DNA from: Cenococcum geophilum
Taxonomy: Eukaryota
NCBI GenBank assembly: GCA_050273025.1
Contig: CP158635.1
Coordinates: 10,168,001 to 10,232,000, forward strand
Direction: 5' to 3'
DNA: 64,000 bases
Every line of letters begins with the position of its first letter. The first letter of the stretch is position 1. The position numbers and the translations under genes were made by a program. The notes under the pieces are model-generated. The model had not been told where the DNA came from. It did not search any database and saw only the letters and a list, made by a program, of their open reading frames with translations. This document shows positions 1 through 64,000 of this stretch, piece by piece.

Positions 1-721
1 CCCGCGAGACGATGACGAAAGCAAGTCTTCGAAAAAATATAGGAAGGGCTTCTCTGTTGGGCCTGCCAATTTGCCTGATGGCACTCACAAGCGGAAAGGT
101 GTGATACCACCATAAGCAGCTTTTTTCGGGCCCAGACAACCACCCTGCATGTCAGCGGGAGCTTGCACCGTTTGTTGATTCGGCATTGCCAATACTGATA
201 AGTTTGCAGTTCAAAAGATAAAGAAGGATCTGATCCACAAAGCGAAGATTAGGAAGGAATATGCGAAGCTCAAAGCGCGAGAGTTACCCGCCGAGCCACA
301 GCATTCTGTCTATGAGCGATACGATGAAAAACCTGACGCCGACAATGGCACTGCAAAGCCTACTTCAGAACCAACTTTAAAACTTCATCCAGATCGCCAA
401 GTCCTTCTCGACGGACCGTCTCCCGAACCCGAACAAGCCCCAGAGCGAGCAAATCCCCACAAACCTAGAAAGCGACTACGGCCACAACCATTCAATCATG
501 AGGCTGAGCTAGCGCAAAAACGGCGAGAGGAGGCGGAAGCACGTCAGAAGGCACGAGAAGAAACCGAGAATGAACGGCAGCGGAGGGTAGCGGAGAGAGA
601 GCGTTTTCGAAAAGCGATGACGAAGGCTCGAACAGGCGGACGAAACGGTCAGAGGAAGCTGGGACGAGAGAGCAAAGTGTTGCTGGAGAAGGTCAAGAGA
701 CTGGTCGGAGATGGAGGTTAG
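1..721 (+). CDS. FYV7-like rRNA-processing protein, 5'-truncated by the window edge; intron 99-209
   Basis: Spliced translation ...KGFSVGPANLPDGTHKRK/VQKIKKDLIHKAKIRKEYAKLK...RTGGRNGQRKLGRESKVLLEKVKRLVGDGG*. GT..CAG intron with a CTGAT branch; stop TAG at 719-721. Family assigned from recalled motif resemblance. Confidence 0.7.
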
Positions 722-1248
722 TGCCAACTCTGTGAGGCTCGGGAAAATAGACAAAGCTTGGATATCATGTTGCCATCAGATATGCACAAGGCCATACAGA
801 ATGGAGGCAACGTGCACACGCAAATTAGCTACTGTTGTAGGTAACTACGTGTATCGCTCACCCAGTGCATAATGATGCGATATTTACGTCTTAGAGCGGA
901 CCGATTTCCCTCTATGGCCGGCAAATCACTCTCATATCACATTATGTTGATGTGTTCAGGAGATATATTCATATTCTTCTAAATTCTTAAATCTATAAAG
1001 CGCTTCCACAGTACCGCAGATAATTTCTTTTTTCATTCAATCCCGTACTGCTGGGGAGCTTGCGCTAAGGTTATTCTTAGAAGAGAAAATTGTTACCATG
1101 CAAAATTTTTATAAACCACGACAACGTAGAGATTTTGTATAAGAATCCTAAATGTCGCGAAGAAATCCTGAACCTCGGCTTGAAATAAGCTGGTATACTG
1201 CTTAAGCCAGACTCTCAGAATAATAGTGATGGTCAAGCCTGGGTTCAT

Positions 1249-3204
1249 ATGGTCAGGACGGAGGCGACGACGGTAACATATTTCACCATTCATATATTTC
1301 AATTTCGTTCACTCTCAGAGCGGGTTCCAAGACCAACTCCTCCATCACAACACATCTCAATCCCCCGAAATCCAAACACCCAGCACTACAGCACACGCAT
1401 TACAAATATTTCCCCGGCTTGTTGCCTGAGTTCATCTTGGCCCGTCTTCCACAGCATGAGTTATTATCCACGCGAAAGGAGTGTCCTCGACCCTTACTCT
1501 ATTTGTCTTCGATGCCATTTGTCTCTCACTTGTCCACGACATACATTCATCCCAGGCATTTCCATCGCTTGGTCAATAATTGATACATTTCGAAAGGAAA
1601 AATACAAGAAGGGGAGCCTATATAACCAATTCGCTCGGACCTTTCCAAGCAACTATTCGTCCTTCAGGACTTGTAGCAACTTTAGACTTTCTAACAAGCC
1701 TCTGGCGCGGCCATACACCAACAGGGAAGGCAATACATCACCTTCGGCCTCGTCAACTGAACCCGCCGCCGGCAGCATTATGAACGCCTCCAGTCGTAGC
1801 GACCCGCTGAGTTACGCAGATGGAGTTCATGCGGTATACCTTCAATGTCCTATCCACAGAAAACCCGTCCGACCCTCCTCAATGCATACAGCGCCCCCAA
1901 TAGATGACTACTTAGGGCTACCTCTGTGCTTATGCAACAACTGCAAAACGAATTCAGATCCAGCAAATATCGGACTGTGCCAACTTAGCAAAGAGCGACC
2001 ATCAACTCTATTGGCGCACTTTCGCCATATGCCTAAGGAGCTTCAGTTGGAAGTCCTAAGTTACGTAAATCCAACTTCGCTCTTTATCACCATTCACATC
2101 TATCCAGACATTGCAGAACTGTTTACACATTTCGGGGCATCTTTAAAGGCCACTATTATAAAGCATCAATTCGCCCGCGAGTCGCAAATTTTCACGCTGC
2201 AAAAGTGTGATTGGACGACGAACCCTACCAAGTATCTCTGGTTACCACAGTGCACCCCCTTTTACTTACTCCATCTCAGCTACATGCAAGATGCAACACA
2301 TCTCATTGCTAACTTCTTCACCAAGCACTTCAGCACGTGCCTCAGCACATTTGAAGACTTCTCGTCCGAGATTTTAGATCTCTGGCTATTCTTCTGCACT
2401 TCCCCAAACTGCAGAGACTCTGTCAAAGAGATATGGAATTACATCGGCTCACTCGACGTCACTCGCCGCCATTCTTTGACACGCATGATTATCTTGCTAT
2501 CGAGAGGAATTAGACGGCTCCATCCTATAATCTGGCCGTGGAACTTTCCCGTGCGCTACGCCCAAGAGTTCAGTTACCCAGCTATCCTACCCATTCTCGA
2601 CCACATCTACATCTACCTAACACTGAACTGCCTGCGCGAGAGTATGCATGACGTTCTCAAGCTATTCTATGAGCACCGTCCCAAAAGCATAGCCATTATC
2701 AAAAAAATATTCGGATTCGAAAAGCTCTGGGACAGAGCCGTCTACACCTGCGCAAGCCCACACGACCACAACCTGCTAATCCTAAGCCGAAAGACGTATA
2801 TCATCCGCTACATCGGCGACCGCACTAACGGCCACATGCTCCTATACCCGCCCTCACGCAGCGTATCCGGCGAGGCTGCCATCGCTGACATAACCGCAGA
2901 CGCCACCACAAATGTGCATTATTTTGTGGAAGACCTGGTTGGACACAACGAGTGGATGGCGCTACAAATGGCGGCGAGGCTGCTGCCAAACACGCCTCTC
3001 GACTGGGCGCACTTCTGCAACCGCACGCCTAGATTGCGTCCCAGCTTCTCGCATCCCCGGAACTTGGGGTGGCAATGGTGGCGGTGGCATAAGTCGCAGT
3101 TCACTGAACAAGGCAGTATTGGGATCCCGATGATGTTTGAGATGGAGGAATTACGAGGTCAGTTGAAGCGGGAGGAGGCAAAATTGCTGCGGGACCGGAG
3201 CTAG
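1249..3204 (+). CDS. Intronless hypothetical protein with an F-box-like motif; true start probably ATG 1456 or 1780
   Basis: 651-codon open frame. FRHMPKELQLEVLSYVNPTSL fits the LPxE-I/L-xxI-xxYL F-box consensus; no other domain recognised. Confidence 0.55.
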   Translation: MVRTEATTVTYFTIHIFQFRSLSERVPRPTPPSQHISIPRNPNTQHYSTRITNISPACCLSSSWPVFHSMSYYPRERSVLDPYSICLRCHLSLTCPRHTFIPGISIAWSIIDTFRKEKYKKGSLYNQFARTFPSNYSSFRTCSNFRLSNKPLARPYTNREGNTSPSASSTEPAAGSIMNASSRSDPLSYADGVHAVYLQCPIHRKPVRPSSMHTAPPIDDYLGLPLCLCNNCKTNSDPANIGLCQLSKERPSTLLAHFRHMPKELQLEVLSYVNPTSLFITIHIYPDIAELFTHFGASLKATIIKHQFARESQIFTLQKCDWTTNPTKYLWLPQCTPFYLLHLSYMQDATHLIANFFTKHFSTCLSTFEDFSSEILDLWLFFCTSPNCRDSVKEIWNYIGSLDVTRRHSLTRMIILLSRGIRRLHPIIWPWNFPVRYAQEFSYPAILPILDHIYIYLTLNCLRESMHDVLKLFYEHRPKSIAIIKKIFGFEKLWDRAVYTCASPHDHNLLILSRKTYIIRYIGDRTNGHMLLYPPSRSVSGEAAIADITADATTNVHYFVEDLVGHNEWMALQMAARLLPNTPLDWAHFCNRTPRLRPSFSHPRNLGWQWWRWHKSQFTEQGSIGIPMMFEMEELRGQLKREEAKLLRDRS

Positions 3205-4899
3205 CAAGAACGAATCCGGACCTAAGCGCCCCATTAGTGATGGTCTAGGAGAGCAAGAGCCTTTTCCTGCATCCTCAGACACCAAATGTTTCCGCTATCG
3301 ACCGTCGGTAGATTTTGGAACAATTATAAAGCACAGGCTTAGCCAGAGCTCGTGTTGACGATTTCAATAACTAAAACGACTGACGAGAGAAGGAATTGAG
3401 TTGGTGGTTGATTTCCAGGGGATAAATTGGAAGGTCGAGGATTGAACAGGGTAATGGACTGGGTGAGGATAGTTGAGGACTGCGAAGCAATCATGGTCGA
3501 AAAACTGAGCCCGAAGGATAAGTGGATGCGGCAATGGCTATGTTCATAGAGCGGTTTATGCAAGAAATACTGCCCACCCCAGCAATGCGGAGTTCCCTCG
3601 AGTGATAAAATGTTATAAGTAACGAATTCTACACATTATAGTGCTTCCAGCCCTCTTTGTACGGACTGAAAACTTCCCATCATTTTCGGGAGCCTTGCTA
3701 CTAAATCGTTTCGATGGCTCAATCAGCGGGCAGATACATTTTCTTCTTATTTCTTATGGCCGAATGGCGACTCTAGCCTAGCTCGCAGAGCGACATTTCC
3801 AACTAGAAGCTAAAGCAGTATTCTCCAATCCATCCCAAACTCTCACGTTAGGATATACGTAATGTGCTACAATCCCCAGATCAGCTTATACCCGAGCACT
3901 CCAGAAAGGTTACCAAAACTCACTCCGCTCAGCCAAGGCCAGCGCTGCTATATCATCATCGAAGTACTTCGTACCAACAATCCGGGATGGCGCAAGACTG
4001 CTCTCGGCCCATTCTACGAATGCTAGTAATATGTTGTGCGCAGGGTTATTTTCCGCCAATGGGTACGTCTGTCCGATATCCCAGGCACTGAGCCCTGTGG
4101 AACAGTGATGCATCCTGGGAACGAAAAAAGCCAGTGGAACTCATGAAGCCCATTAAGGGTCAGGTTCAGCAGTCTAAACCCGAATAGTAGCGCATTGGAT
4201 GTGCTGAGGTTACGGTCTGTATGGGCTTCAACTCAGCATTGGGCTTCTCGCGTGAAATTCGAGGTTAAGCTACTAACCTCATCGTTTCGGCTGTGGTAAG
4301 ACAGGACCCCACAACCTCTTGCATAGAATTGAGAAAGATCAGTTTCACCAGTGTTCACTCGGCCGGGATCAATCTTGATGGCGAGGTTGATGTCTGTTTT
4401 ATTAAAATTGCATTCACATGAAGGAAGGGTATATCTGAACTTGTCTATCCAGGTCGGATTTTGCCGATTACCCTGTTCCTGTTCCAGTTGCCTATCACCC
4501 TATGACTCACACTGTTTCTGTTGCCTGTACCCCCCTTGTTGCTTACAACTTTCTCATGTATTATAGCTTCTTTTCTTCATAGTTTGACAGAGTCCTCCTC
4601 ATCCCCTTCTGATCTGCATCAGATTGACAGAACTACTAGATCAATGATATCATGTAAGAACTCTTAAAATCAACATATCCTAGGGACGTCCTTGTGCTAG
4701 CCAAACTACCAAATAACGGGAATGAAACAATTGGAACTATAAATAAAACGTCAAAATGAAGACGATTATTTGATGTTACTAAAAATTTAACGAAACCCTA
4801 TGAAGAACATCAAGCAGTACGGGGATCGTCCTTCTTGCGTACCCAACACTTTGAAGAAACAACTTTGTATAGCAAGTACACGGAGCTCTCGAACGTGCC

Positions 4900-6477
4900 G
4901 TAAAATTTGCTTTCAAAACAGACCCTTGACCCCAATGAAATAGGACCAGTATCACTATTGAAACAAATTACAAAGGCGGATATTACCCTAAATGCCCAGA
5001 ATAGACGACGTAGTAGAGAATGGTATAAAAACTAGAGCGAGTTTGGCCAGCCTTGCTATATCATTTGCTTCCCGAATCAGAATTCCAAGATATTTGTCGA
5101 TTCGTGGCTAGATCTCGCGTTGCTGAATAACTTGACTTCTTACTTCCAGCAAGCATGCCTCTCGAGAATTTTCTGATTGCATTTGAGGGATGTAGCGAAG
5201 CTCATGGTGCCGTACGAGTCTTCCAACCCAGTCAATAAGACGGATACATCGTCTAAGGCGTGTAATAGCATAAAAATTGTTTCTATGGTCGTTACGGACG
5301 CCGGCGAGGTAGCCTGGTTCGATGTCACGTTGAAGCACACCATCACGTACTTCGCCAAGGGCCGCTGCGCACCAATCAAGTGATGATTCTATGGCCTCGT
5401 TCAAAAGGGTTTCTTGAACCTCGGTTTTTACTTTGTCGTTAACTTTACAAATATTTATTGCGGTAAACGACGTTTGGCGGAGTTGGCGAAAATGAAATAC
5501 CATGCTACTGCGAAATGATCGATGGCTTGGTTCCCTTATCTCATGACTAGAATTGGTATTCTAAAATCGAGGGATAAGATTCTTATTCCGTGGATGAATA
5601 CCGACCGCGGGTCGAGCGTCAATCAATGGGTTAGTCAATACAGTGACTGTAAATAGTTATAGTCTTGCGCTCCTTGGAACTAAGATAGAAGGGGGAGAAG
5701 CTCTTATTCATACGCATTGCTCCTGGGAAGCTGAAAAATGATTAGAATATAGGAGTAGTCTCTACTTACTAGCTGGAAGGTCTTTCGAGGATGTTAGGTC
5801 CCAGTGCACGGATGTGTGACCCTTCAGCCACACATTTTGTAACCAACTGCCCCACCGTTGAAACATTGGTTTGGCCTTGGAGCCAGTCCATGCAAGACCC
5901 CCCAGAGAAAATATGCGGCCGAAGACTTATAATATTTGCGAAAGGTTGCGTAATATTATCAGGAACCGGACACGGCATGGGTGAGGCCGTAGTACCCTTC
6001 CAATGGAAAGGGTTGTCGCTCGTCACTAGATGGTTCTCAAAGAAGCAGGGGTCTGGAGACAGGCAATGCCCCAGGATTTCTACCAGGTCTCGTGAAAGAT
6101 CTTCTGCAAATATAATTCTGTGGACCATGTTGATGCCTCGCTCCTGGTTCAGTAAAATTTCCAGACCCATCTCGGAACTCAAAAGTATCCTCCACAACAC
6201 GCATATTCCCTGAGTCTTCCAGAAGAATGTCCACTATTTGAACATCAACTTTCTCCATCCTACGGACGACCTGATTGCCAGATGTATACGGGCTTCTGAA
6301 GTCTGGAGATACAAGTTCTGCGAGGAGTTCAAGTCGCGGCCATTCTTGAGTCAAGCTTCGAACGTAATCAACGTACGGGTATTCGTGTAAGCTTTCAGGA
6401 GTTTCTATAGTGTATGAGAAGAGAGTTAGCAAAAAGCTTGCAGACAGCATTAGGCGACGCTTTAATAGGTCTCGCAT
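4900..6477 (-). pseudogene. Degraded fungal CorA-like (Mg2+ transporter-like C-terminal TM) gene
   Basis: The N-terminal part YVRSLTQEWPRL...RIIFAEDLSRDLVEILGHCLSPDPCFFENHL is split over two frames near 6200. The C-terminal part reads ...QQREI*PRIDKYLGILIREANDIARLAKLALVFIPFSTTSSILGI*, the CorA-type TM hairpin with in-frame stops. Confidence 0.6.
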
Positions 6478-6951
6478 AAGGCCGCAAGGCTGAGATGGTT
6501 ATAGCAAGGCAGACTTTTGGTGGCGTTTCCGGCATAGCATGCATGACCATTCTAAGAGCGTGAGAGCGTCATCATTTTAGATATGATAAGTCTGCGTGTA
6601 TAGGCTCTTTTGCTCGAGATATGGAGACGTTGTGAAGGTTAACAGAGGTTGTAGACATGAATAGCGTTAAAGCGGAAAAATACTCAATATGTTTATTTTG
6701 AGGTGCAAGTTCTTACTACTCCCTTTTTCATCCACACTCTCTCCATTGAACTAATGCAGACGAACTAATACGAGTCATCAAGACCATACCCGTGGTTACC
6801 AATGCCCATGATCATAAAATGTGTCATACAAGGGCAGTATCAGCTCGTTGATAATCATGGCGAATCTGGCGAATCTGACTTTGGGGAGTCATTCACTGTT
6901 CATATTGGTGTTCGATATAGCTCAACATGACTCGGAGGTACCAGCCGCTTA

Positions 6952-7091
6952 TCCCTTAACCCGTCAAAATTGGTCCTTCTCTTATTGATAAGAATTAGGC
7001 CAATAAGAGAGGTTGGGTAAATACAAAATACCCAATCAACAATAATAACAAATCTTTATCGATAGCAGATGGGTGCTGACGAGTTAAGGGA
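6952..7091. mobile_element. ~140-bp MITE-like element or multi-hairpin upstream of EF-2
   Basis: Inverted repeats TTATCCCTTAACCCGTCA (6949-6966) and TGACGAGTTAAGGGATAA (7077-7094) match at 17/18, with TA on both flanks; two further internal inverted repeats. Confidence 0.5.
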
Positions 7092-7507
7092 TAAACAATA
7101 TAAGAGCTGCCGCAGGGTGTGACTCACAGTTGAGAGGCGGAACAGAGGATGAGTCGTAGGGTTCAGGTATTATTGGGTTGTTCATGACTGATCCCTTAGG
7201 CTAACTCGCACCAAGTCGGATTTAGCGAGTTGCCCCACCAAGCGACGCACCGCCAAAAACTCCTCTCCGCCCTCGACTGAGAAGCTCTCACTCTCTCCCA
7301 TCGTCTCCCATCGACCACCTCGACTCTCATAGCCATCAAAAAGGGCTTCTTTCAGAGCGCTTCACCTTCGTGCCACTGGCCTAGAGAGGCAGAGCTTTCA
7401 ACTGCCTTTTCACGTTCTTCCGAACGTATCACTCATCGAAGCGGGGTACTCTGCAACCTCGCCATCACCAAAGTTTTCAGTAAAACAATCGTAACAACAC
7501 CGCCATC

Positions 7508-10416
7508 ATGGTCAAGTAAGTCTTCATTTTGGTGCTTTTCTTGCTGAGATTGAGGATGATGCGATTCATTCAACTTATTTCATCCGACTTTCCACCCCTT
7601 CCCTTGAATTTAACCCTCCATCGCAAACAATTTGCTGACATCATATACAGCTTCACGGTAGAGGAGGTACGTTTACAGCCGCAGCATTTTCACAACTTTC
7701 AATAAAAGGCAAAAGACAAGAATACTGACAATGTTCGAAGATCCGTGGTCTCATGGACTCTGCGGCAAATATCCGCAACATGTCCGTTATTGCGCATGGT
7801 GAGTTGGCAATCGAATGATGAGCCCAACGGAAATTTTTCTAACTCCGCCAAAAAATTTAGTCGACCACGGAAAATCCACTTTAACCGACTCTCTTGTGCA
7901 GCGTGCCGGTATTATCTCCGCCGCAAAGGCTGGTGAAGCCCGGTTTACGGATACTCGTGCGGATGAACAGGAGCGTGGTGTCACAATCAAGTCGACAGCC
8001 ATCTCCCTGTACGCAACACTTAAGGACGAAGAAGATATGAAGGATATCCCAGTCAAAGTTGAAAAGAATGACTTCTTGATCAACTTGATTGATTCTCCTG
8101 GTCACGTCGACTTCTCTTCCGAGGTCACTGCGGCTCTCCGTGTGACTGACGGCGCTCTCGTTGTCGTCGACACAGTAGAAGGTGTCTGCGTGCAAACGGA
8201 GACTGTGCTCCGACAGGCTCTTGGTGAGCGTATTAAGCCCGTTGTTATTATCAACAAGGTCGATCGGGCCCTCCTTGAACTCCAAGTCACAAAAGAAGAT
8301 TTATACCAGAATTTCTCTCGTGTCATCGAGTCTGTCAACGTCGTTATTGCGACGTACTATGATAAGGCTCTTGGTGATGTCCAGGTTTATCCAGACAAGG
8401 GCACTATTGCTTTCGGTTCTGGTCTGCACGGCTGGGCTTTCACCGTCCGTCAATTCGCATCTAGGTACGCCAAGAAATTCGGTGTTGACAAGAACAAAAT
8501 GATGGAGCGTCTATGGGTAAGAAATTACCATATCTTCCTTGCGCAAAACGCTCCTAACTGAAAATATAGGGAGACAACTACTTTAACCCAAAGACGAAGA
8601 AGTGGACTAAGACTGGCACGCACGAGGGCAAGCCGCTCGAGCGTGCGTTCAACCAGTTCATCCTTGATCCCATCTTCAGGATATTCAATGCAGTCATGAA
8701 CTTCAAGACTGACGAGATCCCAACTCTCCTTGAGAAGCTCGAGATTAAGCTCACTAGTGATGAAAAGGATCTTGAGGGAAAGGCTCTGTTGAAGGTTGTC
8801 ATGAGGAAGTTCCTTCCTGCCGCTGATGCTCTATTGGAGATGATGATTCTCCACCTGCCTTCCCCAGTCACTGCCCAGAAGTACCGTATGGAGACCCTCT
8901 ATGAAGGCCCTCACGACGATATCAATGCGATTGGTATCCGCGACTGTGATCCTAAGGGGCCTCTCATGTTGTACGTCTCCAAGATGGTGCCGACTTCCGA
9001 TAAGGGTCGATTCTACGCTTTCGGTCGTGTCTTCTCGGGTACCGTCCGTTCCGGTCTCAAAGTTCGCATTCAGGGACCAAACTACACTCCTGGTAAGAAG
9101 GAAGATCTATTCATTAAAGCCGTTCAACGTACTATTCTCATGATGGGTCGTTTCGTCGAGCCAATTGAGGATGTTCCCGCCGGTAATATTCTGGGTCTGG
9201 TCGGTATCGATCAGTTCTTGCTCAAGTCCGGTACCTTGACCACCAACGAAACCGCACACAACCTGAAGGTCATGAAGTTCTCCGTCTCTCCTGTCGTCCG
9301 GCGCTCCGTTGAAGTCAAGAATGCCCAGGATCTACCCAAATTGGTCGAAGGTCTAAAGCGTCTGTCAAAGTCGGATCCCTGCGTCCTTACCTACATTTCC
9401 GAATCCGGTGAGCACGTTGTTGCTGGCGCTGGCGAGCTGCACTTGGAAATCTGCTTGAAAGATTTGGAAGAGGACCACGCTGGTGTGCCACTTCGTGTAT
9501 CCGACCCTGTTGTGCAATACCGTGAAACTGTTGGCGCTACCTCAAACATCACGGCCCTTTCCAAGTCGCCCAACAAGCACAACCGTTTGTATGTCATTGC
9601 TCAGCCGTTGGACGAGGAAGTTTCCGTTGCCATCGAACAGGGTAAGATCGGCCCCCGTGACGATTTCAAGGCCCGTGCTCGTATCCTTGCTGATGAACAC
9701 GGCTGGGATGTTACCGATGCCCGAAAAATTTGGTGCTTCGGTCCAGACACTAGCGGCGCCAACTTGCTCGTTGATCAGACAAAGGCTGTTCAGTACCTGA
9801 ACGAAATCAAGGATTCGGTCGTTTCCGGTTTCCAGTGGGCGACCAAGGAAGGCCCAGTCGCTGAGGAGCCCATGCGGTCGATCCGTTTCAACATCATGGA
9901 CGTCACGCTACATGCTGATGCCATCCATCGTGGCGGTGGGCAGATCATCCCTACTGCTCGTCGTGTGCTCTATGCTGCTACCCTTCTTGCTGAACCTGGT
10001 CTTCAGGAGCCCGTCTATATGGTCGAAATCCAGGTGCCCGAACAAGCCATGGGCGGTATCTATGGTGTGCTTACCCGAAGAAGAGGTCACGTCTTCGAGG
10101 AGAACCAACGTATTGGTACTCCTCTTTTCAACGTCAAGGCTTTCTTGCCTGTCAACGAGTCATTCGGTTTCACTGCCGATCTACGATCAAATACTGCCGG
10201 TCAGGCTTTCCCACAGTTGGTGTTCGACCACTGGCAAATTCTGCCTGGTGGTTCACCACTTGATAAGACAACAATGCCTGGTAAGGTTGTGGAGGAGATG
10301 CGGAAGAGGAAGGGTATCAAACCTGATGTGCCAGGTGTGGAGAACGTGAGTCACCCACCCATTTACGAGACAACCCGCTTGCTAATGAGTCTACACAGTA
10401 CTATGACAAACTATAG
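7508..10416 (+). CDS. EFT2: Translation elongation factor 2; exons 7508-7515, 7651-7666, 7741-7798, 7861-8516, 8570-10345, 10399-10416
   Basis: MVNFTVEE-IRGLMD...[15 protein letters not shown] (G1), DSPGHVDF (G3), NKVD (G4), diphthamide loop [14 protein letters not shown]-terminus YYDKL*. Canonical GT-AG introns restore the frame. Confidence 0.98.
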
Positions 10417-11139
10417 AGGGATGCTATCAAAAGTGATAGATTTCTTTACTCTTCCGACCTTGGGTTCAAAACGGCATTATTGGGGTTGCTCATTGTCACC
10501 TTTCTTCTATGAATTACGCAAAAGGGTATGGACATTTATGAAGCGTATGCCCGAATGAAGATAACGACGATGTATAGCAACAGGTTTCTCAAGGTCGGAT
10601 GTTAAACTGATTGCTGGCTGCTGATAGCAGTAGATAGTCCTTTCTTATCTTGCATATTCTCTTGTGATGTAGTTGTGGTGCTAGAATATAAACCACATGA
10701 ACACAATGGCTTCCTTTCTGTGCCTGTGACCTGTCACAGTTGTTGTGATACGCTGCAAGTTCTTATTGCTCAACTAGACCTTTCAGAGTCGGATCCTACC
10801 GTCCCCTAAGGGTATGAGTTTTGTTTGCAGCCTGATATGCCATTTTCATTAATAAACAGTTGTCCAAACGACAACATATCATGGAAGGCGGCCTACGTTT
10901 TTTGTGTGCATGCAGGGTCCGTTGCAGAAGTTTCATAAATTTAGGCTTGCAGACATTAGGCTATATTTCTATTTCTGGGGTCCCATATAAAAAATCGATC
11001 TTTGAAAAAAGGTCTAAAAGTAGTTTTCAATAAGCGAAATTCCAGCCAATAAAATATTGGCAATAGTTTGGATAAAATTATTATAGTAGAATATACTTAT
11101 TTCAAAAATAAAGATTATATAAATTATTGGCAGTAATTA

Positions 11140-12270
11140 AGCTCGGGCCCTTCGCGAGGACCTTCGCGGGTAAGCTGTGCACGGAGCTCCACCAAAGCTC
11201 TGCAAAAGCTCTGCACGAAGCTCTACTCGGAGCTCTACTCGGAGCCATACTCGAAGCTCTGCTCGAAGCCCTATATAGAGCCCTAAAGCTCTACTAACAC
11301 GCAGCACTAATATACTAGGAAGGTTCTATAATCGGCCGTACGAACGCCCATACGATTAGTCGCCATACAATCGTCCCTACGAACGGCTCTATAAATGTCG
11401 CACGATCGCCCGTACGAACGCCTATATAATTAATTGATCGATTAATTAATTACCTATACAAACGCCCGTACGAACGCCTATACGATTAATTAATCAAACG
11501 TCTATATAATCGCCCATACAATCGTCTATACGAAAGTCTCTACAAACGTCTCTACAAATGTCTGCACGAACGCCTGCACGAACACCTATATAAAGCTCTG
11601 CTTAAAGCTCTATATAATGCCCTTCATAAGGCCTTTAAAAACAAGCCTAAATACAAGGTCTATATAGAGAAGCTCTATCAAAGCTCTATTTAAAGCTCTA
11701 ACCAGGCTCTGCTCGAGGCTCCGCTCGAAGCTCTGCTCGAAGCTCTACTCGAAGCTCTATCAAAACTCTGCTCGAAGCTCTATCGAAGCTCTGCTCAAGG
11801 CTCTGCACGAGGCTCTACTCAAAGCCCTATCAAAGCTCCACTTGAAGCTCTGCTCGAAGCTCTGCTCGGAGCCCTATCAGGGCTCTGCACGGAGCTCTAC
11901 TCAAGCTCTACTCAAAAGCTCTACGCGAGGCTCTGCTCGAAGCTCTACACGACACTACACTCTAAGCTCTACTAACACGCAGCACTGATATACTAGGAAG
12001 ACTCTATAATCGTCTATACGAACGGCTCTACAACCAATCGATTTATCAATTAATTGCCTATACGAACGCCTGCACGCCTAGACACCTATACGTCTACACG
12101 CCTGCACGCCGCACGTGGTTCTGCATAAGGCTCTGCGCGAACCCCTGTACGAAGCTCTACTAAAGCTCTACACGAGGCTCTGCCTAAAGCTTACCACCCG
12201 CTGCGAAGCAGCCCCCGTAGCGCAGCACGACGGAGGGATAGGATTTGCTTCGTAAATCCCTACCAACTAG
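11140..12270 (+). mobile_element. Putative non-autonomous Helitron; 3' end at 12270, 5' end not resolved
   Basis: Hairpin GGATTTGC-TTC-GTAAATCC (12241-12259; perfect if one CpA>TpA change is reverted) is followed 7 nt later by CTAG|T (12267-12271). A second hairpin GCTGC-GAA-GCAGC lies just upstream. Confidence 0.5.
11170..12190. repeat. 12-bp minisatellite arrays (GAAGCTCTGCTC-type and GAACGCCYRTAC-type) with a higher-order duplication
   Basis: Dozens of degenerate 12-mers. The spacer CTACTAACACGCAGCACTRATATACTAGGAAG occurs at 11291 and 11969. Confidence 0.85.
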
Positions 12271-12676
12271 TATCTATAGGTTAAAAGTCTTTTTTTACTA
12301 GCAGTTAAACAACTCCTCTATATTAAAAAGTAATAAGTCTGCTTTAGAAGCCATAATATTTAATAATTTATCCGTACGATGCTGAAGTTAAAAATTTGAA
12401 GGGGTGCTAAGAAGATCTGCAAATATTACGAATATCGCCAATACTCGCCAATATTAATTAGTGCCAATATTGATTAATCTAATTGGCCAATATTGAAAAT
12501 AAAAACCACGCTGGGTCGTACTATCTCTTAAGGGTCTAAGTTTTGTTTGCAGCCTATACTAAAGCATGTTCATTTTGGAGTATATGGGGTTTTAATAGCA
12601 ATATATAACAACCTCCCTATACCTTCGCCTCCCTGCCGTTCTATATTGGAGACGGGACATTTCTTTTCATGATAAG

Positions 12677-15359
12677 CTAAGAGTAATCCCCTGGACCATC
12701 CTGCCTGTTCGATCTACTTGGCACCTGTACGAGATGAGGTTCTGCAGCCAAGTTTCCCCCCTTATCCATATCCCATAACAAGATATGACGTGACCCGACA
12801 ATGATAACAAGGTGTGCCTGCAACTCAAGACTTCGTTTCTCCACCAGTTGCTGCACATAAGTGCTCTTGATATAATCCCTTAGCTGCGGGCCATCATTTT
12901 CCATAACCCATGATTCAATTGTTCCCTGGTGGTGCCGGTCCCAAGTAGAGAATCTAAGCTTAAGAATTTCGGGGAGCTTGTAGTCGCGCAGGGTTTTTAA
13001 TTTAGCAACAATATTCGCATTTCTGTTACCGTCAACTTGTACATCTAGGAAGTTAATTCGATAGCACTTCCATTCGATAACTATCAGCCGTCCAGGAACC
13101 TGGAAGAGAAGATCGATACGACCCTTCATTAGGTCTAGCTATATAAGACGTTAGATATTATCTAGCTAATAGTAAGTAATAGATTAATTACCTTGATCAC
13201 TTGGAATTCTGCGCGTGGAACAAGATAAGGGTTTCCTAGGAGGCAGGAATAGAAGCTATCCCGATGGCCTACTTCACCCGTTTCGGTAACATCTCTAATA
13301 GTGACGTCCCGTTGTATCATCAATTCTCGATAAACACCCAACGTTCGTTTAAGTTCTCCGTAGTTAATGAGATGCTGAAGTGCTTCTACGAGAGAGTTAC
13401 GTAGATCATACTTTTCAAGAACCGCGAGAATAATACGATTTTCCGCAACACTATTCGGTATCTTAAGGTGCGTTGTCGGCTTTTCTGGGTGAAACGTAAG
13501 GCCGCCGAAGTATACAATTAGTGAACGCCACGAATAGTGACTTTCAGCCCTACTCTAGAAGAGAGATAAGTTAGTATAAGCGGGAACTGGGGCTAAGATA
13601 TTAGCATACCAAGTCTTGAAGCGTAAATTCGCGTTTGAATCGGCCGTATTCTAGAGGTATAAAGTGTCCATTTTCGTCACGTTTTAGTGCGTCTTCGAAG
13701 TCTTTTATTACTGGCGCTGAAGCAGCAAATCTCCGAAGAAACTGTTCAGATACTTCAGAGTTTTCCGGGTCTTGAGTCTCTGGTTTCACTCGCTCGATAC
13801 AACACTGAAGATATGCCAAGCACGTCTCTGTGTTGTAAACAGTTTTGACCGTTTCATCATTACAGAAATGATATCCGTTGAAACATTTAGTCATTTCTGA
13901 AAGAAAATGGTTGTAGTCTTTAGGGCCTTCGCAGATTCCCTTTAGAGCATCTTCTAAGTCTGAATACGTTAAACCACAAAGCCCGGCTAGGTCCCTATGG
14001 AATGACAGATTTCTCGTCACATTAAACGCACTGCCGAGACTGGATAAGGAGAGCGGTGAGATGCCCGTGATGAAAATTCTTCGGATGATCCCTTCTGTGC
14101 CCAATGACTTTATTGTAGCCCAAAAAGATTTGAAAGTTTGTCCGGCTGCTGCATCATCCCAAGCGATCTTGGGTCCTTTGACGGTCTTAGGTGGTTCGAG
14201 GTAGTTGTTAAGGAAAGCATCGTACTCATCAACGAGCACGTAGATCCCTTCAATACTATGAAGTCGCTCATCCTGCTTAATTGCATCTTGAACTAACTCG
14301 GCACACTGCTGAAGACTAAGGTTGGGCTCGTTAATGTCAATATTTTGACATAGATCAGCAAAGTTTCCGCCTAAGTATGCAGTATATGTTCTATAGAACG
14401 TCTTAAGGGAAGAATTTAAGAACTTGAGAAGCGCGTTATCCGCCTTCACAAGATCTGAGCTGGATTTGACTTTAGAAAAATCGAATTTTAAGACAAAGTA
14501 CTGTCCGGGTTCCACATAGTTTTCGTTTTTTGCTTTTCTTTCATTGATATCTTTTTGCACATCAAGCCCCTAGAGTAATTAAAAGAGAAGTAAGTTCTCA
14601 CGTTAAGGTAATTAAGGATATTGTTGCATACCTTATAGAGTGATTGATGTTCACCTGCATACTGAAGACCGTGGAAATGTTCTAGCATGCTTACTGTTAA
14701 TGTTTTGCCGAACCGACGTGGACGGCAGAAAAGGATGGAAGTGTGGAGTTCGTGCAACTTAAAGATGTAGCGAGTACGATCAAAGTAAGCCTGGCCCTCT
14801 TTCTGTAGAAGTTTGGAAAAATTTTCATCTAATCCGGATTGGAAGAACTTCAGTTTGCCGTTAATTATTAGGCTGCTATTACCAACTTTGATTCTCTTTG
14901 GTAAACGCGCTATATCAGTATAAGGTGGACTCTTTCTCTTCCCCGTCTTAGGGTCTGCAGTGTGTTCTGCTAACATAATATGGATTAGTGTAAAGAGAAC
15001 GATAAAGGTGTGTGGTCGGTGAACTTACCAGTGCTGGTATCTTGCTCCTTCCCTTTCTGTACCATACCGGCGGTCTCCCCCCCGGCGATCTCACTCGCTA
15101 GATCCGCGAGCCTCTCGCTGGTCCCAATAGGCAGGTTGCATTCTTTGTGGAAGTACTTCTTGTCACCAGCATATTTTAAGAAGACAACCCCGTCGATAGA
15201 TGAGTCTTTGAATTTCTCAAGTTTGTCACCTTTGAGCAGTTTCGGTACCTTTTGTTGAATCCACTCAAGCAGCTCGTCTTCATCCCACTTTTTTATCTCC
15301 TCGATTGCGGGCTTTGTGTGGCTGGCATGCTTGGGGTTATGTTCTGGAAAGGATTCCAT
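12677..15359 (-). CDS. SAM-like header + AAA-ATPase-like (PF09820-type) P-loop NTPase + PD-(D/E)XK nuclease; Crinkler/CR-type architecture. Exons 15359-15029, ~14970-14632, 14569-13610, 13554-13192, 13138-12677
   Basis: SAM-like IKKWDEDELLEWIQQK...IDGVVFL...LPIGTSERL; Walker A CRPRRFGKTL; Walker B YVLVDEYDA; FITGISPL..AFNV; FNGYHF..VYNT; LIVYFGGLT..LKIPN; nuclease motif EFQV..GRIDLL..LIVIEWK. Four GT-AG introns join the three ORF-track segments and the 13554-13192 exon in frame. Confidence 0.85.
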
Positions 15360-15873
15360 GGCGGTTGATACGGTGTAGGAAGCAGGCGTAGGAGTGGCGG
15401 CAGAGGGCAAGCAAGTAGAAAGAGAAGGCACAATGGCCAACCGGTAGACGATATCAGGGTCAGGATTCCAAGATGGGGAGGTAAGAAAAGCTTGTTCGAG
15501 ATGAAGGTGGTTGGATTGACAAAAGGAACTCATGAGTCCCTAAATGAGATTTGTCAAGCCACTACTAAATGTTCATACCACGTGACTTCTACGCCTCACG
15601 CGAAATCCCATTCTCTCGTCATGGCGAGCCTTCCGCTGCTGCCCAGCAGACTGCATAACACACTCCCATTTCGATACACCTATCATATTGCACCGGTCCG
15701 AATTGCCCTTCTTCTCGTTAGGATATATCTGGCGCGTCGGAAACCCGTGCACCACGGAATCCTTCGCTGACCCGCGCTCGACTCTGTCCATTGCCGCAAT
15801 CTCTCCCCAGGAACCGCTCCTCCAAAAGCATTCCTAAAACTTTGCGCGACGCTCATGCGCCACACGGATCAAT

Positions 15874-18449
15874 ATGCATATTGACGAAGCAGACTCGCCA
15901 GCTCTCAAAAAATGGATCGTTCCTAAATTGGAGGCCATGTAAGGCGTCCGCGCGCTCTTCGCTGCCCACTAGTTGCTGATTATGGATTTAGTTCTGATGC
16001 AGATTCCGATGTCCTTGCAGATTACGTGATCGCTCTTGTTAAGTCTGAAGATTCGGATGAGCAGGTGAGGAGGAATTGTCTTGAAAACCTGCCGGACTTT
16101 CTTAGAGACAGTAAGGAATTCTTGCACCTGGACTAAAGACCTATTACTGACATGAGACAGACACGGGCACTTTCGTAAACGGCGTCTTCGATGCTATTCG
16201 CACTAAATCATTTTTGCCTGGTTATGTTCCTCCCACCACGTCAACCCTGTCTGCGACAGCCCCTGCCTTCAATCCTCCCAGCGGACCCTCGGCCGGCACG
16301 AACAGACAAACGAACCTCCCAGGGCTATTAAACGGAGGTTACAATGGAAAAGGCGATCAATCACGAAAGCGGAGCTATAACGAGCGCGAAACTAGCGAAT
16401 CGAGGGATGGACGCGATCCTCATTACAGCAGAGGTGCTGGTGGGGATAGGTCAGTAAAGCAAATAAGGAGAGGTGGGAGAAACAGTCGTCAAGGAGGACT
16501 CCCCGGCCAGGATGTTGCCATGGGAGGTCTTCCAGGTCTCTCAGGTATGCCAGGGGCCTCTTTGCCTAACATGTCGGCATTACCCTCAATGCCTACTCCT
16601 CCGCCCGGATTCCCGTCTTTCGACCCCAACAATCCATTAGCTGGTCTTCTCGCGATGCAGGCCATGGGATTTCCCCTCCCGGGAATGCCACCGTTACCAT
16701 TGGCTGGTTCTCCTCCAGCATTTGGTCAAGCAGGATCGCCTGGACGTGATCTTCCGCCAGGAAGAAAGGAGAGGTGTAAAGATTATGATACCAAAGGATT
16801 CTGTGCGCTGGGTAGCGTCTGCCCATACGAACATGGAGCGGACCACCTGGTTGTTCCTCCTTCAGCAGAGGGTATATATATTTCATCACTCCGAGACTCA
16901 CGAATCAGGCGGGACTACGACGCTAACGAACCGGTGCTAGAATATGACCCCAACAAAGCATCTCTTGCGGTGGAGCCCCATAAGCCCACTAATGGACATG
17001 GATCTTATGACGGCCATCGTAACGGTGATAGAGGACGAGGACGAGGCCGTGGGCGTGGTGATAGGGGTGGTTTCTCGAGTAATCGAGGACGTGCATCCTT
17101 CTCTCACGCCGGTCCGAATTTCGACCGCTCGAACACGACCGTGGTTGTGGAGCAAATTCCCGAAGAGAAGTTCGACGAACAATCAGTTCATGACTTCTTT
17201 TCGCAATTCGGCAACGTTGTCGGCATCCAAATGCAGGCTTACAAACGGCTTGCGATTGTTAAATTTGATGACTATTTTGCAGCTCGCGGCGCCTACGATA
17301 GCCCCAAAGTTATATTTGACAACAGATTCGTCAAGGTATATTGGTATAAACCTGATGCAGTTCCCACGCCACCTGCTCACCCCAACGGCTCGGCAAAGAC
17401 TGCATCGCCTCCCGCTTCCAAGCCGGATGAGGAAATGATCGACCCAGCTGAGATCGAGAAACGGCAAGCCGAGGCTCAGAAAGCATATGAAGAGAAAATC
17501 AGGAAGCGTCAGGAGGCAGCGACACAGCGTGAGGAGCTTGACAGGAAATTGAAAGCGCAAGTAGAAGAAAAGAAGAAATTGCTCGAAAAGCTAGCGGCTA
17601 AGACGGGTGGGAAAGCACCAAGTGTCGAGGCCGAAGCTCCAGCGGCGGAAGAGGGCAGCAGTGCGTCTACTGCGGAGAGCAAGAAGAAAGAAGCCTTGGA
17701 AGCACAGCTTGCGGCGCTTGAGGCTGAAGCTAAGAGTATTGGACTTAATCCTGAGGAGCCATGGCAAGGTCAAGGAAGGGGAAGAGGCAGGGGCGGATAT
17801 AGAGGTCGCGGAGGCTATTTCCCACGAGGGCGCGGTTTTGATCCATATAGAGGGTCTTATCGCGGCCGAGGTAGCTTCACCGGTGCACCGTATGGTGGTG
17901 GGCGTGGTGGAGTCAAGAGACTTGACAATCGGCCTAAGAAAGTTGCAGTGGCAGGAGTCGAGGCGGGAACGGAGAGAGATGAGGCCTTGCGGCAATATCT
18001 ATTTGTTGGTCTCCGATGTTGCACCTCACACGAGGAGAATTTTGATTGGCTAACAATTCTGGTAGAACAACTTTGATTTCGAAAGCATAGAGCCGCATCC
18101 GGACCGCAAAGACGCCCAGGTTGTCACCTTCAAGGAGCGCTATGTCGCTGAGAGCGTACGTCCCCAATGTCCTCTTACAACGTTACCTTTCTATATACTG
18201 ACAGAATTCCAGTTCATTTCCACCGCAACCGAAATTCCCAATGCTGGGAAAGTTGAACTCTCCTGGGTCAACAGTACCCCTACCGCTGCTGCTCCAGCTG
18301 CAGCTACTACTCCCGCCAAGCAAGAACCGGCCATTGATAACGACGTTGCTATGGGGGAGCATGCTAATGGCAGCACAGATCATAGCGTGAGAGGCGGAGA
18401 GGTAGACTACGATGTTGCCGATGATGAGGATCGCTGGATGGCGACGTAG
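15874..18449 (+). CDS. RBM26/27 (Rmn1-like) RNA-binding protein: PWI-like N-terminus, CCCH zinc finger, RRM, coiled coil, RGG boxes. Introns ~15939-15991, 16111-16160, 16872-16940, 18005-18065, 18156-18212
   Basis: LKKWIVPKLEAISDADSDVLADYVIALVK; CKDYDTKGFCALGSVCPYEH; RRM TTVVVEQIP...AIVKF...FDNRFVKVYW; RGRG repeats; C-terminal DYDVADDEDRWMAT*. Confidence 0.88.
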
Positions 18450-18596
18450 CGCGCATGGCCGCTAGTATATGGGCTTTTATCACAGGGTGATGATAGCACA
18501 GGGTACTTTCGGTTCAACTGCATTCGTAGGCAACATTAAGTATTTTGAGTCGGGGTCCTCTTGGAGATTTGCATTGTATGATATGAGCATTGGAAG

Positions 18597-19971
18597 GTGA
18601 AGGAAAGTAATCTGATGCTTTTTGAGTGCGACAGTCGGTGTTTTGGCTCACTTCATTTAAGTGCACTCACTATTTGTTGCATTGTTTGGAAAGTACTTCG
18701 TCCTTGGGCGTCAACTTTGCTTGAACCAAATGATGACAACATTCACCGCTGGAATGACTATTACTTTTACGCCGACTTCACTCCAGTTAAATCCACGAAG
18801 CCAGCTTCCTCCCTCGGCCCAGTCTTGTTTTCCACTGTGTTCGCCAATAACGCATTCACGAATCCGACACGTACATTCTACAATTTTGAGCAGCATTATC
18901 AGTCCCCAATTAATGGCAATACCATCGAAGCGGGTCCCAAGGCTTCGAGGGGTTATTTTCCCTTCTTCGAGTTACCACGGGAACTTCGCGATTGGATCTA
19001 TGCTTTGCTCTAGCATACGACAAAAAAATTCAAATCAAGACCACCGTTGTCGCACACAGGTTTCGCACATTTGCGGGAATGTTGGTGAATGTTAGCGGAA
19101 GTCTACCATTGAAATACCAGCAGCCTCCATTGTGCACTTTAGAAGTACGTTCCCTATATCATTGGTTAGCACGAAAGAGAACAGCTTCCTTGTACGCTGG
19201 ATCCCAATGCGCATAGGACATACTTAGAATGTGCACTGGCCAGAAGGAATCGTCGTGGGGAGAAAATAGACCTGAAAATATCCCCTGTGGGTCGCCAAAT
19301 ATATGAAGTCTCTTAGACTTTCTACATGAAGAATACCTTCACATTCTACGACGACTACACCAGTTGGCCATCCTCGGTTTGTCTCGCGTTTCTCAATGAC
19401 CGCCCATCCTCTGCGTTAAAGAACATCCAACATATTGCTCTTAATATCGGCGACGAAAAACTGTGCAGTTATCATCTGGCAAATAATAGCGTATGGACCT
19501 TGCTTTGCACCGCCCTCAAGGCAAAGGTTTCTAGCCGAGTGAATAAACTTTGAAATGAAGTGAACCCCACGTCGGTCCCTTTCGGCCCTCTACTCCCTAC
19601 CCCCTCACTTTCCAGCAAAGCCAACCGTGCATCACCTATCACCCTCTTTCAAGTCTTCGTTCCTAAGTCCGTTGGATGATGAGGGGGAAACTGATGTTCG
19701 ATGCCTTGTGGGCTTAGCGAAAGTGCTTAGAGCTAACGTGCTGAAGAATGGTGCTCGATTCGGGACGAAGAATATCAGAGCTCACCGGCGCAAAATGCGT
19801 AAGATAGAACAAAGGATTGTTGATATTTCTTGTCATGACAACGAAAAGGGACACTCATTACTGTCTCCCAGAGAGGCAGTTACCGACGAAAAGACGATGA
19901 CGAAGCCTTGCACAGCATTTACGAGTGGAGTGACTGTAAAGATTTATATGATGAAGCCGAAAGATACATAG
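18597..19971 (+). pseudogene. Fragmented F-box-like hypothetical gene
   Basis: FPFFELPRELRDWIYALL is immediately followed by a stop (19013). Downstream fragments (QIYEVS*TFYMKNTFTF..FLNDRPSSALKNIQHIAL) lie in other frames. Confidence 0.45.
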
Positions 19972-20816
19972 AGTAGAGGACCTACAGATGCTGTTGAGCC
20001 GGCTAAACATTGCGTTATTAATTAGTAGAGGCAAAGAAATGCGGTGCCTTGCGGGAAATTTACGGAGTCTAACCCGTTAATTATGTTATGTCTACTAATA
20101 ATTTTAGGGAAGTTATGCGAAGCAATAGGACAGTAGCAGAGTCAATTGCAATCTTGTAGGAAATTTTCCTTTGCTTTGTTACCTTATGACTACGGGCGGT
20201 GTGACTAGTACGGGAAGGTACCAGGGACTTTCAGATAGCACTTATGGAGCTGCAACGGGGCAGACCCTCTTTTACAACAGATCACGTATATTTCTAGCCT
20301 GCATAGTGACTATCATGTTAGATATCCGTGATGCTGGTTAGCAATACGCCAAAGGATAAAAAGGAGGGTGGATGTTTTGTGGCGCTCCAAGGTCCACTGT
20401 AAAGGCATCAAAACTAGGAGCGGAAAAATCGCTCCCACATGGCTTTTCTTGGATACAATTGTAGAATAAATGGTACAAAGTGGTGATAGACTGGTGATAG
20501 AGTGTTGATAGCAGCAGGAGGTGGATGATGGATTTCGAGGGCGGTTTGGTTGAGAAGTCTTGGCAGGGGCAAAGTCTGAAAGCGGAGATGGAAGCGGCGG
20601 AAATTGAGTACCCTGCATACCCAATCCAACCTCAATCACTCATTCACTCTTGACCTGGCGAATTGCGTGGGCTCTTTTAGTGCACAGGGTGTCGCTCGCT
20701 TGTCATATCGCCTTCGCCCTTCTTTTCCAACCTTCTCTCCAAAGCTTCTCTTAGACTCCTAAACTTTCTACGAGGAGCACTGGGATTCCATCTTCTGTGC
20801 CTGCTCTTCATTCACA

Positions 20817-22688
20817 ATGGTTGCGAATGCGAGCTTCGTCTCGCCCACAGCAGACGCCAAATTTGCCCAAAAAATCAGCCAGTTCGATACCAATGGCATT
20901 GTATCTACTCTGCTCAATGGTGTCAACGGCTGGACGATAACACTCACCGTATTCCTGATGCTTGTTGCATATGACCAATGTAAATTGGAAACCCAATTGC
21001 GCTTGCGCGAATGTACTAACAACTCTACAGTCAAGTATATCTGGAACAAAGGATCGATTGTTGGCCCAACATTCAAGACCCCCTTTATCGGACCCTTTCT
21101 CCAATCAATGAATCCTAAGTTCGGCGAGTACCACGCCAAATGGTTGAGCGGACCTCTGAGTTGCGTTTCTGTCTTTCACAAGTAATGCGCCCCTATATCC
21201 TCCAACGTCGAGTCCTCGCTACTTGTCTGGTCCTTCAATTTGATGCTAATTGCCGTATTCGGAGCACAGATTCGTCGTCATTGCCTCTACCCGCGACATG
21301 GCACGCAAAGTCTTCAATTCTCCTGCCTTCGTCAAGCCATGCGTCGTCGATGCCGCCTACAAGCTCCTCCGGCCGACCAATTGGGTCTTCCTAGACGGAA
21401 AAGCCCATGTCGACTACCGAAAGGGTCTTAATGGCCTCTTCACGCGTCAAGCTCTCGAGACATACCTCCCGGGCCAGGAAGAAGTGTACATCCAATATTT
21501 CAAGAAATTCCTGAGAATCTCGCAAGAGGAGCACAAGGGACAGCCAACGCCGTTCATGCCGGACTTCAGAGAACTCATGTGCGCCGTCAGCTGCAGGACC
21601 TTCGTCGGCCACTATATTTCAGACCATGCTATCAAGAAGATCGCGGACGACTACTACCTAATCACTGCTGCCCTCGAACTTGTCAACTTCCCGATCATCC
21701 TACCGTGGACCAAGAGCTGGTATGGCAAGAAAGCCGCTGACATGGTTCTCGAGGAGTTCGCGAAGTGTGCAGCCAAGAGCAAAGTACGCATGGCCGCTGG
21801 CGGCAAGACAGAGTGCATTCTCGATGGTTGGGTCAGCCAAATGCTGAAATCCGAACGGTACCGCCAGAAAGTCGCAGAAGGCAAGGAAATCGATACCGAG
21901 AAGCCCAGCATGCTCATCCGACTCTTCTCTGACTTCGAGATCTCAATGACGCTGTTCACCTTCCTCTTTGCCTCGCAGGATGCTACTAGCTCCGCATCTA
22001 CATGGCTGTTCCAGATCATGGCTGACCGACCAGACTTGTTGGACAAGGTACGCGAGGAAAATCTGAGAGTCAGGGGTGGCGATAGAAACATGCCGGTGAC
22101 AATGGACTTGATGGAAAGCCTGACATACACAAGAGCGGTCGTTAAGGAGACGTTAAGGTATCGCCCACCCGTCATCATGGTGCCCTATGTTGCCAAGAAG
22201 GCATTCCCGATCACCGAGGACTATACCGTTCCAAAAGGTATGTTTACGAACAGACCCCGTCACACCCAGAATTCCAGAGCAAAATATAACTGACGAAACA
22301 TTGCAGGCTCCATGATTGTCCCAACGACCTATCTAGCCCTCCACGACGCTGAAGCCTACCCAGACCCAGATACATACAACCCTGACCGCTGGATAACTGG
22401 CGACGCCGAGAAGCAGGTCAAGAACTGGCTCGTCTTCGGCACCGGCCCCCACTACTGCCTTGGCCAGACCTATGCCGTCATGAACTTGATGCTGATGGTG
22501 GGCAAGGCTAGCATGTTCCTAGACTGGAAACACAAGGTCACGGATAAGAGTGAGGAGATCAAGGTTTTCGCGACATTGTTCCCAATGGTACATTACTCCG
22601 CATAGATATACTATTTCTGGCTTCAAACAACCTTGCTAACGTGATTCGACAGGACGACTGCCTTCTCACCTTCACAGAGCGACCGTAG
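20817..22688 (+). CDS. ERG5: Sterol C-22 desaturase, cytochrome P450 CYP61; introns 20980-21030, 21182-21269, 22238-22306, 22588-22652
   Basis: [31 protein letters not shown]-helix [13 protein letters not shown], Exx[11 protein letters not shown], heme motif [10 protein letters not shown], end [17 protein letters not shown]. Confidence 0.96.
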
Positions 22689-23289
22689 ACAATTGTCCAC
22701 CGGCACTGATTCCTTCTCTTGCACTCTTGTCGAGCTGTTTAGCGTCTATGGTCGGGAGCATTTAGATACCCACTCCGTACCACCGCTTGTTTTCGACACT
22801 TAATGCGTCATATATATATATTTTATGTCTTACATTGAGTTCCGGGCCATTGCCATCCGCACGGCGATGTGCTTTGGATACTTAGGGGGTTGGGAGGTGT
22901 AATAATATTGGGCTGGGTAGATGGTGTGATTTGGAGAGGGATTAGATGTGGGAGGAAGATTTAATGGGCTGGTGGATGGTGGGGAGGAAGTGCATAGGGG
23001 TGAAGAATATCATGAGACCTGGTGCAGATAGATATTTTTGTATATAGCTTCCTGACTCTAATGGTAATAGAGGTATTCTTAAATCAGTATTGCTTAAGTT
23101 TAGTCGCCAGCGTAATATTACAAATAAATTAGGCGAAGTACAGTCGCTTCGGAAAAGGATGGGTTTATGTCAGAAACCATGATCAACCACAGAAATTTAC
23201 CGAATCCTCACCTGTTTGAACCACTTTTCTGTACCCGCGCATGACACCACCCATTGCCTTATTATTATCTTATATTTAAAGCCATGGGC

Positions 23290-24362
23290 AACCCCGCCTG
23301 GTTGACCGAATAGAAGTTAATTATATAAGCTCTAATTAACCTTAGCTGCGACAACTTCTATATAGAAGTTAAGACCCGCGTTCCTTACTCTACTCTTTAA
23401 CACTAAAGGGCGAATTTAAAGAGGTATGGCTAGATTAATCCACTAATTAGGGGAAATGGCAGGCCACTATTACTTATAGATGATGCTCTAGATGTATAAC
23501 GTCAGGTAATAATATTAATATTAATTTTACTAATAAACGCGTACTAATTAGGGCCTCCTTAAATACCTTATATATAGTCCAGACGCCTATTTTAAAGAGA
23601 TGCTCTAGTTTCTATACGACGAATATAATATAATAGTAGTACGAAGTATACTGTTGGCTAGATTAAAGCGAAGAAAATGGAGTAGAAAGGTTATAAGGAT
23701 AATTGCGCAATAGCGTAACCTAGGCCTAAGGGATAACTAGATTATTTAAATCTGTAACTATAGACGCGATTAGTTTATCTTTATTAATAAATTAGCTTAT
23801 AATAAGAAGATAATAAATAGAAAGTATAAATAGGCGCTAATTAATAAGCCTGCTAAAGGAATATCGGAATTAAAGAGATCTAAAAGATGGAGCTTGCTGC
23901 CAGCGTATACCTATTAGGGCTATATGCCTGGCTAGTTAATATACTAGGGCGCTATTAATAGGCTAATGTTTATTAAATGGATAAAGAATAAGGTTCTTAC
24001 TTATATATAGCTTTATCCACAGCCTTATTTAGTTCTAGTAATAGATAATATATTAATCCATTGTAATAAGGTATATAGTGTCTATAAAGGATAGGTGTTA
24101 ATACTATTACTTACTTAAACCTAGGAAGTTTAACGCCTCTATAATACTGCTAGTGTTAGGCTTAAATATCTTCCTCCTTATTTACCCGATTTTAATTTAA
24201 TTAAAGCTTCTTTTTATAACTTAAAGTAGTGGCTATATGCTTATTAATTTAAAGCTAATCTATAGAATAACTTTAGTAACTTTTTAAGCTACGCGGTAGA
24301 GCAATAAGGATTTAATAAGAGGGCAAAAGGCTATTTCTTACGGGTAGGAATTAAGAGGTAGT
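23290..24362 (+). pseudogene. RIP-inactivated DDE (Tc1/IS630-type) transposase
   Basis: De-RIPped reading gives ERWSLLPAYT..GY, VLVMDNASIH-like and LPPYSPDFNPIEASF motifs; many TAA/TAG stops. Ends approximate. Confidence 0.7.
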
Positions 24363-25900
24363 ATAAAAAGGATAAGGTCTAGTCTTTTATAATATATCTA
24401 TATAGGGTGTTTGCTAATTAAGACGTTAAGTAAGGCCTCTACTGTAGTATTAGAACGTCGCTAATTCGTTCTAAGGTCTTCTAAGTAGTTTACTATACGA
24501 TTAATAAGCCTATATATTAAACTAATCCTATATAGCTTTATATAGCCTATACTACTATTAAGTAGCGCGTACTTAAGTAACTTAAAGTTATAGTCCTCCT
24601 TAATTAAAATTAACTCTGCTTTAGTAAAGGCGTTAGCAATAACTAGGTAATGGCTTTATAGCTATTTAGTAAAGGCGCTAAGCTTACTATTTAATTATTT
24701 AATATTGCTATAGGTGGGACTACTAGGTAGTAGGTTTATAGGTATAGTTAGGGGTAGATAGTAATAGGTAGGCGTTTTAGAGGATAAAGCTGGAACTAAT
24801 AGAGCGCTTTATAATAACGGCACTAATAAAGATCTTGTATTTGGTATAGGGTCCACTATAAAATAACTATTAGCGATAGTTAGTTATACGGAAGGAGGCA
24901 TTGCCGCCTATATAGTATTCTGCATCTATTATAGCATCTATTAGTTCTACTACCGTATCTAGTTTATTAAAACCGTTACCGCCACTAATTGGTCTTGCTG
25001 CGGAATAGGATTGGCTGGTGATTATATAACTATAGTATAAGCCTCTCCTTATTACTGCCGTTGTCTTAGGGGGGAGCTTATTAATTTATTTGTGCTGCTA
25101 GAGTTATCTTAACGGTGCTTATAGCTATCCGACTTTATATCTTTTTTATCCTCCTTATCCTATATACGTTTACTATACCTAATCTTTAATAGTAGCGGTA
25201 GATCTAGGAAGTTAAGCGTGGCTTTCTTCTGTTTAATTGCTTCTAACTAGCGCGCCTAGTAGTAAGTATATAATAGGTAGTGCTTTAATTTAAATTTAAG
25301 ATAGTATATAATACTATACTTTTTATTCTTATAGTGCTGTTAAAGGTAGTAATAACGTTTAATTAGCGGGTATATATGCTTGCCTTTAACTTCTATATAG
25401 TTACGTCGTTTAGCAGCCTCTTTCTATATTTTAGTAGTGGTAGTTAATCTCTTCTTTTTACTAATAACTTCCTCCACTATACCTTCGTAATCCTTACTAG
25501 AGGACCCTACTTTCTTACCGGCCGCTGCTTTAGTTAGAAAACCTACTACTTAAAGCGCTGCCTTAACACGCGCATTAACAGCCGCATTAACAGCCGTAGC
25601 AATTTTAGCATCTCTGGCTTTAGTAGACGCGTTAATAGCCGTAGCAGCGGTCTTATATCTAACTATAAAATTAACCTAAAAAGCCTTCCTTGCGTACTTT
25701 AATTGTATCTCTATTATTCCCTTTACTTTACGCCATTTATCTATATTATTAACTTCTTTAGGTATTATAGGATCCTTTAGACTTAATGTAATAATAGCAG
25801 TTAATTAATTAAGCTAGAAAAAATAAAGGCTATAATATTTGCTAGCTTAACGCGTATTTTCGGCAATAAACTTTTAGAATTTAAAGACTCTAAATAAAAC

Positions 25901-28900
25901 TGTTACGAACGCTTTAAGTACAATGTTACGACTACTTGGAGAAGAGTTAGAAGAAGCTAGTTGGTTAATATAAGCACGGTTAAGGATAGAACCCGTGGAA
26001 CCATATGACGAGGAATAGTAAGCAGAGTTACGTAACGTAATCTGTATAATCTATATAATCTATAAGATCTATTATAGAGCGAACAGAGTAGATAGAGCGG
26101 ATAGAGCAATGACTTTCTTAGGAGTACGGTTATGTATTTAAGGACCCTTAGTCCCTACCTAGATAGTTCCTTTCTTATAGTAATTCTTAGAATATAATTA
26201 GAGTTAATCTGTTAGGCAACCACTCCACTAGTTATTATTACGTTGTTAACTATTGTCTTTGCATTTCCTATACACCTAGCCTATTAACAGAACCCATTAT
26301 AGTTTCTCCTATAAGGTTCTGTTATATAATTACTACCTAGTTACGGTATTAAATATAAAGTTGAATAATATGTCACTAAAAGCAGCTACTACCACGCTAT
26401 TAACGGCGGCAACTACTTTAAGGTTAGGGGGTGATACTAGTATAGTGGACACAGACTCGCAACAACCTATGACGGTAGGATAATTATAGGAAATAGTGGA
26501 TTGATTAACAGAAAATAATACGGTACTTAAAAACAGACTTAATAGAATTGGAGTAGTAAAGGTTAAGTTACTATTAATTAAACGATTCTTAGGAGAGAGA
26601 TTAAAGCTTAAAGGATTTCTAACGCAGATGCATTTTAAAGTCATGTAAGAAGGGGCTAAGTTAGCCATAATAATAGACTAGATAGCCTACGCAGGACTAT
26701 TCCTAATAGGTTAGGCACTTAAATAGTTTAAGCCCTACTTAACAGAAATATAGACTAATGGGATAACTACTGCTAATTAAGAAGTATGATTTATGTTTTC
26801 TAGCTAGGTAGGATTCGCGGAACAATTAATATAGATATTTAGGGACCCGGAAGTAACGACTATAGTAAAGAGAAAGCTTTAGGACCTAATATAGCGAACT
26901 TTAGTAATTAAGTACATGATATAGTTTTAAACACTTATAATATAGGTTAAATGGAATAATAAGGCGCTTATAGCATAGTATAAATAAGGACTTAAGGCTA
27001 AAGTCTAGGACGTAATTATTCTAATAGAAGATGTGGACACCCTAAGGGAATTAATAGATTAAGTAATTAAGATTAATAATAGGATCTTCTAAAGGGAATA
27101 GGCTAAGAAAGGCTAGGATAGAGTTTTATAGTTATATAAGACGTAGAATACGTAACGACTAAAGTTAAGTTAGAAACTATGGTATAGCGCAGAGCTAATG
27201 GACCTAAGTGGCACTAAAGAAGCCTATAAGAGATGGAGTAAAAAACTATAAAAACCTAGAGGTTAGGGATCTAGTAATTATAGGACTAAGGAGTAGAGGC
27301 TAAACCAGGGATCTTAATAGCAGAAGATATTTAGGCGGACTTTATAATAAAGTTAATGGTTTAGAGATAGAGTTTATATAAATTGCGGAAAATAGGGTTA
27401 CTTTATAAGGGATTATAAAGATAGTTAGAGTTACTATATAATAAAGGGAACTAGACTAATAGTAGAAGACATATACGTATAGAGGGACGATAGTGTACTA
27501 TAAGGAATAAAAGAGTGTTTAATTAAAAGCTTTACGTTTTGTTATAATAACGTATACCAAATTTATAAAGACGCTAAGTATAGTGCAAGCTATTAGCTAT
27601 AAGAGCTAGAGTTAAGAGGACTTAAAGGAACTATAAAGTTAGATAAAGAATAAGATCAACTTTACGAGCTGGATTAAGATGTTATAGTAATATACGGATA
27701 ATAATTAGTAATAATAACAATAGAGTTAGAGTACTTATTAATTAATAGCGACGAGGATAGTAAGGGAACTAACTAGGAGTATTTAAACCTTAATAACGTA
27801 ATAGAAGTAGAGACTAAGACCGCTATAAAGTAAGGTTTAGTAACGGGTATTATAATACCGTTAAATATAGTATTTATCGCTTTACAAGATGGAAGGAGTA
27901 ATATCTAGAAACGATTAAGTAGACAAACAACTACTAGTGCTAGCTTACTACTTAATAAAGGCAAAAGGCCAAAGGCTTAAAATTCTTAAGACGAGATAAG
28001 AGATAACTAAGATTCTTAAGACGAGATAAGGCATACCTAAAGACCCACAACGGACGAAAACTAATAGAGTAGGGTAGTAGCTTAGTTCAAAGATATACAA
28101 ATAAGCTTAGGATAAGAATTCCCAACGGTATAAGATTCTTAAGACGAGATAAGTAAGATCTAGGACTCTTAAGATGAGATAAGGATACTAAGTAAGCCTA
28201 GTTAGACTAAGGCTGGAGCTAAGCTTAAGACAGAAGTAAGCTTAGGATTAAAGAATCTAAGGGATTAAGAATTTGGAGTATAAATTAGAACACCCACAAA
28301 TAAGAGGCAAGGAGCTTCTTTATAGATTAGAAAATCTGCAGTATAAATAGCAACTAGACTAGGAGACAGATATATAGACCTAGAGGACTTACTAGGGGAA
28401 TATAGTATTTAGCCTAAAGATTAAAAAGTTAATACTAAGATTAAGAAGTAAAGAGACTTTAAGGATTTACTTATAAGACGCGACATAAAAGAAACTATAA
28501 AGGAATTTAGAGTAAGAATTACCTTATAGCAAGAACAGAAACTAGATAAGAGATCTAGCATATTAGGACGTATAAGGGACAGAGTGCTAGTATAAAGGAT
28601 TACTAATAGGCCTAGAGCAGGCACACTAAGAGCTAAGTGGCTTACTAAACTGGAATAAGAAGAGAATTTAGGGATTCCTACTAGGTTCAAAGAATAATAT
28701 ACTAAAGGCTATTACAACGCAGTAATAAAGAAATATTTCCTTACGGACAAGCCGTATACACTTAAGCAGCTATATTAAAGGTGGTATAGGCAATAATATA
28801 ATAATAAGTGGGAGGATTTCTATATATGGTTAGATGAAAAAGTTATCTAAGACCACTTAATTATAGAGAAGGCTATAACTTATATTAAGGGAGCCTTAAT

Positions 28901-31900
28901 TATAATATTAAAGGATTTAGAGGAGTAATTAGAGGACTAGAGAAGTAAAAGATGTATCTTAGTACCTGCAAACGAAGTTACAACGCTTAGATTAACACAA
29001 GAGAGGTTTAAACTTAAAGATAAAGATAAGCCGAGAGTTAACCTAAAACATTAAGTATATTATATACTATTATAGATAGTATATATAGATAATGCGTGTA
29101 ATATATATAGAGCACTAAAAGATAAAAATTAGAAGTATCTAATAAGGATATATTAGATAACAGATAAGGTAAAGTATTAAAACGCTAAGTATATGCATAG
29201 TTGGCACCTAGTAGAAGTTTAAGAATAAGGAGACTTAATACTTTAACCCAGAAGATTCCTTACGGAAGAATGCCTAGATAGACAATAATGGTAGGAATGT
29301 CTAAAGAATACCTATCTATAGTATATTAAAGACAAAAAACGAATTAAGTATTAGCCTAAGTTAGACTAAGTATAAATAGGATCTAGTAGCTAATAGTTAG
29401 GAAAAGTGGAGGCCTATAGGACTAGAGGGAGCCAGTAGTAGAGCCTTAGACCCTTAAAGGAATTTAAGGACAACACCTAAATTTATAAGTTAAATAGTAA
29501 GATTAATAGTTTGAGGCGCTAATAGATAGTAGAGTAATAAGAAACTATATCTCGCTAATAGCAGTTAAAAGAATGGGATTATTATACAGATAGAAGGAAC
29601 GTTCTTACCTATTAGTAATAATTTTAGGAGATCCAATAGCCTATGGAGGAGGCATTATTAATCTTAAAATAGGACCTATTTAGCTAACTATCGAAGGGAG
29701 ATAAATTAAGATGTCTTTCGATATATTACTATTGGGGAATAATAAGGCAGTATTAGGAATGCCTTAGTTATAGGAATATAATTTAAAGATTAATTAGATT
29801 ACAGGTTAGGTCAATATTAAGGATACTTAATACTATAAGATACAACAACAAGCTAAGATAGTATAGTACTAAGTAGGAGCGACCTATAAAGAAATAGAAA
29901 AAGGGCTAAGCTATATACTAAAGAGATACTATAAGTATAGTAAGAAACTATAGTTACCTAAGAGTAAAAAGCTATTAGAGTATATAGTATGGGACTATAA
30001 AATAGAATTAGAACTAGGAATAAGTCTAAGGTTCTTTCCAATCTATAAGCTTACTAAAGAGGAAGGTAGAGCATTAAAAGAGTTTATCTAAGAAAACTTA
30101 TAAAAGGGATATATTAGACTATCGCAGTTATTAGCGGGTTATCTAGTACTGTTTATACTAAAGAAGAATAGTAAACTAAGGCTGTATATTAACTATAGAT
30201 AGCTAAACAGCATTACTAGAAAGGATAGGTATCTTTTACCCTTAATTAGCGAGATCTAAGATAGGATAGGTAACGCGTAAATCTTTATAAAGATAGATCT
30301 AAAATAGGCGTACCACTAGATTAGAATTAAGGAAGGCGACAAATAAAAGGCAGCCTTTAGGTTAAAGGAAGGACTGTATAAACTATTAGTTATATAATTT
30401 AGGCTTATAAATACACTAGTAACGTTTTAGAAGCATATTAACAATATATTAAGAGAACACTTAGATGAATTTATTATAGTATACCTTAACGACATTATTA
30501 TCTACTTAATAACTAAGGAAGAATACGGGGAATACGTTAAATAGGTATTAAGGAGACTATAGGAAGAATAGATGCTAGTAGCAATTAAGAAATACGAATT
30601 CTTTATAAGGAAGACCAATTTTATTAGATTTATTATTAAACTAGGCCAACTTAGTATAGATCTAAAGAAGATTAAAGCTATAGTAAATTGGCAAGAACTG
30701 GAGAACGTTACGTAGTTAAGGTCATTTCTAGGGTTTTACAATTACTGCAGAAGGTTTATAGCGCAGTAGTTAAAGGATATTAAACCACTTATACGATTAA
30801 TAAAGAAAGAAGAACTATAGGCATAGGGAGAGGAATAGTAGGGACTCTTTAAGAAAGTTAAAGAGTTGTTTACCTAAGAGCCAGTTCTTAAGATCTATTA
30901 ACTAGAACTAAAGACGGTTATAGAAATAGATGCATTAGACTTTATATTAGGAGCATGTTTTATATAAAGACATTTAGATAGATAGCATTTAGTGGCATAT
31001 TATAGTTAAAAGATAATACTACTAGAGTTAAACTATAATATCTATAATAAGGAGTTGTTAGGTATAGTTGCAGTATTAAAGGAATAGAGAGCATTCTTGC
31101 AAGGCATAGAAAAACTATTTATAGTTAAAACGGATTATAAGAACCTAATAGGATTCCTAATAATAAAGGAACTTAACTAAAGATAGGTTAGATGGGTAGA
31201 GATGCTTATAGAATACCATTTTAAAATTTAGTATACTAAGGGTACAAAGAATACACGAGTAGATGCTCTAAGTAGAAAGACTAAATTATAAAATAATAAT
31301 AAGCCATTAGGGGCTTTACTACAAAAAGATATAGATGGATTAATTAGGTATAATTATCTAAAGATTATAGCAACTTAAGAGAATAAGTTAGAAAAAGTCT
31401 ATAAGATACTAGAAAGCTTTTAGGTATAAAGAATTCTAAAAGAGCAGCTAGAAGACCTATAGTTAGAAATGTATAAAAATTAAGAGGTAAAGTATATCCT
31501 AAGAAGTATAGTAGAGTAGTTTATAGAGGACTTCTATAAGGGACTAACTTAAGGATATAACGGAGCTACGGGCTTAGTATTAAGACTCTAGGAGGAGTAT
31601 ATTATTAATAGAATCTAGAGGATAGCTAAAAAGGTTACTAAAGAGTGTCTAGATTACTAAAGGAATAAACTAATAAGGCATAAGCCGTACGGAGGGCTAT
31701 AACCTATTAAAATACCAGAGAGACTATAGGAGGTTATATTATGGGACTTTATTATTAAGTTACTAAAGTTAAGAGATCCTATTACCGGATAAGATCACGA
31801 CGCAATCTTAGTAATAGTAGATAAGCTTATAAAGTGGGGATACTTTATAGCATATACAGAAGAAATCTTAGCGGAAGATGTCGCTAGAATCTATATTAAA

Positions 31901-33930
31901 GAAGTGTTTATAAGATATAGAGCACTAAATAAGATTATATTAGATAGAGATTTAAGATTCGTAGCAGCATTTTAGGAGGTATTCTTGGCGGAGTAAGGAG
32001 TTCGAGCAGTAACTTCTACCGCATATTATCCGTAGATAGACGGTTAAATAGAAAGATTAAACTAGACACTAGAATAGTATCTAAGATATTATATTAATTA
32101 CGCGCAGAATAATTGGGTATTGCTATTACCAGTTATATAGTTTGCATATAATATAACACCATAAGAAGGAATGGGTATGTTACTATTTAAGGCGAATTAC
32201 AGGTATAAACTAAGAACATTATTATCGCCACGTTAAGTAAAGAAAATAAGTAGTAGAGCTAAGTAAAGAATGGAGATTTTAATAAATCTTTATATAAACC
32301 TTATAGAAACAGCTAAGGTAGTATAGCAAAGAATGAAAAAATACTACAATACTAGGAGATCTGAGGGACTAGATCTTAAGGAGGGGGATAAAGTATGGCT
32401 ACTATATAAAAATTTTAAGAGTTAACGACTAAGTAAGAAATTGGACTATATTAGACTAGGACCTTTTAAAATTACATAAAGGATTTTACCGGTTACGTTT
32501 AAGTTAAACCTACTAGCTAAAATAAAGATCTACCCTATATAGTATATTGCGATGCTAGAGCTAGTATATAGGAATGTTAAGCTACCGGTTTATAAAGCAG
32601 ATACGTATAGAGGATAGGAAGAAGATAAATAGCAAGTTTTGAAGATTGTTAGTTATAAGGATATTAACAATGAAATATAGTACGAGGTTAAGTGGATAGG
32701 CTATACTAAGACTACCTAGGAGCTACTAGAAAATTTAAAGAATGCTATAGGAAAGGTATAGGAGTATTGGAAGAAAAAGGATTAGGTAATATTAATAAAG
32801 GGAAATCGCCAAAGAATGAGCCACTTAAGGGGGATATAAGAGGAGCGACTACTGAACTACTTGGAGTTGTTTCCTATATTATAGGAGGAGAGTTAGTTTT
32901 CTTATTACCTAGTTCCTAAAGGCCTTATTCTATAAGCTTCTACTCCTTAGAACGAACCTTCTTATAAACGCGTTAAAGACGCTGAACTTTTATAAAGGTA
33001 GACTGCTAAGCCTTAAGGGCATAAGCAGATTCTTCGGATTGATAATAGGCTTCCGCCAGCGCCGCGGTAAGATTACCCTTAAGTTTTTCTGCCTTAGATT
33101 AAATATAAGACCCTAAGATAAATTAATTAGGGAACTAGACGACTATTAAGAGTAATAGGTTATATATATTTAGCATTAGAGATAGAGCGAATATTATAGG
33201 ACGAATGAATATTCGCTTTAGTGCACTCTAAGTAAGAGGACGGCTATTGCGAAAAAGGACTCGCTAGCGCAATATAAACTAACCCCTCTTTTGCATAATA
33301 AGAACACGGAGATGATATTATCTCACTAAGAGATAATATTATAGCAACGGTATGAGACCGACGGGCTATAGAAGAAGAAGTAGGTGCTTTAGGTATTATA
33401 AGTAATAATATTAACTAAATTAATTAGACGGATATTATACCTCTAGTGAATGACTTAGAGATGCTAGGTATCTTTAAGGACGAAGATAGAGAGAAGGGAG
33501 ATGGTGTTACGAACGCTTTAAGTACAATATTATAACTACTTGGAGAAGAGTTAGAAGAAGCTAGTTAGTTAATATAAGTATAGTTAAGGATAGAACCCGT
33601 GGAACTATATAACGAGGAATAGTAAGTAGAGTTATATAACGTAATCTGTATAATCTATATAATCTATAAGATTTGTTACAGAGTGAATAGAGTAGACAGA
33701 GTAGATAGAGCAACAACTTTCTTAGGAGTATGGTTATGTATTTAAGGACCCTTAGTCCCTACCTAGATAGTTCCTTCCTTATAGTAATTCTTAGAATATA
33801 ATTAGAGTTAATCTATTGGGCAACCATTCCACTAGTTGTTATTACGTTGTTAACTATTGTCTTTGCATTTCCTATACACCTAGCCTATTAACAGAACCCA
33901 TCGTAGTTTCTCCTATAAGGTTCCGTTACA
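25901..33930 (+). mobile_element. Full-length Ty3/Gypsy chromovirus LTR retrotransposon, RIP-degraded, nested in transposon copy 1
   Basis: 426-bp LTRs at 25901-26326 and 33505-33930 (TG...CA; left end reads TA); 5-bp TSD AAAAC; polypurine tract GAGAGAAGGGAGATGG. Order: gag, protease, RT (YLND from YLDD at 30482), RNase H, integrase (GPF), chromodomain (YEVKW.GY...TWE ~32680-32720). Confidence 0.95.
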
Positions 33931-35814
33931 AAAACGGGTAAAATATTGCTAAATAGCGTTATACTATTAGCGTACACAGCTATACTTAAAAAAAAGGTTT
34001 AAGAGCCTTTAGACTGTTCTATAGCAGTAGAAGGCATTAGTGTAGATTTAACGGTAAGGTCTACTTCTTAAGGCGCTTTAGAAGTATTCTTTATAGTATT
34101 CTTAGGTGCTTTGGCTCTCCTCCTGTGTGCTATAGCGCTAACTATAATAGGTAAAAATATAGGCTTTGAATAGCTTCAAAAAATAGGCGACGGCGATGTA
34201 TTAGTATGGAGGATGGGTGGTGTCATGCGCGGGTACAGAAAAGTGGTTCAAACAGGTGAGGATTCGGTAAATTTCTGTGGTTGATCATGGTTTCTGACAT
34301 AAACCCATCCTTTTCCGAAGCGACTGTAGGTAGATTGCACGATAGGCTCTCTAATTTGACCTTAGGCAAATCGTATATCCAAAGGACTGGATTTGCAAAA
34401 CAGCATGGCCCTAGTGCCAGTGTCCTGTCGCAAGACTAAAAAGCCTATTGTAATTATAGTTGACTACAAATTAAGTGAGAGGATTGACTAAGGTTCCTTT
34501 ATTGTCGTACCACCTCCTTCAGCGTTTTAGCTATCCCGCTGTCACATCTGTAAGCATCTCTACCCATCGACGGCTAGGATTTAGTTTATCTGGTTTCGGT
34601 CAAGCAGCTCTCGGGAGCATGTCAGATAGCTATCGATAACAGACTACAGCCTATCAGTAGGTACCAGTACCTGCCGTCGTACGCATCCGACTTCACGAAC
34701 GTAGGATTTTATCAACCCACACAACTATCTCCCACGCCGACTTACCCTCCTTCCTTTGTCTTGGACTGGTCTTAACCTAGATGAATTCTATCCGATCCCA
34801 AAGACTCGCAGCACGCCACAATCACCATGTAATGTCCTGACACTGTCTCGTGCAGCCGCATGTGCTACTTTCGTGCGCATGGCGGCTCGCGAACATCGAG
34901 GCAGCGATCTACGCCACATACTCATTTTAGACCTTGCAAAGGTTCTCACTTACGGTCTTTTCGGCATGAGCTATGATGGCGACTATATGGAATTTAAGGC
35001 CGATGACGAACCCGAAGTGGAAGCAGAGCGGTTGTAGAGGGAAAGGGCGGTTGATGAAATCAAGCGGTGGAGCTGGAGAGATGATGAGTGCTAGATTGGG
35101 AATGCGTTTGGTGGCGATAGTTGCGGGACAAGCGAAGTATGAAGATCTACCTTATTGCGCGCTGCATATGACGGAGAAATAAAGCCGAAAGATTCAAATG
35201 TGGGTAGAATAGTCTGAAACGGGCCTGGGCAGAAGTTACGCTAATACGCGACCGAACAAGAGTAGGTCTCGCAACTCCCGGAAATGCGAAACTTGAGTAT
35301 TGGGTACTGCCACCTCTGCCATTGTGACGGAGAGAAGGTCGTAATGGCTGGGAATGGCTCATTATAGGTGGATATTTATGTTGGATATTTCAAAATACTT
35401 CGCCCGTAGCAGCTTCCCACATGATATTCACATAATCAATTCACTTCTAGCTTGGCTGACTATTGTGTTGAGCGGTGTGAGTCGGGGTCAGTCCACACAG
35501 GAAAAATGTGATAAGACATTTGTAGTCACTTCGCTTCGTTCCTTCTTGATAAAGTGCTCACATGGTTCTATTTGTAGAGAAAACTTTATTGCAATCGTAA
35601 CAATGATACATACTCTATTTATAAAGGTAGCTACGCCAGCTCCACAAAAACAATAAAAGAAACCCCAACCACCGCGGTAAGAACAGACGCGCCAACCCTA
35701 TGAAGATGATAAAAGATATCCCAACGCCCCGACGTGAACGTCAAATATAATGAACACAAACGAAAACTATTCCAACTCTACACCTCCCCGCTCTAAGATC
35801 CTATCAAGATCCTA

Positions 35815-38800
35815 TTATACCCGCGTCAACGCAGCCAGCTGCGTGATACCCATATTCAAATCCTCCATACGCACCCACTCCTCGACAATCTCCCGATACA
35901 TTTTAACAATCTCCTTCATCATCTTCTCATCCATGCACCCGTCCCAGTATCCCAACTGCAGCTCTAGGCTCTTCTCACCAAGCAAAACACCCAGGACGAC
36001 GTCGAACTCAGGAGCACGTGTACCGTACAACGTGTCAAAGCCCAGCCGGGACGCGCCGGTGCTAGCTGAAGTATTGCTCGGGTAGTACCCGTTTCCACTC
36101 TCCTCGGAAGCATATTCAATTGACAGCACGGAGTTCCAAGGAAGGATGCCATCTTTCTGCTCTTTTGCACTTGCGGCGGCGACGAGGCCGTGCTGGTATG
36201 GCAGCGTCTCGAGGAAGCTCGCCTGAGTGTTCTTGAGGAGGTCGTAAGTGGTCATGGAGTTCTCGGTGCCGTTGTCAAGAGGAACATTCATACGACATGC
36301 GAGCATGTTAATCATGGGACCGACGATTTCATCGACGCCAGCGATGTCGAGCTCACGATTAGCTGTTAGGTAGCCGAAAAGTACATCGTCAGACCCGGTG
36401 AAGGCGCGCAGGACGAGGATCCAAGCGGCTTGGAACAGCGTCGCGGGCGTGAGCTGGTGCTTGCGGCAGAGTTGGGTGATGTCTGCGGCTGACACTGCTA
36501 CTTCGATTGGCACGAGGCGATTTTCCCCCTTTGAATCTCCCTTGCTGCCGGATTGAGGAATGTGGCAGGATTTGCTGTCGGAGAGATAAGTATTCCAGAA
36601 CTCGCTCGATGGTGTCATATCCTGACTTGCAAGCCACGACACATACTCACGGAAGCCTGGTGCAGGGCCTTCTGGGAGCAGGCCCTGGTATGCAAGAACG
36701 AGGTCTTGGTAGATGGTGCGAGTGGACATGCCGTCCTGCAGAGCGTGACTGATTTCGAGCTTGCAGTACAGCGCTGAAGGAGTTTGGAAAATAGTGAAGC
36801 CCACGTGTGGTTTGAATGATGAATGCGATACAGTGGTGTGCTGTTCGATAATTTCGTTGACGCTGGATTCCTCACATTTGATCACATCCACTGTAGGAAT
36901 GTACGACTTGAGAACAATTTGGTCGAATTCAGCCGGCCGGACAATGCTGGGGATGAAAACAGTTCGCAGGGCTTCATGTCGAGTAGTCACCATTCTCCAA
37001 GCATCCCGGATCTGCGCAATATCAACAGCTCCATTGTCACTGGGAGATGTGATCTTGTGCGCTGTATCTGATTGGTAGGTTCCTGGTGTCAACCTCTGGC
37101 TGACCAACATGTGTTGTTGAAGGGGCGTGCAAGGAACAATGGCTTCGACGTTGGAGAAGGGGACACGAATCTCGTGGAGTGACCTTTCGAGAATAGCAAG
37201 CTGAGAATACTCCATGGGGAGGAGAGGGAAATCGCTTAGGGTTGGCTTTCGCGCCATTGTGGCTAAGGTCCTGGTAAGATCGGGGATTGACTGCTCAGTG
37301 ATTTCGACAAGACGTGATAGTGAATCTTGGTGTGCGAGTTGACCGCTGTGTGTAAATTTGATCGTGAGCTCGCCATTTGCAACTATGGCAGAGACATTTA
37401 ATACTGCAGGAGGTTCTCCCAACTGTGGTCGTTGAATAATCTCTTCGTTTGCTCTGGAGATACTGTAGTCGGAGTATTCCAAGAGCATTTCCACGCAGCC
37501 GGGGAGTGGCTGTGTCAATGATAGGCTCGCATCATTCTGAGCGCGGGCATCCTTGAATTCGCTAAGAACTTGGATGAAGTCTTCACTGTTTGACTTCGGC
37601 AATTGACGGATACGGTTAAACTGACCGACTGTCCTAGAACTTCTCCGATCTTCTTTGATGGAAAGTGACGAGCAAGATCGGACTCCAAAGACTGTGTTCC
37701 ACGCTCTAGCGAGAACAGCAAGGATGACGTCCATAGGTTGCGTTGATAGCGCATGGTTACTGGCACCCAATAGCAAATCGGTAGTCTTGGAGGGCAAAGT
37801 GAATGACTTTTCGACCATACTCGCCATAATCTGTGCTGGGTCGGTGATTCCCCATGAGGTAAGGTCGATAGGAGTATTGGTGGCTTCGTTATCGGCGCTT
37901 GTTCCATCCGCAAGTAGCCATGCTTGAAATGGCAATGCCTTGTTGGAGGAAATGATGTCGTTGTGCAATAGGTCTTGAAGATCTTGCACGATTATATTCA
38001 TTGAGGTAATATCAGCAATCAATGGGTGGATAGTGACTGTCATGACTTGTTGGTCCGGTTGTTCGGTCAGGTTGAATAGGTGGATTGCGAATAAAGGTCC
38101 CTTCTCGATGTCCAGTTCGGCTTCCAATTTCGACAAGAATGCTTTGATGTCGCTATCCGTCGATAGTGCATGGGCTTCAAACTTATACGATGCTGTAAGC
38201 TCCTTGGTGATTACTTGGTTCCATTGACCTTTAGAGTCGCGCGTAAAACGGGCCCGGAGCATAGAGTGCTGCTGGATAAGAGCTTCGATCGCCCTGACTA
38301 GTTTCGGCACTGTGGTAGACGACGCTAGACGTAGTAGTAGAGTCTGGTTGTGCGTCTGAGTAGAATCGGTAGTAAAGGACTCAATGCATGCTTGCTGCCA
38401 TGCTGTTAACGGGAAAGACTTGTCGACAATTTCTTCAAAGGCTGCGCCTTCCTCAGAAAGGAATGTTGCCTCAATGGCCAGGTGCGATATACTCTCGCAT
38501 GTTAAGATGTCGCGGACTGTGAGCGAAATGCCCGCAGCTTGACACTTGGCCCTCAACTGCATGGCTGCGATCGAATCTCCACCGAGGTCGAGGAAAGAAC
38601 GGTTCATGTTGATGCCGGGCAAGCCAAGTACATCGATTAAGAGTTCTTGTAGACGTTTCTGCTGGACGGTTGCTGGGGCAGCCCAACTACTTTCCTCTGT
38701 ATCACCGGCGGCGATCGATTCGTAAATATGCTCTTCCATCTCTTCAACCCATTTGAGGGTAGTGACCCTGTCCATTTTGCCGTTTGGTGTTAACGGAAGC

Positions 38801-41800
38801 GCTCGGACGACCACCCACAACGCAGGCACCATATACTCAGGTACTATTGTTGCCAGATTATTGCGGACCAATGCAATCTGTACATCTGCAACACCTTTGT
38901 CTAGACCGGAAACTAATGCGAGCTGTGATTCTGGGCTCAGAGGCAAAGCGGAAGATTCCAGAGAGAGCACTGTAATCAGTCTCTTTTGAAGATATCCAGA
39001 CTTCGGGAGCAGAGCAACAGCATGCTTCACTCGTGTGTCGGCGACAAGGTGGTGTTCGATCTCGCTGAGCTCGATTCGTTGACCATGGTGTTTGACTTGA
39101 AAGTCTTTCCTGCTGATGTAACAAATCTCCCCTTCCGCACTATATCTGACAAGGTCACCGGTCTTGTACATTCGTCGGGCTGCGCCGGCCTCTCGTGCCC
39201 ATGCTGGGTTTGTGATGAAGGCTGCATCTGTCTTTCCTTTGTCGTTCAAGTATCCACGAGAAACCATCCTTCCTTCAATGACTAGTTCACCAACGCAGCC
39301 AATTGGTGCGAGCTTGTTGTGGTCGTCTGGGTCTACGATCCACATTAGACATCCAGACGGCCGACCGAGATTGGCTGGATCACTCTCGAGGGTTAGAGGA
39401 ACAGCATCCACGCAGTGAATGCTGCATTCTGTCATTCCGTAGCTGATTATGAGACGAACAACCGGAGCCCATGTCTGCACATTGTCTTGGGTGAGCAACT
39501 CTCCACCCAGAATGAGCGTTTTGAGGGTTGGGACGGTTTTTGGGTCCAGCATGCCAGCGACAGTTGGAGTCAAGAATCCATAATTGACGTTCATCCTATT
39601 GATTGCGCCGGCCAAGTCGTTGATACGCTCGTCCTCCGATGGTATGCAAATACATCCACCTCGCTGGAGGGTCGTAAAGATATCCGCGACAGAAACATCG
39701 AAAGTATACGCAGCGAACTGTAAAAGTCTGGTGTGCGGCCCAATCTTGCGGTTCGTTCCGTGAGCTCTTGAGCTGGTACAAAGTGAGCCATGCTCAACCA
39801 CGACACCCTTAGGTTTTCCCGTGCTGCCTGACGTAAAAAGCACAAATGCCGGATTTGTCGGAGAAACTTGAGGGAGTGGCGTAGCTAAGGAGAGGCGTGC
39901 AAGAAGATCTGGCTCGATCACTACAGCTTCCGCGACTCCATTGAACTGATGAGCATGGACTTTGTCTGTGAGAATGATGGTTGCCCCAGTTTCCTGTATG
40001 ATCTGTGTCATTCGTGCAATAGGCGCCGTTCTGCCAAGATGGACGCAAGCTCCTCCTGCCTTGAGCACACTCATCATGGCGACGATTGTCCACATGGACT
40101 TATCAAAGCACATTGGTACAAGGTATTCCGGTTTGACTCCTTTCTCGGCAAGGTAGACAGCTAGCTTGTCTGAGAGCCGATCGAGCTGACGATAGGTAAG
40201 ACATCCGTCCCAAGAAGAGACAGCTTCTGCATCTGGCTGGATTTTGGCCTGTTCTTGGAATATGTGGTGTACGCAGTTCTCAACATCCTGAATGTCGACC
40301 ATATTGTTCCATTCGACCACCTGCTGAAGCTCCTTCGGGTTGACAAGACCGATGTCTTTCAGAATAGTGGACGATGATACGCTGTTCAGTTGATGAACTA
40401 CATGTTCAAACTGATCCATCACTCTTCGAGCTGATGCTTCCGGTAGAGCCTTGTGATCGAAATGCAGCTCGATGTCGATCTTGCTTTCGCTCATGACCAC
40501 GCATTCTACGACGACCGCATAAGTATGGAAGCCACGGAGAAGCGACTTATCAAGAACCTCGTCGAGAAGCTCGCATTTCTGCAGATCCCCCAATGGCTGT
40601 TGAATGACAAAGAGATTCTTGAGGTTTAGCTTGTCTCCTGCCATTGCGTAGATGTTTTGGATGCCTGCATGCTCGAAAGGAATCATATCGGTGGCTTGTT
40701 GTTGAACTCTTGACAGGAAATCTGCTACGGTGGAGGTTGAGTTCACCTGAAGTTGAATAGGAACGGTGGTGATTGTAGGCCCGATTATACTCTCAATGCC
40801 TTGAATAGGTGCATTGCGTCCAGAAAGTGTGGCCGCAAATGCGACGTCTTCGGAACTCATATATCGGCCCGTTACAATAGCCCATGCCGCTCGAAGGATT
40901 GTTGAAAGCATGAAGCCTTGATTTGCATCGCGTGCGATCTCAATGGTTTTGGTAACCTCGCAGTCGGGGGATGGCTGATAGGTGGCCGAAGGAAGAGCAG
41001 GAAAGCTGTTTGGCGTACCTTGACCCAGCTGTTTGGTCCAGAAGGCTCTGCATTCTTCCGCATCTATTTCCTTTAATAACTTGATGAATTGGTTGTAGCC
41101 TGGTGCGACGCCAACTTGAGAGCCATTGTAAAGAGCTTCCAACTGTTCCATGAGGAGATTGGCACTATGTCCGTCGTAGAGAGCGTGATGAACCGTCCAG
41201 ATAAAGTAGTTATTCTCTGAGTCTAGGGCATACCGAGCAAGGGGGCTGCCGTATTTAATTGACACTAATTTGTCGCTGGCAAGGTATTCAGACAGTGGGG
41301 CTTCATGCTGCCATGAAACACTTTCCTTGAGCACCACTTGCATTGCACCCGATGCCTTGGGTAGAATGATACGAGTTCTCAAGATAGGGTGAAGTGCGAC
41401 GAGCCGTGCCCATGCATCCTTGAAGCGTTGAATATTGATGTCTTCCTGAATACGGAACACTCGTTGGGCCGTATAAGCGCTTTCGTGTTGCGTAGCAAGT
41501 TCCATGAGTCCTTCCTGAAGAGGCGTGCAAGGGTAGATGTCCTCGATCATGTCCTTCTCGACAGCGCATTGCGTTGCGGCGTCTTCAATAAGTGTGTCGA
41601 CGTTCCCGTCGCCATCGGCGGACGCTAGCTTGAATGGAGGAAGAAGAGCATTGATTGAGACAGTGCCATCTTCTAGGATGGCGGCAGCCGCCATGTCGCA
41701 CAAGGCGGGGTTTTTGAAGATATCCGCCACAATCAACTTGAAGCCTTGTGATCTTGCCATTGAAGTCAGCCGCATTGCTTTGATGGAGTCTCCACCCTTG

Positions 41801-44800
41801 TTGAAGAAGCTGTCATCAGCACCGATGGAAGCAGGATCAACGTTGAGAATTTGTGCCCAAAGCGACTGCAGGGCTATCTCCACGGGCGTTGATGGAGCGC
41901 GTTTCGAAGCGGCATCTTCTCCATTTCCAAGAGAATAAACTTCAATTTGTTCTAGGGTCAAGGCTGCGCCAATGCGTCGAAGTGTATTTCGGTCGATCTT
42001 TCCAGTTTGAGTCTCGGGCATTCGCGGGAGCGGAATATACAGAGAGGGCACCATGTATGCCTGCAAAGATCTTCCAATGAAATCTCTGAGCTGCAAGAAC
42101 TTTGAATTGAGATTCACCGATAAGGCCAATACTTCACCTCTATCGTTGTTGATATCGTCCGGCGAAGGAACAACGAAGGCAGCAAGAGCTGCTTTCTCGA
42201 CGTCGCCTCCGAGAAGAATCTTCTCGACAGCCTGTTTTTGAGCGCCGAAAGAGCTGGTTTTGACATGATGCTCGATTTCCCCTAGCTCCACTCGAAGGCC
42301 ACGAATCTTTATTTGGGTATCCTTCCGACCTAAGCAGAGCATGTCGCCATCGTTGGTGTAACGGACCAAGTCCCCGGTTTTGTAGAGTTTAGTTGGCCGA
42401 GGGCGAATTGAGGAGGCCCAGCTAGGACTATCGATGTAAGATTCCGCTGTCTTCTCTGGATTTTTCAGGTATCCCCTTGCGAGGAGTGGTCCTTCGACAA
42501 GCAGTTCACCAATGCAACCAATTGGAACTAGTCGGTCAGAATCATTTTTATCAGCAACCCAAGTCCGACAGCCTTGACCCTTTCCAATCATAGATGGCGG
42601 AGTGTCAAGTGTAGATCGAGTCATCACAGCCAGAATAGAACATTCAGCTGGGCCATAATCATTGAACAAGTTGACTCGACTGGCCCATCGGGCATGAATG
42701 TCAGCGCGAAGTGGCTCACCGCCAAGAATGATCGATTTGAGCCCCGGTACATCGTCAGGATGGAAAGTGTCTGCGACTGTTGAGACCATGATAATCCAGT
42801 CAACGTTCAGGGTATTGATAGCGCTAACTAGGTTGTTCATTCTATCGTATTCGGATGGAACGCACACACATGCACCTGACACTAGCGGTGCAAAACTCTC
42901 AAAGAGACAGATATCAAATGTGTGAGTAGCAAATTGGAGAACGCGTGAGTCTGAGTTCAACAGGATATGAGGTAGCTGGTAGTGAGCCATCGTGCAGAAT
43001 CCACGGTGCTCGATGATGACGCCCTTCGGTTTTCCAGTGCTGCCAGAAGTGAAAACGATGAATGCGGCGTTCTCGGGACTGTATTGCGGAGCATCGAAAG
43101 AGCTATAATCCTGTGGCAAAGAGTTGAGGAACGACGGTTCGATGGATAGGACATTAGGCACTATGCCATCAAAGAGATTAGCATGCTGGGGAGAGACGAG
43201 AACCACCGATGCTTCGATATCCTCGAGTATACTGAGCATTCTCGGCATGGGGTACGTTGGCAGGAGCTGTACACAGACACCACCGGTTCTCATAACGGCG
43301 AACATGGAAATAATATTCCACATAGACTTATCGAAGCACAAGCCAACTTTGGCTTCCGGGCCAACACCAAGAGAGACCAGATGGTTTGCAAGTTTCGAGG
43401 ATAGGGCATCAAGCTCCTGATAGGTGACATTGCCGTCCCAAGCGGATATGGCCTCGGCTTGCGGCCGAGTGGCGACGTTTCTGAGCACAAGGTCGGGAAT
43501 TCTAGCATTAATGCTGTCAGGAAGCACCGCATTCCAGGTGGTGATATCCTTGAGATCGTATCTGTTTAGGAAACTCAGTTCTTCTATCGGTCTGTCAAAG
43601 TCCCCGGAAAGCATTTGGACGAAATGCTCATATTGGTGAAGCATCCGTGTCATCTGATCCGTGGAAATGACATCTTCGTCATACATGGCTTCGACGTTGA
43701 ATCCTCCGTCGTTTCGCAGGTTGCATATGACAACCAACGGGTAAGTGTCAAAATTTTCTTCTAGTATTGGGAGAGGATCCATGCCCAGGAAAGACTCATC
43801 ATCGTTACCGGATGGTTGCAAGACGAAGAGATTGGTAATGCTATCAACGGCAGTTCGAGCCTCTAGGCTAACGTCTCGAATATTTTGCAGCCCGAAGTGT
43901 TCATACTCGATCGAACTAATTGATTGAGTCTGTACGGCCTCCAGAAACTGCCTAATTGTGATTCCTGATCTTGACAGCGATACTCTCACTGGAACGGTGG
44001 TGATGGTTGGGCCCATCATTGTGTCAATCCCGGGGAGCGAAAGGTTACGTCCTGAAAGAGTAGATGCGAAAATTACATTCTCGGAATCGGCATATGTTGC
44101 GAGCGTCATTACCCAGGCGGCTCTCTTGATCGTAGAAGGCATAATGTTGGAAGGAGTATCCGTAGCGGATCCTTGGTGAGTGATTGTCCTCTTTGATGCT
44201 GCTGCATAGCCGAGACCAACGACGGGAAAACTGGTAGGGAAGCTTCCTTGTGACTCAAATTGGGTCTTCCAAAAGTCAATGCATGCTGACTGGGGAACCT
44301 CACCAAGGCGACCGATAAAGGTCTTGAAGGGTGTGGAGCTTGTAATCATTTCATCGCGATAAGCTTGAGCGACTTTCTCAAAGAGCAAAGAAACGGACCA
44401 TCCATCATAAATCGCATGGTGAGCCGTCCAAACAAAATATACTTCCGGTTTTGATTCTCCAACAATCGCCAAGCGCATCAAAGCCTCCCCGTACTGAAAA
44501 GTAGACGCTTTATCTGCGGTCAGGTAAGCCTCCAAGTCAGATGCTTCTTGCCATGAGAACGGGCGCTTATGGACGACTTGAAGAGTTCCCGAGCTTGGTG
44601 TATGAACGATGCGGGTCCGCAGTATCGCCTCTTTCTCGATGACTTTTGCCCATGCTGATCGGAAATGGGAGAGGTCGAAATCGCGAGGAAATTGGAAAAC
44701 CTTTTGTGCGACGTACGCTCCCGTCTTCCTCATACCAAGAGCCATAAGACCTTCTTGAAGTGCCGAGGTGGGGTACATGTCTTCAATGTCTTCGGGCGAC

Positions 44801-47800
44801 ACGTTACATTGTGCCGCTGCCTCCGCGACCACCTTGCCCAGTGGGGAAGTATCGAGCTGAATCAGACTGAAAGGCTCGATTCCTCGGGCGGCTCTTTGAT
44901 CTCCAGACTTTTTGGCTACGGCAGCCATTTCATGCAGATTCGGATGCTTGAAGATATCGGAAACGCGGATGATGACGTTCTGCTTTCGAGCTGCAGCAAC
45001 CATTTTCATAGCTCCGACCGAGTCTCCGCCAAGACCAAAGAAATTGTCGTCTCTGCTAATTGTCTCGGCTTCAATGCTCAGGGTTTGACCGAACAGGTCT
45101 TGGAAAAGCTTTTCCATCTTAGTAGTCGGCTGGGAATTTGAGGCGCTTCGAAGCATGTAGTGCGAAACTTGGGCTTTTGAGAAACCAGATGCAATCTGCC
45201 TTAGCTTTGTGCGGTCCATCTTGCCTGACTGGGTGAAAGGAATATTGAAAATTGGCACAAAGATGGAAGGTATCATGTAGAATGGTAATATTTTAGCCAG
45301 CGAACCTTGCAAGTCTTTCAACAGCCGCCTCAAGCTATCGGTTATGTCAATGGTCTTTTGGTCTCCGCCCTTCCTTAATTGGGAGAACTCCGGTGAGCAG
45401 ATGTAAGCAATGATCGTTTTGCTCTTCGTGTGCTCCTCAATGGAAATGGCATCGATCACAGCTTGGTAACCTTCTGGCAAGAGTAACTGAACCTGATACA
45501 TGATCTCATCGAGTTCAACTCTCTGTCCGTTAATCTTGACTTGGGTGTCTCGGCGGCCAACGATTGTAATGCTACCATCGGTATTAAGAATGCCCAGGTC
45601 TCCACTCTTATAGAAGCGGCGAGGCGAAACGGAGCTGGGAAACAACGAGACCCAATCTGGATCTTCAACGAATGCAGCAGCGGTTTTGACTGGATCCTTG
45701 AGGTAACCTCGGGCTAGCAGTGGCCCTTCAATAAGAATCTCACCAGTGCAGCCAATTGGCACAAGGCGATTGGGATCATGCTCGTTGACAATCCAGACGT
45801 GAGTTCCATAAGCCGGACCAATATTTGTTGCTGCAGATGTTCTTGAGAGTCGTGTACTCGCAGTCTGATTGACTGTTGTTTCGGCAGGACCGTAAAGATT
45901 ATAGAGCTCGACATGATCCGCCCATGTTTCAACAACGTCACGATTGAGCGGTTCGCCACCGTTGTTGAGTCGTTTTAATGTCGGCACATCGGAGGGCCGT
46001 AGAAGTCCACTTACAGTAGCCGTGAGATCAGCCCAGTTTGCCCTTCGAGAGTTGATACCACCTGCGAGGTCGTTCATTCGCTCTTCGTCGGAAATCACGC
46101 AAATGGCGCCGCCCGTTTGCAGAGTCGTAAGAATGTCTTGAAGCGACACGTCAAATGTGTAGGCTGCGAACTGTAGTGCGCGCGTCTCCGGACCAAATCC
46201 AAGGACGGGTCCCATTGAAGTACAACAGGTTCGCAAATTGAAATGCTCGAGAATTATGCCTTTTGGTTTGCCCGTGGTTCCCGACGTGAATACTACAAAC
46301 GCTGCATTCGAAGGCTTGACCATTGGGCATGGATGGCTCAAGCCAAGTTCCAGCTTGCTGATAAATTCCAGGTCAACACCGAGCACGTGCTCGACATTCG
46401 GGGTTTTTTCGAAAATGCGAACATTTCTAGGTGCAGCCAAGATGATGCGTGAACCTGTTTGCTTGATGAGGCCTTCGAGCCGACTGACTGGATGCCCTGG
46501 ATCAAGAGCGACCGCGGCTCCTCCGGCTTTCAAGATTGCAAGCATCGAGATTATGGCCCATGCAGATTTCTGGAAACAGTATGGGACGATAACTTCAGGT
46601 CCCACACCAAGCGTGACAAGGTAGTGCGCAAGCCGCGTAGCTTGATTGTCAACTTGTTTGTAAGTCCAACTTCCTTCGTATGAGCATATGGCCTCTGCGT
46701 CAGGTGTCGCAAGAACTTGGGCTTCAATTGCGCTATGGATACACTCTTCGGTGGTTTCGGGGTATACAGCCGTGATTTTTCGTAGTTGGTCCAGGTGTTC
46801 AGCGCTGACGAGGTCAACTTTTCCGACTGATATCTCTGACCCCCTGACGGTCGATTCGACGGCTTTCGCAAGCGTTGCCCCAATGTTCTTCGCTTGAGCT
46901 CGTGTGAATTGCGATGTCCAAAACTGCAAAGCTACATTGATCCTGCTCTCGGTAACACCGACATCGAGAGAAAGTGCGTACTCTGTCGGATCGTAGCCTC
47001 GGATGGCTTCGACCATGATGCTCGAGTCCGTAAGCATTTCACGATCCGTTTCCCTGTGGAATGAGATAATGGTATTGAAAAGTGGCTGACTGCCCAGTTT
47101 CAAAGCGTGGTGAATCTCTGCCAGGCCACAGTGCTGGTTTGGCAGAGCGCGTGTCAGATCGTCCGCGACCTTTTCGAGGGCATCTGATAGGGACACCGAG
47201 TCATCCAGTACCATGCGACTGACAAGCATTGTAATGAACGCCCCCACACCCTCTTCAATACCACTTAATGGCGCGTCTCGACCAGATGAGAGATATCCGA
47301 AGCATACATCCTCTGAGCCTGAGTACTTTCGGAGGACGAGGCCCCATGCTAACTGGAAAATGTTTACCAAAGTAACATTCCTGTCAGTGCAGAAGTCAGT
47401 CAGGTCTGACGGGGTCATGCCGACGTCAATGGTGACGGTTTCGAGCCTGCTTTGCGGATCACTTGCGTCTTCCCAAGGGGCCATAATGGGAAAGAAGCAA
47501 GGATTGACATCTACCAGGTAGTCTTTCCAGAAATCAATGGCTAAGCTCAAAGGACGGCTGAGGACATGCTTGATATATTCTTCGAAGGCGAAGCCATTTC
47601 GGTCACTGATCCGCCCATCGTATGCCTGGATGAAATCTCCAAGAATGTTTGCTATGGAAGAGCCATCGATAATAGCATGGTTGATTTCCAGCTTACAAAT
47701 GGCGACATTTGCAGAAACATGACAGATCGTGAATCGATGCAGGGATTCACCGGTTGCGAAGGCGAGTTGGTCTTGCGAATCGAAAACTTGGTCCACTTCA

Positions 47801-50800
47801 TCCTGCTGGCATCCTTGAATGTGAATCTTTGGATTGATTGTTTTCAGCACGACCTGGTCATAAAGGCCTGCTTGGCTGACACTTTCCACGAAGACGGTTC
47901 GTAGAGACGTGTGACGCTGGACGACCTTCCCCCAAGCCATTTTCAGAGTTTCCACATCTAGAATGTCAGAAGGATTTCTTGTTTCGACCTTGAGGGTGTG
48001 GTTGTATTCATAGCACCCTTGCGATTCTGATCGGACTTGGCTGATCAATAAGCCATTTTGCATCGGAGAGCAGGAATATATACTCTCAACTTGCTCGAAG
48101 TTTGAAATGCCAATTTCTGGCAATTTTGAGTATATGAGGTTGTTGAGATCACCGTAGGACAGTCGCAGCAGCGGGAAGTCCGCTAGTGTTAACTCCTGTC
48201 GGCGGTTTTGCAACTGTTGAAGGCTGTCGACGAGGCACAACTCGCAGTTCTTGATCCATGATTGCAGCAAGTCCTGGTTCTTCATGATCTTGTTGAACAC
48301 AAATAGCAGTTGCATTTGGCCTTGTATGACCTCGGCCGTGATTTCCACCAGGGCAAAACGAGGCGCCTCCTTACCAACATCTTCGAAAATCGCCTGGTAT
48401 CCAGGGACTTGTGTTAGAAGTGCGTCTGAACGTTCCATTTGCTGATAGAGGCCCAAATAATCGAAAGACAGCTCGACATGATCGTGGTCGTGAAATTTTG
48501 CCATTCCGGCTTCGTTAAGATATCGGGAAGCAAAATACGGTCGGCCGTTTCCAGGAACACTGCGTCGAACGTCTTTGGCACGCTTGACAAAGTCCAAGAT
48601 TCCGAAGCCCTCTTCAACGCCGACATAGAGAGGATACATTGTCGTGAACCATCCCACTGTACTGGAAATATCGATGTCTTCATCCCACGGTTCACGGCCG
48701 TGGCCTTCTCGAAACAGGGCCGGCACTGGGCGGTCGCTGAATACTTGACTGAAAGAGTAGATAAGAGATGCCAGAAGCAAATCAATCGGCTCCGTATTGA
48801 AAGTTGAATGGCAAGTTCCCTCAAGAAGCTCCTTGGTAGTTGCCGGATCCAGAGTGAAAGTCAGTTCCTGTGTGTCACACATGCGATTTGGTTTGCTTGA
48901 CATTCCCCAGTAGTCGAAATCAGGTTTGGGGATGTCAAATGGCAGAGCATAGGACATATCCGTCGCCTGACTCTCGTGCTCCGATTGCAATGCTAGCCAG
49001 TTTTGGAATGGCAGAGGTTTCTCCGAGGTCAACAGGCCTATGGTTAGTATCTCTTCCAGATCTCGGAGAATCACACGCCATGATACAAGGTCGATCATGA
49101 GGTGGTGGGCAACGAGGAAGAGATACTGACCCTCCGACGACGTGTTGAACAGAGCAACCGCAAAAACGGGTCCTTTCTGTGTATCTAATGACGTTTGCAT
49201 AGCAGCCATGAGCGGAAAAGCGTCTTTTGCTGTTTCGATTGCATGTACCGCAAAGTTGAACGAATCATCGACTTGGGAGGGAACAAGTTGCATCCACTTC
49301 CCACTTTCATCTTGTAAGAAGCGGACACGAAGCATAGAATGCTGGACAACTAAGAGTTCAACTGCCTTAGCGAGACTTGTTTCGGATATTGGCCGTTCCA
49401 CTTTCAGGTAGAAGCTTTGATTGAATCGTGTCTGCCGGGCATCATCGATTTCAGCTGGTGCAATATCGAAATACATTCTTTGCACGGGTGATAGATCGAA
49501 TGGGACATCGAATTTCTCCTCGGTCGAATAAGCCGTCTCGCTCGCGGACTTGACGCAGTACGATAATTCGGTGATGGATTTGCTTCTGAGTATGTCCTTG
49601 ACGCTGACAGCGAGTCCTGCGCTTCTGCATCTGGACATAACTTGCATCGCAGTGATAGAGTCACCTCCAAGACTAAGGAATGACTTCTGAAGGCTGATGT
49701 TCTCCACAGGAAGGTTGAGAACGGTGGAATAAATTGATCGGAGATGCTCCTCGATGCTTGACGATTCCTCGGCAGCCGGTGCGTCTTCAAGGTCGACGCC
49801 GACAATTTCGCGATACAAGCTATTGTCCGCTTCCAAGATCCAGTTGCTGACAAGGGAGCGATTGAGCTTTCCAGAGATTAACAGTGGAAACCTCTCCAGA
49901 ACGACCCATGTCTCGGGAACCATATATTCAGGAACATTTGACTTCAAATTCTCCCGAATAGATTGAAGATGTCGCTGTACATCCTCTTGATGCATGTCCT
50001 GGAGAACATGCACTGTAGATTCCACAGACTCTGAGCTTTCTGATAGGAAATCCACAAGCGACACCAATGCGACAAGACGATTCTGAAACAACCCAGTCTT
50101 GGGAAGGATGACCATTCGATGGCGGACTTGCGGGTGTACTCCAATGTGATGCTCGATCTCTCCTAATTCGATGCGCAATCCTCGCAGTTTCACCTGGGTA
50201 TCTTTTCGGCCAATAAAGTATATCGATCCATCGGGCAGAAATTTGGCAAGATCGCCTGTCTTATAAAGTCTTCTCTTTTGTCCAGATTTTGTCGTTGGAC
50301 CCCATGCCGGACATTCAATGAAGACCTCGTCGGTTTTCTCCTTGTTTTTTAGATATCCGCGGGCAAGTATTGGCCCTTCGATCAGAAGTTCGCCAACTGT
50401 ATTCGGCGGAAGTAATACGTCATGATCATCTGCATCAACAACCCAGCAGATACCTCCGACTGGATATCCAATATTTGCAGGATCAGTATCAGGCGTCATT
50501 TCGGTGTTTCCAGATGCTGCAATTGAGCACTCGCTGGGTCCGTATCCGTTCACAAGCTGTACGTGGCCGGCCCAGGTTTCCACGTCTACTTTCGAAAGAG
50601 GCTCCCCTCCTAAGGCAAGGGTCTCAAGAGTTGGGACCATGCTTGGAACCATAAGCTTCACCAGCGAAGGCGTCATGAACGTCCAGGTAATTCGATATTC
50701 ATTTACTATGTGGGCTGGGCCATTTGCCATCATGGCCATGGCAGGAGTACAAATGCAGGCGCCATGGATCAGGGACGTGAGAATCTCGAGGATACTGACG

Positions 50801-51459
50801 TCAAATGTGTACGATGCGAGCTGCAAGACTCGGCTCGATGGAAGGATGCGCGCTCTTTCGGCGTGCCGTATCGAGCCACTGCAGAAGGCTTGGTGTTCAA
50901 TTAAACAGCCTTTAGGTGTTCCGGTGCTGCCAGAAGTGAAAATAATATACAAAAGATTAGATGGTTTGACCGCAGTTTCGGGTACTGCGTCATGATGCGG
51001 AAGACTCTCCAGGGTATCTCTGCTCAGTGCGAAAGTAGAGGGAAAGTTCGTTTCAAAAAGATGCGCTTGCTGAGGGGAGCAAATAATCACTTTTGCTTCC
51101 ACTTGTGTCGTGATAAACTGCCTCCGGCTTTCCGGGTGTGACGGATCCAAGAAAACTATGGCAGCTCCAGCTTTCAGTACTCCTAGAATACCAACAATTG
51201 CCCATGCCGACTTCTCGAAGCAGAGAGGCACAACGCCTTCAGGCCGAATGCCTAATTCGACCAAGTAATGGGCTAAGCGATTGGATGCCTCGTCCAGTTC
51301 AGCATAAGTAAACGTTGCATCGTGTGCATCGACGGCAACGGCGCCTGGGCGCTGCTTCACTTGCTTGTGAATAAGTTCGTGTGCGCATTTCTCAACACGC
51401 GCTGGAAGTTCATTATTCCACAGCCAAACGGCCGCAGTCGAATCTGTCACGCCGCCCAT
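35815..51459 (-). CDS. Tetramodular non-ribosomal peptide synthetase, A-T-E-C-A-T-C-A-T-C-A-T-E(degenerate)-CT, 5214 aa, intronless
   Basis: Four FTSG(S/T)TG.PKG and four YK(T/S)GDL A-domain cores; four GGDS carrier motifs; E domain HHLMIDLVSW, EGHGRE, TVGWFT; C domains NHAIIDG, HHAIYDG, HHALYDG; terminal SHALQDGMS. Confidence 0.97.
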   Translation of the reverse strand: MGGVTDSTAAVWLWNNELPARVEKCAHELIHKQVKQRPGAVAVDAHDATFTYAELDEASNRLAHYLVELGIRPEGVVPLCFEKSAWAIVGILGVLKAGAAIVFLDPSHPESRRQFITTQVEAKVIICSPQQAHLFETNFPSTFALSRDTLESLPHHDAVPETAVKPSNLLYIIFTSGSTGTPKGCLIEHQAFCSGSIRHAERARILPSSRVLQLASYTFDVSILEILTSLIHGACICTPAMAMMANGPAHIVNEYRITWTFMTPSLVKLMVPSMVPTLETLALGGEPLSKVDVETWAGHVQLVNGYGPSECSIAASGNTEMTPDTDPANIGYPVGGICWVVDADDHDVLLPPNTVGELLIEGPILARGYLKNKEKTDEVFIECPAWGPTTKSGQKRRLYKTGDLAKFLPDGSIYFIGRKDTQVKLRGLRIELGEIEHHIGVHPQVRHRMVILPKTGLFQNRLVALVSLVDFLSESSESVESTVHVLQDMHQEDVQRHLQSIRENLKSNVPEYMVPETWVVLERFPLLISGKLNRSLVSNWILEADNSLYREIVGVDLEDAPAAEESSSIEEHLRSIYSTVLNLPVENISLQKSFLSLGGDSITAMQVMSRCRSAGLAVSVKDILRSKSITELSYCVKSASETAYSTEEKFDVPFDLSPVQRMYFDIAPAEIDDARQTRFNQSFYLKVERPISETSLAKAVELLVVQHSMLRVRFLQDESGKWMQLVPSQVDDSFNFAVHAIETAKDAFPLMAAMQTSLDTQKGPVFAVALFNTSSEGQYLFLVAHHLMIDLVSWRVILRDLEEILTIGLLTSEKPLPFQNWLALQSEHESQATDMSYALPFDIPKPDFDYWGMSSKPNRMCDTQELTFTLDPATTKELLEGTCHSTFNTEPIDLLLASLIYSFSQVFSDRPVPALFREGHGREPWDEDIDISSTVGWFTTMYPLYVGVEEGFGILDFVKRAKDVRRSVPGNGRPYFASRYLNEAGMAKFHDHDHVELSFDYLGLYQQMERSDALLTQVPGYQAIFEDVGKEAPRFALVEITAEVIQGQMQLLFVFNKIMKNQDLLQSWIKNCELCLVDSLQQLQNRRQELTLADFPLLRLSYGDLNNLIYSKLPEIGISNFEQVESIYSCSPMQNGLLISQVRSESQGCYEYNHTLKVETRNPSDILDVETLKMAWGKVVQRHTSLRTVFVESVSQAGLYDQVVLKTINPKIHIQGCQQDEVDQVFDSQDQLAFATGESLHRFTICHVSANVAICKLEINHAIIDGSSIANILGDFIQAYDGRISDRNGFAFEEYIKHVLSRPLSLAIDFWKDYLVDVNPCFFPIMAPWEDASDPQSRLETVTIDVGMTPSDLTDFCTDRNVTLVNIFQLAWGLVLRKYSGSEDVCFGYLSSGRDAPLSGIEEGVGAFITMLVSRMVLDDSVSLSDALEKVADDLTRALPNQHCGLAEIHHALKLGSQPLFNTIISFHRETDREMLTDSSIMVEAIRGYDPTEYALSLDVGVTESRINVALQFWTSQFTRAQAKNIGATLAKAVESTVRGSEISVGKVDLVSAEHLDQLRKITAVYPETTEECIHSAIEAQVLATPDAEAICSYEGSWTYKQVDNQATRLAHYLVTLGVGPEVIVPYCFQKSAWAIISMLAILKAGGAAVALDPGHPVSRLEGLIKQTGSRIILAAPRNVRIFEKTPNVEHVLGVDLEFISKLELGLSHPCPMVKPSNAAFVVFTSGTTGKPKGIILEHFNLRTCCTSMGPVLGFGPETRALQFAAYTFDVSLQDILTTLQTGGAICVISDEERMNDLAGGINSRRANWADLTATVSGLLRPSDVPTLKRLNNGGEPLNRDVVETWADHVELYNLYGPAETTVNQTASTRLSRTSAATNIGPAYGTHVWIVNEHDPNRLVPIGCTGEILIEGPLLARGYLKDPVKTAAAFVEDPDWVSLFPSSVSPRRFYKSGDLGILNTDGSITIVGRRDTQVKINGQRVELDEIMYQVQLLLPEGYQAVIDAISIEEHTKSKTIIAYICSPEFSQLRKGGDQKTIDITDSLRRLLKDLQGSLAKILPFYMIPSIFVPIFNIPFTQSGKMDRTKLRQIASGFSKAQVSHYMLRSASNSQPTTKMEKLFQDLFGQTLSIEAETISRDDNFFGLGGDSVGAMKMVAAARKQNVIIRVSDIFKHPNLHEMAAVAKKSGDQRAARGIEPFSLIQLDTSPLGKVVAEAAAQCNVSPEDIEDMYPTSALQEGLMALGMRKTGAYVAQKVFQFPRDFDLSHFRSAWAKVIEKEAILRTRIVHTPSSGTLQVVHKRPFSWQEASDLEAYLTADKASTFQYGEALMRLAIVGESKPEVYFVWTAHHAIYDGWSVSLLFEKVAQAYRDEMITSSTPFKTFIGRLGEVPQSACIDFWKTQFESQGSFPTSFPVVGLGYAAASKRTITHQGSATDTPSNIMPSTIKRAAWVMTLATYADSENVIFASTLSGRNLSLPGIDTMMGPTITTVPVRVSLSRSGITIRQFLEAVQTQSISSIEYEHFGLQNIRDVSLEARTAVDSITNLFVLQPSGNDDESFLGMDPLPILEENFDTYPLVVICNLRNDGGFNVEAMYDEDVISTDQMTRMLHQYEHFVQMLSGDFDRPIEELSFLNRYDLKDITTWNAVLPDSINARIPDLVLRNVATRPQAEAISAWDGNVTYQELDALSSKLANHLVSLGVGPEAKVGLCFDKSMWNIISMFAVMRTGGVCVQLLPTYPMPRMLSILEDIEASVVLVSPQHANLFDGIVPNVLSIEPSFLNSLPQDYSSFDAPQYSPENAAFIVFTSGSTGKPKGVIIEHRGFCTMAHYQLPHILLNSDSRVLQFATHTFDICLFESFAPLVSGACVCVPSEYDRMNNLVSAINTLNVDWIIMVSTVADTFHPDDVPGLKSIILGGEPLRADIHARWASRVNLFNDYGPAECSILAVMTRSTLDTPPSMIGKGQGCRTWVADKNDSDRLVPIGCIGELLVEGPLLARGYLKNPEKTAESYIDSPSWASSIRPRPTKLYKTGDLVRYTNDGDMLCLGRKDTQIKIRGLRVELGEIEHHVKTSSFGAQKQAVEKILLGGDVEKAALAAFVVPSPDDINNDRGEVLALSVNLNSKFLQLRDFIGRSLQAYMVPSLYIPLPRMPETQTGKIDRNTLRRIGAALTLEQIEVYSLGNGEDAASKRAPSTPVEIALQSLWAQILNVDPASIGADDSFFNKGGDSIKAMRLTSMARSQGFKLIVADIFKNPALCDMAAAAILEDGTVSINALLPPFKLASADGDGNVDTLIEDAATQCAVEKDMIEDIYPCTPLQEGLMELATQHESAYTAQRVFRIQEDINIQRFKDAWARLVALHPILRTRIILPKASGAMQVVLKESVSWQHEAPLSEYLASDKLVSIKYGSPLARYALDSENNYFIWTVHHALYDGHSANLLMEQLEALYNGSQVGVAPGYNQFIKLLKEIDAEECRAFWTKQLGQGTPNSFPALPSATYQPSPDCEVTKTIEIARDANQGFMLSTILRAAWAIVTGRYMSSEDVAFAATLSGRNAPIQGIESIIGPTITTVPIQLQVNSTSTVADFLSRVQQQATDMIPFEHAGIQNIYAMAGDKLNLKNLFVIQQPLGDLQKCELLDEVLDKSLLRGFHTYAVVVECVVMSESKIDIELHFDHKALPEASARRVMDQFEHVVHQLNSVSSSTILKDIGLVNPKELQQVVEWNNMVDIQDVENCVHHIFQEQAKIQPDAEAVSSWDGCLTYRQLDRLSDKLAVYLAEKGVKPEYLVPMCFDKSMWTIVAMMSVLKAGGACVHLGRTAPIARMTQIIQETGATIILTDKVHAHQFNGVAEAVVIEPDLLARLSLATPLPQVSPTNPAFVLFTSGSTGKPKGVVVEHGSLCTSSRAHGTNRKIGPHTRLLQFAAYTFDVSVADIFTTLQRGGCICIPSEDERINDLAGAINRMNVNYGFLTPTVAGMLDPKTVPTLKTLILGGELLTQDNVQTWAPVVRLIISYGMTECSIHCVDAVPLTLESDPANLGRPSGCLMWIVDPDDHNKLAPIGCVGELVIEGRMVSRGYLNDKGKTDAAFITNPAWAREAGAARRMYKTGDLVRYSAEGEICYISRKDFQVKHHGQRIELSEIEHHLVADTRVKHAVALLPKSGYLQKRLITVLSLESSALPLSPESQLALVSGLDKGVADVQIALVRNNLATIVPEYMVPALWVVVRALPLTPNGKMDRVTTLKWVEEMEEHIYESIAAGDTEESSWAAPATVQQKRLQELLIDVLGLPGINMNRSFLDLGGDSIAAMQLRAKCQAAGISLTVRDILTCESISHLAIEATFLSEEGAAFEEIVDKSFPLTAWQQACIESFTTDSTQTHNQTLLLRLASSTTVPKLVRAIEALIQQHSMLRARFTRDSKGQWNQVITKELTASYKFEAHALSTDSDIKAFLSKLEAELDIEKGPLFAIHLFNLTEQPDQQVMTVTIHPLIADITSMNIIVQDLQDLLHNDIISSNKALPFQAWLLADGTSADNEATNTPIDLTSWGITDPAQIMASMVEKSFTLPSKTTDLLLGASNHALSTQPMDVILAVLARAWNTVFGVRSCSSLSIKEDRRSSRTVGQFNRIRQLPKSNSEDFIQVLSEFKDARAQNDASLSLTQPLPGCVEMLLEYSDYSISRANEEIIQRPQLGEPPAVLNVSAIVANGELTIKFTHSGQLAHQDSLSRLVEITEQSIPDLTRTLATMARKPTLSDFPLLPMEYSQLAILERSLHEIRVPFSNVEAIVPCTPLQQHMLVSQRLTPGTYQSDTAHKITSPSDNGAVDIAQIRDAWRMVTTRHEALRTVFIPSIVRPAEFDQIVLKSYIPTVDVIKCEESSVNEIIEQHTTVSHSSFKPHVGFTIFQTPSALYCKLEISHALQDGMSTRTIYQDLVLAYQGLLPEGPAPGFREYVSWLASQDMTPSSEFWNTYLSDSKSCHIPQSGSKGDSKGENRLVPIEVAVSAADITQLCRKHQLTPATLFQAAWILVLRAFTGSDDVLFGYLTANRELDIAGVDEIVGPMINMLACRMNVPLDNGTENSMTTYDLLKNTQASFLETLPYQHGLVAAASAKEQKDGILPWNSVLSIEYASEESGNGYYPSNTSASTGASRLGFDTLYGTRAPEFDVVLGVLLGEKSLELQLGYWDGCMDEKMMKEIVKMYREIVEEWVRMEDLNMGITQLAALTRV

Positions 51460-53216
51460 TATTGGAGACTTAGGGTAGAGGTTTGTGGAATCGGGGCGTT
51501 GGTAGTAGTAGAGCTGGCTTTGTGAGTAAAGAGTTCATTATTCTAAAAGGTGTTTCCAAAAGATGTTGGACCTACATGTGGGGTATCTTCGACGTCACTT
51601 CTAGTACTGATAGATTAGAGATGTGTTAAATATTAGGCGTACTTTCGTAGCGGGAGATCTATGATCTATGATAATTGTTCTATTATTATTGAAGGAATTG
51701 AGGCAGGATTGAGAGACAATAAGATAAGCTTAAAGCTTGTGGAAAGAATGCCGAGCCGTTATGGGATCGCAAATTGTGACGATGAGGAATAGTAGAATTC
51801 AAAAAAGAATTCCTCCAACATTAAGCTATACCTGTTCCTAGCATCCGTGAGCCGAAGAAGCCGGAAATAGAACACCGGGCCATCGGCACGGTGTGTAGAG
51901 AGGCGGTGGTAAGCATTAGGTCAAGCAAGGTTATCAACGATACATCAAAAGGAGGACCATTAAGCTCTAAGACGCACGGGTTGAGGCTGAATCGCATATT
52001 CCCCAGGCACGGAGTGAGACAGTCTGGGGGGCTGAAGGTTGTGCATGTAAGCACTACCATCGTGATACTTGTGAGCAGATCGCTCCGATGCAGCGTCTAA
52101 GCGCGTGGAAGGATAGGGCGCAGGCGAGACTAAGAACGAGTTTAATAATTAGACAATGCAAGCCCTTGCTGACGATCCCCGATAAAGTGAGGTGTGGTGG
52201 TGGCGATGCGAACGTGTGCCCGCCCAAGAGGTCAAGTTGGCGGAGATTTTTAGAGCAGGGCTTATCTGTGCGCACAGGTCGGTTTTCTTATCTGGCGGTA
52301 AAGCATGAGGTAGGTCCAGCCTTGGCGCTGACCGTGAGTAAAATTACCTATTACCGCTATGGTTATATTTGACTCCACAGGGCTAAAATAACACGCTATT
52401 TATAGTCGGTCCCTTTTTCGGTCTGGGCCACCCGACAATGCTGGGCAACGGACGTGCTTGAGCCGCCCACAACGCGTCTGCATGTCAACTCAACTCCACC
52501 TTTCTTGTCGACCTTCAAAGACCAATCTTGGCTACAAGGGGGTTAGAAGGACCGGGCAGACCCCTGCTAGTACGCTAGCAAAATAAGACAACCCATCTAT
52601 TTTGCTAAGGGCTCGCTTATTTTAAAATCGCATCTAGGCACTAGCAGGGAGCGCATTCGCACAGCGCTGCTGTGCAAGAGCGGAGAGGCGGACGAATGGT
52701 CACGTCTATTGGTAAGCAGTAATTCTGAAACTCGAATTCTACCTCCAATGAATGGCATGGACGATAAGGTTTTTGAAACTCGACGTCCGCCCCTCATGAA
52801 TGTCATACAAATTCAAGTGTGACATGGCACAACAGCCTAAAACCCCTACTGCGCCGCATTGCGCTGCTCAGCCCAGTTAAGTGCACCATCCATAACAACG
52901 CCAAAGATAGGGTCCCACCATCGACCGTTGCAGATGTCAGACCTGCGCCTCTTGCATCTCTAAATTGCCTTTCTCTTACGTAAGGTCTTTTCTTTCTGAC
53001 CCACGACCACCAATTCCCTTTCTGCGAAATTAGATAACTACTTTGGTCTGCTCATCGAAAGCAGGAAGTTATTTGGCCACTTCTCTTTCAGTCAAAACAC
53101 AAACTCCTAGTCTCGTTGTATCAATTGCTTGCTTCGACCTTTAGACCTTCGACGAGTAACAGCTTTTCTACCTTCTCTCGGCCTCGAGTCGCTCATTTGA
53201 GCAACATACTATCATC
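51460..53216. promoter_or_regulatory. Divergent intergenic region shared by the NRPS and RTA1-like genes
   Basis: Head-to-head ATGs 1.76 kb apart. CGG/CCG triplets and two CTTATCT (GATA) sites cluster around 52240-52420. Confidence 0.5.
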
Positions 53217-54396
53217 ATGACTGTCGATAAAAATGGCATCGATCCAAACCACCTTAACCTCACAACCACCAATACGACCCTCATTGCCATGCAGCGGAAG
53301 TACTGCGAATTAGGCGAGTGTCCAATCTCATGGGCGACAATTTCGTATATTCCGAATCTTGGTGGCAATGTTGTCTACATGATCTGCTTTCTGGTGCTTC
53401 TGGGCATCCAAATATTCTTTGGTGTCCGTCACAAGACATGGGCGTTTATGGTTTGCATGATCTTTGGCATACTCCTCGAGATTATTGGATACGTTGGCCG
53501 CATCCTATTACACAACAATCCTTTCATTATGAACAATTTCTTGATGTAAGTTCAAGTTTATCCAGCATTCCTTTGGAATTTTGTGGTAGCTAATCTGGTC
53601 AATCTCCAGATACTTGATCTGCCTTACAATTGGCCCTGCATTCTTAACCGCATGCATCTATCTATGCCTCAGCCGAGTCATAACCGTCATTGGCTCCGAG
53701 TACTCCCGTCTTAGGCCAAAGACCTATACCAAGGTCTTCGTCGGCTCCGATCTACTTGCGTTGATCTTGCAAGCAGTGGGAGGTGCATTGGCCTCAACTG
53801 CCAAAGACAGTGCCGGCTCAACCACGGGAAAGAACGTCATGGTCGCTGGTTTGGTCTCGCAAGTGATTTCCATGCTCTTGTTCATGATTCTCTGGGCGGA
53901 CTTCGCCTTGCGAGTACGTAAAGCACGATCATCAGGGACGCTTGCGCGCACACAGCCTCCGCTCTACCATTCTCTCCGCGAGTCGAGAATGTTTACTGCC
54001 TTTCAGTGGAGTGAGTCAATCCTATCTCCAGTGTCCTGGAAATGCTGGTTTCTGTCAGACTAGCAAGCATGGAAACTGATACTAATGATTACTACCGTAG
54101 GTCTTGCAATTTCGACACTCCTGATCTTTGTGCGATCAGTATATCGTGTGGCAGAGCTCTCGGAAGGCTTCAGTGGAGCCATCGCCAACCAAGAGGCCCC
54201 TTTCATGATCTTTGAAGGCCCAATGATCATCATCGCCGTGGCTCTAATTACCTGGTTCCACCCCGGACGCGTCTTTAATGAACTGTGGGTCCCAGCTGGG
54301 CTGGGTATACGATCACACAAGGCCGACCAAACGATAGATTTGTTAGAGGGTGAAGGGTTGAAGCACAACGCGAGAGTATACGGCCAACAAGTGTAA
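53217..54396 (+). CDS. RTA1/RSB1-family lipid-translocating exporter (multi-TM); introns 53546-53609 and 54011-54100
   Basis: Y.PNLGGN, GILLEIIGYVGR, CLTIGPAFLTACIYLCLSR, FVGSDLLALILQAVGG, LIFVRSVYRVAELSEGFSG..NQEAPFMIFEG, WFHPG are the RTA1-family motifs. Confidence 0.93.
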
Positions 54397-56303
54397 GCCA
54401 CGGCGCGAGGGGACTGATGCAAGTGGCCAGCAAAACAACACTGTGCTTGCTCGCCGATTGAGAAATCTACTACTTCCGAGTTCTGTTCGGGATACAAGAA
54501 AAGGACCGGCCATTGTCTTTCCCACGGCTTACGCTTTGCGTGTTAGGGCAAAGGTGGCTGGAAAAGTTCTTCGAATGAGTAATAGACGCATTGGCCACAT
54601 GTGAAGCGGTCGTTTTGGCGTTATGGGTTTTTCTAGGTTTGTAACGGAGCTCTCATTTGATAATTATTTTATTTGTTCCTTTTTTCACATCGGGTTTTTA
54701 CTTATGGTTGCGGAGGTATATATATCGTACGATAGCTAGATAGCTCATGTTTAGACTGAATGGCAAAAGAGAATGTCCATATTCACTTGCTTTAGCTCAG
54801 GCCCACCAAGAACAATATCGTCATTCTTACTTCATTCTCATTTCACTCTTGCTTTATTCTTATTTTTACTCTTATTTTGTTTTTGTTTTTGTTTTACTTT
54901 CTTCCTTTGGTTCTTGCGCTCCCCGTTGACTCAGCCACGGCCTGCGTGTTGCACAGGCGAGGTCTGTAAAGCAGCGGGCGTTGGTCTCCGTTGCGCACTC
55001 CCTAGAAGCGGAAACCGTCCCGTCAATCGTCGTTACCGCTTCCTCCGCTCGTGACCTGCCAAATTTCATGGTCTCAATCAAAATTGTTCAGAGCTCCGGG
55101 CGTCGAAGTTCAGCCTACGGATGTTGGTTGGTAGTGCATATTTGCAAGAAAGTTTGGGAAATAGTCGCAAGCAGGGATTTGGAATTGGGAGATTGGAAGG
55201 GACAATCGCAGACGGAGGCAGGGTTGCACCACAGCGTTTTAGAGCAGGGGTGCGCACAGTGGAGACCCAAGGTCGAAGGATCGTGGCACAGTAGCGTTCA
55301 GCATTCTATAAAGTGCTGACTCATTTCTAAGGATGGGTTGATGCATGCAAGCGCATGTAAGATCTTCGCTCAGCCCCTGTTAATTGCAGAGCCACGTGTG
55401 AGGTGGAAGGGTATGCTTTGCCAATCATAAAATCACGTATTTAAATATAACGTACAGTCGCTTCGGAAAAGGATGGGTTTATGTCAGAAACCATGATCAA
55501 CCACAGAAATTTACCGAATCCTCACCTGTTTAAACCACTTTTCTATACCCGCGCATGACACCACCCATCCTCTATACTAATATATCGCCGTTACCTATTT
55601 TTTAAAGCTATTTAAAGCCTATATTTTTACCTATTATAGTTAGCGCTATAGCACATAGGAGGAGAGCTAAAGCACCTAAGAATACTACAAAGAATACTTC
55701 TAAAGCGCCTTAAGAAGTAGACCTTACTGTTAAATCTGCACTAATGCCTTCTACTACTATAGAAAAGTCTAAAGGCTCTTAAACCTTTCTTTTAAGTATA
55801 GCTGTATACGCTAATAGCATAATGCTATCTAGTAATATTCTACCTATTTTGTTCGGAGTTTTTAAATTCTAGGAGTTTATTGCTAAAAATATATATTAAG
55901 CCAGCAAATATTACGGCCTTTATTCTTTCTAGCTTAATTAATTAATTACTGTTATTATATTAAGTCTAAAGAATCCTATAATACCTAAAGAAGTTAATAA
56001 CGTAGATAAATAGCATAAAGTAGAGGGAATAATAGAGACACAATTAAAGTACGCAAGGAAGGCTTTTTAGGTTAATCTTATAGTTAGATATAAGACCGCT
56101 ACTACGGCTATTAACGCGTCTACTAAAGCTAGAGATGCTAAAATCGCTATGGCTGTTAATGCGGCTGTTAATACGTGTGTTAAGGCAGCGCTTTAAGCAG
56201 CAGGTTTTCCAACTAAAGTAGCGGCCGGTAAGAAAGTAGGGTTCTTTAGTAAGGATCACAAAGGTATAATAGAGGAAGTTATTAGCAAAAAGAAGAGATT
56301 AAC

Positions 56304-59300
56304 TATTGATATGACTTTTATAACGTGCAGAATATATATATTACAATAATATGTACTATGCGGTGTTATAGATGGATGATTAATTCTCTAAGATCTACGC
56401 GTCGCGAGAGGTAAGGCTTGTCGCGTGTTCTCCTGTGACCTCTGTCAACCAATTACGATTTTCTATGCCCGGTATGGAAAATTGCCATTGGCTTGCTTAC
56501 CACTAGCGCCTTAGCCGCCCTTATGATGTATCTAATACTTCTAGCTACACTAGGAATACTTTAAAAAACGTAAAGATTTGGTATTTTATAACTATATAAT
56601 TCAAAAATCTATATATATACTTCTCCTTCCTTCCTTACTATTATAGTATAGGTTGTAATAGTACTAGGTAGTATTATAGGTGTAGGCAGATTGCTATAGG
56701 TTGCCGTAGATTACCGTAGATTACGGTTACGTAACACAGAGATTATATATACCCTCTTTACTATATTTACACGTTAATTAACTAGGTTACTAACATAGTA
56801 CGTTTTACCTATTCTACTATCTTTAACTTAATTTGGTTTGTGTTAATAAGTTACTTAAGGGCTAATAATAGTTTGCTTTTAGTTATAGCGTCTATAGAAT
56901 TACTATCTCTGTTAATCTATTTAACTTCTGCTATTTCGCGTCTTTTATATAACTGGCGTAGGCATATAATATTAATTATAAGTCTCTTCTCTTATGTAGT
57001 TCCTAGTTTAATAAGGTATTTATAAATTAACTTAGAATCGGTGTAAAGAATAAGTAGGAGGCTAATATTAAGTTGTAATTTAATTGTGGCCTTAATTACA
57101 GCGCCGATATTAAAACTATAGGCCATAGTATATAATTCGGAGGCTAGTACGCTTCTAGTAATTCTCTTACACTTAACTAAGGACTAGTGGACAATATTCG
57201 CCTTATTTAATAAGTCTGCTAGTACTAGGATATATCCAATCTATAATAAGAGGTTTTTATTATTTGTGAATAAGAAATTAGTAAATATAAGTAGTTAAAG
57301 TGTCTTTATGTTAAGCTTAATAAAGCTTAAGCCTCTTATTAAGTTCTTAATTTGCCACTAAATTTTCTTATTAAGTAGTTTTACGTCTTTCTCGTTAGGG
57401 TTAATTACCTAGGCAGCGTAGGATAAATTAAAAGAAGCTTTAGGCTGGCATACGGACGCAATATAAGCTCCTCTTACTCGTTGGGCGATATATTAGTCCT
57501 TAGGTATAAATACTGTGCAAATAGTGCCTTTGGAACTAGTTATTATAGTAGCTTCCTTAATATTAATAAGGGTTAAGTTTTAGTATTGGCGCTCTTATAT
57601 AAGCGTAATTATATAATCCTATTATTAGATAATGCCTCCGTTAAACTTAATTGGGTATTCCGGTGTAAGTTACTCGCGTTCTTTAATTAGGAACTTAGCT
57701 TTCTTAATCTTCTCCTATTCCGAAGCTATAAAAACTAAGTTAGCTAGTAGGAGGGTATTATTAGTCTATAAACCAACTATTCCAAAACTTATAGTATTAT
57801 TAAGGTAAAGTAGGCAGGGGTTATAAGTAGATTAGCTTATATTTAGTTCTTTAATATAGTAGTTATGGTAAGTCTTAAACTAATAATTGCCTGCCTTAGG
57901 AATGCCGTATAAAGGTCTAACAACCTTTAAAATTGTGCCTTGTAAGACTCTAAGTGCTATACTAAGTTTAAGAGGTGCTTTAATATAAAAGTCTTGGTTT
58001 AGTTTTATAGTTAATTATATATAGGCCTATAAAATATCTCGTAAGTAGAGATATATACCATTGTTCTAAGTTATAGCTATAATGTAAAGAATAAGGCGTT
58101 AGCTAACTCGTTAAATTATAGGTAATTAGGTTAGTATGAGGTCTTTCTTTAGGTCGTTATAGGCCTATATAACTAGTCTTAACTTCTTAAAGGCTTTATT
58201 AGTGCCGGGGTTCTTAATCTCGTTAACAAATCTAGAGTTAAATACTCTATTACCTTATAGTATATCCTTAGGGTTAACTAATTTAAAAACTCCTTTCTTA
58301 AGCAATCCCTTAATCTCCTTTTGGCGTAATACTATAAACTAATTAAGATTTATAAGTTGATTATTATCCTTATCCTATAGATAAATTAAGATATTTACGG
58401 TATTTACTTTAATAGGGTACTTATGTAGTTTACCTCTTTTGCGTTTAACGGGTTAAGGTCTAAGCTTAGTTTAAGGTTAAGGTTTAGGCTTAGTTTAAGG
58501 TAAAGGTAGTTTAATATCGTCATTTTCTAGTTGCGTATCTTCTATAATTTTGGGGGGGTCTACTATATATAGTTTAACAACTATACTATGGAAGTTAGTA
58601 GGTTTATAGGGAAGTTATATAGTATAGGTCTTATTTTTAATACTAAGTAGGTTATATAGACTAGACCAGTAGCCGGGTTAGCCTATAGGTCCTTCTCTCT
58701 ATACTAATATAGGTAAGTTAAGCGGTAGGTTATAAATTGCGGTTATTTTAGGTCCGTTACGTATATTAAGGGCATCTACTACTTAGCGCTTAGCTCTAAG
58801 CTTCTTAACTTCTTCTATAGCCTTTTTAAGAGCTACTGCTCGTTTTATAACCGTAGGATTGGGTGCGTTGGATTTTACTATATATAGGTAAGCTCCGAAT
58901 ACTAATAAGGTAGGTATAAGACCACTAGGGCCTATAGAGTCGTTAATTGCTTTAAAAGCCATTTATAAAGCTATATCTTTATTAATGTCCGGTAGTTCCG
59001 TAATAATAATGTGGTATATATAACGGAGGGGGCTATAGTAACGTTCTACTATTCTAACTAAATTGTAGGCTTTAATAGGTACGCCTTTTGTAACTGTTCC
59101 GAGTATTATAGCGTATTATTTAAATTCTTTGCTTACGAAGTTCTTACCTATATTATGTGTAATAATATTAGGGGGTCCTAGGTATATGTTAATCTAGTAT
59201 ATTTATAGTATATCCCATATATACTTAGCGCTAATACTTTACAGCTATCTGCCGGCTTAAAATCATGTTCCTTTATTAACAATATATAGTAGAGGTATGC

Positions 59301-62255
59301 CATTAATATACATAATATTAACCACGATTAAGTAGTTAAAATTAATATTATTATATAAGGTAAATCTGAATCTACTAGGCGACTTTCTATGTTTTTAATA
59401 ATAGTGGCAGTAACGTGTGAGATGGTTTAAAGTCTTACTATTAATGTCGTGCCCTAAGCGTTTAAGTATTTATGTAAGACACTTAACTAAAGGGTAGCCA
59501 AAGCGACGATATAGTTGTCTTAATTTAATATTAGTTAAGTAGTAAGGGTTTTAATTAAATAATATAGTTAAGTAGTTGCATAGGGATATGTTTTAAAGGA
59601 GGAATAGATAGCCAAAGCGATATATAACTAGTACTTCGCTCTAAGGGGTAATTAGTATATTTTTTAGGTTGTTAAAGTATACTTATAGTTAATCTATATC
59701 TATTAGGCAGAGTAAAAATAGGGTGTCGACTTTAATAATATAAAACTTAATTATGCTAATTAGGGTAGTTACTTTAGTTAATTTAATTAATGAGGTTAAT
59801 CTAATGCCGAATTATACATTAACTATACCTTATATAGTGGTATTAAGTTATATACCAGTATTAAGTCTTTAAAATGCTAGGAATTGGCTATATCCTACTA
59901 TAAATTGTTTAGATGCTCCTGTGTTAATTATTATACCTATAAAGTAGTCTGTAGTATAGCGGGACGTAAATATAGTTATATTATAGGTAAAGAGGTCCTA
60001 GTTGGTTATAAGAGGTATTATATTGTCTATAGTTATAACTAAATGGCTAAAGGCTTTATTAGCTAGGGTAGCAGCTATAGAAGTTACTTTATGCTATTTT
60101 ACTTGGCCGAAAGAGGTATAGAAGTAGTTAATATCTAGTTAAGAGTTCTTATCGGTTGCCTTATAATTTATATTAATAGTTAGTACTTAAAAAGCTTCCT
60201 TAAGCTCTTCTTCTAAGTCAATATTGTTATCTTCGTAGTCTATAATATATTAATTAAGTCGTTTATTAAATTAGTTATTAAATTTACTAAACTTGTCTCT
60301 ATTAGCGGTTCTAAACTTAGCTTTAGACTCTTCTTATTTTTCTTAGGTGTGGTTTTATAATCGGCAGCCTTCCTTATCACATACAAAGCAACATAGTTTA
60401 TAACGTGGAGAGAAATAAGGGCGGGTGCGGTCGCGGTTATAGTTTCGGTCGTAAGTTCAGTTTTAATATTAGTTATAATTTTAATACTAATTATGGTTAT
60501 TCTCCCTTCTAAAGTACCGACGATCTATATAGTAAGCTTAAGTTTAAGCTTGCTTTAGGTTCTGTTTTTTATAAGCCATAATTAAGGACTATAGTTTATT
60601 AATAAGGGGGCCTAGTTCTTAAGGTAGGTCTAATACAGCGAATTGGCATGCGTGAATTCCCTAGTAAGACGTAATAAGTTTATTGGTTAGGAATAGTATT
60701 ATTCGTAGTTCTGGGGTAAGGCTATACTATAGTTGGGAGAATATATCAATTAACATTTAGAGGCAATCGCTAGTCGATTTGTCTATGTTCTTATCCATTA
60801 TCGTCCTTAATAAGATTGCATTCTATTTACTAAGGTTCTTGCATTCTAAGCCAGGGCCTTTAAAGAAATTGCAAAGGTGCCTATAAGCGTCTTCAAATAA
60901 GAGATTACTAAGTCCGCTATTAAAGTACTAGTTTAAGGCTAGACCTATTAATATAATTGGTAAAGCTTTATTATAAGCCTCTTATAGAACATTAGATCGG
61001 TTATAAATATTATAAAAGATAGTAAGTTTATAATCGAAGCTGCTATTTATACCATTGTATTTAAATTCCTCTATATACATCTTTACTATGTTAGAAATCT
61101 CTTTGCCCTATTTTAGTATAGTTAGTATCTATAGGAGGGGAGCGGTTTGGGGTCGTAGGGTTACATATAGTAAAGGTCCTACTAGTGTTCCTTTAGATAG
61201 TAGTGGGGTTGTAGTCTGGACACTTAATAGTTGTTATAGTTAAAATAGGGTTATATAAACTATTAGGTCTTATAATACTTTATAGTTAAGACTACGCTTA
61301 AGTATATTATTTATTTTATTTAACTAAAACCTATTTCTATCTAGCTCATTATATACCTTATCTAAGTTCTCTTAAGTCTAGGAATATTAGCGTTCTTCTT
61401 AGGTTAATTTAAACAAGAGTTGCGCATATATTATGCGTTTCTCCTTTATATATATATATACTCCTCCGTGTTATAGGAAGGTATATATACTTTAAAGGTA
61501 CTATATATTTACTTTTAAAAATATATTAATACTAAATGTTTTAAAATCGTCTTAGAAGGAGGACCAAAGTCTATTATCTATTAACTTATACTCGTTGTAT
61601 TCCCATAACTTAAATAGTATAAAGTCTGTAAGGTCTTTACTAGTTACCGTTTATATATTAATCCCATTCCTCTATTATTCTATTTCTGCCTTCTAGTCTA
61701 TAGGTATAGCCATTTTAAAAGAAATAAGGAAGATGCGTAGAATAGTTTAGGGGACGGTTTAAGTAGTCGTTTAAGGGACAGTTTAAGTGGTAGTTAAGGT
61801 AGTCACGTTCTTAGTGTAGTCGCGTTCTTAACGTGGTCACGTTAACTACTAGTACAGTAGTATATCTCTAGTTAAGGTAGAGCGTTAGACGTCTTCTAAA
61901 TCTAGAGTACTTTAATTCTCTTTAACTGAAATAGGGCCTTTATAAGGTGGAGCGTAAACATCTTCTAAATAAGTGCATATCTCCTAATCTATACGCGCTT
62001 ACTAATTAGTATTAGTATGACTTTTATAACGTGCAGAATATATATATTATAATAATATATACTATGCGGTGTTATAGATAGATGATTAATTCTCTAAGAT
62101 CTACGCGTCGCGAGAGGTAAGGCTTGTCGCGTGTTCTCCTGTGACCTCTGTTAACCAATCACGATTTTCCATGCCCGGCATAGAAAATCGCCATTAGCTC
62201 ACTTACTACTAGCGCCTTAGCCGCCCTTACGATGTGTCTAACACTTCTAGCTACA
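56304..62255 (-). mobile_element. Full-length Ty1/Copia LTR retrotransposon, RIP-degraded, nested in transposon copy 2
   Basis: 246-bp LTRs at 56304-56549 and 62010-62255; 5-bp TSD TTAAC; copy 1 shows the empty site AGAGATTAACTAC. Minus-strand relics in Copia order (integrase before RT): RPLYGIP, IVGL(Q)T(DD)TL and RNase H IVH(W)S.VKCKRITRSVLASELY. Confidence 0.92.
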
Positions 62256-63519
62256 TTAACTACTACTACTAAAATATAGAAAGAGGCTGCTAAACGACAT
62301 AACCGTGTAGAAGTTAAAGGCAAGCATATATACCCGCTAATTAAATGTCATTACTGCCTTTAATAGCACTATAAGAACAAAAAGTATAGTATTATACACT
62401 GTCTTAAATTTAAATTAAAGTACTACCTATTATATGCTTACTACTAGGCATACTAGTCGGAAGTAATTAAATAGAAAAAAGCCATGCTTAACTTCCTAGA
62501 TCTACCGCTACTATTAAAGATTAGGTATAGTAAACGTATATAGAATAGGGAGGATAAAAAAGATATAAAGTTAGATAGCTATAAGCACCGTTAAGGTAAC
62601 TTTAGCAGCATAAACAAATTAATAAGCTCCCCCTTAAGACGACAGCGGTAATAAGGAGAGGCTTATACTATAGTTATATAATTACTAGCCAATCCTATTC
62701 CGTAGCAAGATTAATTAGTAGTAGTAACGGTTTTAATAAACCAGATATAGCAGCAGAACTAGTAGATGCTATAATAGGTATAGAATGCTATATAGGCGGC
62801 GATACCTCCTTCCATATAACTAACTATCGCCAATAGTTATTTTATAGTGGACCCTACACCAAATACAAGATTTTTATTAGTGCTGTTATTATAGAGCGCT
62901 CTATTGGTTCCAGCTTTATCCTCTAAAACGCCTACCTATTACTATCTACCCCTAACTATGCCTACAAACCTACTACCTAATAGCCCCACCTACAGCGATA
63001 TTAAACAATTAAATAGTAAGCTTAGCGCCTTTACTAAATAGCTATAAAGCCATTACCTAGTTATCGCTAACGCCTTTACTAAAGCGGAGTCAATTTTAAT
63101 TAAGGACTATAACTTTAAGTTACTTAAGCATGCGCTACTTAATAGTAGTATAGGCCATATAAAGCTGTATAGGATTGGTTTAATATATAGGCTTATTAAT
63201 CGTATAGTAAACTGCTTAGAAGACTTTAGAACGGATTAGTAATATTCTAATACTATAGCAGAGGCCTTACTTAACGTCTTAATTGGCAAGCACCCTATAT
63301 AGATATATTACAAAAGACCAGACCTTATCCTTTTTATACTACCTCTTAATTCCTACCCGTAAGAAATGGCCTTTTACCCTCTTATTAAATCCTTATTACT
63401 CTACCGCGTGGCTTAAAAAGTCACTAAAGTTATTTTATAGATTAGCTTTAAATTAATAAGCACGCAGCCACTGCTTTAAGTTATAGAAAGAAGCTTTAAT
63501 TGGATTAAAATTAGGTAAG

Positions 63520-64000
63520 TGTTAGAATGTATATGTCAGAATATATAGACAGAGGGTACGCGGTCACGTGTCTTTAATTAGTCACCCTTATAGTAACTAA
63601 TTAGCCCCCTACTTAGGCACTACAATCCTTACAATCCTTTGCTTCCATTAAAGAAGAACAATTATCATACTATTTACGAACTGTAGCTACGTAATATCAC
63701 CTTATATAACCAACACTAATTAGTAGTTAACTTTACTGTTATACTATAGAACAGCAAGGTATTCCACTAAGAAGAGACGAGCTACTATACCAGTGCTACT
63801 CGTGCTAAAGGAAGCTATCTTTTAAGGTTAGAACTGGTCCTAAACCTTAAATAGAACTCTTCTATAAATCTAAGGATCTAAAAGGCCAGAACTAGTCCTA
63901 AGCCTTTCTAAGATTATGGATTCTTGCGTCTATTACGTAGAACAATATACTTTATAAGTCTTCGCGATTTAAGGCCAGAACTGGTCCTAAGCCCTATAAT
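63520..64000. mobile_element. Third nested insertion, probably an LTR retroelement (LTR ~63520-63715), truncated by the window end
   Basis: Similarity to copy 1 stops abruptly at 63519. The new sequence begins TGTTAG and has ...CCAACA at 63715, followed by ~23-bp repeats AAGGCCAGAACTRGTCCTAAGCC. Confidence 0.6.

What the first reader, a model, noticed from the sequence alone, without database searches (positions are those of the whole stretch)
12677..15359. Intact fungal SAM + NTPase + restriction-like nuclease gene (Crinkler/CR-type conflict system) between housekeeping genes
Seen: a five-exon gene whose splicing restores one open frame with complete Walker A/B motifs and a D..ExK nuclease motif, behind an N-terminal SAM-like domain. 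Known: the AAA-ATPase-like + PD-(D/E)XK pairing is mostly prokaryotic; in eukaryotes, header + NTPase + REase proteins form the CR/Crinkler effector class, thought to derive from selfish elements. Inference: a candidate NTP-gated, SAM-oligomerised nuclease acting in cell death, allorecognition, antiviral defence, meiotic drive or host manipulation. No signal peptide is evident. It abuts a repeat relic, and its introns and 3' exons are TpA-rich, suggesting a multicopy family exposed to RIP.
Basis: partly seen in the sequence, partly recalled or inferred. Interest (0 to 1): 0.78.

Follow-up and report, generated by a model that had tools for sequence, protein, structure and literature searches.

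The report
Expressed fungal SAM–ATPase–nuclease conflict-type gene
This is a real, transcribed and correctly spliced fungal gene that joins a SAM-fold head to an ATPase and a restriction-enzyme-like nuclease; it belongs to a fast-turning-over multicopy family that looks like a genetic-conflict weapon, though nobody has yet tested what it does.

Summary
On the minus strand (ATG 15359, stop 12677) a five-exon gene gives one open frame. Spliced RNA contigs from three metatranscriptome runs show all four introns removed. Intron 1 uses a CAG acceptor 3 nt downstream of the TAG I first read, so the protein has 816 aa.

- **Head:** residues 19-93 fold as a SAM domain.
- **ATPase:** residues ~159-400 match PF09820, with intact Walker A and B motifs.
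- **Nuclease:** the C-terminus is a PD-(D/E)XK nuclease with E, D, ExK and Q conserved.
- **Origin of the body:** it is homologous from end to end to bacterial PF09820+PF08011 ("DUF1703") proteins.
- **Family behaviour:** patchy and multicopy, dispersed at non-syntenic sites. Some copies carry stops or deletions. Pairwise dN/dS is 0.33-0.69.
- **Crinkler link:** Mortierellomycota relatives carry a true Crinkler header on the same body. The window protein has no such header, so it works like a CR-type protein but is not a Crinkler.
- **Shared head:** the SAM-like head also sits on STAND/NACHT-like and other P-loop bodies.
- **RIP:** exposure to repeat-induced point mutation is not supported.

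Function is inferred: an ATP-gated nuclear nuclease used in genetic conflict.

The parts
12500..15516 (-). Transcript (minimum extent): 5' ends near 15501-15516, 3' end at or beyond 12500-12518
   Evidence: Spliced RNA contigs of runs X8, X14 and X15. Adaptor letters follow at 15501 and 15516.
15029..15359 (-). Exon 1 CDS (ATG at 15359): SAM-like head plus linker. It ends in intron phase 1.
15081..15305 (-). SAM-fold domain, residues 19-93
   Evidence: AF2 model with core pLDDT about 86-92. Nearly all the listed Foldseek PDB hits are SAM domains, the best with TMt 0.73-0.81. Profile match to Scm SAM, E 0.0023.
14967..15028 (-). Intron 1 (62 nt, GT..CAG; a TAG 3 nt upstream makes a NAGNAG acceptor). 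It separates the head from the body.
   Evidence: RNA joint 14966/15029 in 3 of the 4 runs laid.
14632..14966 (-). Exon 2: linker with an NLS-like motif and the start of the PF09820 ATPase, including Walker A
   Evidence: PF09820 profile positions 6-56, E 3.8e-14.
14887..14940 (-). Bipartite NLS-like motif KRK-x11-KRIK (residues 120-137)
   Evidence: Pattern search. A similar basic pair is seen in paralogues in the alignment. The NLS consensus is recalled, and localisation was not tested.
14701..14709 (-). Walker A G-K-T (residues 197-199) within RPRRFGKT
14570..14631 (-). Intron 2 (62 nt), inside the ATPase domain
   Evidence: RNA joint. The PF09820 profile continues across it.
13610..14569 (-). 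Exon 3: the rest of the PF09820 ATPase (Walker B DEYD at 14219-14230) and the middle region
   Evidence: PF09820 profile positions 70-200, E 6.4e-15.
13555..13609 (-). Intron 3 (55 nt)
   Evidence: RNA joint.
13192..13554 (-). Exon 4: helical linker domain and the first helix and strand of the nuclease (E636, H639-R-D, E658)
13139..13191 (-). Intron 4 (53 nt), inside the nuclease domain
   Evidence: RNA joint.
12677..13138 (-). Exon 5: nuclease core (D672 at 13112-13114; E685-x-K687 at 13067-13075) and the stop codon
12767..13275 (-). PD-(D/E)XK nuclease domain (about residues 636-787, interrupted by intron 4)
   Evidence: Model of the homologous part of P0001: pLDDT 92.8, alpha-beta-beta-beta-alpha-beta core. 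VIA-align top matches are CinB (Z 9.3), CidB (9.0), BpuSI (8.6) and Hje (8.4).
11190..12200 (.).
   Evidence: Tandem Repeats Finder: periods 12, 24, 35, 47, 70 and 82, with 70-92% matches.

Best explanation
The gene encodes an 816-aa intracellular protein with four parts. They are a SAM-fold head, a basic linker that looks like a bipartite nuclear localisation signal, a DUF1703-type P-loop ATPase (PF09820), and a C-terminal PD-(D/E)XK nuclease related to PF08011.

I read it as an ATP-gated nuclease acting on DNA in the nucleus. On this reading, nucleotide binding or hydrolysis by the ATPase controls assembly or substrate engagement and thereby licenses the nuclease. The SAM-like head supplies protein-protein contacts, either with itself or with other proteins carrying the same head, including STAND/NACHT-like ATPases.

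The family behaves like a genetic-conflict gene set (defence, cell death or selfish toxin), not like a housekeeping enzyme.

Shown here: the gene model, its expression and splicing, domain identities and folds, intact catalytic motifs, homology to the bacterial proteins, the multicopy, dispersed and decaying family, and the sharing of heads between different bodies.

Inferred: nuclear import, ATP gating, DNA as the substrate, SAM-mediated assembly, and the conflict role.
For: - **Expression and splicing.** One spliced contig in each of 3 of the 4 RNA runs laid, with all 4 introns removed.
- **ATPase.** PF09820 matches both exon 2 and exon 3 at 53-56 bits, against a cutoff of 26.1.
- **Homology of the body.** The fungal profile A1 (17 sequences) against the bacterial PF09820+PF08011 profile A2 (8 sequences) gives probability 100, E 1.2e-51, over 502 columns running through GRxD...ExK. 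35 of 38 columns invariant in the bacterial set are kept.
- **Nuclease.** E, E, G, D, E and K are nearly invariant across 55 aligned sequences. The model has pLDDT 92.8. Its best structural matches are mostly PD-(D/E)XK-fold nucleases, with Z up to 9.3.
- **Head.** SAM fold.
- **Family size and spread.** 7 paralogues in Rhinocladiella mackenziei. One Elaphomyces 90% cluster holds 28 member sequences, and there are several copies in Tuber, Choiromyces and Terfezia.
- **Metagenome copies.** 13 metagenome loci are 52-90% identical in protein. In one assembly, three copies lie at contig ends beside three different sets of ordinary genes, none like the window's neighbours.
- **Decay and rate.** 3 of 12 copies have an in-frame stop, and at least 2 have large internal deletions that remove the nuclease core. 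Pairwise dN/dS is 0.33-0.69 in 11 of 12 comparisons and 1.08 in one.
- **Head swapping on one body.** The SAM-like head is present in the window protein plus 5 of the other 135 family rows. A Crinkler header is present in 8 Mortierellomycota relatives. Copies L004 and L010 lose similarity to the window within about 40 nt of intron 1.
- **The same head on other bodies.** It occurs on STAND/NACHT-like bodies (P0078, P0195, P0073), a second P-loop body (P0193, P0067), a third (P0058, P0066) and a fourth (P0051).
- **Literature.** SAM and Crinkler domains are both reported as N-termini of fungal NLRs (PMC9815663, passages read).
Against: - No experiment bears on activity, substrate or phenotype. 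No member of the PF09820+PF08011 family that I found in the papers read has a tested function (PMC6387759, passages).
- No PADLOC defence model matches the exons or the homologues: 0 of 5 queries.
- The gene has ordinary neighbours and no immunity-type partner gene in the window.
- dN/dS is below 1 in most comparisons, so purifying selection acts, and a cellular role is not excluded.
- The Pfam PF08011 model itself does not match any of the 10 fungal proteins scanned, nor exons 4 and 5. The nuclease call therefore rests on profile-profile alignment and fold.
- The STAND/NACHT matches on SAM-headed proteins are all below Pfam's cutoffs (for example NACHT at 20.9-21.6 bits against 26.7). They sit on unnamed, probably truncated ORF calls.
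- The raw RNA-seq run X21 of a close relative showed almost no reads (7, all partial).
Confidence: 0.55

Rival explanations
1. The gene is a selfish element, not a host weapon. On this reading the NTPase+nuclease gene spreads by duplication, transposition or horizontal transfer, and may behave as a toxin, drive or addiction gene in the way transposon-derived NTPase-REase pairs do. The host merely tolerates it.
For: - Copies are dispersed at unrelated loci and break assemblies at contig ends.
- Some copies carry internal deletions or stops.
- An Elaphomyces cluster has 28 near-identical members.
- The window copy groups with Rhinocladiella (Eurotiomycetes) and Terfezia (Pezizomycetes), while other Pezizales copies lie in a distant clade (FastTree, support 99). 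This could reflect horizontal transfer.
- Bacterial relatives are also multicopy: 8 on one 4.07-Mb contig and 25 in Cardinium (PMC6387759, passages).
- The CR NTPase-REase modules are said to derive from transposons (review PMC5289972, passages).
Against: - No terminal inverted repeats flank the gene; only 8 weak chance-level pairs were found.
- Similarity between copies ends at different places near the transcript ends, not at one sharp element boundary.
- No transposase, integrase or reverse transcriptase lies next to the window copy or the three long-flank copies.
- The introns are shared between copies, and most comparisons give dN/dS below 1.
Confidence: 0.2
2. It is a Crinkler-type effector delivered into another organism (plant host, prey or competitor), where the nuclease damages the target's nuclear DNA.
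For: - The same body carries a true Crinkler header in 8 Mortierellomycota proteins.
- The linker is NLS-like.
- Transcripts identical to the window occur in runs labelled as fungus and root metatranscriptomes.
- CRN C-termini are commonly NTPase+HTH+REase and act in the nucleus (PMC5289972, passages).
Against: - No Crinkler or Ubl header and no LxLFLAK motif in the window protein.
- No signal peptide by eye.
- SAM heads are known on intracellular fungal NLRs (PMC9815663).
- No oomycete CRN appeared among the 120 listed family hits.
Confidence: 0.07
3. It is a domesticated housekeeping or repair nuclease, for example resolving or processing DNA structures in the fungus's own nucleus.
For: - The frame and catalytic residues are intact.
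- It is expressed in three runs.
- dN/dS is below 1 in most comparisons.
- It lies among ordinary genes.
- Structural neighbours include Holliday-junction resolvases at Z 7.5-8.4.
Against: - The taxonomic distribution is patchy.
- There are many paralogues per genome, non-syntenic copies, pseudogenised copies, dN/dS of 0.33-0.69, and N-terminal heads that are swapped between bodies.
Confidence: 0.08

Closest known systems
Bacterial DUF1703 proteins (PF09820 AAA-ATPase_like + PF08011 PDDEXK_9)
   Same: - Homologous across the whole body (hhalign probability 100, E 1.2e-51).
- Same Walker A/B and D...ExK...Q residues (35 of 38 invariant columns).
- Also prone to lineage-specific expansion (PMC6387759, passages).
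   Different: - The fungal protein has spliceosomal introns, a SAM-like head and an NLS-like linker.
- It has a long insert between the ExK strand and the last strands of the nuclease.
- The Pfam PF08011 model no longer detects its nuclease.
CR (Crinkler-RHS-type) proteins with header + P-loop NTPase + REase (Zhang et al. 2016; known to me only through the review PMC5289972, since the original paper was not held)
   Same: - A modular head followed by an NTPase and a REase-fold nuclease.
- Lineage-specific expansion and a prokaryotic origin.
- Mortierellomycota members of this same family carry the Pfam Crinkler header.
   Different: - The window protein's head is a SAM fold, not the Ubl Crinkler header.
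- Homology of its ATPase to oomycete CRN NTPases was not shown here.
- No evidence of delivery to another cell.
Fungal NLR-like proteins with SAM or Crinkler N-termini (Wojciechowski et al. 2022, PMC9815663)
   Same: - The same two kinds of head (SAM, Crinkler) placed in front of a P-loop NTPase.
- Birth-and-death evolution and head swapping.
- The window's head family also sits on STAND/NACHT-like bodies.
   Different: - No NACHT or NB-ARC domain and no C-terminal repeats.
- The NTPase is PF09820, and the output domain (the nuclease) is C-terminal.
CifB/CinB cytoplasmic-incompatibility nucleases of Wolbachia and other symbionts
   Same: - They are the best structural matches of the nuclease domain (7esz Z 9.3, 7esy Z 9.0).
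[quoted passage not shown]
   Different: - CifB has two nuclease domains and a cognate CifA partner. No cifA-like partner gene was seen in the window.
- Sequence identity is 11-12%.
- The Cardinium paper notes clear differences between the DUF1703 and CI-toxin core sites (PMC6387759).

Membership tests
PF09820 AAA-ATPase_like | Match to the Pfam model above the gathering cutoff | tested here: met
   Exon 2 scores 53.4 bits and exon 3 scores 55.9 bits, against a cutoff of 26.1. Together they cover profile positions 6-56 and 70-200 of 201.
PF09820 AAA-ATPase_like | Intact Walker A (GK[ST]) and Walker B (DEYD) | tested here: met
   RPRRFGKT and DEYD are present and aligned to the columns invariant in the bacterial set.
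PF08011 PDDEXK_9 / PD-(D/E)XK superfamily | Match to the Pfam PF08011 model | tested here: not met
   No PF08011 hit on exons 4 and 5 or on any of the 10 fungal homologues at E<=1. The model hits only the 2 bacterial-type proteins P0031 and P0034.
PF08011 PDDEXK_9 / PD-(D/E)XK superfamily | Homology to PF08011-bearing proteins through the nuclease core, with the catalytic D and ExK | tested here: met
   hhalign aligns fungal GRID...TEWK to the bacterial RxD...ExK. E88, E110, G121, D124, E137 and K139 are nearly invariant in 55 sequences.
PF08011 PDDEXK_9 / PD-(D/E)XK superfamily | alpha-beta-beta-beta-alpha-beta restriction-endonuclease-like fold | tested here: met
   The model of the homologous C-terminus of P0001 has pLDDT 92.8. 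Most of the 50 listed VIA-align matches are REase-fold nucleases, with Z 9.3-5.2. Foldseek E-values are weak, at or above 0.018. The model is of a 71%-identical paralogue, not the window protein itself.
Crinkler (CRN) / CR effectors | N-terminal Crinkler Ubl header (PF20147, LxLFLAK) | tested here: not met
   No PF20147 hit on exon 1 at E<=1. The head folds as SAM. The feature is met in 8 Mortierellomycota relatives.
Crinkler (CRN) / CR effectors | C-terminal P-loop NTPase coupled to a REase-fold nuclease | tested here: met
Crinkler (CRN) / CR effectors | HTH between the NTPase and the REase | tested here: inconclusive
   Residues 1-85 of the C-terminal model are helical with a short hairpin. 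They were not searched alone.
Crinkler (CRN) / CR effectors | Delivery into a target cell | not testable with these tools
   No signal peptide by eye. There is no experiment.
SAM domain superfamily | Five-helix SAM fold | tested here: met
   Helices at 19-23, 27-37, 45-52, 57-62, 67-73 and 78-93. Foldseek top hits are Scm, L3MBTL3, PHC3 and Ph SAM, with TMt 0.73-0.81 and rmsd 1.6-4.2.
SAM domain superfamily | Sequence match to a SAM family | tested here: inconclusive
   The profile of 74 sequences hits Scm SAM at E 0.0023. Scanned singly, no member reaches a Pfam SAM model. The nearest is SAM_Ste50p, in 1 of 74 members at E 0.077.
SAM domain superfamily | Self-association or polymerisation | not tested
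   No usable result was obtained here. It needs an experiment.
Fungal NLR (NOD-like receptor) | NACHT or NB-ARC NOD plus C-terminal repeats | tested here: not met
   Only PF09820 was found, and no repeat domain.

The most novel reading that the evidence does not exclude
The SAM-like head is a homotypic signalling adaptor of a fungal immune network not yet described. STAND/NACHT-like sensors and several unrelated P-loop executioner bodies, including this ATPase-nuclease, carry the same head. An activated sensor would therefore recruit and switch on a nuclear suicide or restriction nuclease through SAM-SAM polymerisation. This would be analogous to death-fold, TIR or amyloid-motif signalling, and to the SAM ring of SARM1.
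Probability: 0.15. Interest if true: 0.8.

Novelty: new variant of a known kind. Interest (0 to 1): 0.5.

Why it matters
NTPase-plus-nuclease modules are a recurring weapon in prokaryotic defence and in Crinkler-type eukaryotic effectors. Fungal members, however, are annotated only as uncharacterised proteins.

This locus gives an expressed, intact example with a head-body combination I did not find described in searches. The head is a SAM-fold domain from a large family: 280 clusters at 50% identity, which Pfam does not detect in single sequences. The same head also sits on STAND/NACHT-like ATPases.

That ties a bacterial-type nuclease body to the modular N-terminal domain pool of fungal NLR-like proteins. 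It also offers a testable entry point (toxicity, localisation, SAM interactions) into how fungi execute nuclear cell death or restrict foreign DNA. If the function proves to be ordinary, the locus is still a clean case of a prokaryote-derived gene family that gained introns, an NLS-like linker and swappable heads.

Tried and rejected
- **Whole genome.** None is held for this window. Paralogue counts and strain presence/absence in the source organism could not be made.
- **Earlier notes of this scan.** Nothing by place, words or sequence.
- **Original CR paper.** Zhang et al. 2016 was not held under its DOI or PMC id. The CR class is known to me only through the review PMC5289972.
- **PDB by sequence.** The family profile gave 0 hits at E<=1.
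- **PADLOC.** 0 families for 5 queries.
- **SAM self-association.** Complex prediction on two copies of the head (residues 12-100) returned 'no answer', score 0.00. This is evidence neither for nor against.
- **Tree.** The IQ-TREE 'quick' run did not finish in 288 s. The tree reported is FastTree only. It used rows of at least 480 aa: 61 rows, drawn from the 67 fungal rows and 10 hand-picked bacterial rows considered, out of 136 in the family file. Long-branch warnings were given for P0030, P0031, P0034 and P0251.
- **Transposon structure.** No flanking inverted repeats.
- **A second copy in the window.** None by tblastn or HMM.
- **RIP.** Rejected as a strong signal. The composite index is -0.04 for the gene, and only exon 4 is clearly positive at +0.46. 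Among 29 window-private changes, 14 are GC-to-AT and 7 are AT-to-GC transitions, and 3 lie in a RIP context.
- **Head search among longer proteins.** Only 8 hits.
- **Atlas searches.** Leads only.
- **Organism.** I did not try to decode the coded organism names.
Full report
**1. Is the gene there?**

Yes. Reading the minus strand, an ATG at 15359 opens a frame that four short introns interrupt. All four have GT..AG ends, and introns 1, 3 and 4 have CTAAT or CTAAC branch-point-like motifs. Joining the exons gives a CDS with no internal stop.

RNA confirms it. Of 24 runs listed for the stretch 12500-15600, 20 hold at least half of its sampled words. I laid four of them. Runs X8, X14 and X15 are metatranscriptomes from three different studies. 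Each holds one contig of 2.76-2.82 kb that matches the window with 0-1 mismatches. Each contig skips exactly 13139-13191, 13555-13609, 14570-14631 and 14967-15028.

Three introns are as I read them. Intron 1 uses a CAG acceptor 3 nt downstream of the TAG I had chosen (a NAGNAG site). That removes one alanine from the linker and gives 816 aa. Sequencing adaptor follows the contigs at 15501 and 15516, so the 5' UTR is about 145-155 nt. The 3' end lies at or beyond 12500-12518. The fourth run, X21 (raw RNA-seq of a close relative), gave only 7 partly fitting reads, so expression is not universal.

**2. What are the domains?**

*ATPase.* Pfam on the separate exons finds PF09820 (AAA-ATPase_like) split across intron 2. 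Profile positions 6-56 fall in exon 2 (E 3.8e-14) and 70-200 in exon 3 (E 6.4e-15). Walker A (RPRRFGKT) and Walker B (DEYD) are intact.

*Nuclease.* The Pfam PDDEXK_9 model (PF08011) hits neither the C-terminal exons nor any of 10 fungal homologues. Three other lines do identify the nuclease:
- A profile of 17 fungal homologues aligns to a profile of 8 bacterial-type relatives, 4 of them carrying PF08011, with probability 100 and E 1.2e-51 over 502 columns. The alignment runs from the ATPase N-terminus through GRxD...ExK.
- In a 55-sequence alignment, E88, E110, G121, D124, E137 and K139 of the C-terminal segment are nearly invariant. In the window protein these are E636, E658, G669, D672, E685 and K687.
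- 35 of the 38 columns invariant in the bacterial set are identical in the window protein. hhalign also pairs one of the three 'misses', an E.

I folded the homologous 250 residues of paralogue P0001 instead (71% identical over the tree alignment). The model has pLDDT 92.8 and pTM 0.86, with an alpha-beta-beta-beta-(insert)-alpha-beta-beta core. Foldseek ranks mostly PD-(D/E)XK nucleases first, but weakly (E at or above 0.018). VIA-align against 48,161 chains gives CinB Z 9.3, CidB Z 9.0, BpuSI Z 8.6, Hje Z 8.4, then AF1548, NucS, Hjc, McrC, Cas4 and R2 RLE. The tool warns that Z 7-8 is common for models in general. Here the agreement among most of the listed rows and the conserved catalytic residues carry the argument.

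*Head.* Exon 1 matches no Pfam family; the only hit is CH at E 0.009, below cutoff.
- A full HMMER search of 1.84 billion representatives found 280 proteins at E<=0.001 and 129 at E<=1e-10. Most are short ORFs.
- A profile of 74 of them hits the Scm SAM domain at E 0.0023 over the whole domain.
- The AF2 model has a core pLDDT of about 86-92 over residues 19-93. Nearly all its listed Foldseek PDB matches are SAM domains: Scm, Ph, PHC3, L3MBTL3, Shank, SARM1 and others, the best with TMt 0.73-0.81.
- Scanned singly, none of the 74 members reaches a Pfam SAM model; SAM_Ste50p appears once at E 0.077.

So this is a divergent SAM-fold family that Pfam does not cover.

*Linker.* Residues 120-137 read KRK-x11-KRIK. 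Similar basic pairs occur in the paralogues. This fits the classical bipartite NLS pattern, which I recall from memory and did not test. The N-terminus is hydrophilic, so there is no signal peptide by eye.

**3. The family**

The best matches to exon 3 among longer proteins are 7 paralogues of Rhinocladiella mackenziei, 59-73% identical. A profile search gave 122 proteins at E<=1e-10, of which 120 are listed. They come from:
- Terfezia, Tuber, Choiromyces and Maublancomyces.
- Elaphomyces, where one 90% cluster holds 28 member sequences.
- Orbilia, Arthrobotrys and Trichoglossum. Armillaria came from the first search.
- Many Mortierellomycota and Ambispora. Jimgerdemannia came from the first search.
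- Bacterial PF09820+PF08011 proteins, including 8 on one contig of an Ectothiorhodospiraceae genome.

In a FastTree of 61 rows of at least 480 aa, rooted on 10 hand-picked bacterial rows, the fungal proteins form one group (support 97). The window protein falls in an 11-row clade (support 99) with the Rhinocladiella copies and three Terfezia copies. The other Pezizales copies sit in a distant clade. The Mortierellomycota and Jimgerdemannia copies form a third. This tree has local support values only and carries long-branch warnings. The more careful run did not finish.

**4. Heads are swapped**

Within the 136 family rows, the SAM-like HMM hits only the window protein and 5 Rhinocladiella paralogues. 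Two other Rhinocladiella paralogues carry a different, long N-terminus. Eight Mortierellomycota proteins carry the Pfam Crinkler N-terminal domain PF20147 in front of PF09820: P0025 at E 6.4e-07 and 30.5 bits against a cutoff of 24.6, and 7 precomputed rows.

At the DNA level, copies L004 and L010 are similar to the window only up to 15066 and 15037, within about 40 nt of intron 1. Copies L008 and L009 keep the SAM exon. Intron 1 therefore sits at the head-body joint.

Conversely, the SAM-like head occurs on other bodies:
- P0078, P0195 and P0073 share a body with a GxxGxGKS P-loop. P0078 and P0195 match several STAND families (NACHT, nSTAND3, nSTAND5, NPHP3_N) at E 6e-5 to 8e-4, all below the Pfam cutoffs. 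P0073 itself gave no STAND hit; it joins the group by being 73% identical to P0195.
- P0193 and P0067 share a second P-loop body.
- P0058 and P0066 share a third.
- P0051 has a fourth.
- P0125 holds three SAM-like repeats in tandem.

The Atlas places the P0193 body near clusters named 'Archaeal ATPase' and 'Crinkler family protein' (score 0.95). That is a lead only. Wojciechowski et al. 2022 report both Crinkler and SAM_Ste50p domains as newly annotated N-termini of fungal NLRs (PMC9815663, passages read).

**5. Turnover**

A metagenome scan gave 13 loci, 52-90% identical in protein. DNA similarity to the window is 66-95% and runs through the introns, so these are DNA-level duplicates or orthologues. 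L012 aligns as one unbroken stretch, so it is apparently intronless.
- In one assembly, three copies (L002, L005, L006) each lie at a contig end. Each sits beside different ordinary genes: a P4-ATPase and a P450; CPSase and cofilin; Rpn11 and a histone deacetylase. None resembles the window's neighbours.
- L002 lacks residues 665-765 and L013 lacks 512-707, so both have lost the nuclease core.
- L007, L010 and L011 each have an in-frame stop.
- Pairwise Nei-Gojobori dN/dS against the window is 0.33-0.69 in 11 of 12 comparisons and 1.08 for L011, with dS 0.09-0.43.

This is birth-and-death evolution under weak constraint, not the pattern of a housekeeping gene.

**6. Surroundings and RIP**

- *Left of the gene.* An EF-G/EF-2-family GTPase gene lies at 7803-10558. 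A degenerate 12-bp minisatellite follows at about 11190-12200, then an AT-rich stretch that holds the 3' UTR.
- *Right of the gene.* A gene with a 641-aa ORF (16151-18076) matched no Pfam family at E<=0.001.
- *TE structure.* No inverted repeats flank the gene, and there is no second copy in the window.
- *RIP.* The window has two AT-rich blocks, at 23-34 kb and 56-64 kb, with strong RIP-type indices (composite +1.16 and +1.22). The gene's composite is -0.04 and its neighbours' are -0.6 to -0.8. Exon 1 (49% GC, -0.74) looks like the neighbours. Exons 2-5 are 42-46% GC, and only exon 4 is clearly positive (+0.46).
- *Polarised substitutions.* Against the copies, 29 changes are private to the window: 14 GC-to-AT and 7 AT-to-GC transitions, with 3 in a CpA/TpG context. 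There is a mild AT drift, but no RIP signature.

**7. How it most likely works**

I commit to an ATP-gated nuclear nuclease used in genetic conflict, at 0.55. The steps shown and inferred are listed under Best explanation.

The rivals are a selfish spreading gene (0.20), a delivered Crinkler-type effector (0.07) and a domesticated repair nuclease (0.08). The remainder is unassigned.

No paper among those listed in searches treats the fungal members. One search found 36 papers holding a family term, of which 25 were listed. The relevant ones concern Cardinium, hemipteran horizontal transfers, cif genes, and PD-(D/E)XK classification.

**8. Verdict**

- **Observation:** confirmed.
- **Interpretation:** partly supported. 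The CR-type body and the conflict-type evolution hold. Crinkler membership and RIP do not.
- **Novelty:** a new variant of a known kind.
- **Interest:** 0.5.

Noticed in passing
window 35818-51534 (-): A single uninterrupted 5239-aa ORF encodes a multi-module nonribosomal peptide synthetase, with repeated AMP-binding, Condensation and PP-binding domains. It lies between the two AT-rich blocks.
   Followed up: partly
window 23000-34000 and 56000-64000: Two AT-rich blocks (about 32% GC) show strong RIP-type dinucleotide bias: TpA/ApT 1.62-1.68 and composite index +1.16 and +1.22. I did not look for TE remnants in them.
   Followed up: no
window 14967-14972: Intron 1 ends in a tandem TAG-CAG (NAGNAG) acceptor. 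All three RNA contigs use the downstream CAG. Use of the TAG would add one alanine.
   Followed up: partly
P0125 (295 aa, unnamed): This protein consists of three tandem copies of the SAM-like head (3 matched stretches; internal repeats).
   Followed up: no
P0193 (790 aa) and P0067: The SAM-like head is followed by a different P-loop body, which by eye ends in a D...QxK-like motif. No Pfam family matches. The Atlas places it near 'Archaeal ATPase' and 'Crinkler family protein' clusters. It may be a second SAM+NTPase+nuclease architecture.
   Followed up: partly
tree: Three Terfezia (Pezizomycetes) copies group with the Rhinocladiella (Eurotiomycetes) copies and the window at 65-72% identity. 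Tuber and Choiromyces copies are about 40% identical and lie in another clade. This could be horizontal transfer or old paralogy. It rests on FastTree only.
   Followed up: partly
L001-L013 against window 12500-15600: Among the copies, intron p-distance (about 0.03-0.18) is often lower than the synonymous distance dS (0.09-0.43). This could be gene conversion, a constraint on the short introns, or an artefact of the simple method.
   Followed up: no
P0234-P0241: Eight paralogues of the bacterial PF09820(+PF08011) protein lie on one 4.07-Mb contig of an Ectothiorhodospiraceae bacterium. These are the closest bacterial relatives of the fungal family among the listed hits.
   Followed up: no
window 15417-15418: All 5 reads of run X21 covering this 5'-UTR position read GA where the window has AG. 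Their upstream parts do not match the window (loose ends at 15390). The relative's 5' region differs there.
   Followed up: no

Follow-up and report, generated by a model that had tools for sequence, protein, structure and literature searches.

What would be made by a tetramodular peptide synthetase (NRPS) gene lying head-to-head with an RTA1-like gene, and are the two sufficient to make it? The question is raised by a 64,000-nucleotide stretch of the Cenococcum geophilum genome (contig CP158635.1, positions 10,168,001 to 10,232,000; hereafter the window), in which a first-pass annotation had seen a minimal two-gene biosynthetic island. Analysis of the locus, its surroundings and its relatives in other fungi makes it reasonably probable that the pair forms the left end of a cluster of seven genes (NRPS, RTA1, ABC transporter, P450, FAS alpha, FAS beta, aminotransferase), stretched over ~80 kb by transposons and probably making a lipo-tetrapeptide. 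Papers are cited by PMC number from those parts of them that were accessible.

Table 1. Features of the locus, in window coordinates. Values above 64000 extend the window count; contig position = coordinate + 10,168,000.
Feature	Position	Strand	Remarks
Left boundary: complete ~3.15-kb TIR transposon	23141..34326	+	114-bp TIRs, TA target; nested LTR element ~25901-33930
NRPS CDS	35815..51459	-	5,214 aa; single open frame; intron-free CDS
Terminal C, post-E type	35818..37227	-	carries SHALQD
Degenerate second E (E°)	37255..38427	-	between T4 and terminal C; 32% identity to E1
A4	38710..40332	-	code DVAFIGSIHK
A3	41935..43542	-	code DIFIIGDILK
A2	45160..46797	-	code DVQDNGLVNK; polar pocket
E1	48175..49497	-	epimerisation motifs intact: HHxxxD, EGHGRE
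A1	49780..51447	-	code DVLFAGGIAK
NRPS 5' UTR	51460..52236	-	62-nt spliced intron 51514-51575, from RNA
Shared divergent promoter region (approximate)	52237..52767	.	depth trough, stranded reads
RTA1-like membrane protein	53217..54396	+	3 exons 53217-53545, 53610-54010, 54101-54396; 341 aa
RTA1 introns	53546-53609 and 54011-54100	+	spliced in RNA
Right boundary: second, inverted copy of left-boundary transposon with nested insertions	55455..64000 in window	-	continues to 82177
ABCC-type transporter	~91003-96150	-	negative RIP index
P450	97482 to ~99400	-	negative RIP index
FAS alpha	~100543-105750	+	main part 1,646+ codons without internal stops; negative RIP index
FAS beta	107109-113391	+	2,057-aa model without internal stops; negative RIP index
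Class IV (branched-chain) aminotransferase	114230-115613	+	~385 aa; negative RIP index

The synthetase and its RTA1 neighbour

The NRPS proved to be, as first described, a tetramodular enzyme with an epimerisation domain in module 1, its single frame holding four A, four T and six condensation-family domains by motif and Pfam match, with the E1 motifs intact. Motifs, Pfam and alignment together gave the order A1-T1-E1-C1-A2-T2-C2-A3-T3-C3-A4-T4-E°-C(terminal), in which all domains listed by the annotation are present, together with a degenerate second E (E°) after T4 that it had overlooked; the A-T-E-C-(A-T-C)3 layout of the HC-toxin and apicidin synthetases, with which it had compared the enzyme, is similar except for this extra domain. 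Both catalytic motifs are gone from E° in 15 of 15 aligned NRPS sequences.

The terminal C domain had been read, from an SHxxxDxxS motif, as a cyclising CT domain. The motif is there, but it is not diagnostic, as the same motif occurs in many internal C domains among the top matches to the domain. Of the top 50 non-orthologous matches, 46 sit after an E-sized gap (35 of these 46 internally) and 11 are terminal themselves, and the match to the CT of TqaA, at E 2e-13 only, is weaker than that to bacterial C domains. Because the terminal C thus resembles post-E domains, internal or terminal, its motif is, at the level of sequence comparison, no proof of cyclisation. Its terminal location and catalytic His-Asp are nonetheless retained in 15 of 15 aligned sequences, so that release, probably with ring closure, is the simplest reading of its presumed function. 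A linear product of the seven-gene cluster, or one cyclised via a side chain, with the terminal C a left-over post-E domain, is considered unlikely: it would accord with the nearness to post-E domains, with the weak TqaA match and with the resemblance of A4-T-E°-C to a truncated internal module, whereas the conserved position and His-Asp, the terminal members among the top matches, and the commonness of cyclisation by fungal terminal C domains (PMC4205913) speak against it. Cyclisation of the product is, on these sequence features, the likely outcome.

The description of a divergent pair was borne out by gene models, introns and opposite-strand RNA. The Pfam family PF04479 is matched across the three RTA1 exons at profile positions 1-28, 32-143 and 148-207 of 208, and the exons are 93-99% identical to named C. 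geophilum RTA1. In RNA runs picked for containing the region's DNA or bearing the same species label, whose depth is not a ranking of expression, both genes were covered in all four runs aligned to 35500-55480, and both RTA1 introns and the NRPS 5' UTR intron were spliced in all four; RNA-library contigs span the NRPS CDS without letter differences, unbroken in two of three runs. Opposite-strand transcription of the two genes was seen in a single raw-read run from a slightly different strain. NRPS and RTA1 are intact, transcribed genes. K-mer words from five upstream regions (n=3) were set aside for want of a chance control.

Island edges and the genes beyond them

The non-RIPped island was also correctly drawn: positions 34327-55454 are mostly RIP-negative, with RIPped repeats on both sides (RIP-mutated blocks occupy ~23-34 kb and the window from 55.5 kb on), and only two credible genes were seen inside; four other ORFs >100 aa scanned there had no Pfam match. 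At each edge stands a copy of one transposon, whose TA-CAGT ends fit Tc1/mariner. An island flanked by two complete inverted copies of the same element could be read as a composite transposon that carried NRPS and RTA1 as cargo. This reading was rejected as hardly credible, since the right-hand site is found empty and the element family is dispersed, with 40 scored matches among 113 candidates. The two flanking copies are 90-94% alike, a resemblance that does not exceed the one they show to six copies from elsewhere (90-95%), and the NRPS tree broadly tracks fungal orders. The empty site comes from a metagenome locus, L018, that is 99.7% identical over 12.2 kb and joins 55454 to 82178 over a single, clean TA; it lacks the 26.7-kb right-hand insertion with NRPS-RTA1 in place, and the right copy is absent from a second locus, L017, as well. 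The right edge of the island is a polymorphic insertion, not the end of a cluster.

Past that edge, 36-61 kb from RTA1 and outside the window (loci L004-L006 and L090), five further genes follow, with RIPped repeat alone intervening: the 36.6 kb from RTA1 to the ABC gene (54397-91000) is repeat only, with a GC of 0.36 and a RIP index of +1.24. The annotation had counted tailoring genes and a pump as missing, where an ABC transporter, a P450, FAS alpha and beta and an aminotransferase are now found, and it had called FAS genes absent, where a dedicated alpha and beta pair lies 46-59 kb from RTA1 beyond the transposon block. The 'minimal two-gene island' was an artefact of the window, because the other cluster genes lie just past it. 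Three FAS alpha loci were found in the genome, one of which, at C2, has an ACPS domain; as this domain is missing from the cluster FAS alpha, unlike that at C2, the cluster gene probably does not encode the housekeeping enzyme. The cluster aminotransferase belongs to a 30-member clade (support 0.98) from which the C. geophilum paralogue is excluded. Neither an MFS pump, nor a ToxE-type regulator, nor a racemase was seen among ORFs >=150 aa from -20 kb to +140 kb or in Pfam scans, from which short-exon genes could escape. No dehydrogenase or regulator was seen within the cluster, and no second backbone gene adjoining the FAS block.

Conservation of the linkage in other fungi

Among the best 120 of 1,046 matches, at least 17 full-length NRPS orthologues at 66-97% identity and two partial ones were found, the best non-orthologous full-length NRPS listed being only ~42% identical. 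Fourteen of the 17 are from named species of Gloniales, Mytilinidiales and Pleosporales (66-85%, among the matches listed), with Glonium nearest at 85%. The specificity codes are near-invariant: DVLFAGG(I/V)AK for A1 in 17 of 17, and the codes of A2, A3 (I/V allowed) and A4 each in 16. A midpoint-rooted tree of 15 NRPSs, without outgroup, pairs the window NRPS with Glonium and then Mytilinidiales; horizontal transfer, of which this tree gives no sign, was set aside.

Linkage of NRPS and RTA1 in other genomes, which the annotation had proposed to look for, was found. In all six named species with both proteins listed they are 1, 1, 1, 1, 2 and 2 accessions apart, the distance in Zopfia and Lophiotrema being the single accession that the C. 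geophilum order predicts. For 8 of the 14 named species no RTA1 orthologue was among the matches listed, which is weak evidence from a word-based search. The NRPS is visible, head-to-head each time, at four of 73 metagenome RTA1 loci, most of which are short or paralogous. One locus with a close RTA1 (L045) has no cluster gene within 10 kb, and in two others (L021, L022) no ABC, P450, FAS or aminotransferase was seen in the 2.7-3.4 kb past RTA1.

Eight of the 14 species had an aminotransferase orthologue among the matches listed, at offsets from the NRPS of +6 (Zopfia), +6 (Lophiotrema), -10, -10, +12, +13 and +19 accessions and of 9 locus tags. An offset of +6 is exactly the C. geophilum gene count, and by this count ABC, P450, FAS alpha and FAS beta would fill the four places from RTA1 to the aminotransferase in Zopfia and Lophiotrema. 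In Glonium, Mytilinidion, Lophium, Lindgomyces, Amniculicola and Polyplosphaeria no aminotransferase orthologue was among the 120 matches listed, so that the gene may be lost there, cut off by a contig break or simply missed by the search. NRPSs of Sclerophora, Penicilliopsis and Claussenomyces have A1-type modules too, with an aminotransferase 2-9 loci off.

Published tables for C. geophilum bear on the extent of the cluster. A 5,216-aa NRPS, nps10, which matches the window NRPS by length only, is tabulated as a one-gene cluster whose expression drops 5.35-fold from free mycelium (28.9 RPKM) to mycorrhiza (5.4 RPKM; PMC5023957). The symbiosis-induced 'Pes1-like' NRPS of that paper has 3,986 aa and so is not the window NRPS. 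In the accessible table, none of the RTA1 rows (339, 335, 294 and 311 aa) is of 341 aa, and neither the aminotransferase rows (417 and 451 aa, against ~385) nor the FAS beta row (2,086 against 2,057) is a match, and co-regulation of the cluster genes is accordingly not claimed from this table; five rows are ABC proteins.

Together these data make it quite unlikely that NRPS and RTA1 are a self-sufficient unit, in which the NRPS would use ordinary amino acids, RTA1 would be the only exporter, and the FAS-P450-aminotransferase-ABC block would be a separate neighbour. The NRPS-RTA1 link is indeed the tightest, the aminotransferase goes unlisted in 6 of 14 species, and the one-gene tabulation points the same way, but the published cluster rule permitted just 3 kb between genes (PMC5023957). 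Moreover, the aminotransferase is linked in 8 of 14 species, with the spacing reproduced exactly in two, and an aminotransferase lies near A1-type modules in three further fungi; no other backbone gene was seen by the FAS block.

Predicted product and comparison with known systems

The residues that the seven-gene cluster would assemble were approached through a FastTree phylogeny of 122 A domains, comprising the window's four and 118 from 21 chosen proteins, of 660 extracted; HTS1 is not in the tree, and its six-module reference NRPSs were taken as AtnA-like by architecture and taxon, not by name. A1 is placed, with support 1.0, in a 15-member clade together with module 6 of four six-module NRPSs that end in a reductase, and its code is identical to theirs at 7-8 of 9 positions, although support for a direct sister link is only 0.77. 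A2, A3 and A4 group with modules 1, 5 and 2 of the six-module NRPSs (support 0.93, 0.95 and 0.92), module 2 of the aspercryptin type, in A4's group, being followed by an E domain. The best outside code matches for A2, A3 and A4 were 5, 5 and 8 of 9, none of them to a module of confirmed substrate. Module 6 of AtnA-like NRPSs is the one that we take to accept the longer 2-amino fatty acid, and because A1 groups with it, the predicted substrate of A1 is probably a long-chain 2-amino fatty acid. Aspercryptins hold 2-aminocaprylic acid and either 2-aminododecanoic or 2-aminodecanoic acid, whose supply is attributed to two cluster aminotransferases (PMC8262921), and their cluster has two FAS genes for 2-amino fatty acids (PMC12918583).

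By analogy with aspercryptin-type pathways, the dedicated FAS would make a medium or long acyl chain, the P450 would oxidise it at C2, and the aminotransferase would yield an L-2-amino fatty acid, to be loaded by A1 and converted to the D form by E1. Modules 2-4 would add three residues with no further epimerisation, because E° is dead, and the terminal C would release the chain, most likely head-to-tail onto the free amine of the lipid residue, to give a cyclic lipo-tetrapeptide in which one residue is D. Export of this product would fall to the ABC transporter, and RTA1 would shield the producer's membrane from the amphiphile. As FAS, aminotransferase, P450 and ABC probably belong to the cluster, the product is probably a lipo-tetrapeptide; the annotation's uncharacterised tetrapeptide, probably with one D-residue, is retained, and a lipid residue is now predicted in it. 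As the cluster has an ABC pump, self-protection would also be a more likely role for RTA1 than that of sole exporter. No product of the NRPS or its orthologues was found in the literature searched, in which subscription papers and some supplements were beyond reach. Pleosporacin (PMC12177691), from six modules, and BII-Rafflesfungin (PMC6518819), from eight, were rejected as products of the window NRPS.

A tentative and fuller reading, credited with slightly less than even confidence, is that of an ancient Dothideomycete cluster that has passed down vertically, its codes near-invariant in fungi as different as an ectomycorrhizal symbiont and a wheat pathogen, and that makes a single cyclic tetrapeptide, undescribed and membrane-active, containing a D-2-amino fatty acid. 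The synthetase would be built of reordered aspercryptin-type modules (6-1-5-2), RTA1 would confer self-resistance, and the cluster would still be working in Cenococcum though split by transposons. The locus points to a widespread orphan pathway, probably of the aspercryptin-type alpha-amino-lipid peptide kind. With the cluster boundary corrected, NRPS and RTA1 expressed alone would probably give no product; a single mass could reveal the product in any of the 14 named species, and the pathway can be tested by deletion in the tractable ones. Distance-based cluster callers overlook clusters of this sort in repeat-swollen genomes, and RTA1 joins, as a candidate, the few self-resistance genes of its family.

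Of the systems that invite comparison, HC-toxin and apicidin had been named in the annotation. The HTS1 and APS1 synthetases have an E domain in module 1; module 4 of HTS1 takes the Aeo residue, which is L, and its module 1 takes Pro. An HDAC inhibitor of the HC-toxin/apicidin type with an 8-oxo-decanoyl residue, which the four modules, the module-1 E and the FAS and aminotransferase genes might suggest, is very unlikely here. The lipid-type A domain is in module 1 and is followed by E, which differs from HTS1; A1-A4 all fall with aspercryptin-type modules in the tree, which lacks HTS1; and the surrounding stretch showed neither an MFS pump nor a ToxE-type regulator nor a racemase. The HC-toxin (HTS1/TOX) and apicidin (APS) clusters do share a four-module NRPS with FAS and aminotransferase genes (PMC3554632). 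The locus differs from them in the extra degenerate E, in ABC and RTA1 genes where they have an MFS pump, in showing no regulator or racemase, and in the placement of the lipid module relative to HTS1. No protein named HTS1 or APS1 was among the 120 matches listed, and the NRPS is probably not an HC-toxin synthetase.

In Parastagonospora nodorum the orthologue has 5,176 aa, codes that match and 67% identity over the full length. Thirteen accessions separate it from SNOG_09093, and very probably it is SNOG_09081, which is tabulated with a C-C end and no product in the accessible part of PMC4205913. The P. nodorum locus differs in that more genes separate NRPS from aminotransferase, and no RTA1 orthologue was among the matches listed. 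The self-protective role proposed for RTA1 is modelled on AcrD of the acrophialocinol cluster, an RTA1-like protein giving self-resistance to an amphiphilic metabolite and raising tolerance from 5 to 100 ug/mL (PMC11791885); the likeness is one of family and cluster context, and the acr product is a polyketide rather than a peptide. HimE shares 47% identity with P0257, the C. geophilum RTA1.

The aspercryptin (atn) cluster of Aspergillus nidulans likewise has an NRPS, two FAS genes and branched-chain aminotransferases leading to 2-amino fatty acids (PMC12918583, PMC8262921). Modules 6, 1, 5 and 2 of AtnA-like proteins are the ones that group with A1-A4 of the window. A P450, an ABC transporter and an RTA1-like gene are presumably also part of the atn cluster. 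By its domain architecture the window NRPS is not AtnA, because it has four modules and a terminal C where AtnA has six modules and a terminal reductase; the lipid-type module comes first and is epimerised here and comes last there, release is by E°-C here and by the reductase there, and a single aminotransferase accompanies the synthetase in C. geophilum.

Flanks of the island and a possible further gene

The genes to the left of the island look housekeeping in character and include an EF-G/EFL1-type GTPase, and the P450 lying immediately left of the left transposon has C-terminal motifs that resemble those of ERG5 sterol C-22 desaturase. Imperfect short tandem repeats, contained in a small RIP-positive patch, adjoin an AAA-ATPase-like gene in this flank. 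At the other end, a FAD-binding-4 oxidoreductase is found 17 kb past the aminotransferase, with another RIPped block in between, and could be an additional, separated member of the cluster.

Repeats and related loci in the genome

Within the island lies a 720-bp piece that has one copy (85%) on contig C4; the short ORFs in this piece resemble the remains of part of a decayed gene. A MITE-like repeat of about 145 bp is present upstream of the ABC gene and of the FAS beta gene, and in another lineage it occurs downstream of RTA1. Two very large NRPS frames, of 15,655 and 6,723 aa, lie on contig C7. The same contig carries an NRPS paralogue of three repeats, with 42-47% identity to module 1 of the window NRPS, and a third FAS alpha locus, for which no FAS beta match was present in the surrounding 30 kb examined.

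Coordinates of flanking, repeat and related features
Feature	Location	Strand	Note
EF-G/EFL1-type GTPase	window 7803-10558		
Tandem repeats	window 11172-12024		
P450	window 21250-22690	+	
720-bp piece	window 34509-35228		copy at G000:C4:23028967
~145-bp repeat, ABC	L004 6711-6855		
~145-bp repeat, FAS beta	L005 6653-6793		
~145-bp repeat, RTA1	L017 12187-12334		metagenome locus
FAD-binding-4 oxidoreductase	L008 3271-4841	-	start signal-peptide-like
Large NRPS frames and three-repeat NRPS paralogue	G000:C7:422497-502025; C7:562441-573716		
Third FAS alpha	G000:C7:11086022-11090350		

Relatives in other fungi

In E1, the first epimerisation domain, of the Glonium orthologue (P0038), the second E motif carries Val in place of its Glu, a substitution not shared by 14 other sequences; the Glonium product may thus be an all-L form, or the record may be in error. 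The A1-type code also opens longer NRPSs in Sclerophora, Penicilliopsis, Claussenomyces, Polytolypa and Aspergillus alliaceus (P0092, P0073, P0022, P0035, P0067), and for four of these five, those of the first four fungi, an aminotransferase lies on a contig equal in size to that of the NRPS. This shared start and the aminotransferase on an equal-size contig suggest a wider orphan lipopeptide family.
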